Below are positions 1 through 64,000 of a DNA stretch of 64,000 nt, in pieces. This stretch comes from an uncultured Caldisericales bacterium. Lineage in GTDB: Bacteria; Caldisericota; Caldisericia; JAAYUI01. The DNA lies in contig CAZTGD010000001.1 in assembly GCA_964613055.1 (NCBI GenBank), positions 6,977 through 70,976 of the forward strand, in the 5' to 3' direction. Under the pieces are notes generated by a model. The model searched no databases. It worked only from the letters and a program-made list of their open reading frames with translations, and was not told where the DNA came from. The number at the start of each line of letters is the position of its first letter. Within the stretch, counting starts at the first letter, position 1. Both the position numbers and the translations under genes were made by a program.

Positions 1-106
1 TTGAGTCATGACCTTTTTATTATTTAACCAATCATTTCTTATATATCAATTGTAACTTTTATGGTTCAGGTTATCATCAGTATAGGGTTGTCAAAAGGAG
101 GCTGTA

Positions 107-1660
107 GTGGTGAGATGGCGAATAGTATTTCTTGTATCAGTCATAATATTTCTTGTAACAATGCTCTGTGGTGAAGTGGTAGCCATTTTGGGTCCCGTTC
201 ATGTGGAATTGAATACATTTGGTGAGATGGAGGGTCCAACTCGCGCAAATACTATTACGTCATTTAAGATATACTTACGTATTAATGAAGACCTGCACTT
301 CGGTGATTGGCTTAAAGTATGGTTTCCCGTCGAAGAAGCCTCAAAGAAGAGAAATGATATATGCTATCCGGTATTTGAAAGCGACAGTTCAACTACATCG
401 AGAGAGATAACTGAAGAAACGTTCTACAAGGTTTTGGACTCAGAAACAGGACTAACTGAATTTTATAATATTTCTGGATGTGATGACATGGACACAGGTG
501 GTGTCAATTCTTCGGGAAAAAATAACTATCTTTATGGCACCGTATTTCCGTCATTGCCAAGAGATGAGGAAGAAAGAAAAGAAAAACTGATGCGAATTGA
601 CCATAGTACAGCCTTAGGCTACAGCCCATGTGGTGATTGTGGTCAAGGATATCCCATAATAACACAAACATGTGAAGAACGCTCATACCAGTTTAATTGT
701 ACTTTCCATTTAGAAACCTGGAGACAAGGTTACAACCCAATTGATATAAACACGAGCTATTATACAGGAATCTTAGCTCCCGCAACACCAGGTAGATACA
801 AGATTCGTGTGGCAACCGAACCAGAACCGACGCCTGTTGAATCAGACGCGTTCTTTCTGCCATGCTCATCTATCACCAAACCTGAACTTCATCTGATAGA
901 GCATAGAAGTACCAAGTATTACGCTGTTAACTTCAGTACTGGTGAAGGCGGAGCATTGGACAGTAGGCACTCAACGATTAATATCAGTTTCCCCGATGGA
1001 TTTGAGTTTTGGAACGTGGATATAGCCAAACGTATTACTGTAAATGGAATTGCCTGCGAAGAGGTCGACCGGGCAGGTCATGATGGAGTCCAAGTATTGT
1101 CGATAAATTCGCCTATCAACGTTAATAATATGGGTATGGTCAGTGTTCTTTTGAAAAGATCTGTTTTTAAAAGAACACTAGAGGATCAGTTTTCCGTGAT
1201 GGTCAACACGAGTTCTGAACCAGAGACCGTTGAATCATTTACATTAAAGGAAGCTAGAAATGATTCATCACTGATCAGGAATATTGAACTCTCATCATAC
1301 AGGACTGGTGATATAGCTGATATCGCTTTCAACCTGGATTCAAGACATCTTCCTGTCCACAAATACACCGAGTTTCGGATAATACTGCCTGAGACTGCAA
1401 GACTCCCTACTGCATTGCAGAATGGGCAATTCCTGATCAATGGTTACCCGGTTGAGAGATTACATCGGTGGAGTGGTAACGAGATAAGTCTGTGGATGAA
1501 CACAAATCATCTGATTGACTATTACTCCTTGAGATCCATTTCTTTTCATCTCACCGAATCTGCGGGGATAGTCAATCCAACTCGAAGGGGATTGAAGAGG
1601 TTGAGTATGAAAGTGGGCGGAAGACGACCCATCAAATCAAAGTATTTCTATATACATTGA
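107..1660 (+). CDS. Hypothetical secreted/membrane-anchored protein, paralogue family A (GPVHVELN / WRQGYNPID / TPATPGRYKIRVATEPEPTPVESDAF motifs)
   Basis: GTG start at 107 with AGGAGG RBS 5 nt upstream. N-terminal hydrophobic segment (IVFLVSVIIFLVTMLCG). Clear paralogy along its length to the 8011..10137 product. No recognisable catalytic motif. Confidence 0.6.
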   Translation: MVRWRIVFLVSVIIFLVTMLCGEVVAILGPVHVELNTFGEMEGPTRANTITSFKIYLRINEDLHFGDWLKVWFPVEEASKKRNDICYPVFESDSSTTSREITEETFYKVLDSETGLTEFYNISGCDDMDTGGVNSSGKNNYLYGTVFPSLPRDEEERKEKLMRIDHSTALGYSPCGDCGQGYPIITQTCEERSYQFNCTFHLETWRQGYNPIDINTSYYTGILAPATPGRYKIRVATEPEPTPVESDAFFLPCSSITKPELHLIEHRSTKYYAVNFSTGEGGALDSRHSTINISFPDGFEFWNVDIAKRITVNGIACEEVDRAGHDGVQVLSINSPINVNNMGMVSVLLKRSVFKRTLEDQFSVMVNTSSEPETVESFTLKEARNDSSLIRNIELSSYRTGDIADIAFNLDSRHLPVHKYTEFRIILPETARLPTALQNGQFLINGYPVERLHRWSGNEISLWMNTNHLIDYYSLRSISFHLTESAGIVNPTRRGLKRLSMKVGGRRPIKSKYFYIH

Positions 1661-1670
1661 GTAGTGTATA

Positions 1671-4600
1671 CTAATTTATACATATGTTACGTTTGAGTGT
1701 ATACAAAGCCTTAAGTTCTGTCTCTGCTTCAACAACCCTCCAAATAAACTCCGCTACACCAATATTGTTCTCAATGAGTTTACTGTCAGTTGTTTTTCCT
1801 GTTAATTGCATCCTTTTGTGGTATAAACTCGCAAGATGCATGGCTGTTTTAGCTACAAGAACCATGTCTTCTTTACCTCTTTCGATAACATCTTCAAGCA
1901 GTTCAATGTACCTTGTAGTGTCGTGTTTGTTGTATTCTTTCCTGTGATCATAGCATGCACCTAAGTTATGTTTGATAAGTATTTTGTATCTGAGTGAGAG
2001 ATCATCACAAAAAATTCTGTTCAGGGTTAATTCAATATCATCTATTATTTTATCTGTTACACAGAAGCCCGGAGTGTTTAGTATATGGAATGCACCGGTC
2101 AATATCAGACCTGTATCCTTTATTTCACAAGCCAACTGCCAAGCCTTTTCAAGGTGCATCTTGCCTTCGTTATACAATCCAGCATGAATATGTGTTTTTC
2201 CAAGTGTTATCCCTGAGTAGATATTTGCAAATGCGTTATTGGAATTCTTGCTCATATTGTGAATTCTCTTTGATTCAAGTTCACTTGTCTGCAGATTGTG
2301 TCTTGAGATATTAACAAGTGCTTTGTAATAAGTCTGCATGACCGTGTTGATAAACGCATATGATGATAAACCCTCTCCGGTTCTCGTTTCAATATCTTCA
2401 TCAATAAGATCATTCCAGTTCCCGAGATGATAATCCACCTTCATGCTGTGTGTTTTTGTCGATCTACAGAGTTCTGGCAAATGCCTTGTTTGGATAAGAA
2501 GTGAAGTTAATGAATCTTTAGATTTCGAGACATTCATATCCATGAAATCTATGATGGCATAGATGAACCTATTGCAAAGCTGTTCTTTCAGATTACCTGT
2601 ATTCATAGCTGTCTTGTTTAGATGATCCGTTATAGTACGAGCTTTATCTCCTTTAAGCATTAACAAAAACAGTGAAACCTTAAGTTTACAACAAGATACA
2701 TGTAGAAAGCCTTTGCAGTTTTCGCTAAAGTGTAACGCTTTCTCTATGTGTTTTAGAGAAGATCTGTAGTCTAGGGAGTAATAATACTGCTTGGACAACT
2801 CGACTGCTATTAGTGTTTCCAATTCAAATAATGGCTTTCTCAGCTTATTTAGATCGTCAAGTAGCTGATTCATCCCTTTCAAACTGCTTTGTGTTGAACC
2901 ATAATTGATTCGAATAATGTTGATGATGTGAATTGATAAATACCTGTAGATTGAATCGCTAATGGTAAATTTATTTAGAAGGCTTTCCGCTTCAAAAGGC
3001 TTTCCATTCTTGACAATATAAAGAGAGTCAATAACATTCCTTATATAGCTGGAAAATGTGTAGTCCGCATTTGAAAACAATTGCTCAAATTCTTTGATGA
3101 TGTCTATTCTACCTTCGAGATTATGGATGATGGATTCACAAAGATAATAGATTAATACAGTTAAAGACTGTTCATGGAGTTGAGCTTGGTAGAGATAATA
3201 TGCCAGATGATTGTATTCTACTAAAGATAAGAGTTTTCGACTGATTAGTAACTTCGCAATTGACAGATAGAGGTTTGTTTGCTTTGCATTGCTGATTCTA
3301 GAAACTATTGTTGAACGAACGAGGCTGTTGTTAAAACGAAACAAAACATTGCCATGAAAGTTTTTTGATGTGATGAGTAATCTTTGTTGGAGCTCATCTA
3401 TATCGTTATTGATTTGATCTCTGCTAAGTTGGAAGCCTTCCAAGAGTTCGTTAAAGCTAAAGAAATCATTGAAAAGTGCGGCGAACTCGAGAATAATCTT
3501 AGCGCTTGTGGACAGGTTTTTCAGTGAAGTGTTGATGATATCAATATCACAGAGTGGTTTTTCATCGTCTATCGATGTTTTAATGTATTCAATATTTTTA
3601 CCGTTTTTCCTAAGAATTCCTTTAGAAACCTGCATTCTTAAGAACTCGAGAATGTATAGAGGGTTGCCCTTTGAATTGTGGATAACGTCGCTTATCAGTT
3701 GCTGTGGTATACTCTGGGTTCCAAGTGACTTACCAATAATTGTGGTTAGGTCTATCCCTTCAAGTGGTTCAATGGGTAAGTGCGTAATATCCTTTAAATA
3801 TTTATCCTTTAGATAAATATTATTCTCGTTGATTTGTGTCATTAATATAAATATATGTTTGTGTTTCTGAGCCAACTCTATGCAGAATTCAACGGAAAAC
3901 CAATCCAGCATGTGTATATCATCAAGAATAATTGCTACTTTTCTCTTGTTATCTGACAAGATCTGTTCGAACTGAATAGCCAGTCTTGAAGTGTCAATAA
4001 ATGTTGTTTCTCTTGAAAGATTGGTAAGATCAGTAATTGACTCGCGTGTATTCCCTTTGAAGTTTTCAGATCCGGATTCAATTCGCCATAGGTCAAATGA
4101 TAGCTGAACGAGACCAGAACCTTTGCTGGGTGTGGAAGCCGAGTTACCTCTTGCCCTAAGTACGGGATGCCTATATAGATGCAAGGAAGAAGCAAACTCA
4201 TCTGTTATTCGAGTCTTTCCGATCCCAAAGGGACCCGAGAGAAGTATAATTCTTTTATCGATATTTCTGGACCACGAATCCTTTATCGTATGTATTTCCC
4301 ATTGGCGATCTACAAGTTCAGGTATGTTGACAATAGTTGGATTGTTTGACCTAGTTTGTAACTCTGAATACCTGATATTTTTTAGAGTCTCAGTAACCTC
4401 CTCTATTGATTGAATCCTCTGTGAGGGGTTCTTCATCAACATGAGTGATATCAGATTATCCAGTTTTTGTGGGACTAGGGCTGAGTGTTTCAGCACAGAG
4501 TTTTGAATATTCTGAAGTATCATGGATATTAAAACTTCAGGGTTGCTGGAATTGATTGGGTATTCACCTGTTATTGTCTTATATATAGAAACGCCTAATG

Positions 4601-5183
4601 AGTAGATGTCTGAACGTGTGTCAATAGGGTTACCGAGGAGTATCTCTGGTGCTAGGTAGTGAAGGGTACCAACAACCGATCCCTTCGATGTAATCCTTCC
4701 ATCAGCACAAAACCTAGCCAAACCAAAATCGATTAGTTTTGAATGCAGACCTTGTCTGTCTACACTTGGTAAAACAATTATATTAGAGGGTTTAATATCC
4801 CTGTGGACTATCCCTTTTGAGTGGAGATATGCAACTGTTTCAGTAATATCAATGAAGATATCGAAAAGCTTGCTGATTGACAGTCTCTCACATTCGGAGA
4901 GCAAAGTTCCTGGCACATACTCCATAACATAGAAAAGATCGTTATTATCTGTGCCGCTGTCATAGATATTCACAATCCCTGGGTGGTTAAGTGATTGCAG
5001 AAGCGAAGCTTCAGCTCGGAATCTGTTGACATTAATAATATTACCTTCGTTGCTTGCGGAGATCATCTTCACAACAATTGGTTTTTCCAATTGAAGATCC
5101 TCTCCAAAGAAAACCGAGGACATACCTGCCCCGCTAAGATTCCCTACCAGCTTGTATCGTCCGAAAAGGATTCTTTCAGACAT
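1671..5183 (-). CDS. Ser/Thr protein kinase fused to P-loop AAA/NB-ARC-like ATPase and long helical/TPR-like C-terminus (STAND-like signalling protein)
   Basis: Kinase subdomain motifs HRDIKPSNI, DFGLARF and GTLHYLAPE. Downstream Walker A LLSGPFGIGKTRI. About 700 aa of Leu-rich helical repeats follow. Confidence 0.8.
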   Translation of the reverse strand: MSERILFGRYKLVGNLSGAGMSSVFFGEDLQLEKPIVVKMISASNEGNIINVNRFRAEASLLQSLNHPGIVNIYDSGTDNNDLFYVMEYVPGTLLSECERLSISKLFDIFIDITETVAYLHSKGIVHRDIKPSNIIVLPSVDRQGLHSKLIDFGLARFCADGRITSKGSVVGTLHYLAPEILLGNPIDTRSDIYSLGVSIYKTITGEYPINSSNPEVLISMILQNIQNSVLKHSALVPQKLDNLISLMLMKNPSQRIQSIEEVTETLKNIRYSELQTRSNNPTIVNIPELVDRQWEIHTIKDSWSRNIDKRIILLSGPFGIGKTRITDEFASSLHLYRHPVLRARGNSASTPSKGSGLVQLSFDLWRIESGSENFKGNTRESITDLTNLSRETTFIDTSRLAIQFEQILSDNKRKVAIILDDIHMLDWFSVEFCIELAQKHKHIFILMTQINENNIYLKDKYLKDITHLPIEPLEGIDLTTIIGKSLGTQSIPQQLISDVIHNSKGNPLYILEFLRMQVSKGILRKNGKNIEYIKTSIDDEKPLCDIDIINTSLKNLSTSAKIILEFAALFNDFFSFNELLEGFQLSRDQINNDIDELQQRLLITSKNFHGNVLFRFNNSLVRSTIVSRISNAKQTNLYLSIAKLLISRKLLSLVEYNHLAYYLYQAQLHEQSLTVLIYYLCESIIHNLEGRIDIIKEFEQLFSNADYTFSSYIRNVIDSLYIVKNGKPFEAESLLNKFTISDSIYRYLSIHIINIIRINYGSTQSSLKGMNQLLDDLNKLRKPLFELETLIAVELSKQYYYSLDYRSSLKHIEKALHFSENCKGFLHVSCCKLKVSLFLLMLKGDKARTITDHLNKTAMNTGNLKEQLCNRFIYAIIDFMDMNVSKSKDSLTSLLIQTRHLPELCRSTKTHSMKVDYHLGNWNDLIDEDIETRTGEGLSSYAFINTVMQTYYKALVNISRHNLQTSELESKRIHNMSKNSNNAFANIYSGITLGKTHIHAGLYNEGKMHLEKAWQLACEIKDTGLILTGAFHILNTPGFCVTDKIIDDIELTLNRIFCDDLSLRYKILIKHNLGACYDHRKEYNKHDTTRYIELLEDVIERGKEDMVLVAKTAMHLASLYHKRMQLTGKTTDSKLIENNIGVAEFIWRVVEAETELKALYTLKRNICIN

Positions 5184-5221
5184 CGATTATATTCTATGGT
5201 TTATTCGATGAATATCAAATC

Positions 5222-5251
5222 TTGACATTACAGATAAATGGATTATCATGG
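5222..5251 (+). promoter_or_regulatory. Candidate sigma-70 promoter for the rpsF operon (TTGACA -16/17- TATCAT)
   Basis: TTGACA at 5222-5227 and TATCAT about 16 nt downstream, roughly 90 nt upstream of the rpsF ATG. Confidence 0.3.
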
Positions 5252-5340
5252 CAGGAATTGTGAGGGATCGTACCTTCTGGTCGAACTCAAGCGAATTCGA
5301 CCCTGTCCCAAATGGGAACAAATGACCGAAGGAGGAGTTA

Positions 5341-5829
5341 ATGAAGAAGTATGAGCAGATGTTCATCCTTGCCACTGATACCGAAGGTGACAAGGAAAAT
5401 GAGCTTGTAGAAAAACTCAAATCTGTGATTCTCGAAGATGGTGGTGAGATCATCGAGTCCACCAGGTGGGGAAAGAGAAAATTGGCTTATGAGATTAGGA
5501 ACCATAATGATGGTATATATTGGTATCATGTCTTTAATGCACCCCCAGAAGTACCCGCAAAACTAAGGCGTATTGTCAGGATCACCGAAGGTTTCATAAG
5601 GGATATCCTGATCGATCTTACATACGCCCAGAAAGCGGAAGAGAGAAGAAAGAATTATCTTAAGGAATCCGAGAAAAGGAAAGCCACTGTCAAACAGGAA
5701 TTGAAGGAGAACAGTGATCGTCAAGAGAATGATTTCAAGGATTTTGATGAGTCGTCAGATGTAAAAGCTAAAGCTGAGAATGATTCCGCTTCGGAACATG
5801 AGGAGGAACAGCCAAAAGATGCTGAATAA
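5341..5829 (+). CDS. rpsF: 30S ribosomal protein S6 with acidic C-terminal tail
   Basis: N-terminal MKKYEQMFIL...RWGKRKLAYEI is a typical S6 sequence. GGAGG RBS upstream. Conserved rpsF-ssb-rpsR-rplI order. Confidence 0.9.
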   Translation: MKKYEQMFILATDTEGDKENELVEKLKSVILEDGGEIIESTRWGKRKLAYEIRNHNDGIYWYHVFNAPPEVPAKLRRIVRITEGFIRDILIDLTYAQKAEERRKNYLKESEKRKATVKQELKENSDRQENDFKDFDESSDVKAKAENDSASEHEEEQPKDAE

Positions 5830-6244
5830 AGTTCTGTTGATTGGAAACCTTGTGGATGATCCAGAGCTTCGATCCACTCCGTCTGGTACCAACATAGCCA
5901 GGATGAGACTCGCTTGCAATGAGAGATACAAATCTAAAGTTACAGGCGAGTTGAAGGAAGACACCCTGTTTGTAACCCTTGATGTTTGGGGTAAACAAGC
6001 CAATACAGCCCAGCAGTATCTTCACAAAGGTAGTAGAATCTTTGTAGAGGGTAAACTGAGGATCAGAAGCTATGATCAAGATGGAATAAGGAAGTGGTTC
6101 ACATCAGTTACGGTATCACGTTTTATCTTCCTCGATAGAAAACAGGGAGGCGATGGCGAAGCAGGTACAGGTTCTAGTGATTCACAACGCACAGGGGAGA
6201 ACGATCCACCAGAATTTGATGAAGACGACATCCCCTTCTCATAG
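5819..6244 (+). CDS. ssb: Single-stranded DNA-binding protein
   Basis: MLNKVLLIGNLVDDPELR...OB-fold sequence with acidic tail ending DDIPF. The table ORF begins at 5780, but ATG 5819 matches canonical SSB N-termini and overlaps the rpsF stop. Confidence 0.85.
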   Translation: MLNKVLLIGNLVDDPELRSTPSGTNIARMRLACNERYKSKVTGELKEDTLFVTLDVWGKQANTAQQYLHKGSRIFVEGKLRIRSYDQDGIRKWFTSVTVSRFIFLDRKQGGDGEAGTGSSDSQRTGENDPPEFDEDDIPFS

Positions 6245-6264
6245 GATAAAAGGAGTATACAACA

Positions 6265-6525
6265 ATGAAGAATAACGATATGGGCTCGAGAAAAAGAGGA
6301 CGAGGAAGGTTCAGGAAACCAAGAAAGAAGATATGCGTGTTCTGCGCGGAACACATGGATTATATTGATTACAAAGACATCAACAGACTTAAAAGATATG
6401 TTTCAGAAACGGGAAGGATTAACTCCAGGCGACAAACTGGAGCTTGCGCAAAGCATCAGAGACGACTGACCACCGCAATCAAAAGAGCGCGTGAGATAGC
6501 CTTATTACCATTTGTGGTGGATTAG
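6265..6525 (+). CDS. rpsR: 30S ribosomal protein S18
   Basis: [15 protein letters not shown]...[29 protein letters not shown] is a typical S18 sequence. AAGGAG RBS. Confidence 0.9.
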
Positions 6526-6534
6526 GAGATACGT

Positions 6535-6993
6535 ATGAAACTGGAAGTAATACTACTTAGAGATGTCCCGAGCCTAGGTTCAAAGGGAGCTGTTGTAAGG
6601 GTTTCCAAAGGCTACGCCAGAAACTACTTGATCAAGAACGACATTGCTCAACTGGCAACAAAACATACCTTAGAGAATCTTGAGCACAACCTCGAGGTTT
6701 CCGACAGACGCTCAAGTAAAGCTAAAGTCAAAGCTGAAGAGATGAAGGAGATGCTTGAAGCGGAAACCATACAGATACATGCAAAGGCAGGACCTACAGG
6801 CACTTTGTTTGGCGCTGTAACCAGAGATGCTGTGGCAAAAGCACTGAAGCGAAAACTCAACATTGTCGTGGGCAAACGCTCTATGACAGTGGATGAGCCA
6901 ATCAAGAGTCTTGGTGTCCACACCGTTCACATTGACCTCCATCATGAGGTGAAGGCTAATTTGAATGTAGAGGTTGTTTCTGTAGCCAATTAA
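6535..6993 (+). CDS. rplI: 50S ribosomal protein L9
   Basis: MKLEVILLRDVPSLGSKGAVVRVSKGYARNYL is the L9 N-domain signature. Confidence 0.9.
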   Translation: MKLEVILLRDVPSLGSKGAVVRVSKGYARNYLIKNDIAQLATKHTLENLEHNLEVSDRRSSKAKVKAEEMKEMLEAETIQIHAKAGPTGTLFGAVTRDAVAKALKRKLNIVVGKRSMTVDEPIKSLGVHTVHIDLHHEVKANLNVEVVSVAN

Positions 6994-7021
6994 TCTAATC
7001 CGAAAACCAATTATCAATTGA

Positions 7022-7067
7022 ATCCAAACAACCGGGGAAGGCATTAATCGTCCCCGGTTGTTTGGAT
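7022..7067 (+). terminator. Perfect 17-bp stem hairpin after rplI (ATCCAAACAACCGGGGA ... TCCCCGGTTGTTTGGAT)
   Basis: Inverted repeat with a 12-nt loop 29 nt after the rplI stop, followed by TTTA. The T-tract is weak, so rho-independent function is uncertain. Confidence 0.45.
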
Positions 7068-7201
7068 TTATACTTTCGTTTCAAATTTTCAGATAGCTTG
7101 ATTTATCGAGATTCCAAAATTTTTACATTATCCTAATTGTCCTAAATGCATCAGATTATTAATCCAGATAATCTAGATATTGATTGTGTGAAACTCATTG
7201 A

Positions 7202-7933
7202 CTAATCATTGAAATTCAAACACGTCTTACGAATAATTTCTGAAACAAGCTCTATTCGTTCATTGAATATCGAGATGACCTCTTCATGCTTCAATTTCTT
7301 TTTTGCAACACCCGCCGCATGATTGGTAATGACTGCAAGAGCGCAGAAGGGTATCTCCAACTCAGCAGACAGAATGGCTTCAGTTGCAATGGTCATACCT
7401 ACAATTGTTGCCCCCATGGTTGAGTATGCCTTGATTTCTGCGGGAGTCTCATACCTTGGGCCATTTGTGCATATATAAACAGCGGATGGATGAAACAACA
7501 CATTTTCATCAACCAATGCTTTTTGCAAATGACTTCGGAGTTGAGAAGAGAATGGTTCGGATACATCAATGTGCCTCACCTTACCTGCTTCATCAAAGAA
7601 CGTGTTTTTCCGTCCATGAGTGAGGTCGATAAACTGATCGGGGATTGCAAGATCGCCAGGAGACATGTCTGGCTTGATTCCCCCAACAGCGCACGTTGCA
7701 TAGATGCCTGTCACACCAATCTGCTCTAATACTTTTATGTTTGCACGATAGTTGATTGCAGATGGTGGTAGTCTGTGTCCCGAACCATGTCGAGTTAGGA
7801 AGACAACCTCAAAACCCTCGAGATAGCCGATTTTGATGGTTGCTTTACCATAGTCTGTTTCTATCTCTTCGTCTCTGGAATCCTCAAGCCACGGCAAGTT
7901 ATACACCCCTGAACCACCAATTATTGCAATCAT
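7202..7933 (-). CDS. mtnP: S-methyl-5'-thioadenosine phosphorylase / purine nucleoside phosphorylase (PNP/MTAP family 2)
   Basis: MIAIIGGSG...TRHGSGHRLPPSAINYRANI...ICTNGPRYETPAEIKAY...ITNHAAG are typical MTAP/PNP motifs. Confidence 0.75.
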   Translation of the reverse strand: MIAIIGGSGVYNLPWLEDSRDEEIETDYGKATIKIGYLEGFEVVFLTRHGSGHRLPPSAINYRANIKVLEQIGVTGIYATCAVGGIKPDMSPGDLAIPDQFIDLTHGRKNTFFDEAGKVRHIDVSEPFSSQLRSHLQKALVDENVLFHPSAVYICTNGPRYETPAEIKAYSTMGATIVGMTIATEAILSAELEIPFCALAVITNHAAGVAKKKLKHEEVISIFNERIELVSEIIRKTCLNFND

Positions 7934-8010
7934 ATCTTCCCTCTGTGTCCTTTGATAGCTAGAGAATACTAGAAAAAATAGAGGTTATCAAGAACTGACA
8001 AGGATATTGT

Positions 8011-10137
8011 TCAACGACCATTGGGCTTCATGTGGTAAACATAGGTGATCCAATCACTCCATTCTCTGTAACGGTAGTTCAGATTGTGATGTGAATCAAA
8101 ATCACCGGGTGTCTTTCCAACCGACAGATTGTATTCACTGTTCGAATAATCATGCTGAAAGAGGAATACTGAACCGGGGCTGTTTGTGTAACCAACAACT
8201 TCATTTGGTAGCATCTTTGTAAACTCAACAGGATAGATCTCACCGAAGCGGTGGAAAACCTTTGTGTAATCACTGCTGAATCCAACCGATGGAATAAAGA
8301 GGAAATAAACATCGTGTTCATGTCGGATCTTCTTGCACTTTATGCTTGCGCACTGATCACCACCAACAATACCCATCATATAGTTGATCCCACTTCTGGC
8401 TGTAGCGCAGTGGATAGAGCATTCTCTCCAGCTTTTTATCATGACATCACAATACGGGAAGATGGTTTCAAAACCCGGATACGGTATCGTCAGCTGAGGA
8501 TTGAATGGATCGAAAGCGCTGAATCCAGGTTCGTAATGACAGCAGTCGGGACCAAGAAACGCAGTAGGTGATTCTTCATCTGTGGTATAATAGGTTAACA
8601 GGTACTCGGATTCATAAAAAATGGGTATGGGCAGTACCAAGTTCATGAGTTCATAGCGAACCTCTGGTCTCCTGCCCCACACAACAAATTCAAGGTCTTC
8701 AATCAGTTCATTGTATTTTGTAGTTTCCTCATCACTGGCGTTCTCATGATCAAAAGCACCATCATCTGATGGTAGTTCCTTATGTTCAAGTATTTGTTCT
8801 CTTACATGTTCAGGTGTTCTATTCCACAGATACCTTCCAGGTGTGCCAATGAATGATTGACAGCTTACACTCTCGGGTTCTGAGCTTGTGGTCGCTGAGA
8901 ATGTAATCATCTTTGACTCTTCAGGCTTTGGTATGCCTGCCTTTGAATCGATAGTGATATTTACGTGTTCCATGTTGTCAATATTCACAGGCGATACGAT
9001 GCTCAGTGTGTTGGTGTCTTTGAGATACTTTGCATGAACCTTCAGTGGTTTCCCGTTGACATGGATATCTGATGGTCCATATCTTTTGGGTAGTTCAAAC
9101 TTATTGGGGAATTTTATGTTGATGGTTGAGTATCCAGCATCCAGTGAGCCACCTTCACCGACATAGAAATCAATGGTAACGGAGATGTTATCATCCGAGT
9201 CATTTGATTCACAGGAAACCCTGAAACCTGATATCTGTGAACATGGTAGAACAAACGCGTCTGATTCAACGGGTGTTGGTTCAGGTTCAGTGGCAACACG
9301 GATCTTGTATCTGCCGGGTGTGGCGGGAGTTATAAAGCCTACACTTTGAGAAACAACCAGGTCTATTGGATTATACCCCTGTCTCCATGATTCTACATGT
9401 ACTGGTGAACGTAGCTGGAATAAACATCTTTTTTCATCCTGTATCATGATTGGATACGCCATACATTCAGAGCAAGGGTTGTAACCTGGTGAACAAGCAT
9501 GAACATATTTCATAGTTATTACCTTCCTATCCGATCTGTCCCTTGGCAATGCTGGTAACACCGTTCCCATTATCCAGCAACCCAACCCAGATGGGTCTTC
9601 AACGAGTCTACAATAACCCTCTTCTACTTCATCACAGTCAATGCAGTCATAGAATTTTGTATCAACATCACGTTCATCCAACACCTCATAAAGCTTCCCA
9701 ACCCTCTCCTCCTCTGGATTGTCATACTTCTCGAAGTACTTCTCATTGGGAACAAACCTGGGACTCTCATCATGTCCCTTTATCACAAACTCCTCACCAC
9801 ACACATCCTCCCAGTCATCAGAAGCCTCTTGTGTGGGAAACCACACCTTAACCCAATCATGTGTATGAATACCTTCACTGATACGCATGAATATCTTAAA
9901 AGCCGTTGGAGTGTTTGCCCTAGCATGACCCAACCTCTCCCCCGTGATATTCAACTCCACATGCACAGGACCCAACACAGCCTGAGTACTCCCCAACCGA
10001 AACACAAAAAACATGATAACAGCCAACAGAAATGATACAGCCACCCTATACGCATATAAGCTATATCTACACTTATTCTCATACTTATGATTACCCTTAT
10101 ATCTGTACAACACACTCACCCCCTTCCATCTTTTCAT
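8011..10137 (-). CDS. Hypothetical secreted/membrane-anchored protein, paralogue family A (longer member, aromatic/Cys-rich C-terminal extension)
   Basis: Shares the GPVHVELN, HxxDWVKVWFP, WRQGYNPID and TPATPGRYKIRVATEPEPTPVESDAF blocks with 107..1660. The ORF-table start is 10245. ATG at 10137 (MKRWKG...) places a TM helix (VAVSFLLAVIMFFVF) just before the conserved domain, so the start is uncertain. Confidence 0.55.
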   Translation of the reverse strand: MKRWKGVSVLYRYKGNHKYENKCRYSLYAYRVAVSFLLAVIMFFVFRLGSTQAVLGPVHVELNITGERLGHARANTPTAFKIFMRISEGIHTHDWVKVWFPTQEASDDWEDVCGEEFVIKGHDESPRFVPNEKYFEKYDNPEEERVGKLYEVLDERDVDTKFYDCIDCDEVEEGYCRLVEDPSGLGCWIMGTVLPALPRDRSDRKVITMKYVHACSPGYNPCSECMAYPIMIQDEKRCLFQLRSPVHVESWRQGYNPIDLVVSQSVGFITPATPGRYKIRVATEPEPTPVESDAFVLPCSQISGFRVSCESNDSDDNISVTIDFYVGEGGSLDAGYSTINIKFPNKFELPKRYGPSDIHVNGKPLKVHAKYLKDTNTLSIVSPVNIDNMEHVNITIDSKAGIPKPEESKMITFSATTSSEPESVSCQSFIGTPGRYLWNRTPEHVREQILEHKELPSDDGAFDHENASDEETTKYNELIEDLEFVVWGRRPEVRYELMNLVLPIPIFYESEYLLTYYTTDEESPTAFLGPDCCHYEPGFSAFDPFNPQLTIPYPGFETIFPYCDVMIKSWRECSIHCATARSGINYMMGIVGGDQCASIKCKKIRHEHDVYFLFIPSVGFSSDYTKVFHRFGEIYPVEFTKMLPNEVVGYTNSPGSVFLFQHDYSNSEYNLSVGKTPGDFDSHHNLNYRYREWSDWITYVYHMKPNGR

Positions 10138-10327
10138 CACCCTGAAATCAAAACAACCTTGTTTGCATATTCCATTATCCACAGCTATGAAACACCAACA
10201 ACAACCAGCAGGTGATGCTGAGGTTAAAGACGACAAGAACAACACCCAAATACAATACGATGGTCACCAGTTGATCCATAAACCAATAGCTATCGTCTTA
10301 CATAAATATTCTCAATAAATACAAACA

Positions 10328-10351
10328 GGGGGGCCGTCTAAAAAGCCCCCC
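10328..10351 (-). terminator. GC hairpin terminator (GGGGGGC-N10-GCCCCCC) downstream of the 10421..13558 gene
   Basis: 7-bp G/C stem. On the minus strand it is followed by UGUUUGUAUUUAUU. Lies 70-90 nt after the stop of the large surface-protein gene. Confidence 0.45.
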
Positions 10352-10420
10352 ATGTCACAAAACAGTTCTATGTTAAAACAATCAATGCTATGAAAGCATT
10401 GAGCTGACTATCTAATCACT

Positions 10421-13400
10421 CTACTTCTCTGATGGATACACCACCTCAATAGCGCTCTCCTCTGCTATCCAGTTTACATCAGCACCCAGTGACTCACAGG
10501 CAAACCTGAGTGGGAGCATGGTGCGACCATTCACAATTGTTGGATAGAGGACAGTCTGACCATCGGCACCAATGATTGTCGTCTCTACACCATTTATCTT
10601 GGCAGTGGACACATTGTCCACCCAAAGCTGAAGGAACGTATTGCCCAGTGTGACGTCAACCCTTCTGTCAGCATCAATCCAATCAACCGTTGCGCCCAAC
10701 GCCTCAAACACAGCCCTGACTGGCATGTATGAGTTGCCAGCAAGCTCTGCAGGAAGAGGTGGTGACTTGGTTGTAGGCATGGGATCAAGATCATCCGCCT
10801 GTTTGTTATTGATGACAAACTTGGGCTCATTGACCCAGAGTTTGAGCCTTATGGTTTCAACAGTTTCAAACTTGATGTAGCTGTCGATGGTTGATTCATT
10901 CCCAAGCGTGTCAACTGCCTTGACAGTTACAGCGTTGAGGCCAGAGTTGAGTTCAATTTCAAAGCTGAAGTTGCCTTCCAGATCAACTGAAGCTTCTTGA
11001 CCATTTATGAAGACCTTTGCCATAGGTTCAGTCGTTCCTTCAAGCGTAACTGGTGATTGAGAGACGAGTTCTGGAATATCACACTCAATGGCTGGAGGCT
11101 GTGAATCAACGATGAGAGTAAATGGAGTAGGATCAGAAGTTTTTTCACTCATTGTCGAAGCAATGACAGTAACATTGTATTGACCGTCTCCTTCTACGGT
11201 AATCTCTAACTCAAAGGAACCCTCTTCGTCTGACTGGCAGTACCCAACTGGAACATTGTCTATGAGTGCAACAACGCTGTGATTGGGGGATGTTTTCCCT
11301 TTGAGTGTGTATGTGGTTGTTTGCGAACCGGCGAATCCGGGTTCAGGAAGATCGAGTTCAAGGGGGATCTTAGTGGCATCAATGATTACAGTCCTGTTGA
11401 GTTTAAAAACATTACCTGCCTTATCCTTGGAAACCATATTGATTGTGTATTCACCGTCTTCGAGATCCTTGAGTATCACGCTGAACTCACCATTGGCAGA
11501 TACTTCAATGGGTTCATCGTTCACCATCAGTCTCGCTCCACGTTCGGTAGCGCCCTGGAACTCAAATGGAAGGCTGACAATCTTTTGACCCTCCTTAATG
11601 GTTGTTCGGATTATAGGTCTTCTTGTGTCAAGGATTACAACCTTGATAACATCGGCGGCATTTCCATCAGCGTCTTCAGCGTGGAACTTCAGCTCATTGC
11701 GACCCTCGTCAATGGGTATCATATCGCTGAATGTGCCATCTGTTTTAACAGTAACGGGTCTACCGTTAACGCTGAGTGTTGCACCTGGAACGGTTGTACC
11801 CTCTACCTTGAAGCTGTCCTCATTTGTGATTGTGGTATCGTCAAGGTCTATGTCTAGTTTTATTGGGGGTTTTGCAACAACGTTCATTTCAATTGGTATC
11901 GAGAGATTGCCAACACTCGACTCGACATCAATTGATCCACTGTGCATTCCGGGTTCCATACCTTCAGCAGACAGTGTGACCTCGTATGTCTGTGAGAGGG
12001 TGACATACTCTGTTGAAGACAGTGATATCCAATCATCGCTTGGGGTTAGTGTTCCGTTTATCTCACCAGTGTCATTATAATAAACTCGAACGTTTCTCGT
12101 TTTGACTTCATCCGGGTAGATCTGGTTTATCCTGATTGTGGATGGATCTGAGTACAGTCCTACAACCTTTTCGCCATAGCATATGATCCTGTCACCACTG
12201 ACAAACACCTTATCGTTTGCGATCACGGGCATTGGCATAATCATCGACCCACCACCAAACGGCATTCCACCGGACATCATTGTATCATCAGTGAAAACTA
12301 TTTCACCATCTGTGATGTTGGCTATTGAGAATTTGGTTCCTCTTGTGCTGATAACCTTGTCCTTAGTACAGGCAAATTGCATACAAGTGAATGCCATGCC
12401 ACCGGGTGTTTCGTTCTTCCACACAAGAGAGCCTTTGTTCTTGCTGACGCATATTGTATGACTCATGGCGAGTTGGAGAACGATACCTCTTGGTGTGATG
12501 GCAGGTATACCATATAGGCAGAAATCAACAGTTCTTTCATTAGCGTAGTCAATGCTGGAGATATCAAACACCCAGATATCTTCTCCATTCTCAGCGTTGC
12601 ATGCCATGAGTTCGCTGGTGGGCATGACCATCCTTCTACCACCGATTTCACTCGGTACTTTCATTTTAGAGAAGTAGATTCTACCATCTGCATAGGAGAT
12701 TCCTCCTGCAATTTCGCTTTCATCAAGCTTCTTTTCCCATGCTATCTTTCCCTCCTCATCAAATGCAATAACGGCAGAATCATTAATCTCAGGCATTGGA
12801 TTATCAGGATTCATCTTGATCTTTGCTACAGATGTAAATATCTTCCCATCCCCGTATGTCAGCATCATCAGTGGCATCCTGTCTAGATCAGCACTCCAAA
12901 CCTCTGACTGGTTATTTGGATCCATACATACAAACCTGGTGTTACCAATTGTCCGATCCTCACCTATCTCAGTGTATGCAAGATAGATATACTCTTCGCC
13001 AACCAGCCCTCCTGATATTGTGGTGGGTTTTTTTATCACTTCTTTGAAGATCTCGGCTCCATTTTCAGGTGAAATCATACCAATAACAGAACTCACTTCT
13101 GTCTCTTCAGTGGTACTCATCGGGTGACCACCTCCTCCAGGACGACCGCCTCCATGACCTCCACCTCCTGATCCATCTTCTCCACCTCCAGCTTGCATGT
13201 AAGATGTACAGATGAATACGATCTTCCCATCAACATATCCAATTTGAGCTGAACCTATTTCTCCAACCTTATAGCTCCATAGCTCTCGACCATCAGATTG
13301 TTCTAAGCATACAATCACGCCCTGTGATGTGCCAAAAATTATCTTGTCATCGATTGCTATGTGTGATGCAATTGTTCCGTTCTCAGGATAGTATACCCAT

Positions 13401-13558
13401 TCTCTTTGCATTACATCGGGTATGGTTGTGTCTGGTTGATAGTTGGTGTGAGAAGGATCATTAAACATGTTTGGCCAATCTGAATTGGTGGTCGCTGTCA
13501 GTATAAAAGCTGGCACTAGAAGTGCGACTACAACCAGTAATGCAGTAAACTTTCTCAT
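10421..13558 (-). CDS. Large secreted cell-surface protein: PQQ-like beta-propeller repeats, Gly-rich linker, Ig-like repeats, C-terminal copper-amine-oxidase-N-like (stalk) domains
   Basis: Start refined to ATG 13558 (MRKFTALLVVVALLVPAFILTA signal peptide, GGAG RBS), clearing the eno stop. Low-complexity GGGEDGSGGGGHGGGRPGGGGHP segment. Repeated W/Y-rich propeller motifs. C-terminal VPLRFACESLGADVNWIAEE stalk-type repeats. Confidence 0.7.
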   Translation of the reverse strand: MRKFTALLVVVALLVPAFILTATTNSDWPNMFNDPSHTNYQPDTTIPDVMQREWVYYPENGTIASHIAIDDKIIFGTSQGVIVCLEQSDGRELWSYKVGEIGSAQIGYVDGKIVFICTSYMQAGGGEDGSGGGGHGGGRPGGGGHPMSTTEETEVSSVIGMISPENGAEIFKEVIKKPTTISGGLVGEEYIYLAYTEIGEDRTIGNTRFVCMDPNNQSEVWSADLDRMPLMMLTYGDGKIFTSVAKIKMNPDNPMPEINDSAVIAFDEEGKIAWEKKLDESEIAGGISYADGRIYFSKMKVPSEIGGRRMVMPTSELMACNAENGEDIWVFDISSIDYANERTVDFCLYGIPAITPRGIVLQLAMSHTICVSKNKGSLVWKNETPGGMAFTCMQFACTKDKVISTRGTKFSIANITDGEIVFTDDTMMSGGMPFGGGSMIMPMPVIANDKVFVSGDRIICYGEKVVGLYSDPSTIRINQIYPDEVKTRNVRVYYNDTGEINGTLTPSDDWISLSSTEYVTLSQTYEVTLSAEGMEPGMHSGSIDVESSVGNLSIPIEMNVVAKPPIKLDIDLDDTTITNEDSFKVEGTTVPGATLSVNGRPVTVKTDGTFSDMIPIDEGRNELKFHAEDADGNAADVIKVVILDTRRPIIRTTIKEGQKIVSLPFEFQGATERGARLMVNDEPIEVSANGEFSVILKDLEDGEYTINMVSKDKAGNVFKLNRTVIIDATKIPLELDLPEPGFAGSQTTTYTLKGKTSPNHSVVALIDNVPVGYCQSDEEGSFELEITVEGDGQYNVTVIASTMSEKTSDPTPFTLIVDSQPPAIECDIPELVSQSPVTLEGTTEPMAKVFINGQEASVDLEGNFSFEIELNSGLNAVTVKAVDTLGNESTIDSYIKFETVETIRLKLWVNEPKFVINNKQADDLDPMPTTKSPPLPAELAGNSYMPVRAVFEALGATVDWIDADRRVDVTLGNTFLQLWVDNVSTAKINGVETTIIGADGQTVLYPTIVNGRTMLPLRFACESLGADVNWIAEESAIEVVYPSEK

Positions 13559-13571
13559 ATTGTCTTCTCCT

Positions 13572-14828
13572 TTAGATAACGCCATAAGTAGCGTTTTCAC
13601 CGAGTTCTTCTTCGATTCGAAGTAACTCATTGTATTTTTCAACACGTTCAGTTCGAGCTGGAGCGCCAGTCTTTATCTGTCCACTCCTGGAAGCTACCGC
13701 CAGGTGTGCAATGAAACTGTCTGCAGTTTCACCCGAACGGTGAGAAATAACGTAGCTGTAGCCGCTTTTTCTGGCAAGCTCAATCGTTTCCCACGTCTCT
13801 TTGACACTACCGATTTGATTTAGTTTAATTAGTATTGAATTGGCAAATTTGTCTTCAATTCCCTTCTTGAATATCCCTCGATTTGTAACGAACAGGTCAT
13901 CACCAACAACCTGTATTTTATCTCTGAGGGCTTTTGTGTGAAGCTTCCATCCATCGGCATCCTGCTCTGCCATGCCATCTTCAATTGATACGATTGGGTA
14001 TTTATCTATCATCTTTTCATACCAAGCATTAAGGTCATATGAGGTGATCTGTTTACCCTCGAATGAATATTTCCCGTCTTCATATATCTCTGATGATGCG
14101 GCATCTATTGTTAGTTCACAGTCCTCACCAGGTTTATAGCCAGCCTTCTTGATGGCGTTCATCAATAGCTGGAATGCTTCCTCGTGACTCTCAAGGTCTG
14201 GTGCGAAGCCACCTTCATCGCCTACAGCTGTAGACAAACCCTTTTCGTTCAATATCTTCTTGAGTGTGTGGTAAATCTCGATTCCCATCCTCAAACCCTC
14301 TGAGAATGTATCTGCGCCAGAGGGGAAGATCATGAATTCCTGCAAGTCAAGATTGTTGCTTGCATGAGCTCCACCGTTAATCACATTCATCATTGGCACA
14401 GGTAGATGACTAGCCATTGCTCCACCAAGATATCTGTACAGTGGCATATTAAGCGAATTTGCACCAGCTCTGGCAACAGCCAATGATACTGCAAGGATTG
14501 CGTTTGCTCCTAGTTTACTCTTGTTCTTAGTCCCATCGAGTTTCAGCAGAAGACTATCAACTCCAGCCTGATCGAATACATTGAAGTCAAACAGGGAGTT
14601 GGTGATCTTGTCATTGATCGTGTTTATTGCTGTTTCTACGGATTTACCCATGTAGTATTTTGGATTGCCGTCTCTCAATTCAAGAGCCTCTCGCATTCCG
14701 GTTGACGCTCCAGATGGAACAGCGGCTCTTCCAATGATTCCGTCAGAAGTAACTACGTCCGCTTCTATAGTTGGGTTACCTCTGGAATCGATTATCTGTC
14801 TGGCTGTTACGTTTTCAATTGTACTCAT
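13572..14828 (-). CDS. eno: Enolase (phosphopyruvate hydratase)
   Basis: [17 protein letters not shown]...[16 protein letters not shown]...[10 protein letters not shown] are canonical enolase motifs. Confidence 0.92.
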
Positions 14829-14938
14829 AATCAGTCATTTCCTTTCGTCGGGGATATCAGCCCTTGACCTGACCATGTATATGATTATATATTACACACA
14901 TTCTGTGGCAAGCCCATTTACGGTCACAGAATGGTCGT

Positions 14939-15025
14939 GCCGAAGTGGCGGAATTGGTAGACGCGCATGGTTCAGGTCCATGTCCAGGCAACTGGGTGGG
15001 GGTTCAAGTCCCTTCTTCGGCACCA
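14939..15025 (+). tRNA. tRNA-Leu (anticodon CAG), long variable arm, encoded CCA
   Basis: Manual fold. Acceptor GCCGAAG/CTTCGGC. Anticodon stem CATGG/CCATG with loop TTCAGGT. Variable stem CCAG/CTGG. 3' terminal ACCA. Confidence 0.85.
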
Positions 15026-15067
15026 CTGTTTCTTAGAACCCATACAAATATCAGCTGTATTGATAAT

Positions 15068-17257
15068 ATGAGGTTATCATCTCTTGTTCTTGTTGTGACC
15101 GCTATTGTGACTACGTCTGTCGTGTCTTCATCATTAATTGCTGTTGACGATTACAGAAAAGCTCCCGCTCCACCTTTTTCTTTGACATCAAAAGTGGATA
15201 TTGAAGCTGGATATCTTTCAAAATATCCACCAGTCTCGTTTAGGGATGGGTATATTTTTGGTGACTCCAAAGGGAGACTGCAGTACATAGTTGGTGACAG
15301 TTGCTGGATGAGTGTCTCTGTTGATGGTTCAGATATCAAGTCAGCACCAATTCTGGATGGGGATATCGTATTAGTTGGTACAATGGCAGGTACGTTGGCA
15401 AGTATTCATATGCCATCTGGAGAGTTGCGATGGGCGTTCAAAGCGAAGAATGCAATTATTGGAAGACCTCTTGTAGCAGAGGATAATGTTTATTTTGGCA
15501 GTGCTGATGAGAGATTCTATTGCCTCAACTTAGAAGATGGTTCAAAAGTATTTGAATATCAAACCAATGCTCCGATATGGAGTACTCCTTGTGTTGTGGG
15601 TGATAGTGTGATTTTTGGGTGTGATGATGATTCAGTTTATTGTATCAACAGGTTTGATGGAGAGCTAATTTGGGTGTTCAAGTGCGATGGCTGGGTGGAG
15701 GCAGAACCTGTAGTTGATGATATTTTTATATACATAGGTACTTTGGGTGGGAGTGTGTATAAAATAGATATCTTAACAGGTGAATTGGAATGGAAAATAC
15801 AACTTAATGATGCAGTTCATTCAAAGGGTGTGCAGATAGATAACAGGTATTTTACCGCTGATGACTCGGGATCGATAACATGTTTGGATACTTTCAACGG
15901 AGAAATTATCTGGCAGAGAACAGACTACTCCGCAATTGATACGCCTTTAGAGACAAATGGGGAGTTGATCTATTTTACCGACGAAAACAAGAGGTTTGTT
16001 TGTTTGGATGTGTTTGGTGATCAACTCTGGAGAAGGAATATGATTCATGCGGTTCGGAGTGGTGTTTTGGTGGATGAGTACACTCTTGTTATGGTGAGTT
16101 CAGATGGATTTCTTGAATGTTGGGATGAATGTGGTTATGTAGAGGTTACACCAAAGAACCGTTATCTGGGAGAGGTTGCTGAGGAGGATGGTTTTTTTTC
16201 ATTCAGGATGGATATTGTATCAGGTAGAAAGGATGATCGAGCTTCCCAGGGGATGATCGATTATAGACCTTTTGAAGCGGGGAAAAGGTGCAAAGCAGTT
16301 CAATTCAAGGAGTTGGGAATATCCTATATCAAGAATTTGCGGGTATTCAGCTATGAAGGAAACATAGATCTTTCAGATCCGTCCTTCTGTGATGGATCGA
16401 ACGATTTCGTTGTATATTTTGGTATCGGTCAACCGTTAAGCGAGGGTGATGGGATTTACCAGTCTCCCAGCTCAGATGGAATGGTTCACACTCGGTTTAC
16501 CTTTGATTTGGTTAGTGACAGGTCAGATTGTCAGACATGCGAGCCATGTTATAAAGTCAGCATAACGCCCAATAATACACCCTATTTCAAACGAAATGAG
16601 TCTGGGAGTTTTGAGATACAAGTTTCGTCTGCAGACGATATCAACAGGGAGATAGAGATTAATATAGAGGGCATAAAGGGAATCGAAAGTGAGGAACTCA
16701 AACTGATGCAGGAAGATGGTTTAGTGTCTCACCAAATTGAGTTCGATTGCATGGATCTGCCTGGAGGTTCGTATTTTCAGATACCGATCAGTATATCGTG
16801 TGTGACCTGCCCCAGACCAAATGAGAAAATGAGGTCTGATTGGCATTCAAACAGAACGATCAGTTTCACAACAGACCCCAGGCTGAGGATAGATATGAAA
16901 CCTGATTCGGTGGATGTGTTGGTCAACGGTAATCCAGTAAGACTCGATGTGCCAGCCAGGATAGTTGATGGCAGAACTCTTGTGCCTATAAGATTTGTAG
17001 CCGAAACGTTTGGTTGTGATGTATCTTGGGAGCAGGAAACAAAGAAGGTAACTATAATTAAAGATGAAACTGTTCTCAATTACTGGGCGTATCAAAAGAG
17101 AGCCAGATTCAATGGACTTGATGTGGAAATCGATGTTGGTCCCATAATCGAAAGGGGACGAACACTCGTTCCCTTTCGCTCAGTTGCCGAATCACTTGGA
17201 GCTTATGTACGGTGGATAGCTACATCAAGAGATATAATAATTGATTGGGAGTTTTAG
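15068..17257 (+). CDS. Secreted PQQ-like beta-propeller repeat protein with two C-terminal copper-amine-oxidase-N-like (stalk) domains
   Basis: The table ORF (14945) starts inside the tRNA. ATG 15068 gives signal peptide MRLSSLVLVVTAIVTTSVVSS. Repeated propeller motifs (DG..W, YF.TADDSG). C-terminal RTLVPIRFVAETFGCDVSWE and RTLVPFRSVAESLGAYVRW. Confidence 0.7.
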   Translation: MRLSSLVLVVTAIVTTSVVSSSLIAVDDYRKAPAPPFSLTSKVDIEAGYLSKYPPVSFRDGYIFGDSKGRLQYIVGDSCWMSVSVDGSDIKSAPILDGDIVLVGTMAGTLASIHMPSGELRWAFKAKNAIIGRPLVAEDNVYFGSADERFYCLNLEDGSKVFEYQTNAPIWSTPCVVGDSVIFGCDDDSVYCINRFDGELIWVFKCDGWVEAEPVVDDIFIYIGTLGGSVYKIDILTGELEWKIQLNDAVHSKGVQIDNRYFTADDSGSITCLDTFNGEIIWQRTDYSAIDTPLETNGELIYFTDENKRFVCLDVFGDQLWRRNMIHAVRSGVLVDEYTLVMVSSDGFLECWDECGYVEVTPKNRYLGEVAEEDGFFSFRMDIVSGRKDDRASQGMIDYRPFEAGKRCKAVQFKELGISYIKNLRVFSYEGNIDLSDPSFCDGSNDFVVYFGIGQPLSEGDGIYQSPSSDGMVHTRFTFDLVSDRSDCQTCEPCYKVSITPNNTPYFKRNESGSFEIQVSSADDINREIEINIEGIKGIESEELKLMQEDGLVSHQIEFDCMDLPGGSYFQIPISISCVTCPRPNEKMRSDWHSNRTISFTTDPRLRIDMKPDSVDVLVNGNPVRLDVPARIVDGRTLVPIRFVAETFGCDVSWEQETKKVTIIKDETVLNYWAYQKRARFNGLDVEIDVGPIIERGRTLVPFRSVAESLGAYVRWIATSRDIIIDWEF

Positions 17258-18837
17258 TTTTCGCTGACAGTTTCCCTTGCAAAGCATGCATCAATATGCT
17301 CTTGTGGCAGTTTATTAGTGTATTTGGAAACAACAAAAAGGGTGATGATTGAGAACAAAAGACCAACAAAACCTGGCTCAATGAAATTCAATGGGTGAAT
17401 GTTTGTTAGTGATTTAATGCCAAGTGTTCCACCGTTAAAAATGAATGTCCACAGAAGCGAAACAGCCAATCCCACTATCATTGAGCTAACGGCACCCGCT
17501 TTGGTTGCACCTCTCCAGAACAGCGCTCCGATGGTTGGAGCGAGGAATGTCCCCGCCGCTATGGCGAAGAAAAAGGCGGTGCATTTGGCAATCATACCAG
17601 CTGGAAGGATGAATATACCGAGTATGAATGTTAGTATTATTGATACTGCAATACCTACTCTTTTCCACAACAGAGTATTTTTAGTTTTTCTATTTTTTGC
17701 GATGTTATCTTCGTAAACGTCCTTTCCAATGGAGGTGCCAATCGTGTGGAACTGTGCAGATGATGTCGATATGCCTGCTGATATGAGAGTCAACAGGAAA
17801 ACATAAACAAACCATTTAGGCATGTATGTGGTTATTAGCTGTGGTATTACCTGGTCTACGTTCGAACCTACAATACCCATAGAGGTTTTCCCAAAGTCAT
17901 TAAAAAATGCTACATTGGATAATGATCCAGCTATATATGCACCACCAACGACGATGAGGATAAAGACAGCCCCAACAGCCATCGCCCTGGTCAGATCTCT
18001 ATTGCTTTTAACGGTCATGAAACGAACTAGTAGTTGAGGTTGAGATAAAACACCAACACCGATACCCATCATCAGTGTAGAGATGGTCAGCCACCAGAAT
18101 TGAGAGTTGAATACGGGGAAGGATGTCCATCCAGTGTGTCCTGCCTGTGCCAGCTTATCAGTTATGAGGTGGGACATCGAAGTCAACTGACTGTGAGCTG
18201 ATGTTATTCCACCAAGTTTTATATAGATAAATACTAAGATTCCAATCATACTCACCAGCATTATCGAACCCAGCAGGGAATCTGAATACACAACACCTTT
18301 GAGTCCTCCGGTGATAACGTATACAGCCACAATGATAATGTATATCAGTGCAAGCCAGGCAATGTCAATTCCAAACACTGGTACCATGAACTCAGCTGCA
18401 CCTTTCATCACTGCCGCGGCGTACAGAGGCATGAATATAAAGATGACAAGACCTGAGAACCATTGGGCGAAACTTGAACCAAACCTTTTCCCCAGAAACT
18501 CTGAAAATGTCTGTGATTTCAGATTTTTACCCATCTGTCTCATTCGCTTGCCAAACACCATGTAGGCAATCAGTATACCAATGGCAATGTTGAGGAAAAC
18601 GACCCACATCAGTGAGAACCCGAGTTTACCAGCAAGTCCGCCAAAGCCTATGATTGCAGATGTTGATATGAAAGCGGCACCATATGACAGCGCCATCATA
18701 TATGGATTTACAGAGCCTCCAGCCAGTAGATAGTCCTTTGTCGAGGATGTTCTTTTGTATCCCAGCCAAGCGAGGAAACCGAGTATCAGCAAGAATCCAA
18801 TCAGAATGGGTAAGAAAATTTTGACATCAACTAACAC
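17254..18837 (-). CDS. Sodium:solute symporter family (SSF) transporter
   Basis: About 13 predicted TM helices; SSF-like sequence. Probable GTG start at 18837 with AGGAGG 5 nt upstream, immediately after the stop of the upstream mini-ORF. The table start is 18870. Confidence 0.75.
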   Translation of the reverse strand: MLVDVKIFLPILIGFLLILGFLAWLGYKRTSSTKDYLLAGGSVNPYMMALSYGAAFISTSAIIGFGGLAGKLGFSLMWVVFLNIAIGILIAYMVFGKRMRQMGKNLKSQTFSEFLGKRFGSSFAQWFSGLVIFIFMPLYAAAVMKGAAEFMVPVFGIDIAWLALIYIIIVAVYVITGGLKGVVYSDSLLGSIMLVSMIGILVFIYIKLGGITSAHSQLTSMSHLITDKLAQAGHTGWTSFPVFNSQFWWLTISTLMMGIGVGVLSQPQLLVRFMTVKSNRDLTRAMAVGAVFILIVVGGAYIAGSLSNVAFFNDFGKTSMGIVGSNVDQVIPQLITTYMPKWFVYVFLLTLISAGISTSSAQFHTIGTSIGKDVYEDNIAKNRKTKNTLLWKRVGIAVSIILTFILGIFILPAGMIAKCTAFFFAIAAGTFLAPTIGALFWRGATKAGAVSSMIVGLAVSLLWTFIFNGGTLGIKSLTNIHPLNFIEPGFVGLLFSIITLFVVSKYTNKLPQEHIDACFARETVSEN

Positions 18838-18838
18838 A

Positions 18839-18946
18839 CTAAGCCTCCTTGTTCCAGAAGACAATACCAATAATCACACAGACTACAGCTGACAGAATGG
18901 TCAGAATGAATCCGAGAAATGTAGTAAAATCGGCGAATCCAAGCAT
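18839..18946 (-). CDS. 35-aa hydrophobic mini-protein (MLGFADFTTFLGFILTILSAVVCVIIGIVFWNKEA), symporter-associated small subunit-like
   Basis: ATG with AAGGAGG RBS. Single TM helix. Its stop lies 2 nt before the SSF transporter start. Too short for the ORF table. Resembles the small DUF-type peptides found next to SSF transporters, but this cannot be verified here. Confidence 0.45.
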   Translation of the reverse strand: MLGFADFTTFLGFILTILSAVVCVIIGIVFWNKEA

Positions 18947-18977
18947 AATAATCCTCCTTGTGGTTTATGATTCGCCG

Positions 18978-19005
18978 ATTATAGCATAAAAATGTAGAAT
19001 CACAA
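18978..19005 (-). promoter_or_regulatory. Candidate sigma-70 promoter (TTGTGA -16- TATAAT) driving the mini-ORF and symporter
   Basis: Reverse complement of 18978-19005 reads TTGTGA-16 nt-TATAAT, about 30 nt upstream of the mini-ORF RBS. Confidence 0.35.
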
Positions 19006-19006
19006 A

Positions 19007-19684
19007 TTATCGATTGTCAGTTTTTACTTGTTCTAGTTTATTCTCTATCCAATCAAACCAGGCATGAAGACCATCTCCCGATTTGATGGAGAAAGAGATG
19101 ATGTCCAGTTTTGAGTTCACTTTTAGGGCATCCTGCTTGAAGTCATCAATGTTGAAGTCACAGTATGGAATAAGGTCCAGCTTGTTGATTAGAACGCAGT
19201 CTGAAACCCTGAATGCTAGAGGATACTTTGCTGGTTTGTCGTCACCCTCGGGAACTGAGAAAAGGAGAATCTTTGAGTGTTCACCTAGTTCATATGCCGC
19301 AGGGCAAACGAGGTTTCCAACGTTTTCAATGAATATAATATCAAGATTATCGAGGGGAAGCCCCTCGATTGCCTCTTTAACCTGCGATGCTGTAAGGTGA
19401 CAGGAAGAACCAGTACCGGCTGTGTTAATGAGGGATACTGGGACATGCATCTTTTCGAGTCTTCTTGCATCCCTGTTGGTTTCGGGATCGCCCTCTACCA
19501 CTGCGAGAAGGTAGTCATTTTTAAACCTGGAGAGTGTTTTCTCAAGTAGAGATGTTTTCCCAGAGCCTGGAGAGCTGATCATATTCAGGGCAAGTATCCC
19601 TTTTGAATCAAATGTTTTCCTCAAATAATCTGCTATCTTCTCTGTCTTAAAATCAACTTTCTTCTTTATATCAATCTCCATCAT
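19007..19684 (-). CDS. hypB: Hydrogenase/urease nickel-incorporation GTPase HypB
   Basis: ISSPGSGKTSLLEKT (P-loop) and ENVGNLVCPAAYELGE are HypB signatures. Start refined to ATG 19684 (GGAGG RBS). The table ORF extends into hypA. Confidence 0.85.
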   Translation of the reverse strand: MMEIDIKKKVDFKTEKIADYLRKTFDSKGILALNMISSPGSGKTSLLEKTLSRFKNDYLLAVVEGDPETNRDARRLEKMHVPVSLINTAGTGSSCHLTASQVKEAIEGLPLDNLDIIFIENVGNLVCPAAYELGEHSKILLFSVPEGDDKPAKYPLAFRVSDCVLINKLDLIPYCDFNIDDFKQDALKVNSKLDIISFSIKSGDGLHAWFDWIENKLEQVKTDNR

Positions 19685-20024
19685 CAACCTCCATATGTAT
19701 TTTTTCAACAATGAGGTCTCTACCTGAGACCATTTTGCAATCGCCACTTCCACACTCAGGGCATGTAAAATCGTAACCCTCTGCACTGAAACTATTTCCA
19801 CAGTTTGAACAAACGAGTTCTGGGTCAACCAGTTTAAATTCGATCTTCATCCCACTACATACAGAATCTTGTGAGATCGTTTCCAGCAAGAACACAAGAG
19901 AATCAGGCATGATTCCAGACATACGCCCGATGATGAGTTTTACGCCCTTAACGGTAGCGTGCCTCGACTCAGCCTCGCTTTTGAGAAGATCAAAGACCTG
20001 GTTTGCTATCCCAAGTTCGTGCAT
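19671..20024 (-). CDS. hypA: Hydrogenase nickel-insertion metallochaperone HypA
   Basis: MHELGIANQV... N-terminus with zinc knuckle CSNCG...CPECG. Overlaps the hypB start. Confidence 0.85.
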   Translation of the reverse strand: MHELGIANQVFDLLKSEAESRHATVKGVKLIIGRMSGIMPDSLVFLLETISQDSVCSGMKIEFKLVDPELVCSNCGNSFSAEGYDFTCPECGSGDCKMVSGRDLIVEKIHMEVDDGD

Positions 20025-20104
20025 GATTAGCATGTTAACACACCTGTCAGATAATACAGTGAATTAAACATTAGAACTTGACGGTGATAAAGATACAAAC
20101 TTAA

Positions 20105-21577
20105 ATGGATGACGCTATGAACGAAGAGAGAGATCATACCAAAGGGAATATCCTGAAGAACCTGATAAGCCTTGCCTGGCCAGGTATTGCGGGAAGATTC
20201 TTTGAGAATCTTCATGGGATAGTTGATCTTATCTGGATCGGTATGCTTGGTGGGGCAATGGCTACACAAGCTCAAGCCGCGCTTGTTATATTTGGTGTGG
20301 TCTTTGCTTTCGTGTTTATATTCAACAACCTTTTCGGTCTAAGCTCCGTGTCGATCATTTCAAGGTATTGGGGAGAGAAAAACTACAAAAAAGCTGAGTG
20401 GGCGGCAGAACAAACCATACTGTTCAAGTTTGTTTTTGGTGTGGCAGGTGCAATACTGACATTGATCCTCCTGGAAACCTTCCTTTCTTTTGCTGGAGCT
20501 AGTGCGGAACTGTCGACAGAGTCGGGTTATTCGGTAGTCGGTATTGCCCTTGTATACGGTAGAATAATCCTCATCGCAACACCGTTCTGGTTCACCTACT
20601 TCACATTCAACACAATTTTCAGATGTACATCTGATGCCGAAACGGGAATGTTTCTGACCATTATGTCGGTCATAATAAACGTAGTGTTAGATCCACTGAT
20701 GATCCTTGGGATAGGAGTTTTTCCCAAAATGGGGATTGCAGGTGCCGCGTGGGCAACTGTTATTGCGCAGATGTGTTCGTTTATTCTTGGACTGATACTT
20801 TTATCAACAGGCTATAAGTTCCGATTTGTCCAAACGCGTTTTTCAATTGGAAAGATCATTTTACCAAAATTGATTCTTTTAAAGAGAGGAATAAAAATAA
20901 GCTTGCAAGGTCTGTTAAAACCAGATATTTCAATGATGCTTAACATGATGAGAATTGGTACTACCCCGGCATTGTCAAACCTTTTCAACACTGGATCGGG
21001 TATGATATTTATGAATATTGTGAGCAGTTATAATAACGATGCCCTCCTCTCAGCGTTTGGAATTGGTATGAGGCTCATCGGTTTAGTTAATATGCCACTC
21101 CTTGGTCTTCAGCAGGCGGCGGGTTCGCTTGTTGGTCAGAATCTGGGAGCTAATTCCCCTTACAGGGCTGAAAAAACAGTATGGTATTCTGTTTTGATAG
21201 CACTCAGTTTGTCTGGTTCAATGGTTGCAATATCATACCTTTTTGGAGGGCACATCTACTCTGTGTTCAATCGAGAAGCTGAAGTCATTGCCTTTGGTTC
21301 TTCTCTGCTTGGATTGGCTATGCTACAAAATACAACCTTTTCCATAAAATTCATGATAACATCGTCATTTGAAGGTTCAGGTTACACATTGTGGCCAATG
21401 ATATTTGACACATTAGCAACCTGGCTTGTGTTGTTACCGATCCTTTATTTTACAATCGTGGTCTTTAAATTCGGATACGAGTGGATTTTCATATCAGGTA
21501 TAATTGCCAACAGTGTGCAACTCTTTGTGAGTCTTATGCTTATGAGAATGGGAAGATGGAAGACCGCAAGGATTTGA
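20105..21577 (+). CDS. MATE family efflux transporter
   Basis: 12 TM segments. N-terminal ILKNLISLAWPGIAGRFFENLHGIVDLIWIG is typical of MatE domains. Confidence 0.8.
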   Translation: MDDAMNEERDHTKGNILKNLISLAWPGIAGRFFENLHGIVDLIWIGMLGGAMATQAQAALVIFGVVFAFVFIFNNLFGLSSVSIISRYWGEKNYKKAEWAAEQTILFKFVFGVAGAILTLILLETFLSFAGASAELSTESGYSVVGIALVYGRIILIATPFWFTYFTFNTIFRCTSDAETGMFLTIMSVIINVVLDPLMILGIGVFPKMGIAGAAWATVIAQMCSFILGLILLSTGYKFRFVQTRFSIGKIILPKLILLKRGIKISLQGLLKPDISMMLNMMRIGTTPALSNLFNTGSGMIFMNIVSSYNNDALLSAFGIGMRLIGLVNMPLLGLQQAAGSLVGQNLGANSPYRAEKTVWYSVLIALSLSGSMVAISYLFGGHIYSVFNREAEVIAFGSSLLGLAMLQNTTFSIKFMITSSFEGSGYTLWPMIFDTLATWLVLLPILYFTIVVFKFGYEWIFISGIIANSVQLFVSLMLMRMGRWKTARI

Positions 21578-21668
21578 GAGTGCACACAATCAATCTGAGG
21601 CAATTTCTATTCATTGTTTTCTCCTTTTGTCAAAACACCCAAGCTAAGAACCATCATTATCCAGATAA

Positions 21669-22256
21669 TCATTCTCTGTATATACTAATTAATAGCTTTC
21701 CAATTCTAGTTAGTGGTTGTCCGTATTTTCCACTTGCTATTATTCCTGAACCAAGCAATCTAGACATCATTGGGTCATTCAAATAATAATTCATATCATC
21801 ATTATTAATTATGAATTGGGCATTTGTCATTTTGTCTATTTTGACAATATCTTCATAAAAACATCTGTCTATTGCATACCCTACTTCAAAAAACTGATGT
21901 TCAGTAATCCTACCCATAATCAGATATTTAAAAGCTTTGCCAAGTAAGACTGCTTTTTCAACACAATCTAATCTATCAATTAATATCATCATTTTCTCAC
22001 AAATTTCTACTGATTTCCCACTATCCAACTTTTTAATATACAATTCTCGATCTTTTTGGGGAATTGTATCTGGATTACCCATGAATCCAATCCATTTCTT
22101 AAAAAATGCTCGTCTTAAACATTTTTCTACAAGTTCATAACCACTTGAAGCAATTGAACCAAGATAAGGGATCGCTGTCAATACTGTTTTTATACATTCT
22201 TTGACTATACAACTATCAGTTATTGGATTGTTCAGTCTATTATCAGATTCCTTCAT
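21669..22256 (-). CDS. Hypothetical 195-aa protein in the AT-rich island, co-oriented and 15 nt downstream of the Type IIG R-M gene
   Basis: Very AT-rich ORF with no recognisable motif. Lies immediately 3' of the R-M gene on the same strand, so co-transcription is likely. Confidence 0.5.
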   Translation of the reverse strand: MKESDNRLNNPITDSCIVKECIKTVLTAIPYLGSIASSGYELVEKCLRRAFFKKWIGFMGNPDTIPQKDRELYIKKLDSGKSVEICEKMMILIDRLDCVEKAVLLGKAFKYLIMGRITEHQFFEVGYAIDRCFYEDIVKIDKMTNAQFIINNDDMNYYLNDPMMSRLLGSGIIASGKYGQPLTRIGKLLISIYRE

Positions 22257-22271
22257 CTAAGCTCCTTATCC

Positions 22272-25200
22272 TTATTTATAAGGCAGTTTTGAAAGTTCAT
22301 TGACAAGCTTCACCGTTTCTAGTGAGACGGTTACCACCTTGCCAATGAGGTCAAATATATACCTTTCATTGCCGTCAAAGTTGTTTGGGTCTTGTTTTAT
22401 TCCTGACCTTTTATCTGTTTTGACCCTGTATTGGTCAACAATCCATTCTAAAGCAGAGCGGTTACCCAGCTTGTATTCATAGACTTCTGGTGGGATGCCT
22501 GCAAGTGTTATTGCTTTGTTGTAGACAAGTGATTTCTTATCCTTTGTAATTTTCATCTTGTCTACGGTGAACTTTACATCTGGGAATCTATCTTTATCAA
22601 TAACCTCTTCAAGCTCATATATGTCGGCGTTTTCATAGTCCAGGTGAATATCAGCGAGTCTTTTGCCAATCGAACTGAAGCTCCAGAAGTCTGGTGCAAA
22701 GGGTATTCTTGGTAATGATCCTTTCAGGTTCTTCTCATAGTCCTTGCGGTAATCCTTGTGGTGTAGCATTGCATAGATGTAGTAGAAGATGTCCCATTTG
22801 GTTATTTGCTCCGCTTCACAGGGAGGGTGGACAGGAGTATCATTTAAACCCCCCTGATTTGACTTCGTCAAATCTTCCCCCCTCGAAGAGGGGGGCTTAT
22901 TGTGTGCTTCGTCGGTTCCACTCGAAGAGGGGGGCTTAGTGTCTTTGTAGTGGTTGTGGAACAGTTTCAGGGTGTGGTCGGTAATGTTTTCACGTCTTCC
23001 TGTGCCGTCCTTGTTGTAGGTGTAGAAGGGGAAGCATTGTGAATCACCTGTAAAATGTAAATCAGGTATGGTCTTCGATATTAATGACTGGAATGGTTTC
23101 TTGTTTCCAACCGCTGTTGTGCATATCACCCTGTTCTCTTCCTCGGATGCGGATGTTGGAAAGAAACGATGTTGTTGGTATCTTCTTTGATTCAATAGAT
23201 GATCAAAATATAGATTCACTCGACAATAAGGTCTATAAATACTTTTTCTAAAACCGTTCTCTGATAACCTAATTTGAATATTTTTCTTGAGAGATTCTTT
23301 TAGTCTAACCGTCCACTTTATCTTGCTCTCATCATTTGATAAAATCTTTTCTAATTCAATATCACCAATTTGTCTGTGTGGTTGCTTCTCTAATTTTATT
23401 CTTTCAGTTTCATATGTTGAATAATGCAACATAAGATTTGTTTTTAATTCTTGTTGTGAGAAATTGTATACCCATATATCTCTACCTGTTGCAACTCCTC
23501 TTGAGTAAAGATTGAAGATGGTATCGCAGTCCGGTTTGCCCTTCTTGCGCTTGTCACCCATCAGGGGGTAATCCTCAAAGTCCTCCGCCATACCCTCAGT
23601 CAACCACAGGTGACGCTTGCTGGGTGTCAGTTTCTTCCAGTTGACTCCTTTTAAATCACCCGCCTTGTATACAATTTCAAACTTTTCAATCCTTGTAGAT
23701 CTGAAAGGTACGTCAAAGTACCAGATTCCCTTTTCTTTTGATGCTTTGTTCTTTATGAAGAATGAAATGGATATACCAACCATTGCTGACAGACCAAACA
23801 CTGTATGCTTTTCACCCAATGGTATACCATCTCTCATTGAGTCTTTCCGTATGTTACCCTTTAGATCCAACACATACAGCTTATCAAAATCCTTCTCCAG
23901 GTGCTTTCTCATCCCGTCAAAAGCGTATCCATCGATGAAGCTGTTGTTGGTGATCATGGCAATAACACCCTCATCACCGATTCTCTCTGATGCCCACTTG
24001 ATGGCTTTTACATATGGATCATAAATTGCATTCTTTTTTGTCGCTCTTGAGTCTTTCCCAAAGGTATTTCCGATAGCCTCCTCTAATTTGGGATATTTCC
24101 TGTTTTTATTATTATCCATCTCATTCTGCTGATTTGAGTTGTATGGAGGGTTACAAATGACAACAAAGATTGGTGATTCTGACTGTTTTATGACTCTCTG
24201 TGCGTTCTCATCATTGAAGTACAGACCACCGTGTTCTTCAAACATCTGAAAGGTGTCGGCAAAGCAGATGCCTGGGAAGGGCTCTCTTTCACCCATAGCA
24301 TCGTAGTATGCGTGCTCTATGTTGATGTTTGCTATGTAGTATGGCATCAGCTGTATCTCATTACAGTGAAGCTCCTCAAGGTATTTTTGTTTTAGTCTGG
24401 TAGGGTTAATCTTCTCTATCACGTTTACTATGAAGTTTCCTGTTCCCACAAAAGGATCAATAATGTGGACTTGTTCACTACCTAGACCCTGCTTCTTGTC
24501 AAACTCTGTCTTGAGTATCTCGTCTACTGACCTGACCATGAAGTTAACCACAGGTTGTGGTGTGTAGACTATTCCAAGTCTGTCTGCTGATTTTATTGCC
24601 CAGCCTTGAAAGAAACGCTCAAAGATATCGTTTAGGAAGACCTGTTTTGCTTTGAAATCCTCCAGCTTATATGCCGCTTTCACTATCTGATCGTAGAAAT
24701 GGTCAAGAGAGCCTAAGAACTCTGTTTTGTTGAAGTAACCTTTGGTCATTGAATCGATTACGCTTTCAATGTTCTTTGCTATTATGTTTCGACTTGTAAA
24801 GCTCTTAAGGTCAAATATGCTCTCCAGTATCCTCTCCGTAAGCAGGTGCTGTACAATCATCTCTTTGATTGCGACACGGCTCACATTGGGATTGATTGAT
24901 TTTGTGCAAAGTTTATAGAACTCATCAAATCTTTTTATGAAAAGCTCGTTTGTTTGTTGTGATTCCTCAATCTTTTCAAGCAGACCCTTGGCGAGTATTG
25001 GCATACGTTCATCAAAGGTGTCAATAGCCTCTTCCCATGTTTTCCTGTCAAAATGTTCATAGTTGAAGAACTTTTCAAGTACCTTGATGAAACTCTCTGG
25101 GTTGTCTGCTATATCTTCATCATAGACCTTTTTCTTTCGCTGTATTAGAACAGCACGCTTTGGTTGCCAGAAGAGTATATTGAAATCTGGATAGTCTTTT

Positions 25201-25559
25201 GTGAGAATCTTTTTTTCTATCTCTTCATCCAGGTCATCATCGTCATCCTTTGATTCCATATACCCCATGGGGAGAATGCCTACTTTTGATTCTAGAAAAC
25301 TGCCATCAGGGATGTTGCCGTTTGGTAGAGATTTCTTCGGTTCAAAGTTCCATTCAACTTGCTTTGAACAGTATGAAAGTAGGTTTAGGAAGATTGGCTC
25401 TACTACACCTTCAGATGGATTGTTGTTTGTACGAGTCTGAAAATATATCTCATACTGCCTCTTCATATCCCTGTAGTACTGCTCAATGGGTTTGTCAGAA
25501 GGTTTTAGGCTGAGTTTGCTCTGTTCATTCATACAACCACTCCCATTTATAGTTTTCAA
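22272..25559 (-). CDS. Type IIG (MmeI-like) restriction-modification enzyme: N-terminal PD-ExK-like nuclease + gamma-class N6-adenine DNA methyltransferase + target-recognition/C-terminal domain (alternative: BREX PglX-like MTase)
   Basis: Candidate nuclease motif IPDGSF...VGILPMGYMESK (PD...ExK), resembling the D..ExK catalytic motif recalled from MmeI (not verifiable here). MTase motif I IIDPFVGTGNFIVNV. Motif IV VVICNPPYNS. C-terminal FYYIYAMLHHKDYRKDYEKNLKGSLPRIPF matches the MmeI/PglX-type C-domain. No BREX partner genes nearby. Confidence 0.65.
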   Translation of the reverse strand: MKTINGSGCMNEQSKLSLKPSDKPIEQYYRDMKRQYEIYFQTRTNNNPSEGVVEPIFLNLLSYCSKQVEWNFEPKKSLPNGNIPDGSFLESKVGILPMGYMESKDDDDDLDEEIEKKILTKDYPDFNILFWQPKRAVLIQRKKKVYDEDIADNPESFIKVLEKFFNYEHFDRKTWEEAIDTFDERMPILAKGLLEKIEESQQTNELFIKRFDEFYKLCTKSINPNVSRVAIKEMIVQHLLTERILESIFDLKSFTSRNIIAKNIESVIDSMTKGYFNKTEFLGSLDHFYDQIVKAAYKLEDFKAKQVFLNDIFERFFQGWAIKSADRLGIVYTPQPVVNFMVRSVDEILKTEFDKKQGLGSEQVHIIDPFVGTGNFIVNVIEKINPTRLKQKYLEELHCNEIQLMPYYIANINIEHAYYDAMGEREPFPGICFADTFQMFEEHGGLYFNDENAQRVIKQSESPIFVVICNPPYNSNQQNEMDNNKNRKYPKLEEAIGNTFGKDSRATKKNAIYDPYVKAIKWASERIGDEGVIAMITNNSFIDGYAFDGMRKHLEKDFDKLYVLDLKGNIRKDSMRDGIPLGEKHTVFGLSAMVGISISFFIKNKASKEKGIWYFDVPFRSTRIEKFEIVYKAGDLKGVNWKKLTPSKRHLWLTEGMAEDFEDYPLMGDKRKKGKPDCDTIFNLYSRGVATGRDIWVYNFSQQELKTNLMLHYSTYETERIKLEKQPHRQIGDIELEKILSNDESKIKWTVRLKESLKKNIQIRLSENGFRKSIYRPYCRVNLYFDHLLNQRRYQQHRFFPTSASEEENRVICTTAVGNKKPFQSLISKTIPDLHFTGDSQCFPFYTYNKDGTGRRENITDHTLKLFHNHYKDTKPPSSSGTDEAHNKPPSSRGEDLTKSNQGGLNDTPVHPPCEAEQITKWDIFYYIYAMLHHKDYRKDYEKNLKGSLPRIPFAPDFWSFSSIGKRLADIHLDYENADIYELEEVIDKDRFPDVKFTVDKMKITKDKKSLVYNKAITLAGIPPEVYEYKLGNRSALEWIVDQYRVKTDKRSGIKQDPNNFDGNERYIFDLIGKVVTVSLETVKLVNELSKLPYK
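22842..22934. repeat. GC-rich structured in-frame insertion inside the R-M gene: 17-bp direct repeat (CTCGAAGAGGGGGGCTT x2), four C6/G6 homopolymer tracts, nested hairpins
   Basis: CCCCCC-TGATTTGAC-TTC-GTCAAATC-TTCCCCCC-TCGAAGA-GGGGGG ... TCGAAGA-GGGGGG. Much higher GC than the surrounding roughly 30% GC gene. Encodes the Pro/Ser/Gly linker KPPSSSGTDEAHNKPPSSRGEDLTKSNQGG. Confidence 0.5.
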
Positions 25560-25629
25560 ACCTGTTATCCATTACAACTGCCCATTATATAGCCACAAAT
25601 AATACCAATCAAATCTCTACTCTTTCATC

Positions 25630-25647
25630 GTATACCAAAGGGTATAC
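25630..25647. promoter_or_regulatory. Operator-like palindrome GTATACC-AAAG-GGTATAC in the R-M gene promoter region
   Basis: 7-bp inverted arms, 70 nt upstream of the R-M start codon (25559). Shares arms with the second palindrome 56 bp away. Confidence 0.35.
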
Positions 25648-25685
25648 ACAATATAACAGTTTGTAATACATTCCTTTTATATTAT

Positions 25686-25703
25686 GTATACCCATGGGTA
25701 TAC
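25686..25703. promoter_or_regulatory. Perfect 18-bp palindrome GTATACCCATGGGTATAC between the wHTH gene stop and the R-M gene start
   Basis: Perfect dyad with the same GTATACC arms as 25630-25647. A candidate dimeric regulator binding site. Confidence 0.35.
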
Positions 25704-25732
25704 TGTAATAGGGATGATGAATTACATAGTTA

Positions 25733-26257
25733 CTATCTGTGATTGATGATATTAGAGATGTCATAGGTGTTTGCTATTCCCGTTCTTCCTTTTCTGCTGT
25801 GTATACCCTTTGTGATTATTAGATTGTATTCACTTTCAAGTGACTTAATTGCTTTGTTGGGTCCTGCTTTTGAATAGGTTCCTCTGGTACTGGGTTGAAG
25901 GTTCATGAATTCACAGATCTGTTCAAGACTTAGGAAACAGCTTGTATTGTTGAATTGATGGCAGACTGAAAGGATGATACGAAGGATCTTGTGTTTGTAC
26001 TTATCACCTTTGATATTAAAGTATGAGGTGTTTATCTTTGGTCTGTGACATATTGATTGGATGCTGTTGTAAACATTGGTTAGGTATTGGTATCTGTAGT
26101 TAGAAAGCTCTGAAAAGTGACCAGGCTGATACTTGTCAAATACGTCTTTTATATCATCCAGTGAGTAACCACAGGTATCAAGACGGGTCATAACCGCGGC
26201 TTCTGCCTCTGATCTTGATGGATATGATTTGAAGGTGCTTAGAGTCTTTATATCCAA
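25733..26257 (-). CDS. Winged-HTH protein, possibly a truncated or non-canonically initiated replication-initiator/regulator-like gene of the island
   Basis: C-terminal wHTH-like segment LSLEQICEFMNLQPSTRGTYSKAGPNKAIKSLESEYNLI. The table ORF starts with TTG. The same frame stays open upstream to a TAG at about 26629-26631 (roughly 125 more codons, including a CSGCG motif) with no ATG, GTG or TTG in between. Confidence 0.4.
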   Translation of the reverse strand: MDIKTLSTFKSYPSRSEAEAAVMTRLDTCGYSLDDIKDVFDKYQPGHFSELSNYRYQYLTNVYNSIQSICHRPKINTSYFNIKGDKYKHKILRIILSVCHQFNNTSCFLSLEQICEFMNLQPSTRGTYSKAGPNKAIKSLESEYNLIITKGIHSRKGRTGIANTYDISNIINHR

Positions 26258-26658
26258 AGGGATTCCTTTTATAGCTGTTTTCAGGTTTTCAAGTGCTGTG
26301 TATACCCAAGGCTCTGGTTTGAGTTTTAAATACCGAGGGAGTACAAGTGATGTGTTTGATGATGTTGAAGTGCTGGGATTAACAAGGTCAGATATGTCTG
26401 ACCAATTTATCTCAGGTGGATTTATAAACCCGTTGTACCAGTCGTTGTTCCAGTAATATTCAAAGCTTCCAACTTCTGAGTTTGGTACAAGAGAATAGCA
26501 GTTTCTGATACGTGCCTCTCCCTTACCAACATCTGGTCTCCAATTGGTTACGGTTATGTCAGCGGGTTTTGTTAAGTTGTCAAGTCCACAGCCGGAACAT
26601 TGCGGCTCATCCTCGATGAGTTGAAATCTCTAGCATTCGTATTATCATCTAGCACTAA

Positions 26659-29145
26659 GTGCGACACTTTTTAGACACGCCGTTACTAATACGCTTCACG
26701 GGGTGCTTGCTGTTGGTATGCGCAGTAGGTATTGTGAGTGTTATTGGTGTATTGATACCTAGTAATAGTGCAGAAGCTGTAAATATTACCGATTATTACT
26801 ATTCTGACTTTAAACCCGTCAAGATTGTTGAAAATGATCATATCCAGAATATGCCATCCATTCATGGTAATTATATATCCTGGCTCGATTCAAGGTTAAA
26901 CGATAAGGCAGGTAGGATATTTCCGCGCAACTACATGATGGACATAAGAACGAGAGAAGAGAGGGTTGCAAACTCCTTTGCCAGGAAATCAGGTGCGATG
27001 ACTCAGTACAGGAACAAGATAGTATGGGCTGAAAATACTGACAGATTAAGGGAGAACAACTTCGATATTAAGTGCTACGATTTTAAAAGTGACGAAATTT
27101 CAACCGTGTGTAGCAACAAAACTATGCAATCGAATCCTCAGATATCTGATGATTACATTATATGGAATGATATGAGAGACTCCGATGTTGGTTCTGATGA
27201 TCCATCACAATTTGCTATTTATGGTATCCCCACAGAAGGAGGTGATGAGTTTCTTATAAAGGATCATGAAACACCTGGTATTGCAGAGTTGTTTGGTGAT
27301 TATATTATTTTATCAAAAGAAAATGAGGATAGAGGAGATTATGATGTATACCTTTTAATTCCGTCAAGTTCAAAAAGTATACCCATATGTACAGCTAAAG
27401 GAGACCAGTTTAACCCAGCAATAATCAACGATAATTTCGTAGTCTGGGAGGATACTCGAAATGCTCCTGAATTCGGTTTCGACAGACCTGGGGATATCTA
27501 TGGTTATTCGATAAATAATCACAAAGAGATTTTTATATCCATTGATAAAGCCAGAGACTATGGTTTGGTTGTGGGAGAGGAGCGGTACTGCCTTTGGTTC
27601 AGAGAGTCTGGTGATTCTATTGGTGGTTTGGCAAACACAATTCACGGTTATGATACCTTTGCTCAAAAGGAGTTTACAATTTGCGATAAACCAAGCGACA
27701 ATAGAAAGGCGGTTGTTGGAGAGGATTGGATTGTATGGGAAGTGCATACTCATACAGAATTTGGTTCTGACCTGATGGCATACCATATTGAATCAGATAA
27801 AATCTATACCTTATGTAAATCATATGGCGATCAAATGAATCCAAGCATTTATAGGAACCGAGTTGTTTGGGAAAATCACAGCAATTCCAATACAGAAGAA
27901 GTAAGCATCTGGTATGCAGATCTTGACATTCTAGCAAGTAATAAATCACTCAACCAGCAATGGGGGTTTTCTCACCGACCCATTTGGAGTCAATGTCGAG
28001 CAGATGATACTAATAGCGGTATGGGTTTTGCTGAGATTAGGGATCTTGATAGATTTAAAATGAATCAACAATGGAAGACAAAGCTTAATGGTTCAATCAC
28101 ATCTTCAGCATGTTTCGACAGAAGCTGTTTTGCATACTTAGGGACCTCACAGGGAAAGGATGGTTATTTCTACAAAATATCAGCCTATACGGGTGAAATA
28201 ATCTGGGAAAAAGCTGTAGAAGGAGGTGTTAGATCCTCTCCGGCTATATACAATAACCGCGCTTTCTTCGGTACCTCTTCCGGTAAGTTTTATTGCCTCG
28301 AAACCGATTATGGTCAAGAAGTTTGGAGTATACAACTTGATGATGCCATTGACACCTCGCCAACGATTTTTATCAGCGAGGTGGATCATTACCCCATGGT
28401 CATATTCAGCTCTAACAATAAATCATTGTATATGTATAGTGTTAGAGGAAACAAACCAAACAAGCAATGGGAAATTATGCTGGATGGATGGGTAAAAGGA
28501 ACAGTTGCAATCGATTATAATAGATTCTTCAGAGTATCAAGAAGAGAACCAGTAAAAAAGTATATTTATGCTGGATTGTCCAGCAACAGGATTGTGTGTA
28601 TTGATCCGGCAACAGCACAAATAGTCGCATCCTTTCCAACGGACTCTTCAATTAAAACCCCCCCAATCGCAATAGGACCTACTTGTATCGGTACTTCTGG
28701 TGAAGGCACGCTGTATTGTTTTGATTTCTGTGGATTGGGAAGGTCTCCAGAGCTTCACATTGAGGAAAAAACATATCACAGATCAATGTCCTCTCCAGTC
28801 TATGATCGAATCAACCAGATCCTATGTTTTGAAAGCAGTTCAGACTCAATATCATTTATAAATGGGAATAAAAAGTGGACGACTACCATCAGTAAAACTC
28901 TATCTGCTTCACCTTCTCTGTCGATTTCTACACGCAATGATGGTTCATATATGATTATTTCATCGTTTGATGGAAGTCTGTTTATTTTTAACACTGTAAA
29001 TGGTGAAATTCTTTGGAACAAGTCGCTTGAAGCCAGGGTAACGAGTTCACCAAGCATACTGGATACCGGATTTGTCTCGATAATTATAGGTTCAAATGAT
29101 TCTTATCTGTATTGCTGGGGCCAGAGACCCATCTATTCAGATTAA
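26659..29145 (+). CDS. Secreted beta-propeller repeat protein (N-terminal xxVWxDxR-type blades, C-terminal PQQ-like repeats)
   Basis: GTG start. Signal-peptide-like MRHF...LLLVCAVGIVSVIGVLIPSNSAEA. Repeated blade motifs YISWLDSRLND, IVWAENTDRL, YIIWNDMRDSD, FVVWEDTRNAPEF, WIVWEVHTHTEFGSD and RVVWENHSN. C-terminal PQQ-like GGVRSSPAIYNNRAFFGTSSGKFYCLETDYGQEVW. Confidence 0.65.
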   Translation: MRHFLDTPLLIRFTGCLLLVCAVGIVSVIGVLIPSNSAEAVNITDYYYSDFKPVKIVENDHIQNMPSIHGNYISWLDSRLNDKAGRIFPRNYMMDIRTREERVANSFARKSGAMTQYRNKIVWAENTDRLRENNFDIKCYDFKSDEISTVCSNKTMQSNPQISDDYIIWNDMRDSDVGSDDPSQFAIYGIPTEGGDEFLIKDHETPGIAELFGDYIILSKENEDRGDYDVYLLIPSSSKSIPICTAKGDQFNPAIINDNFVVWEDTRNAPEFGFDRPGDIYGYSINNHKEIFISIDKARDYGLVVGEERYCLWFRESGDSIGGLANTIHGYDTFAQKEFTICDKPSDNRKAVVGEDWIVWEVHTHTEFGSDLMAYHIESDKIYTLCKSYGDQMNPSIYRNRVVWENHSNSNTEEVSIWYADLDILASNKSLNQQWGFSHRPIWSQCRADDTNSGMGFAEIRDLDRFKMNQQWKTKLNGSITSSACFDRSCFAYLGTSQGKDGYFYKISAYTGEIIWEKAVEGGVRSSPAIYNNRAFFGTSSGKFYCLETDYGQEVWSIQLDDAIDTSPTIFISEVDHYPMVIFSSNNKSLYMYSVRGNKPNKQWEIMLDGWVKGTVAIDYNRFFRVSRREPVKKYIYAGLSSNRIVCIDPATAQIVASFPTDSSIKTPPIAIGPTCIGTSGEGTLYCFDFCGLGRSPELHIEEKTYHRSMSSPVYDRINQILCFESSSDSISFINGNKKWTTTISKTLSASPSLSISTRNDGSYMIISSFDGSLFIFNTVNGEILWNKSLEARVTSSPSILDTGFVSIIIGSNDSYLYCWGQRPIYSD

Positions 29146-29226
29146 CCTAATAATCCACACCTTTATTGACATAGTAACCATTGATCCTAATCTTATTTTG
29201 AACGTTATTCACTTGGAGGTCTAACT

Positions 29227-29544
29227 ATGTACGCGGTCATGAAAACTGGAGGCAAGCAGTATAAGGTTTGCCCTGAAGACATCATCAAGGTAGAGAAGCT
29301 CGACGTTGAGCCCGGAGATAAACTTGAAATCAAGGAAGTCACTATTTTAGAGAAGGATGGAGAGTTACTTTTCGGAAAACCCTATGTAAATGGAGCATCT
29401 ATTAAAGCCGAGGTTCTAAGGCATGGAAAGAACAGGAAGCAGGTTGTGTTCTTTTACAGACATAAGACTACCTATAAGAGGAAAAAGGGTCATAGACAGA
29501 ATCATACAGAGATTAAGATAAATTCAATACAACTGGAGGCATAA
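29227..29544 (+). CDS. rplU: 50S ribosomal protein L21
   Basis: MYAVMKTGGKQYKV...FFYRHKTTYKRKKGHRQ is the L21 signature. GGAGG RBS. Confidence 0.9.
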   Translation: MYAVMKTGGKQYKVCPEDIIKVEKLDVEPGDKLEIKEVTILEKDGELLFGKPYVNGASIKAEVLRHGKNRKQVVFFYRHKTTYKRKKGHRQNHTEIKINSIQLEA

Positions 29545-30858
29545 ATGGCTAAGAGAAAAGTAATCATCATGGGCGCTGCAGGGCGTGATTTTCACAATTT
29601 CAACACCCTTTACAGGGACAACGAGGATTTTGAGGTAGTTGCTTTTACAGCTACTCAGATCCCAGATATCGCAGGCAGAAAGTATCCGGCAGAACTTGCT
29701 GGTAAACTATATCCAAATGGCATACCAATTTACGATGAGATTGAATTGGTAAAACTAATGGAGGAAAATAAAGTTGATGATGTCGTATTCTCCTACTCGG
29801 ATCAGCCACATCTTGTTGTCATGCACAAATCATCGTTGGTAAACGCTCATGGAGCTAACTTTGTTTTACCCAGCTATCAAGATACTGCACTCAAATCTAC
29901 AAAACCTGTTATCTCAATCTGCGCAGTCAGAACAGGATGCGGTAAGAGCCAGACAACCAGACGTGTTGTTGAGATTCTAAGGCGAATGGGTAAAAAGGTG
30001 GTTTCAATTAGACACCCCATGCCATATGGTGACCTTGCAAAACAGGCCGTTCAGCGTTTTGCTGAGTACTCAGATCTCGACAAGCATGATTGCACCATTG
30101 AGGAAAGAGAAGAGTATGAACCACACATCGACCTTGGAGCTGTTATCTACTCTGGAGTTGATTACGAGAAAATCCTCAGAGAAGCAGAAAAAGAAGCTGA
30201 TGTAATCGTTTGGGATGGCGGTAATAATGATTTCCCATTTATTAAATCCGATATCCCCATTGTTGTTCTTGATCCGCTTCGTCCAGGCCATGAGAGTGCG
30301 TATTATCCAGGGGAATGCAATCTGCATATAGCCAAGATAGGAGTTATTAACAAGATTGACTCAGCCTATCCAGAGGATGTTGATTGCGTGAGAGAGAATG
30401 TCTTCTGCATTAATCCAGAGATGCTCATCATTGATGCGGCATCGCCAGTCTTCCTCGATGACCCATCCAAGATAAGAGGTAAAAAGGTTCTGGTTATTGA
30501 AGATGGTCCAACACTCACTCATGGAGAGATGGAGTATGGTGCAGGATACGTTGCCGCCAAGAAGGCAGGTGCATCTGAGATAATCTCACCCAAACCATAT
30601 GCTGTAGGTTCAATTAAGGACACATTCGAAGCTTATACTCATGTTGAGGATGTCTTACCTGCTATGGGCTATTCACCCGAGCAGATCAAGGATCTGAAGC
30701 AGACAATAGAAGCTGTTCCAGCCGATGTTATTATATCAGGTACCCCCATTGACATAACAAGGGTTCTCAATGTGTCAAAGCCAATACAGCGTGTTCGTTA
30801 TGAACTTGACGAAATAGGTACTCCCAATCTGGAGAAACTTATAAAGGAGATGCTCTAA
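29545..30858 (+). CDS. P-loop NTPase with N-terminal Rossmann-like domain (cyclic 2,3-diphosphoglycerate synthetase-like / DUF1611-like family; function uncertain)
   Basis: KVIIMGAAGRDFHNF N-terminus. Walker A ICAVRTGCGKSQTT. Start ATG abuts the rplU stop (TAAATG). Family assignment is from memory of motif patterns only. Confidence 0.55.
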   Translation: MAKRKVIIMGAAGRDFHNFNTLYRDNEDFEVVAFTATQIPDIAGRKYPAELAGKLYPNGIPIYDEIELVKLMEENKVDDVVFSYSDQPHLVVMHKSSLVNAHGANFVLPSYQDTALKSTKPVISICAVRTGCGKSQTTRRVVEILRRMGKKVVSIRHPMPYGDLAKQAVQRFAEYSDLDKHDCTIEEREEYEPHIDLGAVIYSGVDYEKILREAEKEADVIVWDGGNNDFPFIKSDIPIVVLDPLRPGHESAYYPGECNLHIAKIGVINKIDSAYPEDVDCVRENVFCINPEMLIIDAASPVFLDDPSKIRGKKVLVIEDGPTLTHGEMEYGAGYVAAKKAGASEIISPKPYAVGSIKDTFEAYTHVEDVLPAMGYSPEQIKDLKQTIEAVPADVIISGTPIDITRVLNVSKPIQRVRYELDEIGTPNLEKLIKEML

Positions 30859-31794
30859 GTGGCAGTTAATATGAAAGGACGCTCAATTCTAACGATCCAT
30901 GAGTTGAGCATTGAGGAGGTTGACCAGATATTTGACATGGCTCGGACTCTCAAACTCGAGCGAATGGCTGGGAAAATAATGAATCCTCTGCTTTCAGGGA
31001 AATCTCTGGCTATGATATTTGAAAAGGCTTCAACCAGAACACGTTTGTCATTTGAAGTAGCTATTCACGAACTGGGTGGACATCCCATCTATCTGTCATC
31101 CAAGGACATGCAGATAGGCAGAGGGGAGAGTATCGCAGATACAGCAAGGGTTCTGTCTAGATATGTTCATGGTATTGAAGCGCGTGTATTTGAGCATCAG
31201 AAACTCGTAGATATGGCAGAGTATGGTTCAGTTCCAGTGATAAACGGTCTCTCTGATCTCACTCATCCATGTCAGGTGTTGACTGACCTGTTCACGATCA
31301 GTGAAAAGTTTGGTGAGGTCGGTGGACTGAAAATGGTTTACATGGGTGATGGTTCCAACAACATGGCTCATAGTCTACTTTATGGATGTGCAAAGGTCGG
31401 GATGGACATGACCGTGTGTACTCCAGAGGGGTATGAACCAGATTCAACAGTGCTTGAGAATGCTAAAAAGGATGCTCTGGAAACCGGTGCGGAACTGATC
31501 ATCTCTCATGATCCAAATGAGTCTGTCATTGACGCAGACGTCATATACACTGATGTATGGGCTTCAATGGGTCAGGAAGAAGAATATGCCAAGCGTGTTA
31601 ATAATCTGAAGCCATACCAGGTGAATGCTGATTTGATGAAGAAGTCAGAAGGGGCAATATTTATGCACTGTTTACCTGCCCATCGTGGTGAAGAGGTAAC
31701 GGATGAGGTAGCAGACGCACCGTATTCTGTCATTTTCGATGAAGCAGAGAATCGACTACATGTGCAGAAAGCAATCCTAGCGCTGGTAATGTAG
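30859..31794 (+). CDS. argF: Ornithine carbamoyltransferase
   Basis: STRTRLSFE (carbamoyl-phosphate binding), HPCQ, DVWASMG and HCLPAHRGEE are the full OTC motif set. Confidence 0.88.
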   Translation: MAVNMKGRSILTIHELSIEEVDQIFDMARTLKLERMAGKIMNPLLSGKSLAMIFEKASTRTRLSFEVAIHELGGHPIYLSSKDMQIGRGESIADTARVLSRYVHGIEARVFEHQKLVDMAEYGSVPVINGLSDLTHPCQVLTDLFTISEKFGEVGGLKMVYMGDGSNNMAHSLLYGCAKVGMDMTVCTPEGYEPDSTVLENAKKDALETGAELIISHDPNESVIDADVIYTDVWASMGQEEEYAKRVNNLKPYQVNADLMKKSEGAIFMHCLPAHRGEEVTDEVADAPYSVIFDEAENRLHVQKAILALVM

Positions 31795-31830
31795 ATTCGA
31801 TTTGAACTCACTTGATAAATGAAAAGTAAT

Positions 31831-31866
31831 AAAGCCCCTGGTCTCGACCGGGGGCTTTTTCTTTAT
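31831..31866 (+). terminator. Rho-independent terminator after argF (AAGCCCCTGGTC-TC-GACCGGGGGCTT + TTTTCTTT)
   Basis: 12-bp stem (one mismatch) followed by a T-run, 37 nt after the argF stop. Confidence 0.6.
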
Positions 31867-31893
31867 CCTTAATACAGGGGACTTGACAAAAAT

Positions 31894-33168
31894 ATGAGAC
31901 CACATAAAATCCAATACATGCGTTTGAGCATAGTGATAGTTGTTGTTATAAGCGTACTTACTTCAGCAGTACCCATATGGGGTAATCCAAATACATGCTT
32001 AGATATTACTACAGATGCTTATGGGAATCTATTCCTTCTCAATCCCGATTCACAGAGGATATTCAAGTTTGACGACAACCTGAACTTTATCGAAGAATCA
32101 CTTAACTCATATTCGATGCAGATGAAATATGCCGATTCAATGACAGTATGCTGGTGTGCTGGAGAGTTATCTTTTTCATCATCTTCAAACGCTTCAACTC
32201 AGATGTATGAGATAGATGAGAAATGGGATTATATTTATCATCGAGACCTTGCAGATATTGGAGATGGAAAAGGTCAAATAACCAAACCAAGTGATGTTAA
32301 GTATCTTCGATCTGAGCAGGATTACTGGATTGCCATTGTTGATAGCGAACTGGGGAAGGTAGTTGTTATAGATGATTTTGGTGAGTTCCACCACGAGATT
32401 GCTGGATTGAAGAATCCAGTATCATCGTATTATTCAACAAGAAAAGAACTCTTTATTATAGACGAATCACAGATCAAGGTATTCTCATCGACTGGTTCAC
32501 TTGTCAGGTCATTTGGTAACAATCATTTGAAAAACCCAACAATCATTGACGCATCACGCAAAGAGGACAGGTTCTTTGTATTGGATGGTAATGATGTAAT
32601 TGTCTTTAACGCTAGCGGTGACATGACAGACACATTTAATGTACCTGATTCTGCTGTTGATCTGTCAGTTAACATATACAAAGACTGGTTGATCGTGGCT
32701 TCATGTGCTAAAAATGGAACATTGTACGCTTATGATTATGATGGAAATCTGGTTAAAACGGTTGAATCGGTTCTGAACCCAAAGAAACAAACCATACTAA
32801 GGTTCAAGGTTGGAAGTTACGTTTATTATATCAACGGAGAAGGTCAGAAACTAAGATGCCCTGTCAGGATTGAGAATAACCGGTCGCTTGTCCCTGTCAG
32901 GGAGATCACTGAATCAATAGGTGGTACGGTGAGTTGGGATTATGCGACCAAAACAATAACAATTGAGTATGGTGGTTCAATTATATGGCTGAAGATAGAC
33001 CATCCATATGCAATTGTAGACGGATTGCCAAAAATACTCCCATCGATGGTACCACCAAGGATTTATTGTGATGGAGTTACTATGGTTCCACTTCGCTTTG
33101 TAAGTGAAATACTGGGTGCTGAAGTGGAATATTTTGAAAAGGATAAAACGATTGAGGTGAGAAAATGA
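31894..33168 (+). CDS. Secreted beta-propeller (NHL/YVTN-like) protein with two C-terminal copper-amine-oxidase-N-like (stalk) domains
   Basis: Signal peptide MRPHKIQYMRLSIVIVVVISVLTSAVPIWG. C-terminal RSLVPVREITESIGGTVSWDYATKTITIEY and VTMVPLRFVSEILGAEVEYFEKDKTIEV. Confidence 0.65.
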   Translation: MRPHKIQYMRLSIVIVVVISVLTSAVPIWGNPNTCLDITTDAYGNLFLLNPDSQRIFKFDDNLNFIEESLNSYSMQMKYADSMTVCWCAGELSFSSSSNASTQMYEIDEKWDYIYHRDLADIGDGKGQITKPSDVKYLRSEQDYWIAIVDSELGKVVVIDDFGEFHHEIAGLKNPVSSYYSTRKELFIIDESQIKVFSSTGSLVRSFGNNHLKNPTIIDASRKEDRFFVLDGNDVIVFNASGDMTDTFNVPDSAVDLSVNIYKDWLIVASCAKNGTLYAYDYDGNLVKTVESVLNPKKQTILRFKVGSYVYYINGEGQKLRCPVRIENNRSLVPVREITESIGGTVSWDYATKTITIEYGGSIIWLKIDHPYAIVDGLPKILPSMVPPRIYCDGVTMVPLRFVSEILGAEVEYFEKDKTIEVRK

Positions 33169-33971
33169 GGAATATGAATAGAAATGCTAGTTATGCGATG
33201 GTTTTAATGCTTGTTGTAGGTTTGGTTGTATTTTCATCCTGTCAAACGGTAGTACAGAGGAATGTTGTTCTAACTGATGTTGAGTTATCCGAAAACGAAG
33301 CAGTTGTAACTGATAACAGCACCAATGAAAACCATTCATATAAAGAAACCCAAGCAGAGCCAGAGAAAGCACAGGTTGTTGATTCAGAAGAAGAGATAAT
33401 CGAGGTTGAACCAGAACCTGAATTGACTAACACTGAAGACCAAAACAAAGACAAGGAGTCAATGAAAAGTGCTGGAGCTGATCAGTCAATCGCTTCAAAT
33501 CCATTCTTTGATGCGGTATCCTCCGCTTCTAGGATTGGTAGTTCTGCAAAGCTAGCATGGATTGATCAAAATGGTGATGAACAGAATTTAGCAAGTTATG
33601 GTGGAAAAGTCTATCTTATTGATGTCTGGGCTGAGTGGTGTGGACCATGCAAGATGTCCACAGGTGCATTGAAGCAACTGTATGGTAACTACAGATACGA
33701 TGGTTTATCGGTTATAGGTGTTAATATCGATACAAACTCCTCATTGAAGACAGCCAAGACATATGCGACTGACAGCTCAATAGATTACCCAATACTCTCT
33801 GATCCAGAGGGTGAGAACGTTGGTGGTGTTTTTGTACAACGTGGTATACCCAACTTCACGCTAATAGATTCAGAGGGGAATATTATTCTAGAGCATGTAG
33901 GAGCAATCCAGATTGGTGATTCAGGCTATAAGGAAATTGAAAACGCAATAAAAACATACATTGGAAAATGA
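33165..33971 (+). CDS. TlpA/ResA-like thiol:disulfide oxidoreductase lipoprotein (thioredoxin fold, WCGPC) with long acidic N-terminal linker
   Basis: Lipobox VVFSSC. Active site VWAEWCGPCKMS. Acidic/low-complexity linker (EEEIIEVEPEPELTNTEDQNKDKE). Start overlaps the previous stop (ATGA). Confidence 0.75.
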   Translation: MRNMNRNASYAMVLMLVVGLVVFSSCQTVVQRNVVLTDVELSENEAVVTDNSTNENHSYKETQAEPEKAQVVDSEEEIIEVEPEPELTNTEDQNKDKESMKSAGADQSIASNPFFDAVSSASRIGSSAKLAWIDQNGDEQNLASYGGKVYLIDVWAEWCGPCKMSTGALKQLYGNYRYDGLSVIGVNIDTNSSLKTAKTYATDSSIDYPILSDPEGENVGGVFVQRGIPNFTLIDSEGNIILEHVGAIQIGDSGYKEIENAIKTYIGK

Positions 33972-34068
33972 TGATTGACCTTGTATTTTAATAACTTGTC
34001 AATACAATGTTCCAATCAGGTGGCTCAGAAGGGACTTAATCCTTGGTGGGTTGGACCTTGAAAGGGTA

Positions 34069-34145
<77 letters not shown>

Positions 34146-34152
34146 TTGGTGT

Positions 34153-34226
34153 GTGCCCGTAGCTCAGTTGGATAGAGCATCTGCCTTCTAAGCAGAGGGT
34201 CGGGCGTTCGAGTCGCCCCGGGCACG
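34153..34226 (+). tRNA. tRNA-Arg (anticodon TCT)
   Basis: Acceptor GTGCCCG/CGGGCAC. Anticodon stem TCTGC/GCAGA with loop CTTCTAA. T-loop TTCGAGT. No encoded CCA. Confidence 0.8.
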
Positions 34227-34245
34227 TATATCATTGGCATGGTAT

Positions 34246-34320
34246 GGGCCCATAGCTCAGATGGATAGAGCGGCGGTCTCCTAAACCGCAGGTCGCAGGT
34301 TCGACTCCTGCTGGGCTCAC
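34246..34320 (+). tRNA. tRNA-Arg (anticodon CCT)
   Basis: Acceptor GGGCCCA/TGGGCTC. Anticodon stem GCGGT/ACCGC with loop CTCCTAA. T-loop TTCGACT. Confidence 0.8.
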
Positions 34321-34335
34321 CATCGAAAAGAGGGA

Positions 34336-34410
34336 GCGCCTATAGCTCAACTGGATAGAGCGACGGACTTCGGATCCGTAGGTTGCGGGTTCGACTCCTG
34401 CTGGGCGCGC
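34336..34410 (+). tRNA. tRNA-Arg (anticodon TCG)
   Basis: Acceptor GCGCCTA/TGGGCGC. Anticodon stem ACGGA/TCCGT with loop CTTCGGA. T-loop TTCGACT. Confidence 0.75.
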
Positions 34411-34428
34411 CATTTGTATAGTTGATGT

Positions 34429-34504
34429 GGGTTGCTAGCTCAATTGGTAGAGCATCTGACTCTTAATCAGGCGGTTGGGGGTTCGAGTCCCTTGCAACCC
34501 ACCA
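34429..34504 (+). tRNA. tRNA-Lys (anticodon CTT), encoded CCA
   Basis: Acceptor GGGTTGC/GCAACCC. Anticodon stem TCTGA/TCAGG with loop CTCTTAA. 3' terminal ACCA. Confidence 0.8.
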
Positions 34505-34519
34505 CCTAAGCGGTAAGAA

Positions 34520-35491
34520 ATGGTTGATATTAGATACATACACTGGAAAAAGAGCATTCGTCGGTTGATGGATTTTGGAAGACGAGAGATCCTTCGCGGC
34601 AAGAACGAAAAGATTATAGTCGACAGGCTTCAAGATGAAATTCGAGATCCCCTAAAAACAGCAGATGTAATTGTTATAGCAATAAAAGGTGCATCAATGG
34701 TTGGATATTGCACTGGCATATTGTTGGACGAGGGAATAACAATAACTTCTCTCATTGTTTCGCCTACAGTTGATCGACTTAAGGTTACACCTCAACTCGT
34801 ATTTTCTGTAATCAACCAACTCTCCAGAAAGGGCAAGTTCAAGTTTATCCAGATGGAAGTGCCCTGCATTAATTCTGATTATATTTCAGCTAGCATGAGA
34901 CAGTTTGGGTTTATGATATTCTCTCAGCTTGAGATGTTTATCACTCATTATAATCCAAAACCAGAAAAGCATATTCCAGGTGTCTCTCTTGATAATTGGA
35001 GAATAGATACCGAGAATGAAGCCTCACTCGTTATCGCCATATCAGACCTTGGCGAAGAGGAGATGAGAAAGGATATTCAAGAACGAGAACCCAGGCAAAG
35101 GTGGTTGGAGGAATGCAAGCTTCTTTCTGGAGGCGAACTAGACAAAAATCTTTGCCATCAAGCCTTCATTGGCAACGAAATGGTTGGAATGATAGTCGGT
35201 TTGATTAGAGACAGGAAGATGGGTAGAATAGAGGGAGTTGGTGTTATTTCGGCAAGGAACAGAGAGCGAATAGAGAAGGTCTTAGTAGAACGTTCACTGG
35301 TTGGATTTGCTGAACATGGCATCAAACTTGTCAGAACCATTATCCCGATGACCAAGAAGAAAACTATAGATACACTGAAAACTATAGATTTTACTTCAAA
35401 TATCTATTGCCCCGATCTTCTTCTGCTTTCCTCAGACCAGAGCTGGGATGCTGTCTGCAAGGAAGCTCTCAGTGTTAACCTTGAAAGTTAA
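34520..35491 (+). CDS. Hypothetical protein, possible tandem GNAT-fold acetyltransferase
   Basis: Two halves each have a GNAT-like core (VIAIKGASMVGYCTGILL...RKGKFKFIQMEV and MVGMIVGLIRDRKMGRIEGVGVISARNRERIEKVLVERSL). Weak evidence. Confidence 0.4.
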   Translation: MVDIRYIHWKKSIRRLMDFGRREILRGKNEKIIVDRLQDEIRDPLKTADVIVIAIKGASMVGYCTGILLDEGITITSLIVSPTVDRLKVTPQLVFSVINQLSRKGKFKFIQMEVPCINSDYISASMRQFGFMIFSQLEMFITHYNPKPEKHIPGVSLDNWRIDTENEASLVIAISDLGEEEMRKDIQEREPRQRWLEECKLLSGGELDKNLCHQAFIGNEMVGMIVGLIRDRKMGRIEGVGVISARNRERIEKVLVERSLVGFAEHGIKLVRTIIPMTKKKTIDTLKTIDFTSNIYCPDLLLLSSDQSWDAVCKEALSVNLES

Positions 35492-35536
35492 CGCCTCATC
35501 CTTATACTCACTTGGAGCAGTTTGAAAAATGAGTGT

Positions 35537-35622
35537 GCGAGGGTGGCGGAATTGGTAGACGCGTTGGATTTAGGATCCAGTGAGCTTAGCTCGTGCGGGT
35601 TCAAGTCCCGCCCTTCGTACCA
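35537..35622 (+). tRNA. tRNA-Leu (anticodon TAG), long variable arm, encoded CCA
   Basis: Acceptor GCGAGGG/CCTTCGT (two G-U pairs). Anticodon stem TTGGA/TCCAG with loop TTTAGGA. Variable stem GAGC/GCTC. 3' terminal ACCA. Confidence 0.8.
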
Positions 35623-35640
35623 ACACTATAACTTGTTGAT

Positions 35641-35715
35641 GCGGGAGTAGCTCAGTGGTAGAGCACGACCTTGCCATGGTCGGGGTCGCGGGTTCGAATC
35701 CCGTCTCCCGCTCCA
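35641..35715 (+). tRNA. tRNA-Gly (anticodon GCC), encoded CCA
   Basis: GCGGGAGTAGCTCAGTGGTAGAGCACGACCTTGCCATGGTCG... Anticodon loop TTGCCAT. 3' terminal TCCA. Confidence 0.85.
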
Positions 35716-35727
35716 GAGCGGACACAT

Positions 35728-36990
35728 ATGGAAGTAGAATCAATTGACAGCAACCAACCTACGGTGAAGCTCTCGAGAGCAACCTTTGGACCTGATGAGA
35801 TAAAAGATGGATTCAATGAAGTATATGAATCCAAGAAGAGTAAGGTTAAGATACCGGGTTTCAGACCAGGTAAAGCAACCTATAAGATCTTCAGGAATTA
35901 TGTGGGAGATGACTATCTCAAGGAAGAGTTTATCTTCGCTACAAGCAACATGGCATTACGCAAGGTTCTTGAGGATGAGGAGCATCTCAGAATAGTAGGG
36001 AATCCAGATCTTTCACTCAAGTCATTCAGCCAGGATGAAGGCTGTGAGATCGAGATAAAGTTACACTATGTACCAGAATATTCCCTTCCGAATCCAAATG
36101 ATTTGATCATTAAGATACCATCCTTCGATGTCACAGAAGATGATATTACCAAAACCATTGACAGGCTGAGGCTTCAACACGCAACAATGGAACCGATCGA
36201 AAGACCAGTTGAAGAAAAGGACTTCGTTTATTTCAAGTGGGCAATTGTAAACAATGATGATTCACTTGGGAATTGGAAGGAAGAACTTGTCGAGGTTGGC
36301 AGGGGGGATTTTGTAAAGGATTTTGACAAGCATCTGATTGGTGTCAAATCGGGAGATACAAAGAGGATAAAAACAAAGCTTGATGGTGAGGACGATGCTG
36401 TTTCCATTGAAGTAAAGATAGGTGAGACGAAAACATCGAACATGCCTGATCTCGATGATGAATTTGCAAAAAGCCTTTCAATGGAGTCAGTTAAAACGCT
36501 AAAATCTGCAGTTGAAGCAGAGCTTAAATTCAGTGCGAAAAAAGCTGAACAGAACGCTGTTCATACAAAACTTGCAGAGCAATTACTAGAAAAAACAAAG
36601 ATTGTAATGCCACAGAAACTAGAGGACGCGGCGTTGCAAGACGAGATAGAACGTTTGAAACATGACCTTGAAGAAAAAGGTATGAACCTTGAGATGTATC
36701 TCAAGAAGAGAGACATCACTGAGGACAAACTTAGAGAAGAGTTAACCCCAAAGGCAATTAATCAGGTCAAGATCGATATGATACTTGAGGATTTTGCCAC
36801 ACAAGAGAATATTGAACCTGAAGACAGTGAAATAGAGGACGAATTGAACAGGTATCTTAAAGCTAGGATGCAGATGAATGGGAGTAAGCGAATCGACAGA
36901 GATGCCTTAAGAAAGAATATTTCATCATCGATCAGGAGAAGCAAGACGCTTGAATTCTTATTGGGGAAGGCTCAACTCAAGAAGGAGTAG
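35728..36990 (+). CDS. tig: Trigger factor (ribosome-associated chaperone / PPIase)
   Basis: The table ORF (35671) begins inside tRNA-Gly. ATG 35728 gives MEVESID... The ribosome-binding signature GFRPGKAT (GFRxGxxP) is present. Conserved tig-clpP-clpX-lon order. Confidence 0.88.
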   Translation: MEVESIDSNQPTVKLSRATFGPDEIKDGFNEVYESKKSKVKIPGFRPGKATYKIFRNYVGDDYLKEEFIFATSNMALRKVLEDEEHLRIVGNPDLSLKSFSQDEGCEIEIKLHYVPEYSLPNPNDLIIKIPSFDVTEDDITKTIDRLRLQHATMEPIERPVEEKDFVYFKWAIVNNDDSLGNWKEELVEVGRGDFVKDFDKHLIGVKSGDTKRIKTKLDGEDDAVSIEVKIGETKTSNMPDLDDEFAKSLSMESVKTLKSAVEAELKFSAKKAEQNAVHTKLAEQLLEKTKIVMPQKLEDAALQDEIERLKHDLEEKGMNLEMYLKKRDITEDKLREELTPKAINQVKIDMILEDFATQENIEPEDSEIEDELNRYLKARMQMNGSKRIDRDALRKNISSSIRRSKTLEFLLGKAQLKKE

Positions 36991-36996
36991 AGCTAA

Positions 36997-37593
36997 ATGG
37001 CAATACCATGGGTAATCGAGCAGACTGGTGCGGGAGAGCGCCAGTATGACATCTATTCTCGACTGCTGAAGGACAGGATAATCTTTTTAGGTGGAGACCA
37101 AATCGAGGATTCAGTATCAAGTACGGTTGTTGCGCAATTGCTGTACCTTGATGCAGTAGACCCAGAAAAAGAGATAAGCCTGTATATAAACTCACCTGGG
37201 GGCATTGTTACATCCGGACTTGCCATATACGATACAATGCAGTATGTTTCAGCTCCGGTATCAACTATCTGTATTGGGCAAGCGGCATCTATGGCGGCTG
37301 TACTGTTGGCATCAGGTGAGAAAGACAAACGCTCTGTTCTTCCGAATGCGAGGGTGATGATACACCAAATCGCAGGCGGAGCACATGGACAGGCAACTGA
37401 TGTTGAAATACAAACGGGTGAGATGCTCAGGTTGAAGAAGAAATTGAACGAGATACTCGCAAAGCATACAGGCAAGGATATCGAACAGATACGTTTAGAT
37501 ACTGAAAGAGACAGATTCATGGATGCCCATTCTGCAGTTGAGTATGGACTCGCAGATAAGGTGATCGAAAGGATTGAGTCTGGAAATGCCTGA
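36997..37593 (+). CDS. clpP: ATP-dependent Clp protease proteolytic subunit
   Basis: IIFLGG...[18 protein letters not shown]...[14 protein letters not shown]...MIHQ contains the Ser-His-Asp triad context. Confidence 0.92.
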
Positions 37594-38824
37594 TGAAGAC
37601 AGTAATTATTGTTCTTTTTGTGGTAGAAGGATAGGCAGTAACCTCCGGGGTATGGAGGGTAAAGATGGATGTCTGATATGTGAAGATTGCATCCGTATCG
37701 CTGGGAAAACACTAACAGTTGATTCGCAGAGACAGCTGAATAGGCGACTTGGTCATATCCCAACTCCCAAAGAGATCCACAGGCAGTTAGATAAATACAT
37801 AATCGGGCAAGATGAAGCCAAGAAACTCATATCCGTTGCAGTATACAAACACTATCGATCTGTGTTAACGCTGAAAACCGAGAAGGGCGCGGATACGAAA
37901 TCTAACATACTTCTGGTTGGTCCCACTGGAGCTGGTAAAACACTCATTGCTCGAACTCTAGCTGATATACTTGGAGTCCCATTCACTATTGCTGATGCAA
38001 CCACTCTGACAGAGGCAGGATATGTCGGAGAGGATGTTGAGAATGTCCTGGTTGGTCTTCTGAGGAATGCTGAATATGATGTAGAGCTTGCACAGATGGG
38101 CATTGTTTACATTGATGAGATAGATAAGATTGGTAGGAAATCCGAGAATAGATCAATTACACGTGATGTATCTGGCGAGGGAGTTCAACAAGCTTTGCTG
38201 AAGATGATCGAGGGTACGGTATGTAATATCCCTCCAAAAGGAGGGCGCAAACACCCTCAACAGGAATTTATTCAGATGGATACATCAAAGATACTGTTCA
38301 TATGTGGTGGTATGTTTGAAGGTATCTCTGAGATTATTGCGGGTAGACTTGGTGACAGGACGGTTGGTTACAAAACTAATACAAGAAGTCAGTTGGACAA
38401 GACAGCTTTAATGTCGAAGCTGATGCCAGATGATCTTATGAAATTCGGTATGATACCAGAGTTTATTGGCAGGATACCTGTATCAGCATATGTAAATGAG
38501 TTAACCATCGAAGACCTAAAGAAGATCCTGACTGAACCTGCCAATTCAATCGTTAACCAATATACAGACCTTCTGGCAATTGAAGGAGCAGAGTTAGAAA
38601 TAACTGACGATGCGTTGACGGTGATCGCTGAGAAAGCAAAGGAATTTGGAACAGGTGCAAGAGCGCTTAGAACCGTTTTTGAACGCATTATGATAGATTG
38701 CCTGTATGAGATACCAGACAGCCAGGTTATTGCTAAGTGTGTGATAGACAAAGAAGTAGCTCAAGGCAATAAGCTTGTTGTTATGATTGATTCGGATGGA
38801 CATGAGATGAAAAGGAGTGCTTAG
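37586..38824 (+). CDS. clpX: ATP-dependent Clp protease ATP-binding subunit ClpX
   Basis: Zinc finger CSFCG...CEDC. Walker [15 protein letters not shown]. Walker [14 protein letters not shown] 37586 preferred over the TTG at 37574 used in the table. Confidence 0.9.
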
Positions 38825-38825
38825 A

Positions 38826-41177
38826 GTGTCAGAAGAGAAGATATGGGATAAAAAAAGCACTCCACTGCTTCCTCTGAGGAACGTGGTAGTCTTTCCAGGT
38901 ATGACAGTTCCTCTGATTATTGGTAGGGAAAAATCAGTTAAGGCTATAGAACAGGCGTTTGAAACAGATAGGAAGATTCTCTGTCTGACCCAGAAGAAAG
39001 AACACTATGACGACCCAACACCATCTCAGTTGTATCAAGTAGGTACGGGATGTGAGCTACTGAAGATTCAGCAGAGACTCCCTGACGGCAACATGAGAAT
39101 TATCATAGAAGGTATAGAACGATTGAGAGCAGTTGGTTTCAATCAAAGTGATGATCTGACAACCGTTGATGTTGAAAGAATCCTTTCAGTTGGTGATGTA
39201 AATACAAAGGTTAGAGCGTCTATGCGTGTTTTGTCGAGTAAATTCGAGGAATACTTCCGAATACACAAGAGACTGCTTCCTGAGATACTACTGGGGCTTG
39301 AGGATATTAGTGACCCAGACAAACTAGTGAACATCGTTACAGCAAATATTGGTTTATCTATAAAAAACAAACAGAGAATTCTTTCAGAACAAAATATTAA
39401 AACGAGATTGAACATTCTCATCAGGATGCTCTCTGAGGAACTTGAGGTTCTATCCATCCAGAAGAAGATCGAGTCAGATGTAAAAAATAAGATAGATAAA
39501 ACCCAAAGGGAGTATTATCTGCGAGAACAGCTTCGTTCAATACAAAAGGAGCTTGGTGAGTCAGGTGATGATCAATCTGGTGAAATCGGTGAGTATCGCA
39601 AAAAGATAGAAAAACGAGATGATCTGCCTGATTATGTTATCGATAAGTGCAACGAACAGCTTGATAAGTTGCAGAAGATGCCCCCCATGGCAACCGAAGG
39701 TTCGGTCATAAGGAATTACCTCGATTGGCTGATCGTGCACCTGCCATGGAAGAATATCACAGAAGACAGACTGGATGTTAAGCAGGCGAGTATCATCCTC
39801 AATGAAGACCACTATGACCTAGATGAAGTGAAAGAACGCATTCTTGAGTATCTGGCAGTGCGTCAACTCTCCCCCAAAACGAAAAGCCCCATCCTGTGCC
39901 TGGTTGGACCACCAGGTGTTGGCAAAACCTCTCTCGGAAAATCAGTTGCTAGAGCCATGGGAAGGAAATTCGTTCGCATGTCCCTGGGTGGTATTAAGGA
40001 TGAGGCAGAGATACGTGGTCATCGAAGGACATATGTTGGTTCCATGCCCGGTAGGATAGTGCAAGGGATGAAACAAGCTGGCTCATCCAATCCAGTATTT
40101 TTACTCGATGAGATAGACAAGGTAGGTGTTGATTTTAGGGGTGATCCGACATCCGCTCTACTTGAGGCTTTAGACCCAGAACAGAACACTGCTTTCTCTG
40201 ATAATTATCTTGAGATACCATATGACCTTTCAGATGTTTTATTCATAACAACAGCAAATGTTACACACACCATACCAAGTGCATTATTCGATCGAATGGA
40301 ATCGATAACTATTCCCGGTTATACCCAGTTTGACAAGGTAGAAATAGCCAAACAATTCCTCATACCAAAACAACTGGAGAATAATGGTCTCAAACCATCA
40401 TACATAAGCATTCCAGACGAAACAATTGAAAGGATCATCAGGCGTTATACTAGAGAATCGGGATTAAGGTCTCTTGAGCGTAAGATTGCCAAGTTGATGA
40501 GGAAGTTCGCAAAGAGGAAGGTCGTTGGTGAGATTGACAAAAGTGTCGAGATCAAACCTGACAACCTTTCTGATTACCTCGATGTTCCAATCTTCAAATC
40601 AGATGTACAAAGAAAAAAAGATGAGATAGGAACTGTTACTGGTTTGGCAGTTACAGAGCAGGGTGGTGAGGTGCTTTGTATCGAGAGCACGATTATGGAC
40701 GGCACAGGAAAACTAATACTCACAGGTCAACTGGGCGATGTGATGAAGGAGTCTGCAAGAGCAGCTCTCTCCTTTGTAAAATCTCACAGAAACGAATTGG
40801 GGATATCAAACGACTACAAAGAGAGTGAACATGACATACACATACACTTTCCAGAAGGTGCGATACCAAAGGATGGTCCATCAGCTGGCGTTGGTATAGT
40901 TACATCCCTTGTTTCTGTGTTAGCAAAAAGATATGTCAGCTCAAAGGTCGCAATGACCGGAGAGGTTACACTCAGGGGTAATGTACTGCCCGTAGGTGGT
41001 ATAAAGCAAAAGGTACTTGCTGCCTATAGAAATAATATTTCTAGGGTAATATTACCGACAGAGAATAAACCTCATCTGGCTAAGGTTCCCGACAGAGTAA
41101 AAAAGGACATGGAGTTCGTTTTTGTAGACAAGATAAAGGAAGTATTAGAGGGAGCCCTTATCAAAGATGAATGCTAG
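38826..41177 (+). CDS. lon: ATP-dependent protease Lon
   Basis: Lon N-domain PLLPLRNVVVFPGM. AAA+ LVGPPGVGKTSLGKSVA. Catalytic DGPSAGVG and Lys region. GTG 38826 with AAAGGAG RBS 8 nt upstream (table start GTG 38817). Confidence 0.9.
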   Translation: MSEEKIWDKKSTPLLPLRNVVVFPGMTVPLIIGREKSVKAIEQAFETDRKILCLTQKKEHYDDPTPSQLYQVGTGCELLKIQQRLPDGNMRIIIEGIERLRAVGFNQSDDLTTVDVERILSVGDVNTKVRASMRVLSSKFEEYFRIHKRLLPEILLGLEDISDPDKLVNIVTANIGLSIKNKQRILSEQNIKTRLNILIRMLSEELEVLSIQKKIESDVKNKIDKTQREYYLREQLRSIQKELGESGDDQSGEIGEYRKKIEKRDDLPDYVIDKCNEQLDKLQKMPPMATEGSVIRNYLDWLIVHLPWKNITEDRLDVKQASIILNEDHYDLDEVKERILEYLAVRQLSPKTKSPILCLVGPPGVGKTSLGKSVARAMGRKFVRMSLGGIKDEAEIRGHRRTYVGSMPGRIVQGMKQAGSSNPVFLLDEIDKVGVDFRGDPTSALLEALDPEQNTAFSDNYLEIPYDLSDVLFITTANVTHTIPSALFDRMESITIPGYTQFDKVEIAKQFLIPKQLENNGLKPSYISIPDETIERIIRRYTRESGLRSLERKIAKLMRKFAKRKVVGEIDKSVEIKPDNLSDYLDVPIFKSDVQRKKDEIGTVTGLAVTEQGGEVLCIESTIMDGTGKLILTGQLGDVMKESARAALSFVKSHRNELGISNDYKESEHDIHIHFPEGAIPKDGPSAGVGIVTSLVSVLAKRYVSSKVAMTGEVTLRGNVLPVGGIKQKVLAAYRNNISRVILPTENKPHLAKVPDRVKKDMEFVFVDKIKEVLEGALIKDEC

Positions 41178-42483
41178 AGGAATTGTCTCAATAAGAGCGC
41201 TTGGTTGTCCAAAAGCCATCGTTGATGCAGAACAACTGCTTGCTGTTGCTCAAGACTGCGGCTATCAGGTTAAACTAGATTCTTATTATTGTGATGTCCT
41301 TATCGTTAATACATGTTCCTTTATAGAAAACGCTCGAGAAGAGAGCTTTGAAGCCATAGAAGAAGCTCTTCAACAAAAGTCTGAAGGCAGAGCACACAAA
41401 GTTTTTGTTACAGGATGCCTTCCTCAGATAATGATTGATGAAATAAGAACCAGCTACCCAGAAGTTGATGGGTGTCTTGGAGCTGGAATCAATTCCGTTT
41501 TAAAGGATGTTCTACAAGGTGATGTTTCATATAGGATAAGAGGAGAAGTATCTCCAGACCATGAGGTTCTTCCACGTTACAGAATTACGCTACCCCATGT
41601 TTCTTATCTGAGGTTGGCGGAAGGATGCTCAAACAGATGCTCATACTGCAGGATACCTGAGATAAGAGGTGATGTTCATTCGTTCCCGTTGAATCAGGTA
41701 ATATCTGAAGCGAAGGAGTTGGTCTCATCAGGCGTTAGGGAATTGATCCTAATAGCTGAGGACACAGCAATCGTTGGTTTGGATACAGATCCCAAATATT
41801 CATTGTCCAATGTTACGAAAGCTCTATCGGATATAGATGGCCTTGATTGGATAAGGATACTCTATACAAACCCAATGCACTTAACCGATGAAACGATTAG
41901 AGCTTTTAATGCACCAAAGGTACTTCCATACTTTGATATCCCCATCCAGCATTGTGATACTGGTATACTAAAAGCTATGGGCAGACCAATGCCTGATAAA
42001 GATGGTATCAGCAAGCTTGTTGAGAAAATTAGAGATACATTCGATGACCCAACCATTAGGTCAACTGTTATCGTGGGATTCCCTGGAGAGGATGAAAATG
42101 AATTTAGCCAGTTAGATGATTTTATAGGAGAGATAGAGTTTGATAGACTTGGTGTTTTTGCATACTCACCTGAACAATCAACTCCTGCTTATATTCTTGA
42201 CCATGCCTCAGACGATGTTGTGTCTGATCGATGCGAACAGATTATCATGACCCAGCAGGATGTAAACTGGAGGCGAAATTCTCAACTACTCGGAAAGATA
42301 ATTCCAGTTATTGTCGATCATGTTGATGATTCTAAGGGCATCGGAAGAACAAAGGCTGATGCCCCCGAGATTGATTGTCAGGTCAGAATTGACTCGGAAG
42401 GTCTTTCAGTTGGTGATATAATGGATGTAAAAATAACCGATCATGACCATTATGATCTTGTGGGAGTTTGCAATGCTGATTAG
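41167..42483 (+). CDS. rimO: Radical-SAM methylthiotransferase (RimO-like; MTTase family)
   Basis: MTTase N-domain (ALGCPKAIVDAEQL...VNTCSF). Radical-SAM AEGCSNRCSYCRIPEIRG. C-terminal TRAM-like domain. The rimO versus mtaB/miaB choice rests on size and the IP..RG motif. Confidence 0.65.
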   Translation: MNARGIVSIRALGCPKAIVDAEQLLAVAQDCGYQVKLDSYYCDVLIVNTCSFIENAREESFEAIEEALQQKSEGRAHKVFVTGCLPQIMIDEIRTSYPEVDGCLGAGINSVLKDVLQGDVSYRIRGEVSPDHEVLPRYRITLPHVSYLRLAEGCSNRCSYCRIPEIRGDVHSFPLNQVISEAKELVSSGVRELILIAEDTAIVGLDTDPKYSLSNVTKALSDIDGLDWIRILYTNPMHLTDETIRAFNAPKVLPYFDIPIQHCDTGILKAMGRPMPDKDGISKLVEKIRDTFDDPTIRSTVIVGFPGEDENEFSQLDDFIGEIEFDRLGVFAYSPEQSTPAYILDHASDDVVSDRCEQIIMTQQDVNWRRNSQLLGKIIPVIVDHVDDSKGIGRTKADAPEIDCQVRIDSEGLSVGDIMDVKITDHDHYDLVGVCNAD

Positions 42484-43012
42484 GTCTTTTATAGCATTGA
42501 CTCTGTCAGATGACATAAAAAAATACCTTGATGTTGTTGTGGCTGATTTCAAGAGGTTGGGTATTAAAGTAAGCTGGACAAAACCAGGTAATTTCCATCT
42601 AACACTGAAGTTTCTTGGTGATATTGATGATTCGTCTGTCCCGTTGGTTACAGACAGTTTGGAGAAAGTTTCTTTAGGGCTTCCATCTAAATGCAAACTC
42701 ACATCTATCTCAGCGTTCCCAAATAGGAGTAGACCAAGAGTAATATGGTATGGAATCCAAGATAATATAAGCGAGAACCTTTACCAACAGATTCAGAATA
42801 TTTGTCGTAAACTTGGGTTTCAAAGAGATAGCAAACCATTTAAACCACATCTGACACTTGGGAGAGTTAAGGGTGAGAGGATGGATATTTCAAGCCTGCT
42901 TGATAAATACTCAGACAAGAAGGTGGCTGGTCAATTTGAATCTCTGTGTCTCTTTAGATCAGACCTTTCAACTGCCGGACCGAGATATACCCCACTGTGG
43001 GAGAAAGAGTAG
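42476..43012 (+). CDS. thpR: RNA 2',3'-cyclic phosphodiesterase (2'-5' RNA ligase family, 2H phosphoesterase)
   Basis: Two H-x-T-x motifs (HLTLKFLG and PHLTLGRV). ATG 42476 overlaps the rimO stop. The table start is 42443. Confidence 0.75.
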
Positions 43013-43017
43013 TGAAC

Positions 43018-44061
43018 ATGGCTACAAAAAAGAACGACAAGGTAAAAACAGAGAGAGATAAGGCTTTGGATTCTGCAATTGCCGCCATTGAAAAAAACTA
43101 CGGCAAAGGAACTGTCATGCGTTTAGGTGACGGAAAGAGCAGAATGACGGTCGAAGTTATTCCAACAGGCATTCTATCCCTAGATATTGCGCTTGGTGTT
43201 GGTGGATTACCAAGAGGTAGGATCATAGAGATATACGGCAATGAGGGTTCTGGTAAGACCACGATTGCGTTAACAGCCATTGCTTCATGTCAACGAATGG
43301 GTGGGAAAACCGTATTCATCGACGCAGAACATGCACTTGACCCCAGTTATGCAAAGAGACTGGGCATAGATTTGAATGAACTTATCATCTCACAACCTGA
43401 CTCTGCTGAACAAGCGCTCGAGATAGCAGAGATTCTCACCAGGTCAGGGGCTATAGACATGTTTGTAGTTGATTCGGTTGCGGCACTCGTACCAAGGGCT
43501 GAGCTTGAAGGTGAGATGGGTGATGCATCCGTTGGACTCCAGGCAAGACTTATGTCAAAAGCCATGCGAAAACTAGCAGGAGGCATGGGAAAGAGTCATA
43601 CCGCTGGTATCTTTATCAACCAGATTAGAGAGAAAATCGGTGTCATGTTTGGCAATCCTGAAACCACTCCTGGTGGTCGTTCGCTGAAGTTCGCAACTAC
43701 GGTTAGGATTCAGGTAAGGCGAGGAGAAACATACAAAGATGCTGACAGGTCTTACGGCGCTCAGGCGAAGATAAAGGTCGTAAAAAACAAGGTAGCCCCT
43801 CCATACAGGCAAGCTGAATTCGACATCATTTTTGGTGAGGGTGTCTCACGCGAGTCACAACTTTTAAAACTCGGAGTTGACCTTGATGTCATTGAAAAAT
43901 CAGGGACATGGTTCTCTTATAATGGTGAACGTCTCGGTCAGGGACGTGAGAATGCGAAGGTTACTATTAAAGATAATCCGGCTATGGCTGATGAAATCGA
44001 GATAAAGATAAAATCAGCCTATGGATTGCCAACTCCAGAAAAGAATGAAAAGGAGGAGTGA
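43018..44061 (+). CDS. recA: Recombinase RecA
   Basis: Walker [16 protein letters not shown]. Walker [14 protein letters not shown]2 loop [12 protein letters not shown] 43018 with GGGAGAAAGAG RBS. Confidence 0.92.
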
Positions 44062-44470
44062 TCCACTTGATTATGCATATAGATTGCTGTCAATCAGGGA
44101 CAGAGCATGGTCAGAGATTGAAAAGAGAATGCGAATCAAGGGTTATTCTGTCAAGGAAATTGAAAGTGTTAAGGATAGACTCCTTGAGCTAAAACTCATC
44201 AATGATGATGAGTTTGTGGTTTTGTACATTGAAAACAAAAGAAAAAAACTCTGGGGACCGATTAGAATCATGATGGAACTACAAAGACTCGGTCTACATA
44301 GAATTTTGATAGAAAGACACCTTGAAGATGTTGATTGGGAAACTGTCTTTGATGAAGCGGTGAAAACGTTTCAGAGCAGATTCAAAGACAGGAGACTCAT
44401 TTCAAAGCTTCAAAGGCAAGGTTTTCCACTCTGTTGGATTTGGGAAGCGGTAAAGCAAATCGATAACTAA
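44021..44470 (+). CDS. recX: Recombination regulator RecX
   Basis: [26 protein letters not shown]... is a three-helical-repeat RecX-like sequence directly after recA. Start ambiguous (ATG 44021 or 44045), both overlapping the recA 3' end. Confidence 0.75.
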
Positions 44471-44482
44471 GGAGACGTTGAA

Positions 44483-46027
44483 ATGGACATAGTACTGTAT
44501 GTGATTATAGGATTCGTTATCGGAGGAGTCCTAGCATATCTTGTGGCGAATACTCTTTCTACAAAGACATCAAAAGGCAAGATAAAGCTGGCAAACGATG
44601 AAGCCGATCGAATAATTGAGAATGCTAAAAAGGAAGCTGACAGCGAGAAAAAAGAGATATTACTCACTGCTAAGGATGATGCCATGCGCATTGTCAGAGA
44701 ACAGAAGGCTGAGTTTAATCAACAAAGAAAAGAACTAACAGCTATTGAAAACAGGTTTTCTGTCAGAGAGGAGAAACTGGACCGAAGGTCTGAGAATCTT
44801 AATGCGCGTGAGAATGGTATAACAAGGCGAGAGAAAGAGCTGGATGTAAAGAATGAAAAGGTTGATCAGCTAGTCCTCAAACAACAGAAGGAACTTGAGA
44901 GAATTGCTGGTCTGTCCAGAGATGAAGCCAAGCAGGTGATATTGAGAGAAACAGAAAACAAGATGGAGCTTGAACTGGCGGCTAAGATTAAGTCCATGGA
45001 GGAAGAAGCTAAGGACAAGGCATATATCACCTCAAGGAATATCATAGCAAACTCTATTCAGAGGATTGCATCGGATTACACCGCTGAGGTAACGGTGTCT
45101 GCGGTTCCTTTGCCAAATGAGGAGATAAAGGGAAAGATAATCGGTAGGGAAGGTAGGAACATCCGCGCTTTTGAAACAGAGACCGGTGTTGATCTTCTTG
45201 TTGACGATACACCTGAGGTGGTTACAATATCCTCTTTTGACCCCATGAAGCGTGAGATAGGCAAGATGGCTTTAGAGAAACTTATCAACGATGGACGTAT
45301 ACATCCTGGAAGGATTGAAGAGGTTGTAACAAAGGCAACAAAAGAATTGGATGATAAGCTGAAGATAGAGGGTGAGCAAGCGTTGCTTGAGGTTAGTGTT
45401 CATTCAGTAAAACCAGAGTTGGTTAAATTACTAGGTAGGTTAAAATTCAGAACGTCTTATGGTCAGAATGTACTCAAGCATTCCATAGAGGTCGCACTCC
45501 TTGCTTCACACATGGCATCTGAACTAAACCTAAACACGAGAATTGCCAGAAGAGCGGGTTTGTTTCATGACATCGGAAAAGCAGTCGATAGAGAGAAGGA
45601 AGGTACACACGATGAGTTAGGCGCTGAGATACTCAAAAGGTTCAGCGAACGCACAGAGATTATTGAATCAGCACAACTTCATCACACAGACATTGCTCCT
45701 ACAAACGTTTATCCCGTCCTCATTCAGGCGGCAGATGCCATATCCGCTTCAAGACCTGGAGCCAGGAGAGAGAGTTTTGAGGCTTACATACAGAGACTTG
45801 AGTCATTAGAAGGCATTGCAAAGAGCTTTGATGGTGTTGATAAAACATTTGCAATACAGGCTGGTAGAGAACTCAGGGTAATCGTTAAACCAAAGATGAT
45901 AGATGATGTATTGGCTCATAAAATGGCAAGGGAAATTGCTCAAAGAGTCGAAAATGAACTCACCTATCCCGGTAATATAAAGGTTACTGTTATCAGGGAG
46001 AGTCGCTATTCAGAGAACGCCAAGTGA
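44483..46027 (+). CDS. rny: Ribonuclease Y
   Basis: N-terminal TM helix MDIVLYVIIGFVIGGVLAYL. Coiled coil. KH domain IIGREGRNIRAFETETGVDL. HD domain HSIEVALLASHMA...GLFHDIGKA. Confidence 0.88.
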   Translation: MDIVLYVIIGFVIGGVLAYLVANTLSTKTSKGKIKLANDEADRIIENAKKEADSEKKEILLTAKDDAMRIVREQKAEFNQQRKELTAIENRFSVREEKLDRRSENLNARENGITRREKELDVKNEKVDQLVLKQQKELERIAGLSRDEAKQVILRETENKMELELAAKIKSMEEEAKDKAYITSRNIIANSIQRIASDYTAEVTVSAVPLPNEEIKGKIIGREGRNIRAFETETGVDLLVDDTPEVVTISSFDPMKREIGKMALEKLINDGRIHPGRIEEVVTKATKELDDKLKIEGEQALLEVSVHSVKPELVKLLGRLKFRTSYGQNVLKHSIEVALLASHMASELNLNTRIARRAGLFHDIGKAVDREKEGTHDELGAEILKRFSERTEIIESAQLHHTDIAPTNVYPVLIQAADAISASRPGARRESFEAYIQRLESLEGIAKSFDGVDKTFAIQAGRELRVIVKPKMIDDVLAHKMAREIAQRVENELTYPGNIKVTVIRESRYSENAK

Positions 46028-46809
46028 TTGCACTGCTTATTGGTGATATTGTTGGCAGACCAGGCAGGAAAGCTGTCAGAGAGGTTTTGCCTTCACTCAA
46101 GGATGAACTGTCAATTGACTATGTTATTGCCAATGCTGACAATGCCTCAGGTGGATTTGGTTTAACCAGGGATAACGCCGATGAGTTGAGAACGTATGGC
46201 GTTGATGGATTCACACTTGGAAACCATGTGTGGGATCAGAAAGAAGCACCATCGATGGTTGAAAGCGATCCACAGATGGCTAGACCAGCAAACTTTCCAG
46301 AAGGCTCTCCAGGTCAAGGGTATTTTTATCTAGATGGTGTTTCTGGAATGCTTTGTGTTCTGCACCTTCAGGGAAGGGTATTCATGGATCCGATTGATTG
46401 CCCTTTTAGAGTTGGTAAAAGATTGGTTGAAGAAATGAGAGGGAACACAAAAGCCATTATCATTGACATTCATGGAGAAGCCACATCAGAGAAGCAGGCG
46501 ATTGGTGTTTATTTTGATGGAAGTGTTTCAGCGGTCGTAGGAACTCATACCCATGTAGCAACAGCCGATGAGAGAATACTTGAGGGTGGAACTGGATTTC
46601 ACACGGATGTCGGTATGACAGGTCCACATAGATCAGTTATCGGGATGAAAGCTGAGGGACCACTCAAGAAGATGGTTGAACACATGAGGACACGCTTTGA
46701 ACCGGCCGTCGAAGACGTATGGTTTAATTCCACTCTCATCGAGATTGACAAAGAAACAGGTCGATGTGTTCGAATAGAACGGGTTTCAAGGTCTATTGAC
46801 GATCAATAG
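46024..46809 (+). CDS. ymdB: YmdB-family metallophosphoesterase (2',3'-cyclic-nucleotide phosphodiesterase, TIGR00282-like)
   Basis: N-terminal IALLIGDIVGRPGR. Metallophosphoesterase motifs GNHVWD and GTHTHV. Conserved rny-ymdB pairing, as in Bacillus. GTG start overlaps the rny stop (GTGA). Confidence 0.8.
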   Translation: MIALLIGDIVGRPGRKAVREVLPSLKDELSIDYVIANADNASGGFGLTRDNADELRTYGVDGFTLGNHVWDQKEAPSMVESDPQMARPANFPEGSPGQGYFYLDGVSGMLCVLHLQGRVFMDPIDCPFRVGKRLVEEMRGNTKAIIIDIHGEATSEKQAIGVYFDGSVSAVVGTHTHVATADERILEGGTGFHTDVGMTGPHRSVIGMKAEGPLKKMVEHMRTRFEPAVEDVWFNSTLIEIDKETGRCVRIERVSRSIDDQ

Positions 46810-47545
46810 GCTCGAATGTTTCTTCAGCTGGATTTGCTTTCTTGGCAACAAACTGAATTGTTGGAGCACATCCTATGAGGTTTCTCTCTTGTGAGAGGCG
46901 GTATTCAATGGTTATGAGATTATCCAACTCGCTTTGAGTCCATTTTTCCCTTTTCAGACGATCTTCACTGAGCATAGACAAAGCAATCTGCCATCCATAG
47001 ATGTCAACCACCTTAAAACCCACTGCTTCAAGTGTCACTATTAAACTCTGAGGTGAATGGCACTCACTCACTCCGTCCCAATTACCCTGAGACTCCGTGT
47101 TATCATCAAGCAATTCAATCGCATTGCTTATTGAATTGCTGATCATGGAAAGAGAACAGGCAAAGCGGTTTGGAATACAGCCAATAAATATACCACCCTC
47201 TCGAAGTTTGTCGAATGCAAGTCGAGATGTTTTCTCTAATTCTAATTCATCGCATAACCAGCTGGATGAATATATAAACCCAAAGCTTTTATTTGGCATA
47301 TTCTGAAGCTCTTCAGGTATGCAACCTATAATATCTGATTGGGGGTCACAAAGTTTTGTCACAGCGAATCCTGATGATTCTAGATAATTGGATGTTTCAT
47401 TCTCGTTTTCACCATCCAGTACTAAAACTGCACATTCTTCATCGGGTATGTATCCAAGGATGGCGTAGCTCAACAGCTTGTTAATCGCTGTGCCAGCAAG
47501 TGTCCCCTTACCACAGTTTGGGTTTCTGTTCCACTTATCAGCCAT
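46793..47545 (-). CDS. Hypothetical protein, possible degenerate class I SAM-dependent methyltransferase fold
   Basis: VLVLDGENENE (degenerate motif I position) and REGGIFIGCIPNRF (post-II-like). Last gene of the mfd operon, translationally coupled (8-nt overlap) to the Cys-rich mini-protein. Confidence 0.4.
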   Translation of the reverse strand: MADKWNRNPNCGKGTLAGTAINKLLSYAILGYIPDEECAVLVLDGENENETSNYLESSGFAVTKLCDPQSDIIGCIPEELQNMPNKSFGFIYSSSWLCDELELEKTSRLAFDKLREGGIFIGCIPNRFACSLSMISNSISNAIELLDDNTESQGNWDGVSECHSPQSLIVTLEAVGFKVVDIYGWQIALSMLSEDRLKREKWTQSELDNLITIEYRLSQERNLIGCAPTIQFVAKKANPAEETFEPIDRQ

Positions 47546-47759
47546 TGTATGAACTCGATCTCAAATAGAACTCGATAGTGCGATCAAAGGTTGCTTCATC
47601 TTTTTTGTTAAAGTAGCATGCAGGTAGCTCCCCAAGAGCTCTGTGATACTCAATACACTCACAACATACACCATGTCTTGGGCAGTTATAAGTGCAGTTG
47701 CACTCGCTGTTTACTTCACCCTTTTTCAGTTTTCTATCTCTTCTTTTACAATTACTCAT
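47538..47759 (-). CDS. Small cysteine-rich protein (8 Cys; C-x-C...CPRHGVCCECIEYH), putative metal-binding
   Basis: 73 aa. Basic N-terminus, then CNCTYNCPRHGVCCECIEYHRALGELPACY. Start and stop overlap both neighbouring genes by 8 nt. Resembles small Cys-rich DUF-type proteins, but the family cannot be confirmed. Confidence 0.5.
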   Translation of the reverse strand: MSNCKRRDRKLKKGEVNSECNCTYNCPRHGVCCECIEYHRALGELPACYFNKKDEATFDRTIEFYLRSSSYNG

Positions 47760-48978
47760 TTCCGTCTACCAATTTTGATTTGTTCCACAGATCATCCATC
47801 TCTTTCATTGACATAGATTCTATCGGTTTATTATTTTTTTCTGATGCGTACTCAATGTATTGAAACCTCTTTGTAAACTTGTTCAATGTCAGAGAAAGTG
47901 ATATCTCAGGTTTGATTTTTGCGAATCGAGCAAGGTTGAGTAGAGTGAAAATAGTATCACCAAGTTCATTTTCAATTGATTCAATATCACCATCCCTGAT
48001 GGCATTCTTCAGTTCAGTTGTTTCCTCCAGCAGTTTCTCCATCACCCCATCTATGGTTTCCCAATCAAAACCCAATCCCTTTACAAAAGCCATTACTCTG
48101 TCAGCTCTCACCAGAGGAGGTAGGTCAGATGGAATGTCAGTAATTTTTCTTATTTCAGCTTGTTCTTCTCTTTTAATCTCACCCCACTGCTTCAGAACCT
48201 CGTCAGGCGTATCCACCGTAGAATGACCAAATACATGTGGGTGCCTGTTCCTCAGTTTTTCGAGCATTGAGTTTATTACAATTGAAATATTCAAATTATT
48301 TTTCTCAGATTCGATTCGAGAGATCATCAGAACAAGTAACAGGACGTCTCCCAACTCACTCGCTATTGAGTATTCTGAATGCCTCTTTATGGCTTCCCAG
48401 GTTTCGTATACCTCCTCTAACAGATTTTCCATTAGAGTTATTGATGTTTGCTTGGCATCCCATGGGCACTTCTTTCGGAGTGTGTCGATTATCATCTGGG
48501 CATTGTAGAAATCTTGAGCATCGTTATCAACGATGATCTCCCTTACATACTCAGCTTCATGAACTAATCCCTCTTGACCAGTGGTCTCAATCGAATTCTC
48601 ACTTCTGATCTCACGTATCTCATTTATTGCCTTTTCAGCGTTCATGTCCTTCATGACAACAAGATACACGGCACACATAGTGGCTGATCTCCCGTATCCA
48701 GCCATGCAATGTACAAGAACGGGTTGTTTCATCTGTTTCATAAAGGTTGCCCAGCGGATGAATGTCTTTAGTTGAGAGAGTGTTGGTTTACCGTAATCAG
48801 GCACAAGAAGATTGATATGATGAAAACCATACTCAGCGAGTTCTTCTTCGGAGAAAGGTATCTCGCACATTGAAGCAATTGCTTTCACGCCGGCTTTTTT
48901 GAGAAGCTTAAGCATCGTATGGCTTTCAGGTAGGGAGGAAACAATCAATTCATCTTCAATTATCCATGAGTAGTTCAC
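47752..48978 (-). CDS. Fusion protein: dual-specificity/tyrosine phosphatase domain (HCxxGxxRS) + tandem MazG nucleoside-triphosphate pyrophosphohydrolase domains
   Basis: N-terminal VLVHCMAGYGRSATMCAVYL (CX5R P-loop). C-terminal two MazG EExxE/ELGD motifs (LEEVYETWEAI...ELGDVLLLV and LEETTELKNAI...ELGDTIFTL). GTG start overlaps the mfd stop as GTGA. Strong GAGGAGGA RBS. Confidence 0.7.
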   Translation of the reverse strand: MNYSWIIEDELIVSSLPESHTMLKLLKKAGVKAIASMCEIPFSEEELAEYGFHHINLLVPDYGKPTLSQLKTFIRWATFMKQMKQPVLVHCMAGYGRSATMCAVYLVVMKDMNAEKAINEIREIRSENSIETTGQEGLVHEAEYVREIIVDNDAQDFYNAQMIIDTLRKKCPWDAKQTSITLMENLLEEVYETWEAIKRHSEYSIASELGDVLLLVLMISRIESEKNNLNISIVINSMLEKLRNRHPHVFGHSTVDTPDEVLKQWGEIKREEQAEIRKITDIPSDLPPLVRADRVMAFVKGLGFDWETIDGVMEKLLEETTELKNAIRDGDIESIENELGDTIFTLLNLARFAKIKPEISLSLTLNKFTKRFQYIEYASEKNNKPIESMSMKEMDDLWNKSKLVDGNE

Positions 48979-51900
48979 ACATCCTCCTCGCAAGCCAGTT
49001 CAATGAATTCACTGCTGATTTGTACAGGATTCTCATTCTGTTTTCGAATTCGAATCATGTTTGGTCTGATGGTTGTTCGGTTGCCAAACCTGGAGATAAG
49101 TCTGTCAAGGAAATCCTCTCTTAGTCTTGTTACAGGACCAAAGTGGAAGTTGATCGTTAGATTATCCTCCACTATCTGGGTGATACCCATTCGAGCACCC
49201 ATGACCCTTAGTTTTACCAGTTCAAATAGAGATTCAATCTCTGGTGGTGGGTGACCGAATCGATCCTCCAGCTCCAACTCAATTTTATAGACTTCATCAA
49301 GATTTTTTGATTGGATCATCCGCTGGTAGCAATCAATCCTTAAAGCCTCGTCAGGTATATATCTCTCAGGGATATAACCAGAGATCCTCAGATCAACGTT
49401 ACAATCTGAGTCGCTTTTCCTTGATGGTTTTTGAACAACACCTTTGCGTTCGTCCTCAAGCCTTTTCTTAGCATCATCGAGCATTCGAAGATAGAGGTCG
49501 TATCCAATTGCCGATATATGACCCGATTGTTCTGAACCGAGTATGTTTCCTGCACCCCTTATCTCAAGATCACGCATTGCAAGTTTGAGTCCCGCTCCGA
49601 GTTCTACAAAGTCCTTTATTGCATTGAGTCTCTCTTTGGCCACGCCAGTCAGCGCTTTTTCGTTAGGATAGAGAAAATAGGCATAGGCCCTTCGTTCTGA
49701 CCTTCCAACCCTTCCGCGTAGTTGGTACATCTGTGCCAAACCAAGATTCTGAGCGTTCTCAACGATGAGAGTGCTTGCAGAGGGGATATCCAGCCCTGAT
49801 TCAATGATTGTTGTACACAACAGAATATCGACTTCTCCTCTATAGAAAGCAAGCATGGCATCCTCAAGATCAAGCTCGGACATCCTGCCATGAGCAATCA
49901 TTATCCTAGCTTTTGGTACGAGTTTCTTCAGCTTCCATTCAATGGATGCCAATCCTCGAATCCGGTTGTTTACGTAGTATATCTGACCGCCTCTGGCTAT
50001 CTCTGTTTCTATAGCCTCCTTTACTGTTTTATCCGAGTATGGAAGCACGTAAGTTTTTACAGGCTTTCTTCCTTCAGGTGATGAGTTTATCTGAGAAACC
50101 TCTCGAACGCCATGAAGAGTCATCTCAAGCGTCCTTGGGATCGGTGTTGCTGTGAGGGTTAAGACGTCAATACTCTCTTTCAGAGATTTTATCTTCTCCT
50201 TGGCTTCCACACCAAACCTTTGTTCTTCATCAATGATCAACAATCCAATTATTTTCAACTCAACGTCATTGGACAGTAGTCGATGGGTTCCAATTACCAT
50301 CTCAATAGAACCATCCGCCAAGCCTGCTACTGTCTTGTTTTGGCTCTTCTTGCTTTTTATACGAGAAAGATGATCAACGGTGATTGGAAACGGAGCAAAA
50401 CGTTCTTTAAACGTGTTGAAGTGTTGCATCGCCAGGATCGTGGTTGGAACAAGCATAACGACTTGTTTTCCGCTGACGATTACCTTAAAAGCAGCTCGAA
50501 TGGCAATCTCCGTTTTTCCATACCCAACATCACCGCAGACCAGTCTGTCCATCGGTTGTTTGCTTTCGAGATCTTTTTTTACATCCCTGATTGCTGATAG
50601 CTGGTCTTCAGTTTCTTCGTAAGGAAATGCTGACTCCATCTCCTGTTGCCAGATGCTGTTTCCCTTGTATTGGATGCCCTGCGACAGCTCTCTCTTGGCG
50701 TAGATCTTGAGTAACTTAGCCGCAATATCCTTTGTCCCTCTAGCTACCTTAGCCAGTGTCTCTGGCCATTCTTTCCCTCCAAGACGATTTATTGAGACGG
50801 TCTCTGGATTACCGAGGTATTTATGGACAAGGGTTAGTCTCTCTGGGGGTATGTAAAGCTTATCACCTTTGGAGTATTCAACTTGCAGATACTCCTTGGT
50901 TACTCCTCCAGCTTTGACGGTTTTTAGCCCCTGGTATATACCGATCCCGAAAGTCAAATGAACCAGCAAATCACCTGGGTTAATCTCATCAATCGATGTG
51001 ATTGGTTTTCCACCCTTATACCTTCGAGTAGCTTTTATTTTTCGTCTCCATCCAAACAATTCGTTGTCGGTCAACAGGAGAATCTTTTTTCTTCTATCCT
51101 CAAAACCCTTCTCAAGCGAAATATTGACAAGATCAATGAATGGCTCGATCTCTTCCTTATCCTCTGGGTTCTCAGGTAAGTTGTCCGGTTTTTTAAATTC
51201 GTGATTTAACAGAAGTTCTGCGATCCTTGTGGGTTGTTTAGTGCCAATGACTATCCTGTATCCAGATTTAAGCTTGCTTGTTATATAATCGCTTACATCC
51301 TGAAGCCTGCCGATGAGAGGGTCGGGTTGTGGATGCTGTATACCCAAACGTTTTACCTCTGCCGGAGCCGGAGTCCTGGTGCTGTAGATTGAAATGCTGG
51401 GATTCTGTCTGGTGATATGGGGGAATTCAAGCCTTTCAATGTCGTCAAGTTCCCTTTGCGGGAGCAATTCGCCTCTCTTTAGACCTGTTATGTAAACATC
51501 CTCTGCATCTCTTCTGAATGACCTGTATTTTTCACTCAGCTCGTTTGGATCAATCCAAGCGACGGGAGATGAATCTATATAATCCAATAATCTGGTTGTT
51601 TTGACATTGAAGAAGGGTATGTAGTGCTCAATCCCAGAGAATCTTACTCCATTTTTGATATGTTCTATGTCCGTATTGACCTTAGCTTGCAGTTCAGAGT
51701 CGACCGATCGAACAGTCAGAAGGAACATGTTTATTCTAGAAATCGCACTCTCTATTCGAGTCTTATCAAGGATGATATGTGACGGTGGTAAAATCACCAC
51801 AGAGTCAACATGTTTGGAAGAGAGTTGTGTTGCGATATTGACCTCTCTGATAGTCTCAATAACATCAATATCAAACTCTATTCTGGATGGGTTATCCTGA

Positions 51901-52466
51901 TATGGTGAGAATACATCAATTATACCACCCCTTACTGCCATATCTCCAACCGATTCAACTTGGTGTTGTTGTTTATAACCAAACTCGAGAAGCTTCGTCT
52001 TCAGATTCTCAAGCGAGATGATATCATTTTTAGATAAGAGAATTGAACTCTCTTTGAGTGTTTTAACATCAATCAGGCAATCATACAGAGCTGGTAATGA
52101 TGTTGTCATCACAACAGGTTTTTCTGATTCAAGCAATCTGTACAATGATGATATCTGCCAAGATATGAGGTTGATTGAGCTGGTCGTTTTATCAAGTGGT
52201 ATTGAATCAGAATGTGGGAAGAACAACCTCACAACATCAGTATTGCTGAGTATGCCGTCCATTTCCTGATGAAGTTTTAGAGCTTTCTGCTCATTGGAGC
52301 AAACCACCAGAAGTCTGTTAATCTTTGAGGACATCGAAGCCAGGTTTATGACTAGGTCGCTATCCCTCAGACCATCAATGAATAATCTATGCCTTCTTCC
52401 TTTTGAAAGGGCAAGTATTTCATTTCCTATCTTCTTTGAAGCGAAAAATGGTATATAATCCTTCAT
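48975..52466 (-). CDS. mfd: Transcription-repair coupling factor Mfd
   Basis: 1163 aa. UvrB-homology N-terminus. RNAP-interaction (CarD-like) domain. SF2 helicase motifs GDVGYGKTEIAIRAAF, DEEQRFGV and GRVGRS. TRCF C-domain. Confidence 0.92.
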   Translation of the reverse strand: MKDYIPFFASKKIGNEILALSKGRRHRLFIDGLRDSDLVINLASMSSKINRLLVVCSNEQKALKLHQEMDGILSNTDVVRLFFPHSDSIPLDKTTSSINLISWQISSLYRLLESEKPVVMTTSLPALYDCLIDVKTLKESSILLSKNDIISLENLKTKLLEFGYKQQHQVESVGDMAVRGGIIDVFSPYQDNPSRIEFDIDVIETIREVNIATQLSSKHVDSVVILPPSHIILDKTRIESAISRINMFLLTVRSVDSELQAKVNTDIEHIKNGVRFSGIEHYIPFFNVKTTRLLDYIDSSPVAWIDPNELSEKYRSFRRDAEDVYITGLKRGELLPQRELDDIERLEFPHITRQNPSISIYSTRTPAPAEVKRLGIQHPQPDPLIGRLQDVSDYITSKLKSGYRIVIGTKQPTRIAELLLNHEFKKPDNLPENPEDKEEIEPFIDLVNISLEKGFEDRRKKILLLTDNELFGWRRKIKATRRYKGGKPITSIDEINPGDLLVHLTFGIGIYQGLKTVKAGGVTKEYLQVEYSKGDKLYIPPERLTLVHKYLGNPETVSINRLGGKEWPETLAKVARGTKDIAAKLLKIYAKRELSQGIQYKGNSIWQQEMESAFPYEETEDQLSAIRDVKKDLESKQPMDRLVCGDVGYGKTEIAIRAAFKVIVSGKQVVMLVPTTILAMQHFNTFKERFAPFPITVDHLSRIKSKKSQNKTVAGLADGSIEMVIGTHRLLSNDVELKIIGLLIIDEEQRFGVEAKEKIKSLKESIDVLTLTATPIPRTLEMTLHGVREVSQINSSPEGRKPVKTYVLPYSDKTVKEAIETEIARGGQIYYVNNRIRGLASIEWKLKKLVPKARIMIAHGRMSELDLEDAMLAFYRGEVDILLCTTIIESGLDIPSASTLIVENAQNLGLAQMYQLRGRVGRSERRAYAYFLYPNEKALTGVAKERLNAIKDFVELGAGLKLAMRDLEIRGAGNILGSEQSGHISAIGYDLYLRMLDDAKKRLEDERKGVVQKPSRKSDSDCNVDLRISGYIPERYIPDEALRIDCYQRMIQSKNLDEVYKIELELEDRFGHPPPEIESLFELVKLRVMGARMGITQIVEDNLTINFHFGPVTRLREDFLDRLISRFGNRTTIRPNMIRIRKQNENPVQISSEFIELACEEDV

Positions 52467-52510
52467 ATCAGCCAGCTAGAAATGATAAAACAGTAAAGAG
52501 AGTTAGTCAA

Positions 52511-53320
52511 ATGAGTAAGCGAATCGAGCGAATCAGAGCAGATGAACTGCTAGCGGAAAATCCTTCGGTCAACAGCAGATCAAAAGCAAAGACTCTAATT
52601 ATGGCAGGGGAAGTGAGTTATCAGAAACAGAGGATTATTAAACCGTCACACATGTTACCCAAGGATGCGCAACTAGTTATCAAACAGCCATTAAGGTATG
52701 TTGGAAGAGGAGGTTTTAAACTAGAAAAAGCTTTTGAGTCATTCGATATCTCTCCAAAGGGGTTGGTTGCTGTTGATATCGGGGCCTCCACTGGTGGTTT
52801 CACCGATTGCCTTCTACAGAATGGAGCTATAAAGGTTTATTGTGTTGATGTTGGATATGGTCAACTTGCATCAAAACTTGTTAATGACAACAGCCTTATT
52901 GTTATGGATAGGACCAATGCAAGGCATCTTACTGAAGAGAGTTTCGATGATAGACCGCAGTGTGCAACAGTAGACTGCTCCTTTATTTCAGGGTTTAAGA
53001 TCATTGAACCGTTGAAGAGAATTCTTGTTGAACCTGCCTGGATCGTATGGTTGCTGAAACCTCAGTTTGAAGCTGGTCCTGGTAAAGTGGGAAAGGGTGG
53101 AGTGATCAGAAAGAATAGTATATTGGCTGAAGCTATTAAGAATGCCCTAGTCAGGGTAAATGGAGTTGGTGCTCAAATTCGAAATGTTGTTCAATCACCT
53201 ATTACAGGTTCTGATGGTAACCATGAATTCTTAGTATATTTGGATTTTAGAAGAGAGAATGGATTGTCTATTTTGGATTCTGTTGAACGGATGCTACAGG
53301 GTCTGAGTCTGAAGCAATAA
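52511..53320 (+). CDS. tlyA: TlyA-family rRNA 2'-O-methyltransferase (S4 domain + FtsJ-like MTase)
   Basis: S4-like RADELLAEN...SRSKAKTLIMAGEV. SAM motif AVDIGASTGGFTDCLLQNGA. ATG 52511 chosen so the gene clears the divergent mfd start. The table start is 52403. Confidence 0.8.
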   Translation: MSKRIERIRADELLAENPSVNSRSKAKTLIMAGEVSYQKQRIIKPSHMLPKDAQLVIKQPLRYVGRGGFKLEKAFESFDISPKGLVAVDIGASTGGFTDCLLQNGAIKVYCVDVGYGQLASKLVNDNSLIVMDRTNARHLTEESFDDRPQCATVDCSFISGFKIIEPLKRILVEPAWIVWLLKPQFEAGPGKVGKGGVIRKNSILAEAIKNALVRVNGVGAQIRNVVQSPITGSDGNHEFLVYLDFRRENGLSILDSVERMLQGLSLKQ

Positions 53321-53903
53321 ATCCCGATCTCATAAATTTAGATGGTGGATTTCTTACTGCCCAAGGTATTTGTTTTATGAAACCCAGCATTATTAGCGTA
53401 ATCGCCGTATAAACACCTGCCATAGGAGCACCGGTTGCCCAAACCGAAACCCCAAAACCCCAATACTGAATTACACCGGCAAGGCTGATATATTTCGTTA
53501 TTACTGTGCTTGCTAAAGCGAACGGAGCAATAATAAAAAAATGGAGTGGAGCGATGAAAAACAGAACAGCCATCGAACTGGCCATACCACCTCCACCCTC
53601 AAAGCTTAGAAAAACTGGGAAATCGTGACCGAATACAACCATTATCCCACAGATCGACGTCACCCACATGGGTTGATTTAATATGTAATAAGCAATTGAC
53701 ATCGGTATCAATGCCTTGAGAATGTCCATTGAAAGACAAACAGCTCCAAATATTTTTCCTAACTGTCTTGTAACGTTTGCTGTACCAATCTGCTGACTGC
53801 CCATGTTGCGTATGTCAACACCTGCAAACGCTTTCCCTACAAGGAATCCAGAGGGTATTGAACCAAACAGGTATGACCCAATGAGCAGGATTGGGATAGA
53901 CAT
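53268..53903 (-). CDS. plsY: Glycerol-3-phosphate acyltransferase PlsY
   Basis: About 6 TM helices. N-terminal LLIGSYLFGSIPSGFLVGKAF...MGSQQIGTANVTR matches the PlsY G-S-x-x-x-G-x-x-N region. Its 3' end overlaps the convergent tlyA by 53 nt. Confidence 0.75.
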   Translation of the reverse strand: MSIPILLIGSYLFGSIPSGFLVGKAFAGVDIRNMGSQQIGTANVTRQLGKIFGAVCLSMDILKALIPMSIAYYILNQPMWVTSICGIMVVFGHDFPVFLSFEGGGGMASSMAVLFFIAPLHFFIIAPFALASTVITKYISLAGVIQYWGFGVSVWATGAPMAGVYTAITLIMLGFIKQIPWAVRNPPSKFMRSGFIASDSDPVASVQQNPK

Positions 53904-54212
53904 CTATTCCTCCAATTCCTCCATACTCTCCTCAATAAGCTCCTCGTTGATGTCGTCTAGATCTTCGCTCTCTCCAAGCAGATCCTTATCAATGATTGGT
54001 TTCACTGGACTTGGCTTCTTGTACTCAAAGGTGTATTTGCCTTCCAGAAACTCATCAATCGCTTGCTCTACAGTGAATCGTTGAGAACCAGCAATCAGTT
54101 TTTCTTTTCTTTCTTGGATTTGGGCAACCCTTTTGGCAAGAAACAAAGTAGCCAAATACTTATTTCCATCCATCTTCTCTACAAACTTCTCTATCTTTGC
54201 TCGGTCAATCAT
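53904..54212 (-). CDS. rpoZ: DNA-directed RNA polymerase subunit omega (with acidic C-terminal tail)
   Basis: KYLATLFLAKRVAQIQ matches the RpoZ core helix pattern. Conserved gmk-rpoZ order. Start at ATG 54212 (8-nt overlap with gmk) preferred over 54227. Confidence 0.6.
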   Translation of the reverse strand: MIDRAKIEKFVEKMDGNKYLATLFLAKRVAQIQERKEKLIAGSQRFTVEQAIDEFLEGKYTFEYKKPSPVKPIIDKDLLGESEDLDDINEELIEESMEELEE

Positions 54213-54780
54213 GTGACCTCCTGACACGGCAGTTATGTATTATCTTGGTTACATCATCCACTGCCTGCTCGATATTGTGATTTACTACAGAATAATCATA
54301 AATCAAGGAAAAATCAATCTCATTTTGAGCGTTGTCGAGACGATGTGTAATAGTTTCGGGGTTTTCGTTTTTTCTGTTACTCAGTCTCTTTCTCAATTCG
54401 TCTATTGAGGGAGGTGACAAAAAGATCATAACCGATGAGGGTAGTCTTTTTTTTATCTGTCTTGCTCCCTTTACATCGATGACAAGAAGACAGTCAATGT
54501 TTTCCTTTATTCTTTTTTCAATCGGATCTGCTGGTGTACCGTAACGATTTCCGTGGACACTTGCCCACTCCAAGTATCTGCTTTCAGCAACGCCTTCATT
54601 GAACTCATTTTCGGTTCTGAAGATATAGTCAACACAATTCTCTTCGTTATCCCTTCTTGGTCTTGTTGTCTCGGAGATTGAAACAAAGAGTTCCAAGTTT
54701 TCTTTTAATTGTCTTTCTATCGTGGTTTTACCAACGCCAGATGGTCCAGAGATAATGAAAAGGGTTCCCTTGTTAATCAT
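54205..54780 (-). CDS. gmk: Guanylate kinase
   Basis: TLFIISGPSGVGKTTI P-loop. GMP-binding SISETTRPRR..E..G..Y.F. Confidence 0.9.
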   Translation of the reverse strand: MINKGTLFIISGPSGVGKTTIERQLKENLELFVSISETTRPRRDNEENCVDYIFRTENEFNEGVAESRYLEWASVHGNRYGTPADPIEKRIKENIDCLLVIDVKGARQIKKRLPSSVMIFLSPPSIDELRKRLSNRKNENPETITHRLDNAQNEIDFSLIYDYSVVNHNIEQAVDDVTKIIHNCRVRRSHD

Positions 54781-57365
54781 TTACTCCAAAACCTTTTAAC
54801 TAATTTCCAGGCGTCAACTGAAAGCATTGGGATTATTCCAAGTCCGACAATAATTCCGATGTCCTGAATACGCAATGAAACTGTTTTGAATATATTCGGA
54901 AAGAAGAAAGTTCCAGTAAATAGCATAAAAGATATCCCTATAGCACCGAGTAACTGCGTGTTGTGTAATGGATTCAGTTCAAATGAGGTTTTTTTAAAAG
55001 ATCTGCATGTATAAGCTAAAAGCAATTCAGCAACAACTATTGTTGAGAAAGCGTAGGTTACACCCATTGCATGTCCTGCTTCGCTAGAATTCCCGATGAT
55101 ATAAGAAACAAAAACGACTGCTCCCATTATCAAACCCCTCACGATTGTATCTGTAAGAAATGCTCCAGAGATGAGTTTCTTCCTTGGGTTTCGAGGTTTG
55201 CGAGTCATTATCCCTGCTTCTGCTGGCTCTATACCAAGGGCTAGGGCTGGGAGACTGTCTGTTAGTAGGTTCACCCAGAGAAGCTGAATTGCAAATAGTG
55301 GCAGTTCCAGACCAAAAATAATGGTCAGGAAGATGAGGAATACCTCACCGATGTTTGCACCAAGCATGTACCAGATGAACTTCTTAACATTATCAAAGAT
55401 AACTCGACCTTCAAAGATGGCTTTAACGATCGTTGAGAAACTATCATCAGTAAGAATTAGAGATGCTGAATCCTTTGCCACTTCACAGCCAGTGATTCCC
55501 ATCGACACGCCGATGTCAGCCTTCTTTAGTGCCGGTGCATCGTTTACTCCATCGCCAGTCATTGCAACTACGTTGTTTCTTTGTTGCAGGATATTAACAA
55601 TTCTAAGTTTATGCTCGGGTGCAACTCGGGCAAAAACATTCGTCTTGGGAATCAATTCATCTATTCTGTCGCCTAATCTACTGAAGTCTTTGCCAGTAAC
55701 AGGTTCGTCGTTTTTATCTGCGATACCCAGTTTATGGGCATATATCATGGCTGTTTCCGGGTGGTCACCCGTTACCATTACAGGTCGGATACCTGCGGTC
55801 TTACATCTTCTGACAGCCTCCGGCACGTCTTGTCTTATGGGATCTTTTAGCCCGATGAATCCGACCAGAATCATTTTCTTCTCCTCGACCCTGTCTTTTG
55901 GTTCTGGCTCTGGAGAGTGTTTATAGGCAAATCCCATGGTTCTATAGCCATCATTGGTTATCTGAGATCCCAACTCAATGAGTTTATTTCTCGTTTCATC
56001 ATCAATACTGACGATCTTACCATTCAACAGCAATCTATCCGACATATTGAGTACGACTTCAAATGCACCCTTCGTGTATGCAAAGAGTTTGTCCTTCTCA
56101 CGATGGACAGTGGTCATGGCTTTTCTCTTTGAGTCAAATGAAAGTTCGTCTACCCTTCGTGGAATCATATCCTGGTCGATACCCAGGCTCATTGCAAACT
56201 GAAGCAATGCTATCTCAGTTGGATCGCCGGTAAATTCTCCGTCATCGTTGTACGTTGAGTCATTGCATCCGGCTGATATCTTAGCCATTGGGCCAAGGCT
56301 TTCAGGTCTCTCCTTGTAAAGATCAACAATCTTCATGTCGACAACAGCGCGTTCTGCCTTCATCTTGTTTTCAGTGAGTGTGCCAGTTTTGTCAGTACAG
56401 ATAACCGTTGTTGCTCCGAGTGTTTCAACAGAAGACAGCTTCTTGATGATCGCACCTTTCTTACTCATGCGTGATGTTCCAATCGATAGAACTATCGTTA
56501 CAACCGCTGGCAGACCCTCAGGTATGGCCGCAACAGCCAGTGAAACTGCAAAGATTAGCTGGCGTGTCCAATCACCATACATGTATACGTCTATTCCAAA
56601 AACCAACCCGCATACGACAAGGAATACAATACCAAGCATCAGTCCCAACTGGGCCAGTTGTTTTTCAAGCGGAGTTTTTTCTTTCTTAACACTGGCAAGA
56701 CTGCTGGCAATTTTACCCATAGCCGTGTCCATGCCAGTGGTAACTACTATACCAGTGCCTCTACCTGTGGTCACCATTGTCCCAGAGAAAGCTGAGTTGA
56801 ACCAGTCCCCATATGTAGCATCCTCTTCAACCGATGCATTAATATCCTTCTTCGCGGGTTTTGATTCACCTGTCAAAATGGCTTCGTTGCAAGCCAATCC
56901 GATGGATTCAATCAATCTGATGTCAGCTGGTATGAGATCGCCAGATGCAACAGAAACAACATCACCAGGCACCAGGTCATGTGCGGGAATCTCCTTTGTC
57001 TGTCCGTCTCTGATGACCTTTGCAAGGGGAGCACTCATCTCTCGAAGTGATGCAAGCGCGCCTTCAGCTTTATACTCCTGAACAATTCCCATGATAGCGT
57101 TGATTAAAACGATAATTATGATTGCAATTCCATCTATGAATTCACCGGTAAAGAAGGATGCAACACAAGCAAGGATGAGGATGATTATTAGAGGATTGAC
57201 GAATTGTCCTATGATCATCTGCCATATAGTACTGCCTTCATTTGCATCTATCTTGTTCAAACCATATTTTTCAAGTCTTGAAGATGCCTTGCTGTTAGTC
57301 AGTCCTCTGGCGGATGTTCCGAGTTTATCCAAAACAGCGTCTAAGTTCATTGCATGCCAATTCAT
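54777..57365 (-). CDS. Cation-transporting P-type ATPase (type II, Ca2+-ATPase-like)
   Basis: Phosphorylation site ICTDKTGTLTEN. TGES (TGESKP). MVTGDHPETA. GDGVNDAPALKKADIGVSMG. 10 TM helices. Confidence 0.88.
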   Translation of the reverse strand: MNWHAMNLDAVLDKLGTSARGLTNSKASSRLEKYGLNKIDANEGSTIWQMIIGQFVNPLIIILILACVASFFTGEFIDGIAIIIIVLINAIMGIVQEYKAEGALASLREMSAPLAKVIRDGQTKEIPAHDLVPGDVVSVASGDLIPADIRLIESIGLACNEAILTGESKPAKKDINASVEEDATYGDWFNSAFSGTMVTTGRGTGIVVTTGMDTAMGKIASSLASVKKEKTPLEKQLAQLGLMLGIVFLVVCGLVFGIDVYMYGDWTRQLIFAVSLAVAAIPEGLPAVVTIVLSIGTSRMSKKGAIIKKLSSVETLGATTVICTDKTGTLTENKMKAERAVVDMKIVDLYKERPESLGPMAKISAGCNDSTYNDDGEFTGDPTEIALLQFAMSLGIDQDMIPRRVDELSFDSKRKAMTTVHREKDKLFAYTKGAFEVVLNMSDRLLLNGKIVSIDDETRNKLIELGSQITNDGYRTMGFAYKHSPEPEPKDRVEEKKMILVGFIGLKDPIRQDVPEAVRRCKTAGIRPVMVTGDHPETAMIYAHKLGIADKNDEPVTGKDFSRLGDRIDELIPKTNVFARVAPEHKLRIVNILQQRNNVVAMTGDGVNDAPALKKADIGVSMGITGCEVAKDSASLILTDDSFSTIVKAIFEGRVIFDNVKKFIWYMLGANIGEVFLIFLTIIFGLELPLFAIQLLWVNLLTDSLPALALGIEPAEAGIMTRKPRNPRKKLISGAFLTDTIVRGLIMGAVVFVSYIIGNSSEAGHAMGVTYAFSTIVVAELLLAYTCRSFKKTSFELNPLHNTQLLGAIGISFMLFTGTFFFPNIFKTVSLRIQDIGIIVGLGIIPMLSVDAWKLVKRFWSK

Positions 57366-57383
57366 AAATGAAACTGCTCCTTA

Positions 57384-58541
57384 CTAGTTGTTGTTTAGAA
57401 CCTCTATGGCTCGCTGAACCACAAGGTCTTCTTCTGGGTTGTCTGGGGCTCTTTCGGTCAGGTATGGGTTCGGTGTTATAACAATGTCAGGCATGATACC
57501 ATATCCGTGGACCTGATGTTCGTTGGGTGTAAGGTATTGTTGAATGGATAGCTTGATTGCTGAACCATCGCTCGCCGGGAAAACCTGCTGGACCAATCCC
57601 TTGCCAAAAGTCCTGCTACCAATAATAGTGGCGGCTTCCCTGTCCTGGAGAGCACCAGCTAGAATCTCCGATGCCGAAGCTGACCACCTGTTTGTGAGCA
57701 CTACAAGGTCGTATGGGAATCTTTGCCCAGATGTTCGAATCGTTTTCATGTTGTTATTTTTGTCAACAACGTGTACAAGTGGTCCTTCCTCTAGAAATAA
57801 ACTTCCAATCTTAATGCAGGAATCAAGTAAACCACCCGTGTTACCTCTGAGATCGAGTATAAACTTCTTTGAATCATTGTTAATTGCATTGTTAATAGCA
57901 TTTTCCATCTCGATTGGACTGTCGGGCATAAACGATATGAACTCAATATAGGTTATATTGCCAGGTAGAGTCTCAGAGAACACCGAATCGGCAACTATTC
58001 GGTCACGAGTTATGGTCTTGGTGACCTCTATGCCATCATTGAGGAAAATGATATCAACGTTTGTTCCCTGTGGTCCCTTTATCTTTGTCACTATTAGATC
58101 AAGACTCTCACCGACCACTTCATCGTCATCAACAGCTTTGATGAGCCATCCCTCTTCGACTCCCGACTGTTGAGCGGGTGAGTCTCTAAATACCCTTGTG
58201 CATCTGGCGTATTGCCTGGTATCATCGAGTGAGATCATGACTCCTATTCCAAAGTAAACTCCAGTTGTCGTTTCCTGAAATTGATTGAACTCATCCTTCG
58301 TAAAGAATGTTGACCATGGATCAAGACCACGCAATAGTGCTTTTGCCAGCGTCTCATCATCGAGTTCGGTGAAGTATGATCCAAGCGATGTGCTAACAGC
58401 CTTGTTGAGTCTATCAAATCCATCAATACTGGCTGTGGAACCAAACCCACTATTTATCATTATACCAGCAAACATCCCGCCACCAAAGGCGACGATCACA
58501 ATCGATACGATTAAAAGTGAAAGAAGGCTTTTATTGTTCAT
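57384..58541 (-). CDS. ctpA: Carboxyl-terminal processing protease (peptidase S41)
   Basis: LDLRGNTGGLLDSCIKIGSLFL, TNRWSASASEILAGALQD and RTFGKGLVQ are S41 Ser/Lys dyad regions. Signal anchor. Confidence 0.85.
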   Translation of the reverse strand: MNNKSLLSLLIVSIVIVAFGGGMFAGIMINSGFGSTASIDGFDRLNKAVSTSLGSYFTELDDETLAKALLRGLDPWSTFFTKDEFNQFQETTTGVYFGIGVMISLDDTRQYARCTRVFRDSPAQQSGVEEGWLIKAVDDDEVVGESLDLIVTKIKGPQGTNVDIIFLNDGIEVTKTITRDRIVADSVFSETLPGNITYIEFISFMPDSPIEMENAINNAINNDSKKFILDLRGNTGGLLDSCIKIGSLFLEEGPLVHVVDKNNNMKTIRTSGQRFPYDLVVLTNRWSASASEILAGALQDREAATIIGSRTFGKGLVQQVFPASDGSAIKLSIQQYLTPNEHQVHGYGIMPDIVITPNPYLTERAPDNPEEDLVVQRAIEVLNNN

Positions 58542-58572
58542 GTTAGTATCCTTTCTGATAGGCCTGTGTTAT

Positions 58573-59757
58573 TTACTTCTCAGGTAGATAATCCCTGGGA
58601 TTCTTGTGTTCGCCATTAACTCGAACTTCAAAGTGAATGTGAGGTCCTGTACTCCAGCCTGTAGAGCCTATGTAGCCAATCACTTCCCCTCTCTTAACGC
58701 TGGCTCCCTTTGTTGTTCCAAATCTGGACATATGTCCATAGAGTGTTGCGAATGCTTTTCCAGAATCATCTACGCCGTGGTTAACGATAACACAATAACC
58801 ATAGCCACCATACCATCTGCATATCTCAACCACACCATTGGCAGAAGCGTTTATGGGAGTTCCCATTGAAGCAGGGATATCAATGCCAGTGTGCATCCTC
58901 CACTCCTTGAAGATGGGATGGTATCTCATACCGTATTCCGAACTCACCCTGCCAGGAATCGGCCATATGAATTTACCGTCTGTTCTAAGCCTTCGGTTGC
59001 GCTCCTCGATAGCTTTGAATGTAGCGTCGATTTCCCTGTCATACTTGTTGAGCTGGCTGTTGTAGTAGATTTTCTTTTCTTTGCTTTCAGTAATTTCAGC
59101 ACTGATTGTATTGAGAACAGATTTGTACTTGGATTGAAGAAGTGCTAGATCGTTTTTTTCTTTCTTGAGTTTTTCTTGAAGCTCCGAAAGTCGAATCTCC
59201 TTGTTCTCGAGGTTTATTTGATTTTGAAACTGAGATGCTGATTCCTCTCTCAGGTCATTGACAGCTATAATCACACCATCAATGAGTTTATTGATACTGG
59301 ACTTTCGAGTTACGAGTTCAGAGAATTCAGTTGATGAGAATACATAGTCTACGAAACGTTTGCCACTGATCTCTCGTACAAACTTGATCAGGTTGGTTAC
59401 CCTGCCTCGTTTTTCATCGATGTTCTCGCCTATTACAGACAGCTTCTCCCTTACGCTGGTTATGTGATGATTTGTTGTTTCTATCTCGAGTTCTGTCCTT
59501 ATAAGCTCTGCTGATACCTCAGTAATCTGCTGGTCTATATCGATTAGGTGTTTTGAGTTGTCTGAGTAGTCCTTGTTGAGAACCAACAGATTCTGTTTTT
59601 CTCTTGCAAGTGCAGAACGACTCTCACGTTGTCTACGTTTGGCGATTTCTAACTGTTGTTCGAGTGTCATGTATGCACTGATGTTTCCAGCAAACGAAAA
59701 TGAGAGAACGACGAGTACTATGATAGAAACAATCTTCTTCAATGGGATTTTTCTCAT
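58573..59757 (-). CDS. Peptidase M23 (LytM) family murein hydrolase activator with N-terminal coiled coil (EnvC-like)
   Basis: Long coiled coil, then HTGIDIPASMGTPINASANG...GHMSRF...GSTGWSTGPHIHFEV. Located directly after ftsEX. Confidence 0.8.
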   Translation of the reverse strand: MRKIPLKKIVSIIVLVVLSFSFAGNISAYMTLEQQLEIAKRRQRESRSALAREKQNLLVLNKDYSDNSKHLIDIDQQITEVSAELIRTELEIETTNHHITSVREKLSVIGENIDEKRGRVTNLIKFVREISGKRFVDYVFSSTEFSELVTRKSSINKLIDGVIIAVNDLREESASQFQNQINLENKEIRLSELQEKLKKEKNDLALLQSKYKSVLNTISAEITESKEKKIYYNSQLNKYDREIDATFKAIEERNRRLRTDGKFIWPIPGRVSSEYGMRYHPIFKEWRMHTGIDIPASMGTPINASANGVVEICRWYGGYGYCVIVNHGVDDSGKAFATLYGHMSRFGTTKGASVKRGEVIGYIGSTGWSTGPHIHFEVRVNGEHKNPRDYLPEK

Positions 59758-60638
59758 GGCTTAATCCTCCTGATATGCACAGATGATGATCGCCAGCTGG
59801 TCAGCAGTCCTGCGAGTAACCCAAAAGTCATAGTTGCTATGAGGATAAGGTTGAAGGTTGTTTCAGGCAGGGATATATTGAACCATGGTAACATTGACTG
59901 GATGAGAGTCTGAAATTTGTTCCATCCAAACCAGATTCCCACTGTTGCCAATCCTCCGCCTATCAGACCGTAAAATAAACCTTCAATTATGTACGGCATA
60001 ATGATGACGGATGGCGGAGCGCCAACGAGGCTCATTATCTCTATCTCATCCCTTCTCGAGGCGATTGACAAAATAATCGTTGAGCTGATAACGATGGTGG
60101 TTACCATCAAAGCGAGAATGGCAAGACCTAAAGCAATCCATCGAAACAGGCTGAATAGGGCTATGAATTTGTTGATCACTTCCTCTTCAAATACTGCTTT
60201 CTCAACAATAGTATACTGCTCAATAATCTCTGTTAACTCTTTTATCTGTTCAGGATTCTCTGGTGTGACAACCAGTTCCCACTGGAGAGGGTTAAAACCG
60301 ATTGAGGTTATTATCTCATCAGAGGTCAAACCTAGATAGTTCCCGAGGTCATCCATAACAACCTCAGGACTGTTTACAGTGACCGACTTTACTTCATCCA
60401 ATTCTTCAAGCATGGTTGCCAGGTTGTTGGCAGAGGTTTCATCGGCGTCTGCGGTCAGTTGTACTGGAATGGTGAATCTCTTTTTTGCAGTCTCACCGAA
60501 GGAGGTACCCGCCATACCAAGAAGCAATGTAGCGCTGACAAGGAATATGGTCACAGACATAACGACAATAGCAGACAGGGATCTGCCTGGGGTTCTGAGA
60601 ATCGACCTGAAAGCCCACCTTATCTGTCTACTCAGCAT
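59754..60638 (-). CDS. ftsX: Cell-division ABC transporter permease-like protein FtsX
   Basis: 4 TM helices. Large periplasmic loop. N-terminal LSRQIRWAFRSILRTPGRSLSAIVVMSVTIFL. Confidence 0.85.
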   Translation of the reverse strand: MLSRQIRWAFRSILRTPGRSLSAIVVMSVTIFLVSATLLLGMAGTSFGETAKKRFTIPVQLTADADETSANNLATMLEELDEVKSVTVNSPEVVMDDLGNYLGLTSDEIITSIGFNPLQWELVVTPENPEQIKELTEIIEQYTIVEKAVFEEEVINKFIALFSLFRWIALGLAILALMVTTIVISSTIILSIASRRDEIEIMSLVGAPPSVIIMPYIIEGLFYGLIGGGLATVGIWFGWNKFQTLIQSMLPWFNISLPETTFNLILIATMTFGLLAGLLTSWRSSSVHIRRIKP

Positions 60639-61299
60639 GGTTGTATCCTTCCATCTGACCGTGGTCCAGTTTCAATGCTTTTTTCATTGATTTGGTTACC
60701 AGTCTGCTGTCGTGTGTTGCAATCAAGAGTGTTGTGCCCATGTTGTTTATCTCTGATAGGATGTCCAGTATCATGTCCGAATTCGCATCATCAAGGTTGC
60801 CAGTTGGCTCGTCTGCGAGCAGTAGCTGAGGATTATTAACTAATGCTCTTGCTATGGCCACGCGTTGCTGTTCACCGCCAGAGAGCATGTTAGGATAATC
60901 TCTTGACCTGAGTGAGAGGTCTACAAATCCAAGTGCTTCACTCACCTTTTTCTTGATGTAGTTATTTTTTGCACCCTGAACCTCGAGTGCAAAAGCGATA
61001 TTCTCCCATACCGTTTTATTCTTGATTAGTTTGTAATCCTGGAAAACGATACCAAGTTTGCGGCGAAGCGATGCTACCTTGTTTGGTGAAAGTGATGCAA
61101 CGTTACTGCCGAAAAGGGACACACTCCCACTGGTTGGTTTGACGGCTCCATATATTAGTTTGAGAAGAGTGCTCTTACCAGAACCAGAATGACCCATAAT
61201 GAATTTGAAGTCACCTTTGTTGAGTGTTACAGAAACATCATTTAAAGCAACCTGACTGCCAAATCGTTTTGACACTGAGTCTATTTCAAGCATTACCAC
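60628..61299 (-). CDS. ftsE: Cell-division ATP-binding protein FtsE
   Basis: Walker A GHSGSGKSTLLKLI. ABC signature LSGGEQQRVAIARAL. Walker B LLLADEPTGNLD. Confidence 0.9.
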   Translation of the reverse strand: MVMLEIDSVSKRFGSQVALNDVSVTLNKGDFKFIMGHSGSGKSTLLKLIYGAVKPTSGSVSLFGSNVASLSPNKVASLRRKLGIVFQDYKLIKNKTVWENIAFALEVQGAKNNYIKKKVSEALGFVDLSLRSRDYPNMLSGGEQQRVAIARALVNNPQLLLADEPTGNLDDANSDMILDILSEINNMGTTLLIATHDSRLVTKSMKKALKLDHGQMEGYNHAE

Positions 61300-62189
61300 T
61301 CCTCAATTCTGGGTTTCTTGAATCCCTCTCCAATAACTTCGTTGAGAGGACCCACCATGCAAAAAACATCCGGATCGGTTTCCAAGACTATGTTCTTCGC
61401 ACTGGATATCTGAGACCTGTGGATGGCAACAATGATTACTGATTTTACTGATCCGCTGAAACCACCTTCACCTTTTATTATTGTAATGCTTCTGCCCAGT
61501 CTGGCAAGCAGGTTCTCCCTGATCTCCTCTTTCTTGTCAGTCACAATAGTCATTTTTTTGGTGTAAGAAATGCCTTCCTGTACAATATCGATTACGAATG
61601 AACTAACCACCAGTGCTATAAGCGCATAAAGTGATATGAGAGCATTTTGGAAGTAGAAACCTAACCCTATGATAACTAGAGTATCGATTAGCAATATTGC
61701 TTGACCAAAGGGGAGTCCGGTGTAGTAATGGACAACTTGAGCTATAAGGTCAGTTCCACCCGCAGATGCACGGTTTTTAAATGTGATGCCGATTCCGAGT
61801 CCATTGAGTATACCTCCATATATTGCCGCCAACATCATGCTGGATGATGGATTACTCTTATCTAGTATGTGAAATGCATCACGAAAAAGAAAAATAAAAC
61901 CATCGATGAACAGGAACGCCACAAAAGAGACAATTATTGTTCTGATGGCATACTTATAGCCCATTCTCTTCCAGGACAGAAAAACCCAAGGTACATTAAG
62001 GAGGAAGTAAGCAATACCTATACTTATTATTCCACCAGTCAAATCAGATACTATGATCGCAACAGCGGTCATCCCACCAGGGGCTATGTTGTGAGGTACA
62101 AGGAACAAGGCATAGGACATTGCCTCTATGGCAACACCGGTAGCAATGCCAATATATCTTTTTATCTCGCTAAAGATTCGTTTTTTCAT
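61293..62189 (-). CDS. YitT-family membrane protein (DUF161 + DUF2179-like C-domain)
   Basis: Five TM N-domain with GGMTAVAII motif. Cytoplasmic C-terminal domain ITIIKGEGGFSG...MVGPLNEVIGEGF. Confidence 0.7.
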   Translation of the reverse strand: MKKRIFSEIKRYIGIATGVAIEAMSYALFLVPHNIAPGGMTAVAIIVSDLTGGIISIGIAYFLLNVPWVFLSWKRMGYKYAIRTIIVSFVAFLFIDGFIFLFRDAFHILDKSNPSSSMMLAAIYGGILNGLGIGITFKNRASAGGTDLIAQVVHYYTGLPFGQAILLIDTLVIIGLGFYFQNALISLYALIALVVSSFVIDIVQEGISYTKKMTIVTDKKEEIRENLLARLGRSITIIKGEGGFSGSVKSVIIVAIHRSQISSAKNIVLETDPDVFCMVGPLNEVIGEGFKKPRIEEW

Positions 62190-62360
62190 TTCTTCACCTA
62201 CTGTTTGCTGGCATTCAGTTTAGGTGATTGCTTATGTTATTCAAGACATACAGATAACAGCAGTTAATTGATGAAACTGCCAAGAATACGATTTCTTTCA
62301 ATCCCATAGAGCATTAAACGAAAAGTAGCTGTTATCGGTTAAAAGGTGTTTTATTACCCC

Positions 62361-62388
62361 TTGACAAAATGTTTCTGTTGGCTAATAT
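62361..62388 (+). promoter_or_regulatory. Sigma-A type promoter of groESL (TTGACA -16- TAATAT)
   Basis: TTGACA at 62361-62366 and TAATAT at 62383-62388, immediately upstream of the CIRCE. Confidence 0.5.
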
Positions 62389-62399
62389 CTCAGTGTAGT

Positions 62400-62426
62400 T
62401 TAGCAGTCACATGATGAGACTGCTAA
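62400..62426 (+). promoter_or_regulatory. CIRCE operator (HrcA binding site): TTAGCAGTC-N9-GACTGCTAA
   Basis: Perfect 9-bp inverted repeat with a 9-nt spacer between the promoter and the groES RBS (AAGGAGG). Matches the CIRCE consensus TTAGCACTC-N9-GAGTGCTAA. Confidence 0.85.
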
Positions 62427-62451
62427 TAGTTTAAAAACACAAGGAGGATAT

Positions 62452-64000
<1,549 letters not shown>

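What the first reader, a model, noticed from the sequence alone, without database searches (positions are those of the whole stretch)
22842..22934. GC-rich, hairpin-forming, in-frame insertion with 17-bp direct repeats and four C6/G6 tracts inside the Type IIG gene
Inside an AT-rich gene there is a roughly 95-bp segment: CCCCCC-TGATTTGAC-TTC-GTCAAATC-TTCCCCCC-TCGAAGA-GGGGGG-CTT...TCGAAGA-GGGGGG-CTT.
- It contains an 8-bp perfect hairpin, a C6/G6 hairpin, a duplicated 17-mer (CTCGAAGAGGGGGGCTT) and four homopolymer runs of six.
- It keeps the reading frame and encodes a duplicated KPPSS(S/R)G linker, just before the conserved C-terminal domain.

Two readings fit: a miniature hairpin element (MITE-like) that inserted and was tolerated, or a slipped-strand phase-variation module. 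Homopolymeric G/C tracts in R-M mod/res genes are the classic phase-variation switch. Six-mers are at the lower limit for efficient slippage.
Basis: seen in the sequence. Interest (0 to 1): 0.7.

Follow-up and report, generated by a model that had tools for sequence, protein, structure and literature searches.

The report
Mobile double-hairpin repeat inside restriction gene
The GC-rich hairpin patch is a real, in-frame 43-codon insertion in a DrdV-like restriction-modification gene: a stranded copy of a small double-hairpin repeat that occurs in many bacterial phyla, often inside ordinary genes, and that elsewhere flanks a small DUF559 nuclease gene, rather than an on/off switch for the enzyme.

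Summary
Four C6/G6 runs, two perfect 8-bp hairpins and a 17-25 nt direct repeat lie in 22842-22937, on the antisense strand of a 1086-aa DrdV-like Type IIL R-M gene. The patch belongs to a precise 43-aa insertion (22806-22934) between DrdV residues 842 and 843, which most orthologues lack and which is predicted to be a disordered loop. Its core is a 52-nt module (22847-22898): hairpin 1 (C6-TCTTCGA-G6), hairpin 2, then G6-TT. The same 52 nt occur, 52/52 identical with unrelated flanks, in a Caldisericia genome, in a different R-M gene, next to an in-frame DUF559 (Vsr-like) nuclease cassette. The 19-nt hairpin 1 occurs in about 100 public contigs from many phyla. It is often followed by a different hairpin 2 and a G6 tail, and often sits in frame in housekeeping genes (SerRS, Era, MnmG). 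Free-standing DUF559 genes are flanked by direct repeats of related modules. The closest described entity is Rfam whalefall-1 (19 bits; threshold 37). The mobile-element reading is supported. The phase-variation reading is not supported, but it cannot be excluded without reads. The window holds no second copy. How the module moves is inferred, not shown.

The parts
22272..25532 (-). Host gene: a single-chain DrdV-like Type IIL (IIG) restriction-modification enzyme of 1086 aa from the ATG. The mechanical ORF from TTG extends to 25559.
   Evidence: ORF list and translation. Pfam ISP_coupler + N6_Mtase + Type_ISP_C. PDB 7lo5_A (DrdV) at E 7e-175, aligned over chain residues 54-1024. Identical protein P0001 on a JGI contig and an NCBI contig.
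22806..22934 (-). In-frame 43-codon insertion (P0001 residues 867-909, PPSSSGTDEAHNKPPSSRGEDLTKSNQGGLNDTPVHPPCEAEQ) in the target-recognition domain, between HYKDTK and ITKWDIF.
   Evidence: The phmmer alignment to DrdV breaks exactly at query 866|910 = DrdV 842|843. Orthologue P0009 reads HYKDTKITKWDIF without interruption. 67 relatives have the canonical spacing. AlphaFold pLDDT is below 50 for residues 866-907, with no secondary structure, between helices 852-861 and 912-924.
22847..22898 (-). Intact 52-nt double-hairpin module: AAG-CCCCCC-TCTTCGA-GGGGGG-AA-GATTTGAC-GAA-GTCAAATC-A-GGGGGG-TT.
   Evidence: 52/52 nt identical to L079:6329-6380 (Caldisericia MAG OY771555.1), with random-level flanks of 11/40 and 13/40. 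Sub-threshold Rfam whalefall-1 hit at 22850-22893 (-), 19 bits, E 0.01.
22877..22895 (-). Hairpin 1 of the module (CCCCCCTC / TTC loop / GAGGGGGG on the coding strand). This is the constant 19-mer of the family.
   Evidence: Perfect 8-bp stem. The exact 19-mer was found in 68 metagenome stretches, 34 genome stretches and 1 viral stretch.
22856..22874 (-). Hairpin 2 of the module (GATTTGAC / GAA / GTCAAATC). This is the variable hairpin of the family.
   Evidence: Perfect 8-bp stem. In 23 other copies this position holds 23 different sequences, with a mean perfect stem of 5.4 bp against 2.7 +/- 0.16 in shuffles. Relatives at the same protein site keep a hairpin here with a different sequence.
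22842..22854 (-). G6 tail of the module plus TTTAAAT (coding strand GGGGGGTTTAAAT; C6 on the + strand).
   Evidence: A G5+ run follows hairpin 1 within 40 nt in 49 of 92 unique copies, against 22 in the mirror control; the tails are AGT (16) or TTT (7). GGGGGGTTTAAAT is shared with L109 (P0007) at the same site.
22899..22937 (-). Decayed tandem copy of the module (AAGCCCCCCTCTTCGAG-TGGAA-CCGACGAAGCACACAAT). It is the source of the 17/25-nt direct repeat and of the fourth homopolymer run.
   Evidence: Direct-repeat family D2. A global alignment to the intact module shows shared AAGCCCCCCTCTTCGA and GACGAAG with in-frame deletions.
22819..22830 (-). CCACCCTCCCTG: probable remnant of a second module type in the opposite orientation (CCCTCCC - hairpin - CCCTCCC/GGGAGGG), which is complete at the same site in relatives.
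   Evidence: Comparison with L002, L109 and L079, which carry ..CCCTCCC-[hairpin]-CCCTCCC-TAxAA-GGGAGGG. Coordinates. This is an inference from similarity of a short motif.

Best explanation
The feature is a stranded ('solo') copy of a small, dispersed, GC-rich double-hairpin DNA module. It is accompanied by a decayed tandem copy and by a scrap of an oppositely oriented module.

The module has three parts in a fixed polarity:
- a constant hairpin (C6-loop-G6);
- a second hairpin whose sequence differs from copy to copy;
- a G6 tail.

It sits in frame in a permissive loop of the target-recognition domain of a DrdV-like Type IIL restriction-modification enzyme. There it is simply translated as a 43-residue Pro/Ser/Gly-rich disordered loop.

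In other genomes the same or related modules flank a small DUF559 (Vsr-like PD-(D/E)xK) endonuclease gene as direct repeats. This holds both when the DUF559 gene is free-standing and when it is inserted in frame into R-M genes, including at this very site in related enzymes.

What is shown:
- it is an insertion;
- the identical module exists elsewhere, in an unrelated context, next to DUF559;
- the family is widespread and often intragenic in both orientations.

What is inferred:
- The module is, or was, mobilised at the DNA level, probably with the DUF559 nuclease acting on the hairpins.
- Solo copies arise either as non-autonomous copies or by recombination between the two flanking repeats that deletes the nuclease gene.
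- Only stop-free, in-frame copies in tolerant loops survive selection.
- The C6/G6 runs are stems, not slippage tracts.
For: Insertion.
- The DrdV alignment breaks at 842|843.
- Orthologues read HYKDTKITKWDIF uninterrupted, and 67 have the canonical spacing.
- The segment is predicted to be a disordered loop.

Same element elsewhere.
- The module is 52/52 nt identical to L079:6329-6380, inside a different 1240-aa R-M gene of a Caldisericia MAG.
- There it forms the right flank of an in-frame DUF559 cassette, and the flanks are unrelated.

Hot spot.
- The closest relatives P0002-P0008, P0026, P0061, P0073 and P0091 carry hairpin-coded inserts at the same site.
- P0003, P0005, P0006 and P0091 carry DUF559 there.
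- The distant homologue L033 has DUF559 at a second site and a short module at this site.

Family.
- The exact 19-mer occurs in 68 metagenome stretches and 34 genome stretches, with contig GC from 0.30 to 0.73, across many phyla.
- The architecture is polar: 49/92 copies have a downstream G-run against 22/92 in the mirror control, and 19 against 1 have an intervening hairpin.
- The middle hairpins are 23 distinct sequences with stems far above shuffles.

In-frame occupancy of real genes.
- SerRS, Era, MnmG, GH2 and GT1 are confirmed by Pfam.
- Both orientations and all frames are seen.

Nuclease unit.
- Free-standing DUF559 genes are flanked by direct repeats of the module: 62 nt at 95% in L110, and 106 nt at 87% in L111.
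- The mid hairpin in L110 (TGACGAAGTC) matches the core of the window's hairpin 2.

Rfam.
- The only hit is whalefall-1, which has the same architecture.
Against: - There is no second copy in the 64-kb window. The source genome is absent from the genome and metagenome collections scanned, so copy number in this genome is unknown.
- No empty/occupied allele pair was found, so the exact ends and any target-site duplication are undefined.
- DUF559 is not a known transposase or homing endonuclease, and no mobility has been demonstrated.
- Nothing on this association was found in 25 papers that mention DUF559.
- Some exact-19-mer hits in high-GC genomes are probably unrelated or chance. About 4 are expected at uniform composition in 596 Gb (my estimate).
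- Only about 45 of 120 free-standing DUF559 proteins show a module-like peptide at their C-terminus.
- The insertion at this site could be ancient in the clade and largely vertically inherited, with only the module refreshed by conversion.
Confidence: 0.75

Rival explanations
1. Phase-variation switch. Slipped-strand mispairing in one of the four C6/G6 tracts shifts the frame and turns the R-M enzyme off and on.
For: - Homopolymer tracts in R-M genes are a classic contingency mechanism (established knowledge).
- A -1 or +1 change in the C6 tract gives stops at codon 897 or 907 and removes the last ~190 residues of the TRD.
- Relatives show in-frame copy-number differences of hairpin-coded units at another site of the gene: P0005 has 43 aa and P0006 has 23 aa.
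Against: - The tracts are 6 nt long. Well-studied switches use about 8 or more (established knowledge).
- They are base-paired partners in a conserved hairpin module.
- The same module sits in essential genes (SerRS, Era, MnmG), where on/off switching is implausible.
- The JGI and NCBI contigs encode the identical protein.
- Every relative examined is in frame, although the tract lengths vary from 4 to 7.
Confidence: 0.06
2. An ordinary lineage-specific low-complexity linker that grew by local duplication. The hairpins are a by-product of Pro (CCN) and Gly (GGN) codons, and no mobile element is involved.
For: - The insert contains a 39-nt tandem duplication.
- Relatives in the same clade also have P/G-rich inserts at this site, so part of it may be inherited.
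- The loop is predicted to be disordered.
Against: - The 52/52 nt identity to a copy in a different gene of a different genome has unrelated flanks. The orthologous proteins of those genomes are only ~59% identical.
- The same polar three-part DNA architecture recurs in unrelated genes, in intergenic DNA and in both orientations.
- The middle segment is always a hairpin at the DNA level, whatever it encodes.
Confidence: 0.05
3. A functional structured RNA: a whalefall-1-like small RNA, or an mRNA element embedded in the coding region.
For: - Rfam whalefall-1 is the only family hit (19 bits, E 0.01), with matching two-hairpin + purine-tail architecture.
- Weinberg et al. rated whalefall-1 as certainly RNA, on covariation (PMC2864571).
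- Hairpin 2 stays paired while its sequence changes.
Against: - The score is well below the gathering threshold of 37, and none of 18 related loci reaches it.
- Copies lie inside ORFs in both orientations relative to the host gene. That fits a DNA repeat better than a strand-specific RNA.
- Copies flank a nuclease gene as direct repeats.
- Palindromic DNA repeats also produce apparent covariation.
Confidence: 0.08

Closest known systems
Rfam RF01762 whalefall-1 RNA motif (Weinberg et al. 2010, PMC2864571)
   Same: - It has two adjacent hairpins followed by a purine/G-rich tail.
- Hairpin 1 is C-rich/G-rich.
- Hairpin 2 starts GAUUU and ends AAAUC, as in the window.
- It is known only from metagenomes.
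- It is the only Rfam family hit here.
   Different: - The window copy scores 19 bits against a gathering score of 37.
- Its stems are C6/G6 rather than UCUCCCC/GGGGAGA.
- It lies inside a coding region.
- It is linked to DUF559 cassettes.
- whalefall-1 was described as a non-coding sRNA with 16 members from one habitat, and no link to mobile DNA was proposed.
Rickettsia palindromic elements (RPEs; Ogata et al. 2000, as cited in PMC3733652)
   Same: - They are short palindromic repeats inserted in frame into genes that probably still encode functional proteins, including housekeeping genes.
- They are absent from orthologues.
- They are tolerated as surface additions.
   Different: - RPEs are described in Rickettsia (PMC3733652) and are longer, about 100-150 bp (my recollection).
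- No associated nuclease cassette is known for them.
- The present family is GC-rich and about 40-60 nt per module, and the same 19-mer is found across many phyla.
- No sequence comparison with RPEs was done.
REP / BIME elements and REPtrons (REPs flanking a RAYT transposase gene; PMC3733652, PMC3116915)
   Same: - The units are 20-40 nt palindromes, often in arrays of alternating orientation. L003 carries head-to-head modules.
- An enzyme gene is flanked by the repeats it presumably acts on.
- Some REPs lie inside genes.
   Different: - There is no GTAG or CGTC tag.
- The flanked gene is a DUF559 PD-(D/E)xK nuclease, not an IS200/IS605-type HUH tyrosine transposase.
- The flanks are direct repeats.
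- There is strong cross-phylum sharing of an identical hairpin.
Bacterial MITEs (e.g. Correia/NEMIS, RUP, Nezha; review PMC10969869)
   Same: - They are small, non-coding, hairpin-forming and dispersed.
- They can insert in frame and be co-translated.
- They are presumed to be mobilised in trans.
   Different: - No 15-30 bp terminal inverted repeats, no recognisable target-site duplication and no parent IS with a transposase were found.
- The module is shorter than typical MITEs (70-300 bp).
Homopolymer-tract phase variation of R-M genes (Haemophilus, Neisseria, Helicobacter, Campylobacter; established knowledge)
   Same: G/C homopolymers lie inside an R-M open reading frame, and a slip would truncate the protein.
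   Different: - The tracts are only 6 nt long and are paired as hairpin stems.
- They are part of a repeat that also occupies essential genes.
- No length polymorphism was seen between two assemblies.

Membership tests
Rfam RF01762 whalefall-1 | Covariance-model score at or above the curated gathering score (37 bits) | tested here: not met
   19 bits, E 0.01-0.027 at window 22850-22893 (-). None of 18 related loci reaches the threshold.
Rfam RF01762 whalefall-1 | [quoted passage not shown] | tested here: met
   The cmscan alignment pairs both stems and the AGGGGG tail. Description from Additional file 1 of PMC2864571.
Rfam RF01762 whalefall-1 | Non-coding (sRNA) location | tested here: not met
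   The copy lies inside the R-M ORF and is translated in frame.
MITE | Terminal inverted repeats of about 15-30 bp | tested here: inconclusive
   Only an 11-nt, 91% complementary pair (TAAACCCCCCT / AGGGGGGCTTA), which is made of the C6/G6 blocks themselves.
MITE | Target-site duplication at the ends | tested here: inconclusive
   No empty allele at the nucleotide level is available. AAG precedes both module copies, but that is too short to interpret.
MITE | Several copies in the same genome | tested here: inconclusive
   There is no other copy in the 64-kb window. The source genome is not in the scanned collections. Multi-copy status is shown in other genomes: 5 copies on one 86.6-kb contig, and 2 copies plus variants in Caldisericia OY771555.1.
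MITE | Derived from, and mobilised by, an IS element with a transposase | tested here: not met
   The only gene found flanked by the module is DUF559/MTES_1575, a PD-(D/E)xK nuclease fold and not a known transposase.
REP/BIME with RAYT (REPtron) | GTAG (or CGTC) tetranucleotide tag at one end of the palindrome | tested here: not met
   The module ends are AAG-C6 and G6-TT(T) or G6-AGT. Defining feature taken from PMC3733652.
REP/BIME with RAYT (REPtron) | Associated IS200/IS605-type tyrosine (HUH) transposase gene flanked by the repeats | not tested
   No RAYT search was run. The flanked genes seen are DUF559.
In-frame intragenic palindromic repeat (RPE-like behaviour) | Insertion inside an ORF that preserves the frame and is absent from orthologues | tested here: met
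   for the window gene. for SerRS, Era, MnmG, GH2 and GT1.
In-frame intragenic palindromic repeat (RPE-like behaviour) | Located in a tolerant, surface or disordered part of the protein | tested here: met
   pLDDT is below 50 with no secondary structure for residues 866-907, between two helices. The site lies after all DNA-contacting TRD residues of DrdV: N673-K807, against 842/843. This rests on prediction only.
In-frame intragenic palindromic repeat (RPE-like behaviour) | Sequence membership in a Rickettsia RPE family | not tested
   No RPE sequences were compared.
Phase-variable homopolymer (contingency) locus | Tract long enough for frequent slippage (about 8 nt or more) | tested here: not met
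   All four tracts are exactly 6 nt.
Phase-variable homopolymer (contingency) locus | Tract-length polymorphism among reads or strains | not testable with these tools
   No reads were available. The two assemblies that carry the gene encode the same protein.
Phase-variable homopolymer (contingency) locus | A slip inactivates the gene product | tested here: met
   A -1 or +1 change gives stops at codon 897 or 907 of 1095.
DrdV-like Type IIL R-M enzyme (host gene) | Single chain with N-terminal nuclease, helical connector, N6-adenine methyltransferase (NPPY) and C-terminal TRD | tested here: met
   7lo5_A at E 7e-175, covering chain residues 54-1024. Pfam ISP_coupler, N6_Mtase and Type_ISP_C. 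The CNPPYN motif is in the translation. Domain layout from bioRxiv 10.1101/2021.01.06.425610. Enzymatic activity is not testable here.
Intein or intron-type intervening sequence | Hint/intein splicing domain, or a self-splicing RNA | tested here: not met
   There is no intein/Hint Pfam match in the protein, and no intron family in the Rfam scans.

The most novel reading that the evidence does not exclude
The module and the DUF559 gene together may form a mobile element that, as far as I could find, has not been described.
- It would be a small Vsr-like nuclease cassette bounded by direct repeats of a polar double-hairpin module.
- The cassette would spread into resident solo modules, or leave them behind.
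- The solo modules themselves would colonise protein-coding genes in frame, across many bacterial phyla.
- Rfam's orphan 'whalefall-1 sRNA' would be one lineage of this DNA repeat rather than an RNA gene.
- The copy-specific middle hairpin would have a role in targeting or in the reaction mechanism.
Probability: 0.35. Interest if true: 0.8.

Novelty: new variant of a known kind. Interest (0 to 1): 0.6.

Why it matters
For this window the result is modest. It explains an odd GC-rich patch as a tolerated repeat insertion in a disordered TRD loop of a DrdV-like enzyme, and it argues against annotating the gene as phase-variable.

The wider lead is more interesting.
- An identical 19-nt hairpin, with a polar three-part architecture, is shared by genomes from many phyla with contig GC from 0.30 to 0.73.
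- It sits in frame inside essential genes.
- It brackets a very common but functionally uncharacterised nuclease family, DUF559 ('endonuclease domain-containing protein').

If the link is causal, three things would follow.
- DUF559 would gain a biological role.
- An orphan Rfam family would get an explanation.
- A cross-phylum counterpart would be added to Rickettsia RPEs and REP/RAYT systems.

It also matters for annotation. These modules create spurious P/G-rich 'linkers', break assemblies (cluster of P0005: gene halves P0242 and P0243 on one contig, both annotated partial) and can be mistaken for contingency tracts.

Tried and rejected
- Other copies of the 17-mer or of any C-run/G-run hairpin in the window: none. 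The only others are a terminator-like G6..C6 hairpin at 10328-10351 and an ordinary coding hairpin in a HypB-like gene at 19349-19369.
- Recovering the source genome through the metagenome and genome scans: it is in neither collection, so a within-genome census was impossible.
- Viral contigs: only one hit, so there is no sign of phage carriage.
- Rfam at gathering threshold on the window and on 18 related loci: only tRNAs in the window, and nothing in the loci.
- Literature on DUF559, whalefall-1, Vsr-like mobile elements and in-frame GC-rich palindromes: nothing describing this association. Only general REP, RPE and MITE papers turned up.
- A covariance model built from copies that do not share the window's 19-mer: abandoned. 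MAFFT could not put the variable-length hairpins and the C/G runs into one register, so any structure string would have been forced.
- The split gene halves P0242 and P0243 as possible frameshift (phase-off) alleles: rejected. Both are annotated partial, and the break coincides with the tandem repeats at site A, so an assembly gap is more likely.
- The flanking small ORFs (195 aa and 174 aa): no Pfam match, so they add nothing.
- An intein or intron explanation: no supporting domain or RNA family.
Full report
**Observation.**
The flagged segment is real.
- On the + strand there are C6 runs at 22849-22854 and 22877-22882, and G6 runs at 22890-22895 and 22929-22934.
- There are two perfect 8-bp hairpins with 3-nt loops: GATTTGAC/GTCAAATC at 22856-22874 and CCCCCCTC/GAGGGGGG at 22877-22895.
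- The 17-mer CTCGAAGAGGGGGGCTT occurs at 22882-22898 and 22921-22937. It extends to a 25-nt repeat of 92% identity with 39-nt spacing.

It is more than chance would give.
- The whole 64-kb window has only nine C/G runs of six or more, and four lie within 86 nt (Poisson P about 9e-10).
- The region folds 4.4 SD better than shuffles.
- Its GC is 0.54-0.56 against 0.40 for the gene.

**Host gene.**
The coding strand is the minus strand. The ORF is 22272-25559, and the ATG at 25532 gives a 1086-aa protein (P0001), found identically on a JGI contig and an NCBI contig.
- Pfam finds ISP_coupler, N6_Mtase and Type_ISP_C.
- The best solved relative is DrdV (7lo5_A, E 7e-175), a single-chain Type IIL enzyme with nuclease, connector, methyltransferase and TRD.

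So 'Type IIG' is right in the broad sense. The patch lies inside the TRD, not before it.

**It is an insertion.**
- The DrdV alignment breaks exactly at query 866|910 = DrdV 842|843.
- Orthologue P0009 reads HYKDTKITKWDIF. The window protein reads HYKDTK-[43 aa]-ITKWDIF.
- Of the top relatives that could be scored, 67 have the canonical spacing.
- The insert corresponds to 22806-22934.
- AlphaFold2, run with the family alignment, gives pLDDT below 50 and no secondary structure for residues 866-907, between helices 852-861 and 912-924.
- The site lies after all DNA-contacting TRD residues reported for DrdV.

**Anatomy of the insert** (coding strand).
- A 52-nt module at 22847-22898: AAG-C6-TCTTCGA-G6-AA-GATTTGAC-GAA-GTCAAATC-A-G6-TT.
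- A decayed tandem copy at 22899-22937. It shares AAGCCCCCCTCTTCGA and GACGAAG and has in-frame deletions. This copy creates the 17-mer repeat and the duplicated KPPSS(S/R)G.
- Downstream, CCACCCTCCCTG at 22819-22830. This resembles the start of an oppositely oriented module that is complete at the same site in relatives.

**Relatives.**
The closest relatives (50-63% identity; the named ones are Caldisericia MAGs) also carry inserts at this site.
- The inserts have different lengths and are made of the same kind of DNA: a C5-6/G5-6 hairpin, then an A/T-richer hairpin whose sequence differs but which stays paired, then G6.
- P0003, P0005, P0006 and P0091 carry a whole DUF559 (PF04480) domain there.
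- A second hot spot, after P0001 residue ~598, is occupied in P0003-P0006.
- More distant relatives (P0061, P0073) have short PPxxxGG inserts at the window's site.
- A remote homologue (L033/L047) has DUF559 at the second site, flanked by two modules, and a short module at the window's site.

**The module is not confined to this gene.**
- The exact 19-mer of hairpin 1 occurs in 68 metagenome stretches, 34 stretches of GTDB representative genomes and 1 viral contig.
- Contig GC ranges from 0.30 to 0.73.
- The named hosts include Caldisericia, Clostridiales/Oscillospiraceae, Negativicutes, Synergistaceae, Thermoguttaceae, Omnitrophota, Patescibacteria, Peribacteria, Bacteroidetes and Caulobacterales.
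- Some high-GC hits are probably chance or another repeat. About four hits are expected at uniform composition (my estimate).

The architecture is polar.
- In 49 of 92 unique copies a G5+ run follows within 40 nt, against 22 in the mirror control.
- In 19 of those copies a hairpin of at least 5 bp lies in between, against 1 in the mirror control.
- The tail is mostly AGT or TTT.
- The 23 middle segments of 12-22 nt are all different. Their mean perfect stem is 5.4 bp, against 2.7 +/- 0.16 for shuffles.

**Decisive link.**
In the Caldisericia MAG OY771555.1 (the genome of P0003), a different 1240-aa R-M gene carries an in-frame DUF559 cassette just before its NPPY motif.
- The right flank of that cassette (L079:6329-6380) is 52/52 nt identical to the window module.
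- The adjacent 40 nt on each side match at chance level: 11/40 and 13/40.
- The orthologous R-M proteins of the two genomes are only about 59% identical.

This identity therefore cannot be ordinary vertical descent. It marks a discrete unit that moves or is copied.

**In-frame occupancy of ordinary genes.**
- Many 19-mer hits lie in long stop-free frames, also in low-GC contigs, in both orientations and in all frames.
- Pfam confirms seryl-tRNA synthetase, an Era-type GTPase, MnmG/GidA (its GIDA domain split by ~125 aa of modules), a GH2 glycosidase and a GT1 glycosyltransferase.
- The window module has a stop in three of its six frames. Survival in genes is therefore presumably a selection filter rather than a built-in property.

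**The nuclease unit.**
- The closest relatives of the in-frame DUF559 cassette are free-standing proteins of ~125 aa, 'endonuclease domain-containing proteins'. Those that carry a source name are mainly cyanobacterial.
- Longer ORF calls show the hairpin peptides on both sides of the domain.
- At the DNA level, L110 has 62-nt direct repeats (95% identical, 441 nt apart) of C6-AA-C6-TTAATAA-G6-TGACGAAGTC-G6. Its mid hairpin matches the core of the window's hairpin 2.
- L111 has 106-nt direct repeats at 87% identity.
- About 45 of the 120 best hits end in a module-like P-rich peptide.

**What it is and how it probably works.**
Shown: the window feature is a solo copy, plus debris, of a dispersed double-hairpin module, inserted in frame in a loop of the TRD that is predicted to be disordered.

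Inferred:
- The module family is mobilised at the DNA level.
- The DUF559 nuclease that it brackets is the likely agent.
- Solo copies are either non-autonomous copies or what remains after recombination between the two flanking repeats.
- The window copy today is most likely inert and simply translated.

I commit to this at about 0.75 for the identity of the element, and at about 0.35-0.4 for the DUF559-driven mechanism.

**Rivals.**
- Phase variation. A slip would truncate the enzyme. Against it: the tracts are 6 nt long, they are paired stems of a module that also sits in essential genes, and no polymorphism is seen between the two assemblies. It is unlikely, but it needs reads to exclude.
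- A plain low-complexity linker. This is contradicted by the 52-nt identity in an unrelated context.
- A functional RNA. The Rfam whalefall-1 hit keeps this open: 19 bits against 37, same architecture, even GAUUU...AAAUC in hairpin 2. However, both orientations within ORFs and direct-repeat flanks around a nuclease gene fit a DNA repeat better.

**Comparison with known systems.**
- In behaviour it resembles Rickettsia RPEs and intragenic REPs, which are in-frame, tolerated palindromes (PMC3733652).
- In organisation it resembles REPtrons, where an enzyme gene is flanked by its repeats. Here the enzyme is a PD-(D/E)xK nuclease, not a RAYT, there is no GTAG/CGTC tag, and the flanks are direct repeats.
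- It fails the formal MITE criteria that could be tested.
- It fails the Rfam threshold for whalefall-1, although it is probably related to it.
- I found no paper linking DUF559 to such repeats, but the library searched is limited.

**Verdict.**
The mobile-hairpin reading is supported and the phase-switch reading is not. The window copy itself is an ordinary relic. The family it belongs to looks like a new variant of the intragenic palindromic-repeat theme and deserves follow-up.

Noticed in passing
L079:4076-7795 (Caldisericia MAG OY771555.1): A 1240-aa single-chain R-M gene (NPPY methyltransferase motif) has a whole DUF559 domain inserted in frame just before the NPPY motif IV. The domain is bracketed by double-hairpin modules, and the reading frame is intact.
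   Followed up: partly
Relatives P0003-P0006, after P0001 residue ~598 (L002:~11821-11909; L004:~11792-11884): There is a second insertion hot spot in the methyltransferase/TRD junction of the same enzyme family. P0005 and P0006 differ there by tandem 10-aa units (ENVNPLHKGG; 43 vs 23 aa). The window gene is empty at this site.
   Followed up: partly
L033:1675-1713 and 2567-2605: The two modules flanking DUF559 carry the same middle stem with the loop inverted (CCCTGC-TGT-GCAGGG vs CCCTGC-ACA-GCAGGG), while the outer parts stay in direct orientation. This looks as if the palindrome had flipped.
   Followed up: no
L026 (contig Ga0187893_10000680, GC 0.66): An MnmG/GidA gene carries about 125 aa of repeated modules plus HPHDET..SRET.ETSK.YA units inside its GIDA domain. 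The same 86.6-kb contig has five copies of the 19-mer, one of them directly upstream of a DUF559 reading frame (L013).
   Followed up: partly
L048 / L106 (Patescibacteria UBA926): A seryl-tRNA synthetase has a ~20-aa module-coded insert (AAKMNPPVSPLEEGGGKGGEQ) at the start of the class II core domain.
   Followed up: partly
L003:12649-12755: Two modules lie head to head in opposite orientation at the same protein site, resembling the alternating arrangement of REPs in BIMEs. An intergenic copy (CCCCCCTTGAAAAGGGGGG) lies at L003:19836.
   Followed up: no
window 10328-10351: A GGGGGGCCGTCTAAAAAGCCCCCC hairpin lies in the gap between convergent-looking ORFs. It is terminator-like and unrelated to the module: opposite polarity and no tail.
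   Followed up: partly
window 19349-19369: A perfect 9-bp hairpin, ATCGAGGGG-AAG-CCCCTCGAT, lies inside a HypB/CobW-like GTPase gene. It encodes the ordinary-looking EAIEGLPLD, with no sign of an insertion.
   Followed up: partly
window 34069-34504 and 35537-35715; 14939-15025: There is a cluster of five tRNA genes (Pro, Arg x3, Lys), a Leu-Gly pair and a lone tRNA-Leu. The region is chromosomal and housekeeping (L21, OTCase, enolase, HypA/B nearby).
   Followed up: no
window 21669-22256 (-) and 25733-26257 (-): The two small ORFs flanking the R-M gene (195 aa and 174 aa) have no Pfam match. In relative L002 the upstream neighbours are an HTH protein and a Peptidase_M78 (ImmA/IrrE-like) protein.
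   Followed up: partly
Cluster of P0005 (P0242 + P0243 on one 69-kb contig): In one Caldisericia assembly the orthologous gene is reported as two partial halves, with the break at the tandem hairpin repeats of site A. This is probably an assembly gap caused by the repeats.
   Followed up: partly

Follow-up and report, generated by a model that had tools for sequence, protein, structure and literature searches.

A truncated replication initiator gene with a putative non-canonical start and a conserved inverted repeat beside a Type IIL restriction-modification gene

In a window of 64,000 nucleotides from an uncultured Caldisericales bacterium, an island of ~5 kb was found that carries a plasmid-type replication initiator gene lacking its 5' end (rep'), a restriction-modification (R-M) gene and, between the two, a 74-bp dyad. 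On balance, we favour the reading that rep' is truncated but still under selection, that it is translated from a non-canonical start and that the dyad is the likely origin of the initiator family. The initial annotation had suggested a 5'-truncated initiator gene of a former mobile element. This is borne out by homologues that extend N-terminally and contain the Prim-Pol half, and by a break that falls on the junction between island and host. The coordinates of all features are collected in Table 1.

Table 1. Features of the island and its right border in the analysed window.
Feature	Position	Strand	Basis or remark
Inserted ~5-kb island: orf195, Type IIL R-M gene, dyad, truncated rep	21578..26619	-	between host MatE and beta-propeller genes
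orf195, 195 aa, 32% GC	21669..22256	-	ORF list; 15 nt after R-M stop
Single-chain Type IIL (DrdV/MmeI-like) R-M gene, intact, 1086 aa from ATG 25532	22272..25532	-	PDB, Pfam and PADLOC matches
Sigma-70-like promoter of the R-M gene, TTGATT-17-TATAAT	25584..25612	-	consensus scan, 10/12
74-bp dyad, putative Rep-binding origin of the ancestral element	25630..25703	.	inverted repeat; conserved 3' of rep
rep' open frame, 298 codons + stop	25733..26629	-	translation; codons 1-4 are host DNA
C-terminal winged HTH, residues ~206-298	25736..26014	-	AF2 topology H-E-H-H-E-E
Helical domain, residues ~100-205, invariant SRSEAEAA	26015..26332	-	AF2 pLDDT above 90; probable counterpart of pRN1 helix-bundle / PriCT-1
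TTG codon 125	26257..26259	-	start per some gene callers, 174-aa product
Candidate start: AAGGGAGAGG (26524-26515), 5 nt, in-frame ATC codon 41 (26509-26507)	26507..26524	-	anti-SD pairing
Codons 5-24, degenerate primase motif II remnant	26558..26617	-	1- and 4-codon in-frame deletions by alignment
Host promoter-like site of the beta-propeller gene, TTGAAA-16-TATCAT	26621..26648	+	-35 hexamer is "codons" 2-3 of the open frame

The truncated rep gene and its junction with host DNA

The frame of rep' runs on the minus strand from 26629 to 25736, is open throughout and ends with a TAG at 25735-25733. A TAG had also been reported as the stop above the frame; it is real but lies at 26632-26630 and not at about 26629. 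As had been observed, the frame begins with a stretch of ~125 codons without ATG, GTG or TTG. Codons 1-124 contain none of them; the earliest is the TTG of codon 125, at 26257, and ATG does not occur before codon 147 (26191). Products of 174, 152 or 175 aa are predicted by different gene callers, some of which choose ATG 26191-26189 (152 aa). Two ways around the upstream stop were rejected. Read-through of the TAG or an alternative genetic code is ruled out by the further in-frame stops TAA and TGA, three and four codons up, and by the host promoter that occupies this DNA. A frameshift from an ORF with its own ATG further up is contradicted by the ATGs available there, which open only ORFs of 13 and 12 codons, in other frames and within or beside host DNA.

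At this locus, ~5 kb of a plasmid-like element are inserted between the host genes for a MatE protein and a beta-propeller protein. In the relatives L028 and L029 the island is absent, and the MatE gene is followed by the beta-propeller gene at ~90 bp. Host homology starts again at 26620 (GTTGAAAT), 26619 being the first island base, and the left edge was placed within 21578-21668. Codons 1-4 of the frame (RFQL, 26629-26620) and the TAG are host DNA from the -35 region of the beta-propeller promoter, and a counterpart of this promoter-like site (TTGAAA-16-TAATAT) is kept in the island-free L028. The break in rep, at about codon 75, coincides exactly with the right edge of the island. A search for direct repeats or att sites flanking the island found none, and no integrase is encoded in it. 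The missing N-terminal 74 residues were not found anywhere in the window by tblastn, which rules out that they were displaced within it by inversion or insertion. Of the ancestral element, the locus retains only four-fifths of rep on the 3' side, along with the dyad and a cargo composed of the R-M gene and orf195.

Comparison with homologous loci, as the initial annotation had advised, revealed that the codons upstream of the TTG belong to an intact gene elsewhere and that the homologues do not begin near the TTG. Intact homologues comprise 356-392 aa, and rep' aligns with them from their residue ~75 onward, with identities of 63, 60, 55 and 41% to P0001, P0002, P0004 and P0005. The family counts ~700 cluster representatives at E <= 1e-30, none of its homologues being found in PLSDB or in the phage collection. 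In intact relatives, the order is parA-parB-(small gene)-rep-dyad, behind which the defence cargo varies. No Pfam match was obtained for the small ORFs that precede rep in relatives; a ribbon-helix-helix protein would be a guess.

The domain order of the family is Prim-Pol, helix bundle, winged helix. The Pfam Prim-Pol domain (PF09250) is above threshold in P0001, P0005, P0006 and P0007 at residues ~7-140; the window fragment alone has no Pfam match. The family profile matches the pRN1 ORF904 structures 1RNI and 3M1M (E ~1e-6). By Foldseek, a model of a full-length homologue (pLDDT 89) matches 3M1M with E = 1e-8 over 324 columns, covering prim/pol and helix bundle, with NrS-1, RepB' and CAPP as lower matches; the same search with the window product gave no significant match. 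The ancestral gene is a member of the Prim-Pol (AEP) initiators of the pRN1 ORF904 type, of which the window copy is a fragment. The AF2 model of this fragment is poor for residues 1-100 and has pLDDT above 90 for residues 100-298; block means within the winged HTH are ~70-97, and residues 278-283 fall below 50. Matches of the winged helix are all weak (TFE, SlyA/MarR, ORC WH, RepE54), and PriCT_1/2 has no Pfam match in the family.

The catalytic half is lost from rep'. Motif I (hhhDhD/E), which holds the metal-binding acidic residues, reads VVDLESD in P0001 and VELESD in P0020 and lies in the region (residues 1-74) that is missing from the window copy. Motif II (sxH) is SRRGxHHF in homologues, whereas rep' has CSGCGLDN and a 4-codon deletion. 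Codons 5-24 share 30-50% identity with homologues, compared with 50-70% between homologues. Since motif I is absent and motif II is lost, rep' cannot prime DNA synthesis. The second half of the AEP fold is kept (GKGEARIRNCYSLVPNSE); G35, G37, E38, R40, P49 and S51 are nearly invariant in the family, and E38 would be the acidic residue of motif III. Over residues 25-298, rep' is as similar to the intact homologues as these are to one another.

Strain comparison and translation start

Selection on rep' was assessed with one divergent strain (L030), which shares the junction and is 97.9% identical with 17 changed codons; the remaining contigs hardly differ from the window. The host flank diverges from L030 by the same ~2%. 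Codons 25-298 differ by 12 synonymous changes and 1 non-synonymous change (P ~1e-7 to 1e-6), and codons 25-124 by 6 and 0, respectively (P ~1e-4 to 4e-4). In codons 1-24, there are 1 synonymous and 4 non-synonymous nucleotide changes, the latter in 3 codons. A point against the favoured reading is that residues 25-100, although they appear constrained in this comparison, are not modelled as a folded unit.

From these counts we infer that rep' is not a decaying pseudogene, as almost only synonymous changes seem to have been accepted from codon ~25 on since the truncation. The opposite reading, an unexpressed pseudogene not yet hit by stops, with the dyad as a fossil origin and the R-M gene as all that matters to the host, appears unlikely. 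It agrees with the missing canonical start, the lost catalytic motifs, the ~20 codons beside the break that have already degenerated, the disagreement of the gene callers and the lack of a recognisable promoter; the sequence upstream of rep' is antisense to the 5' end of the host gene, and no convincing promoter was found there. However, the bias towards synonymous changes, also above the TTG, would be very unlikely under neutrality in a strain that shares the junction, the similarity of residues 25-298 to intact homologues is undiminished, and the indels beside the break preserve the frame. An intact plasmid in the same cell could, however, by gene conversion give rep' the appearance of purifying selection.

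All six strain differences above the TTG between codons 25 and 124 are synonymous, which argues for a start further upstream. In this one strain comparison, the start-less extension appears to be translated, from a codon other than ATG, GTG or TTG. A non-canonical start, already raised as an alternative, gains support from this pattern and from ATC codon 41 with the best Shine-Dalgarno (SD) sequence. With an anti-SD pairing of -8.4 kcal/mol, the strongest of any codon position in the frame, ATC41 behind a GGGAG SD is the likeliest start of rep' on sequence grounds; the corresponding value of the R-M ATG is -6.9 kcal/mol. Of the six synonymous changes, however, two (in codons 33 and 38) precede ATC41, whose SD is weakened by one of them.

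In bacteria, ATC is seldom used as a start. The intact homologues, however, seem to start at ATC or ATA in the context AGGAG(G)-N6-ATC/ATA. The native ATC/ATA codons in L001, L004, L007 and L020 have SD pairings of -8.7 to -12.9 kcal/mol, and in L001 there is no canonical start ahead of the conserved N-terminus of Rep. One report describes AUU and AUA triplets as usable start codons for bacterial ribosomes (PMC5499595).

The inverted repeat downstream of rep' and the R-M gene

The two 18-bp palindromes of the form GTATACC-N4-GGTATAC described earlier, GTATACCAAAGGGTATAC at 25630-25647 and GTATACCCATGGGTATAC at 25686-25703, are exact and 56 bp apart. A search of the window that tolerated 2 mismatches gave these two and no other match, where 0.12 would be expected. 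The pair is real, but the palindromes are not separate sites; they are the outer ends of a single, larger inverted repeat, whose arms of 30 nt (25630-25659 and 25674-25703) are 87% complementary and separated by 14 nt. From the rep-distal side, the dyad consists of an outer palindrome (25630-47), an inner arm (25648-59), an AT-rich centre (25660-73), an inner arm (25674-85) and an outer palindrome (25686-703). It thereby presents four GTATAC(C) half-sites around the AT-rich centre. As single-stranded DNA it folds with -17.9 kcal/mol (z = -5.8). GTATAC is generally over-represented in the genome (60 copies compared with about 32-36 expected), so that isolated GGTATAC occurrences outside the dyad, among them two within the ORF (KGIHS and PWVYT codons), carry no weight. 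A genome-wide operator set was also rejected: GGTATAC is 6-fold enriched over dinucleotide shuffles, which is explained by the GTATAC excess, and the full 18-mer pattern occurs only twice.

The palindromes recur in related loci, the dyad following rep in every close relative. It is located immediately 3' of rep in L001 (25-nt arms, 88%), L004 (20 nt, 90%) and L007/L020, and L002 has a related motif in 3 copies after rep. In total, a conserved dyad was found at this position in five lineages. Distant homologues (500-aa form; L005-L013, L018) have no common downstream repeat that could be seen and are uninformative on the dyad. The cargo after the dyad varies: the R-M gene in the window and in L001, a PhdYeFM antitoxin and CRISPR-Cas genes in L002, and unknown genes in L004 and L007. 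As the dyad is kept whatever gene follows, it belongs to the rep module. It is plausible, judging from the sequence, that the winged-helix protein binds the palindromes, and by analogy with known replicons the dyad is probably a Rep-binding origin and not a C-box of the R-M gene.

Another cis element of the backbone, either a parS site for ParB or the HTH-ParA, or a 3' hairpin acting as terminator or stabiliser of the rep transcript, seems improbable to us. ParA (HTH_17) and ParB are encoded just upstream in the intact relatives, the GTATACC motif is also found in the inverted repeat of the parA promoter, and the strong single-strand folding would suit a hairpin. On the other hand, L002 has GTATACC at parA but GTACACG in the repeats after rep, the hairpin lacks a downstream U-tract in all relatives, and the mismatches of the arms are uncompensated. 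No par genes are present in the window, yet the dyad is unchanged over the 54 bp covered in the second strain, a weak point (P for 0 changes about 0.3). Moreover, pRN1 and ColE2-type replicons have their origin at exactly this position (PMC4234260, PMC5304414).

The R-M protein matches DrdV (PDB 7LO5, E = 7e-175, residues 67-866) as well as LlaGI and LlaBIII. In Pfam it matches ISP_coupler, N6_Mtase and Type_ISP_C, and in PADLOC REase_MTase_IIG. The homologue in L001 is colinear with 54% identity, and PD..E(S/A)K, DPFVGTGNF and NPPY are conserved. The sequence thus predicts an N-terminal PD-(D/E)xK nuclease, a gamma-class N6-adenine methyltransferase and a C-terminal specificity domain in one chain, as in Type IIL enzymes. 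The promoter-like site of the gene starts 17 bp beyond the dyad, and L001 has a counterpart just past its dyad (TAGACA-17-TATCAT), in both cases a consensus match only. No intrinsic terminator was found between rep' and the R-M gene. orf195 has no match in Pfam, NCBIfam or PADLOC and is absent from L001.

Alternatively, translation might begin only at TTG 26257 (174 aa) or ATG 26191 (152 aa), the upstream 124 codons being an untranslated leader, and the resulting short winged-helix protein would regulate the R-M gene through the palindromes like a controller. We regard this as very improbable. Both starts have a moderate SD (-5.6 kcal/mol each), the confident fold begins at about residue 100, stand-alone PriCT-wHTH ORFs occur in L025-L027, and the position of the dyad 17 bp upstream of the R-M -35 hexamer, similar in L001, would suit a regulator. 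This is countered by the six of six synonymous differences above the TTG and by the loss of helix 107-117 from the folded domain that a TTG start would cause. The controller-protein-like arrangement proposed in the initial annotation is not supported, as the dyad lies downstream of the supposed regulator gene and is conserved beside cargo other than R-M genes, the protein is not of the Xre type and the enzyme is single-chain. No Xre/HTH_3-type match was obtained for the protein, which is homologous throughout to Prim-Pol Reps, and its own gene has no C-box upstream.

A proposed history and comparison with known systems

For the favoured reading, a truncated rep' under selection, the following course of events may be proposed. 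A fragment of a plasmid-like element would have entered the chromosome between the MatE and beta-propeller genes, rep being cut at the island edge. The remaining rep' would have kept the helix-bundle and winged-helix domains, lost any priming ability and been translated from ATC41, the same kind of start as in the intact relatives. The dyad would be the origin recognised by the helix-bundle and winged-helix module of Rep, by analogy with pRN1 and ColE2-type replicons, and a catalytically dead Rep' would still bind it. The two best guesses for the use of such binding are the tuning of the R-M promoter and the blocking or titration of related incoming plasmids in a dominant-negative manner. More specifically, we put forward as a tentative idea that a captured dead initiator fragment is under selection as an AUC-started DNA-binding protein for plasmid exclusion or R-M regulation, and that the intact family uses conserved AUC/AUA starts behind a strong SD which keep the initiator low.

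The odd start-less ORF may in this way represent a concrete case of exaptation, in which a plasmid initiator is retained as a DNA-binding module in a chromosomal defence islet. In addition, the analysis brings out an uncharacterised and fairly widespread bacterial Rep family of Prim-Pol, helix bundle and winged helix. For this family we propose a candidate origin, a backbone of parA-parB-rep-ori-cargo and apparently conserved non-AUG starts that are systematically missed by gene callers. If true, annotation pipelines mis-call both the intact rep genes and the remnant. The dyad and Rep could also be combined into a new minimal replicon for bacteria that are difficult to handle.

Like DrdV and MmeI, the R-M protein combines nuclease, methyltransferase and specificity regions in one chain; an extra ORF (orf195) follows its gene here. 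C proteins are Xre-type HTH proteins of ~80-100 aa that bind C-boxes upstream of their own gene, and they are not known from the Type IIL class. The locus resembles their systems in that a gene for a DNA-binding protein closely precedes the restriction gene in the same orientation, paired palindromes lying in between. It differs in that the gene encodes a Rep fragment, the palindromes lie downstream of this gene and the enzyme is of the single-chain Type IIL.

The minimal replicon of pRN1 comprises a repressor, the Prim-Pol Rep and a stem-loop downstream of rep (PMC4234260). The family shares with this plasmid of Sulfolobus islandicus (orf56 repressor, ORF904) the prim/pol and helix-bundle structure, a long inverted repeat directly 3' of rep (PMC4234260) and, in L001 and L004, a small gene before rep for which a repressor role may be assumed. 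In contrast to pRN1, the bacterial family has a winged helix at the end in place of an SF3 helicase domain, parA-parB in its backbone, and a dyad with ~20-30-nt arms and four short half-sites instead of a 100-nt stem-loop; the window copy also lacks the catalytic half.

The ColE2 origin is an asymmetric site of ~32 bp that is bound by a monomer; here, a 74-bp dyad is found. ColE2-P9 Rep and the RepA-PFP Reps (class C theta) combine a primase, an alpha-helical PriCT-type domain and an HTH without a helicase, an architecture that the family may share, although there is no detectable sequence similarity, no PLSDB match and no Pfam PriCT match. Their origin is located within the 3' end of rep or directly follows it (PMC5304414), and at this position the family has a conserved element as candidate origin. 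Binding of the origin and its melting are both functions of the PriCT and HTH module (PMC5304414, PMC5862659); ColE2 Rep opens DNA with its PriCT-1 and HTH domains (PMC5862659).

Truncated initiators with a regulatory role form the last comparison. Replication is inhibited by the short pi forms of R6K, which are in-frame variants of Rep without its N-terminal part. In pIGRK, RepR' is an in-frame Rep form that likewise lacks the N-terminus, and it exerts negative regulation at the origin or operator (PMC6854812). Like RepR', rep' lacks the N-terminal part of Rep and is predicted to keep DNA-binding, and negative regulation of this kind would be the likeliest usefulness of a catalytically dead Rep'. 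In pIGRK and R6K, however, an intact plasmid gene yields the short forms through an internal start, whereas here the full-length form is gone and the copy is chromosomal.

The truncated rep' gene and the island edge

The frame upstream of the TTG start had been described as open and free of canonical starts, and both statements hold: rep', the window's replication-initiator gene (product Rep'), runs through 298 sense codons, and its earliest ATG, GTG or TTG is TTG 26257 at codon 125 (TTG125). A search of 5.8 billion proteins revealed full-length relatives of 356-392 aa (identity to P0001 63%, P0002 60%, P0004 55% and P0005 41%), to which the window product aligns only from their residue ~75 on. 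The relatives score above the Pfam Prim-Pol threshold across residues ~7-140, with the family profile the prim/pol domain of pRN1 ORF904 comes up at E ~1e-6, and the AlphaFold model of P0001 (pLDDT 89) matches the pRN1 primase-polymerase and helix-bundle structure 3M1M (E = 1e-8, 324 columns). By these several lines the family of the intact gene, rep, belongs with the Prim-Pol initiators. Its proteins begin with Prim-Pol, which a short disordered linker joins to an alpha-helical domain (its SRSEAEAA motif is invariant), and end in a C-terminal winged helix; the domain order is that of the primase/PriCT-type/HTH layout known for ColE2, RepE/RepS and related MGE primases (PMC5862659). In metagenomes the wider family is a common one, and 702 cluster representatives reach E <= 1e-30; it was not found in PLSDB or in the phage collection. 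In a distant relative on contig L025 the two parts of rep are separate ORFs, overlapping by 61 nt in different frames. The same was seen in L026 and L027 (three independent samples): either the gene is split, or it relies on a programmed frameshift.

The window copy is without motif I, and a counterpart of the first 74 residues of intact Rep occurs nowhere in the window. Motif II, SRRGxHHF in the homologues, reads CSGCGLDN, and in-frame deletions are present. The model of the window product is confident for residues 100-298 and poorly predicted for residues 1-100.

Two related genomes without the island have the gene order HypA-MatE-(~90 bp)-beta-propeller-bL21, with an empty gap between MatE and the beta-propeller gene, whose orthologues there are 74% and 55% identical to that of the window. 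In comparison with one of them, L028, host sequence resumes at window 26620 (GTTGAAAT...), so that the right island edge falls inside rep; the upstream TAG and "codons" 1-4 of the frame are host promoter DNA. Homologues and junction thus confirm the suspected larger gene: the 125-codon extension is its surviving middle, and the 5' quarter was lost at integration. The locus is largely explained as a piece of a plasmid that became integrated, containing a Prim-Pol Rep cut short at the 5' end, an origin-like dyad and a Type IIL restriction-modification (R-M) gene.

The beta-propeller gene could start no earlier than GTG 26659 (+), about 10 nt past the -10 hexamer TATCAT (26643-26648), and its mRNA would then be almost leaderless. 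Gene callers place the start 25 codons further in, and L028 has an ATG four codons past the equivalent of this GTG.

Coordinates of features in the window and in contigs carrying relatives of rep
Feature	Contig	Position	Strand	Remarks
rep' frame	window	26629-25736	-	TAG at 25735-25733 and 26632-26630
Island	window	about 21578-26619		
ATC at codon 41 (ATC41)	window	26509-26507	-	preceded by AAGGGAGAGG
18-mer GTATACCAAAGGGTATAC	window	25630-47		exact palindrome
18-mer GTATACCCATGGGTATAC	window	25686-703		exact palindrome
Dyad arms	window	25630-59; 25674-703		30 nt each, 87% complementary, 14-nt AT-rich centre
GGTATACC	window	12504; 23821; 33843		
Promoter-like site of beta-propeller gene	window	26621-26648	+	TTGAAA-16-TATCAT; TAATAT as -10 variant; conserved with L028
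orf195	window	21669-22256	-	195 aa, 15 nt downstream of R-M gene, 32% GC
25-nt direct repeat in R-M gene	window	22879-22942	-	92% identical
AGGAG(G)-6 nt-ATC/ATA	L001; L004; L007; L020	9915-9928; 1925-1939; 7686-7700; 414-428		
GTGGACAC-N-GTGTCCAC	L001; L007; L020; L004	9886-9902; 7663-7679; 391-407; 1897-1915		L004 degenerate
Version of this palindrome	L002	2581-2593		TTGAC-CAT-GTCAA
TTGACA-17-TATGGT before parA	L001; L007; L002	5593-5643; 5289-5328; ~560-600		
Prim-Pol ORF	L025	4564-5061		165 aa
Helix-bundle/wHTH ORF	L025	5001-5678		225 aa, P0022
Second copy of final ~80 nt of R-M gene	L001	16443-16525		76% identical to window 22354-22272

Selection on rep' and candidate start codons

A young pseudogene was the initial expectation for rep'; two results, homologue similarity and strain differences, argue against it. 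Over residues 25-298 the window product resembles the intact homologues as closely as these resemble each other, and degeneration is confined to residues 5-24, adjoining the break. Contig L030, from another sample, has the identical junction and differs at 25 of 1167 positions. In this one divergent strain, on which the test is based, codons 25-298 show 12 synonymous changes and 1 non-synonymous change, compared with 1 and 4 in codons 1-24; the stretch entirely upstream of the TTG (codons 25-124) shows 6 and 0. Neutral mutation (kappa 1 to 4) would give the counts in codons 25-298 with a probability of about 1e-7 to 1e-6, and those in codons 25-124 with one of about 1e-4 to 4e-4. The adjacent host gene also differs by ~2%, so the divergence of the two copies took place in situ, once the truncation had occurred. 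Gene conversion from an intact plasmid could be an alternative source of the pattern. In L030 the rep' stop TAG is CAG, which adds one codon. A consensus scan identified no promoter for rep'. The single strain, the possible gene conversion and the missing promoter are serious caveats. With them, the comparisons are evidence for continued translation of the start-less remnant and for constraint on it.

As the extension behaves as coding, translation would begin at a non-canonical codon. The most likely start appears to be ATC41, which has the best anti-SD pairing of all 298 positions (-8.4 kcal/mol; R-M ATG -6.9, TTG125 -5.6 and ATG147 -5.6 kcal/mol). In intact homologues the conserved peptide I(D/N)(K/R)..L.K.YD.LGL is headed by ATC or ATA, and exactly 6 nt separate this codon from an AGGAG(G) before it (-8.7 to -12.9 kcal/mol). 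The starts chosen by gene callers for intact rep are scattered TTG, ATG and GTG codons with poor SDs, and ahead of its conserved N-terminus the L001 rep lacks a canonical start altogether. Probably the Rep family initiates at AUC/AUA; AUU and AUA are usable for initiation by bacterial ribosomes (PMC5499595). The initial annotation had proposed a truncated gene or a non-canonical start: truncation stands, and for the start it is the synonymous pattern in L030 and the SD of ATC41 that argue. The evidence for a constrained, start-less remnant and for ATC/ATA starts across a whole Rep family is worth follow-up.

Directly 5' of the rep SD, after a conserved terminator-like hairpin, stands another conserved palindrome of 17 bp, GTGGACAC-N-GTGTCCAC; this part of the element is absent from the window. 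It is probably the rep operator.

The dyad and the plasmid-like backbone

The paired palindromes reported between rep' and the R-M gene are exact, and their 18-mer pattern has no further match in 64 kb with two mismatches allowed (0.12 expected). Isolated GGTATAC copies are uninformative, since the genome as a whole has a surplus of GTATAC (fifth among over-represented hexamers in the window, 60 on both strands versus ~32-36 expected). Both palindromes are the outer parts of a single 74-bp dyad (folding z = -5.8 as single-stranded DNA). The palindromes are also conserved in related loci: every close relative has the element directly past the rep stop codon, whatever gene comes next. L001 has 25-nt arms (88% complementarity) with GTATACCAAGGGTATAC and GTATACCTTTGGTATAT, L004 20-nt arms (90%), L007 and L020 GTATACCAAAAGGTATAC plus a half-site, and L002 three copies of the related GTACACGTAATACTAA; the 17-mer GGTATACATAATATAAA is common to window, L001 and L004 without difference. 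Arm mismatches are uncompensated and no U-tract lies behind the element, so protein-binding sites fit better than an RNA hairpin or terminator. Three of the 25 L030 differences fall in the 29-bp spacer between rep' stop and dyad (window 25719-25726) and none in the covered 54 bp of the dyad, numbers too small to be weighed.

In pRN1 a stem-loop downstream of orf904 is needed for replication (PMC4234260), ColE2/RepA-PFP replicons have the origin within rep's 3' end or just past it (PMC5304414), and the ColE2 origin is melted by Rep with its PriCT-1 domain and its HTH domain (PMC5862659). Because its position matches these Prim-Pol and primase replicons, the dyad is probably the ancestral origin and Rep-binding site, with a parS site less likely.

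The order in L001 is resolvase ... ParA(HTH_17)-ParB-Abi_2-250 aa-small ORF-rep, and behind rep comes a homologue, 1084 aa long, of the window's R-M gene. L002 has ParA-ParB-rep ahead of a PhdYeFM antitoxin plus cas genes of type I-E, and L004 and L007 carry other cargo. These gene orders indicate that the family's backbone is plasmid-like and that the defence cargo downstream of rep varies. The parA genes (N-terminal HTH_17) have an inverted repeat, CCATGGTAT..ATACCATGG, overlapping the -10 hexamer and the ATG, which comes only ~10 nt after the -10; the transcript looks autoregulated and almost without leader.

Colinear with the L001 enzyme, matching 7LO5 (E = 7e-175) and with nuclease and methyltransferase motifs kept, the window's R-M gene is, as judged from its sequence, an intact DrdV-like Type IIL enzyme. 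Its direct repeat gives a doubled KPPSS(S/R)G in the protein; the site is a low-complexity insert of the specificity region, which aligns there only weakly and with gaps to the L001 enzyme. In L001 the second copy of the gene end, 2 kb downstream of the R-M gene itself, may have been left behind by an exchange of specificity domains. orf195, without match in Pfam, NCBIfam and PADLOC and missing from the L001 element, may be an accessory of the enzyme.

Possible roles of Rep'

The winged-helix module is the most plausible predicted ligand of the palindromes. The controller-protein-like arrangement proposed for it is not supported: the palindromes go with rep and not with the R-M gene, and every feature that defines C-protein systems is missing from the locus. 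Between the end of the dyad and the -35 hexamer of the R-M gene's promoter-like site lie 17 bp, so regulation of this gene by a catalytically dead Rep' is possible. Alternatively, Rep' and a copy of the origin on the chromosome could keep out related plasmids, by analogy with pIGRK, in which replication is inhibited by a truncated RepR' (PMC6854812), and with ColE2, in which the origin is an incompatibility determinant (PMC5304414).

Follow-up and report, generated by a model that had tools for sequence, protein, structure and literature searches.

The classical arginine deiminase pathway, encoded by the arcABC(D) operon, begins with a hydrolytic enzyme of the guanidino-modifying fold, a step with zero gain of ATP. 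The ribosomal protein gene rplU, for its part, belongs to the canonical operon rplU-(ysxB)-rpmA-obg. A different route out of arginine was described in Thermococcus kodakarensis by Michimori, Yokooji, and Atomi, in which an arginine synthetase, ArcE (TK2200), catalyzes the reaction Arg + ADP + Pi <-> citrulline + NH3 + ATP (PNAS 2024, PMC11032458; follow-up, PMC13260591). TK2200 is strictly specific for L-arginine, uses free ammonia, and prefers ADP, with GDP at 8.4% of the ADP rate; its reported fold neighbor is LpxK, and its similarity to cyclic 2,3-diphosphoglycerate synthetase (cDPGS) is weak (PMC11032458). The arginine synthetase pathway consists of ArcE, ArcB, and ArcC, and arcE homologues cluster with arcB and arcC; in T. 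kodakarensis itself the genes are dispersed (TK2200, TK0871, and TK2158) (PMC11032458). Homologues occur throughout the Thermococcales and in Caldisericum, were earlier annotated as hypothetical proteins or putative GTPases, and in a few other bacteria were proposed by the same authors to replace ArgG/ArgH in biosynthesis (PMC11032458).

Here we describe a locus from the metagenome-assembled genome of an uncultured Caldisericota bacterium, within a 64-kb stretch of DNA that we refer to as the window. A gene for a 437-residue P-loop protein lies there between rplU and an ornithine carbamoyltransferase (OTC) gene, and we put at roughly 0.82 the probability that it is a bacterial arcE orthologue, encoding arginine synthetase, paired with OTC in a unit headed by rplU. 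The features of the locus are as follows.

29166-29171, plus strand: candidate -35 box (TTGACA) upstream of rplU, from sequence
29188-29193, plus strand: the only candidate -10 box (TAATCT), weak, after a 16-nt spacer
29215-29219, plus strand: GGAGG ribosome-binding site of rplU, from sequence
29227-29544, plus strand: rplU, ribosomal protein bL21, 105 aa (PF00829, TIGR00061)
29545-30858, plus strand: arcE, predicted arginine synthetase homologue, 437 aa (homology, fold, context)
30859-31794, plus strand: argF/arcB, ornithine carbamoyltransferase, 311 aa from a GTG start (TIGR00658, PF02729, PF00185)
31831-31866, plus strand: intrinsic terminator closing rplU-arcE-argF, tail included (hairpin at 31831-31858)

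The three genes follow one another with zero spacing. The abutment of the L21 stop codon and the next ATG (TAAATG), part of the original prediction, is present in the sequence, as are the tight coupling to the OTC gene (TAAGTG) and the strong terminator that it named, which has a 12-bp stem with seven G-C pairs, a 4-nt loop, and a TTCTTT/T-rich tail. A GGAGG motif precedes the arcE ATG by 6 nt and AAGGAG precedes the argF GTG by 10 nt; this GTG abuts the arcE TAA stop, and an alternative ATG start lies at 30871. The TTGACA upstream of rplU is kept in three to four relatives, including L164, L165, and L166 at the same place, but it fails a consensus promoter scan because the -10 element is weak. 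On the coding strand, no promoter-like or terminator-like sites were found between rplU, arcE, and argF, and an Rfam search around rplU detected no leader or riboswitch, its sole matches being downstream tRNAs. With abutting stop and start codons, a Shine-Dalgarno motif for each start, a conserved -35 box, and one terminator, the arcE-argF pair would make up the downstream end of a compact three-gene unit headed by rplU, and a promoter ahead of rplU could plausibly drive all three genes as one transcript. Such a structure would probably tie the expression of arcE-argF to that of the ribosomal protein gene.

The 437-residue protein has an N-terminal Rossmann-like domain and a Walker A motif (residues 128-135), and both of the motifs on which these features were originally proposed are present (KVIIMGAAGRDFHNF, residues 5-19; RTGCGKSQTT, residues 129-138). 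It also contains a WDGGNND segment at the Walker B position, an INKID motif, and an invariant mobile loop, EDGPTLTHG (residues 319-327). Profile searches with Pfam and NCBIfam models returned no family, even at E = 10, and a literature search for "COG2403" gave no match. Its identity came instead from sequence comparison: re-querying with a thermophilic archaeal homologue led to Thermococcales relatives, among them WP_167913951.1 of Thermococcus sp. 21S9, which shares 62% identity and 81% positives with the window protein over 435 residues without gaps (582 bits, versus 26.7 for cDPGS). This sequence stands for 201 proteins of Thermococcus and Palaeococcus clustered at 90% identity and lies at one remove from the assayed TK2200, to which we infer orthology through these other Thermococcales proteins. 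Bacterial and archaeal homologues are about 60-70% identical to one another and share dozens of invariant polar residues outside the nucleotide site, a pattern suited to a substrate-binding enzyme. These similarities predict arginine synthetase activity for the protein in this Caldisericota organism. The family had been described to us as poorly understood in bacteria, a view superseded by its characterization in 2024 as arginine synthetase, Caldisericum homologues included (PMC11032458).

An AF2 model (pLDDT 87) searched with Foldseek matched cDPGS first (E = 2e-17, 15% identity, TM about 0.47) and LpxK second (4ehx, E = 5e-8), followed by the DUF1611 structures 2g0t and 2obn; CTP synthase, through its amidoligase domain, and dethiobiotin synthetase, both SIMIBI-class P-loop ligases, appear as distant matches at ranks 17 and 31, but they act on other substrates and ArcE is not a member of their families. 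By sequence, the sole match in the PDB is again cDPGS, and it is weak (about 113 residues, E = 2.4e-5, 26.7 bits). The resemblance to a cDPGS/DUF1611-like group named in the original prediction is real. The architecture is shared with cDPGS of Methanothermus fervidus (PDB 8ORK/8ORU; also 9SXB), which likewise joins an N-terminal alpha/beta domain to a P-loop kinase domain in about 440-460 residues, but identity is about 15%, and substrate, taxonomic range, and gene neighborhood differ. When the cDPGS P-loop GTGKRVGKT is aligned with VRTGCGKS, the 2,3-DPG-binding residues K145 and R146 correspond to T130 and G131. DUF1611/DgcN-like proteins have a related architecture, yet the window protein falls outside that family: the Pfam search gave no DUF1611 match, and the fold matches to 2g0t, 2obn, and 7xrj are weak (TM 0.20-0.23).

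The third gene is a well-supported OTC. Its product scores 426.5 bits against TIGR00658 (ornithine carbamoyltransferase; cut-off 280.85) and matches both PF02729 and PF00185, whereas the models for putrescine, N-acetylornithine, and aspartate carbamoyltransferases and for YgeW all fall below their cut-offs. The translation carries STRTR, HPCQ, DVWASMG, and HCLP, which we take to be motifs of the ornithine carbamoyltransferase family. In relatives, the OTC is also a 311-residue product whose gene abuts or overlaps arcE. Since the 62% ArcE homology, the fold, and a neighborhood of OTC and carbamate kinase (CK) genes agree, we read the gene pair as arcE-arcB. The proposed arginine- or ornithine-related function is thereby explained, because the P-loop gene is a bacterial copy of ArcE and its neighbor encodes ArcE's pathway partner. 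For the same reason, the pair is not an odd insertion but a standard pathway module that occupies the usual place of rpmA in this lineage. The alternative raised with the original prediction, a well-characterized enzyme unrelated to OTC, does not apply because ArcE, while characterized, is functionally tied to OTC.

Compared with T. kodakarensis ArcE, the window protein belongs to the same family (62% identity to Thermococcus orthologues), has the same length, the same P-loop/LpxK-like fold, and the same weak kinship to cDPGS, and OTC is the functional partner in both. The differences are that the window gene is bacterial, comes from an uncultured lineage, and is known here from its sequence, and that arcE is directly joined to arcB with rplU at the head and arcC not nearby.

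The pairing recurs in other genomes. In a survey of arcE homologues at loci from 80 GTDB species, of which 65 had enough downstream sequence, an OTC and/or CK gene lies directly 3' of arcE on the same strand in 20 of the 65 species-level loci, spanning at least seven phyla. OTC directly follows arcE on the same strand at six Caldisericota loci and one Chloroflexota locus; the order arcE, CK, OTC is found in Melioribacteraceae, Aminicenantes, and Acidobacteriota, and arcE, CK, sucCD in Marinimicrobia, Calditrichota, Zixibacteria, and KSB1. At another 23 loci (Anaerolineae), an arginyl-tRNA synthetase gene is directly 5' of arcE. The arcE-arcB, arcE-arcC-arcB, and P5CDH-arcE-arcC-sucCD arrangements independently support the 2024 pathway assignment in bacteria. 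The full rplU-arcE-argF order is present in at least five related Caldisericota (L164, L165, and L166, where the genes are spaced by -1 to +5 nt, and L004 and L082). A recent horizontal acquisition of arcE-argF was weighed and set aside, as the GC content is only slightly higher (0.43-0.45 versus 0.38-0.40) and the synteny is old. Three tRNA-Arg genes lie 2.3 kb downstream of the locus; they are syntenic in the closest relatives only and absent from L082, L007, and L020, and a functional link to them was likewise dropped.

The predicted ArcE would be a P-loop enzyme (SIMIBI class, LpxK/cDPGS-like) catalyzing, in either direction, the conversion of L-arginine + ADP + Pi to L-citrulline + NH3 + ATP, and OTC would convert citrulline + Pi to ornithine + carbamoyl phosphate, also reversibly, so that arcE-arcB together would cover steps one and two of the pathway as published. 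By analogy with CTP synthase and dethiobiotin synthetase, ATP may phosphorylate the ureido oxygen of citrulline, after which ammonia would displace the phosphate to form the guanidinium group; run in reverse, the same chemistry would yield ATP. As in the arcABC(D) operon, arginine would pass through citrulline to ornithine and carbamoyl phosphate, and the gene for the first step adjoins that for OTC. In contrast to that operon, the first step here would be taken by a P-loop enzyme conserving energy as ATP, and the cluster is without arcC and arcD. No carbamate kinase gene (arcC) and no classical arginine deiminase were seen in the window or in about 8 kb on either side, and no arcA, argG/H, or carAB in the approximately 8 kb past each window end, in a genome of about 2 Mb. 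A 1,074-residue ORF at 10421-13645, whose length had suggested carB, proved to be a surface-type repeat protein.

The pair may serve to break down arginine, yielding ATP, ornithine, and carbamoyl phosphate, or it may serve to make arginine. A stronger version of the second option, in which ArcE and OTC form this Caldisericota clade's sole route from ornithine to arginine in place of ArgG/ArgH and are placed through rplU under growth-rate control of the ribosomal protein type, we regard as unlikely, if worth keeping in view. Were it true, this route would cost one ATP and free ammonia, and the rplU fusion would set the supply of arginine (or of carbamoyl phosphate and ornithine) under growth-rate-dependent control, possibly through translational coupling with L21; the ArgRS-arcE-obg arrangement of Anaerolineae would then tie arcE to the translation apparatus a second time, independently.

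The unusual feature of the locus is the attachment of arcE-argF to rplU in place of rpmA. The first ORF is a complete bL21 (PF00829, E = 6e-36, 123 bits against a cut-off of 27, positions 1-99 of 99; TIGR00061, 107 bits against 43.7). The absence of rpmA beside it, as originally observed, holds for the whole window: tblastn with Escherichia coli and Bacillus subtilis L27 queries gave a best E of 0.6, and an L27 profile built from 75 sequences found no match in six-frame translations of the window and nine related loci. Extending the contig by about 8 kb past each window end likewise revealed no rpmA. Among the matches listed, all 50 of 50 background metagenomic L21 loci have a same-strand L27 gene within 452 bp; loci in this set had to extend 1.5 kb or more downstream, and the relatives listed are at most 51% identical to the window L21. 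The canonical operon and this locus share an rplU gene that heads a polycistronic unit from its own promoter, here a candidate one, but arcE-argF replace rpmA, which must be placed elsewhere in the genome. A metabolic module occupies the place of rpmA within a ribosomal gene pair that is among the most strongly conserved. We view the fusion as a lineage-specific curiosity and not as a new type of system; it offers a testable example of ribosome synthesis coupled to amino-acid or energy metabolism.

That rpmA must exist somewhere, and that the sequence covered is part of the genome, could also mean that the rplU beside arcE is an extra copy, with a canonical rplU-rpmA pair kept elsewhere and the ribosomal link an artefact of duplication instead of a relocated rpmA. 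Several observations make this quite unlikely. The L21 here is complete, with ordinary scores against family models, and the best 120 L21 relatives in a set of 5.8 billion proteins include just one, P0422, from the sister genome's closed contig of 2.23 Mb (ERZ21869602 ctg94808c), where it sits in front of arcE. The arrangement also persists between lineages that share only 47% identity in L21.

The literature searched contains no assay of a bacterial ArcE, the reaction having been demonstrated only for TK2200, and gene contexts vary by phylum (CK-sucCD, ArgRS, or OTC only). These points would suit a paralogue of the ArcE family that performs the same chemistry on another ureido or guanidino substrate, such as a modified ornithine or citrulline derivative. 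We consider this improbable, given the 62% gapless identity to Thermococcales ArcE, with every conserved block shared, and an adjacent carbamoyltransferase that passes the OTC equivalog model and stays below the cut-offs of those for putrescine and acetylornithine carbamoyltransferases and YgeW; TK2200, moreover, accepts L-arginine strictly (PMC11032458). Nucleotide preference, on the other hand, may differ from that of TK2200 because the INK[IV]D segment is similar to NKxD, the motif associated with guanine specificity in GTPases, yet TK2200 prefers ADP.

The same NKxD-like INKID motif, together with "GTPase" names from JGI and NCBI, weak fold matches to HypB (TM 0.28 on the query), MeaB, and SRP GTPases, and precomputed PF02492 matches in a few homologues, could point to a regulatory or chaperone NTPase of the G3E/CobW-HypB type assisting OTC or another partner. 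We rejected this reading as very improbable: PF02492 has no match in the window protein even at E = 10, the Thermococcus relative is a demonstrated enzyme that prefers ADP (PMC11032458), and the identity and invariant polar residues shared across domains suit substrate binding. A cDPGS making the thermoprotectant cDPG, the name that NCBI gives many homologues and the best PDB match by both sequence and fold, is scarcely credible and was also rejected, in view of the short, low-identity alignment, the loss of the DPG-binding K/R pair, conserved gene partners (OTC, carbamate kinase, and ArgRS) other than glycolytic or 2-phosphoglycerate-kinase genes, and the report of cDPG only from hyperthermophilic methanogens (PMC10690619).

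On homology, we confidently assign the window protein as a predicted arginine synthetase. This assignment raises the predicted yield of arginine fermentation from one to two ATP per arginine and alters the routes possible for arginine and carbamoyl phosphate in uncultured anaerobes such as Caldisericota. Its reach extends to a family with more than 8000 database matches in more than 590 GTDB species, which has no Pfam or NCBIfam model and whose members appear in public records as "GTPase" or "cyclic 2,3-diphosphoglycerate synthase."

The 437-aa protein encoded directly after rplU is a new bacterial member of the characterized ArcE (arginine synthetase) family, found in an unusual operon context. 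The unit comprises the following features:

29227-29544, + strand: rplU, encoding bL21, 105 aa (PF00829, 6e-36; TIGR00061 above cut-off)
29545-30858, + strand: arcE homologue, 437 aa, same strand as rplU
30859-31794, + strand: ornithine carbamoyltransferase (OTC) gene, argF or arcB, 311 aa from GTG; alternative ATG start at 30871
31831-31858, + strand: terminator hairpin from a sequence scan, 12-bp stem with 7 GC, T-rich tail

The junctions read from the window sequence are TAAATG (rplU/arcE) and TAAGTG (arcE/OTC gene), and Shine-Dalgarno sequences precede all three starts (GGAGG 8 nt 5' of rplU, GGAGG 6 nt 5' of arcE and AAGGAG 10 nt 5' of the OTC GTG). These abutting frames and the hairpin bear out the original prediction, which had rplU followed by a P-loop gene and argF and the unit ending at a terminator. 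The third product is an OTC, scoring 426.5 bits with TIGR00658 (cut-off 280.85); it stayed under cut-off with the YgeW model and with those for putrescine, acetylornithine and aspartate carbamoyltransferases. A TTGACA box kept in the four closest genomes precedes the rplU start by 55 nt, the −10 element of this candidate promoter is weak, and a scan of the coding strand between rplU, arcE and argF found no promoter-like or terminator-like site. As judged from these signals, the three genes are likely co-transcribed.

The absence of L27 (rpmA), also part of the original prediction, held in every search: tblastn gave a best E of only 0.6 in the window, a profile of 75 L27 sequences had no match in its six-frame translation, and rpmA was not found in approximately 8 kb past either end. 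Among the matches listed, by comparison, L27 lay within 452 bp of L21 on the same strand in 50 of 50 metagenomic L21 loci, the baseline taking in only such loci with enough downstream sequence. Given the gene calls, the local absence of L27 and this baseline, rplU-arcE-argF without rpmA is real and not a chance arrangement.

A profile search of the 437-aa protein, proposed as a route to its identity, found no family in Pfam or NCBIfam with E values up to 10 allowed. Its sole PDB sequence match, to cyclic 2,3-diphosphoglycerate synthetase (cDPGS), is weak and local (E = 2.4e-5, ~113 residues), improving to 6e-9 with a family profile. The family itself is large, with more than 8000 matches scored in a 5.8-billion-protein set and homologues in at least 597 species-level GTDB genomes. 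Identity is 60-70% across bacterial phyla and archaea, and long blocks are invariant (IMGAAGRDFHNFN, VVAFTATQIP, RTGxGKSQT, IRHPMPYG, CTIEEREEYEPHI and WDGGNND, with DPxRxGxE, PGExN, INK, EDGPTLTHG and LPAMGY). Querying again with a thermophilic archaeal homologue reached Thermococcales proteins, including Thermococcus sp. 21S9 WP_167913951.1 (62% identity, 81% similarity, 435 residues, zero gaps), the representative of 201 Thermococcus and Palaeococcus sequences clustered at 90% identity. By sequence, the window protein is a member of the ArcE family, its tie to the assayed T. kodakarensis TK2200 running through other Thermococcales proteins and so one step removed.

The AlphaFold2 model (pLDDT 87, pTM 0.84) has as PDB fold neighbors cDPGS (2e-17), LpxK (5e-8), the DUF1611 proteins TM0796 and Ava_3511, and HypB, with dethiobiotin synthetase and CTP synthase lower in the list. 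The cDPGS/DUF1611-like resemblance originally noted is thus found at the level of fold. Membership is another matter: the protein did not qualify as a G3E GTPase, a DUF1611 protein or a cDPGS; to the last, identity is ~15%, and its 2,3-DPG-binding P-loop K/R align with T130 and G131 of the window protein. LpxK, also reported as a structural neighbor of TK2200, is shared by both proteins; the same authors describe low similarity to cDPGS (PMC11032458).

TK2200 (arcE), formerly annotated as hypothetical or a putative GTPase, was named "arginine synthetase" by Michimori, Yokooji and Atomi (PNAS 2024, PMC11032458), so the description of this protein as not well understood no longer applies. The enzyme catalyzes Arg + ADP + Pi <-> Cit + NH3 + ATP (Keq ~10 at 80 °C), with specificity for L-arginine and free ammonia and a preference for ADP. 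It was discovered through co-occurrence with carbamate kinase (CK, arcC) in genomes without arginine deiminase; homologues cluster with arcB/arcC in some genomes, and the distribution is wide, with Caldisericum explicitly named (PMC11032458). Our literature search found no paper on a bacterial ArcE member. We show the gene pair here to be arcE-arcB, with citrulline common to both reactions; OTC is the pathway partner of ArcE, so finding the two together is no surprise.

By family, the window ArcE would interconvert arginine and citrulline, forming or consuming ATP. We propose that ATP would phosphorylate citrulline at its ureido oxygen, with ammonia then displacing the phosphate; in reverse, phosphate would attack the guanidinium carbon, ammonia would leave, and the phosphoryl group would pass to ADP. 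Such chemistry would be analogous to that of CTP synthase and dethiobiotin synthetase. The model's sole low-confidence stretch (residues 322-329) falls mostly in the invariant EDGPTLTHG block (319-327); this part is probably a mobile lid over the active site. The INK[IV]D motif (residues 268-272) mimics the NKxD guanine-specificity motif, though the characterized archaeal enzyme prefers ADP.

Public names for the family include "predicted GTPase", "GTPase" and "cyclic 2,3-diphosphoglycerate synthase", carried by NCBI records P0036, P0298, P0370, P0393 and others, Thermococcus and Pyrococcus proteins included. It has no model in Pfam-A or in NCBIfam release 20. A family that has thousands of members is thus systematically misannotated, and public annotation is out of date.

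Gene neighborhoods pointed to arginine independently of the literature. We called and clustered ORFs in 80 GTDB loci and located neighbors by tblastn. OTC lies directly downstream of arcE on the same strand in six Caldisericota loci and one Chloroflexota locus, where a class-III aminotransferase follows, so the pairing recurs. CK then OTC occupy this position in Melioribacteraceae, Aminicenantes and Acidobacteriota, and CK then sucC-sucD in Marinimicrobia, Calditrichota, Zixibacteria and KSB1 (with ndk in three loci); OTC and/or CK adjoins arcE in 20 of the 65 loci whose downstream sequence extends 2.5 kb or more. Together with the family assignment, these neighborhoods uphold the predicted arginine- or ornithine-related function. 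The CK-sucC-sucD cluster, from which OTC is absent, joins three substrate-level phosphorylation steps and one ornithine/proline catabolic enzyme: a 1-pyrroline-5-carboxylate (P5C)-dehydrogenase-like aldehyde dehydrogenase gene directly upstream of arcE in four loci (L050, L055, L056 and L070), with L043 and L068 having this cluster type without it. On the window's own contig (L167, 16259-17848, ~11 kb past the left end), a 529-aa aldehyde dehydrogenase with 35% identity to these proteins might act downstream of ornithine, its gene being unlinked to arcE.

In 23 Anaerolineae loci, arcE lies between the arginyl-tRNA synthetase gene (27-200 nt upstream) and obg (18-190 nt downstream), within a conserved order rpsT-argS-arcE-obg-nadD (including L006, L011, L012, L014, L025, L033, L036, L041, L063, L072 and L074). 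Because obg usually follows rplU-rpmA, this order is a second, independent tie of arcE to the rplU-rpmA-obg neighborhood and to arginine use in translation.

The rplU-arcE-argF unit recurs with the same flanks in four related genomes (L004, L164 on a 2.23-Mb contig, L165 and L166; ArcE 74-86% identical): a PQQ-like beta-propeller protein gene upstream, and a copper-amine-oxidase-N-domain protein, redoxin, a tRNA cluster and tig-clpP-clpX-lon downstream. In L164-L166, rplU and arcE are −1 to +5 nt apart. A more distant Caldisericia MAG (L082; ArcE 63%, L21 47%) keeps the gene order alone, and L005, L007, L010 and L020, also Caldisericota, have arcE-argF without rplU. That rplU here is a spare copy is unlikely, since among the best 120 L21 relatives the only one from the 2.23-Mb genome is the copy before arcE. 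GC content gave no sign of recent transfer. We conclude that a Caldisericota clade has an old, stable tricistronic unit with arcE-argF in the place of rpmA. Five tight tRNA genes 2.3 kb downstream (34069-34504, +; Pro(UGG), Arg(UCU), Arg(CCU), Arg(UCG), Lys(CUU)), followed by Leu(UAG) and Gly(GCC) at 35537-35715, are kept in L004 and L164-L166 and probably reflect synteny, not an arginine-related link, because L082, L007 and L020 lack the cluster.

Since no carbamate kinase gene was found in the window or ~8 kb to each side, three roles are possible: the pair could serve arginine fermentation, with arcC elsewhere in the genome; it could supply ornithine and carbamoyl phosphate, by analogy with Thermococcus; or it could synthesize arginine, replacing ArgG/ArgH. 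In T. kodakarensis, ArcE and ArcB provide the carbamoyl phosphate that goes into pyrimidines and into the maturation of [NiFe]-hydrogenase (2026 follow-up, PMC13260591). A hypB-like gene (CobW/HypB/UreG domain, 273 aa) and hypA lie ~9 kb upstream of arcE-argF (19007-20033, −); their placement is syntenic in relatives and the closeness may be coincidental.

Elsewhere in the window, a Type ISP restriction-modification enzyme is encoded as one polypeptide of 1095 aa (22272-25559, −; N6_Mtase, ISP coupler and Type_ISP_C Pfam domains). An unannotated 174-aa ORF follows it, and L164-L166 do not have the enzyme at this position. Adjoining rpsF-ssb-rpsR-rplI is the gene of a 1170-aa protein (1671-5183, −) whose N-terminus carries a Ser/Thr protein kinase domain, followed by an AAA_16 (STAND-like) ATPase region. 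The gene next to that of the transcription-repair coupling factor (48975-52466) encodes a 413-aa protein (47752-48993, −) in which a dual-specificity/PTP-like phosphatase domain is fused to two MazG nucleotide pyrophosphohydrolase domains. Four large secreted proteins that look like paralogues (10421-13645, −; 14945-17257, +; 26659-29145, +; 31894-33168, +), two of whose genes flank rplU-arcE-argF, contain PQQ-like/BamB-type beta-propellers together with Ig-like repeats and, at the C-terminus, a copper-amine-oxidase N-terminal domain; they are probably cell-envelope proteins of this lineage.
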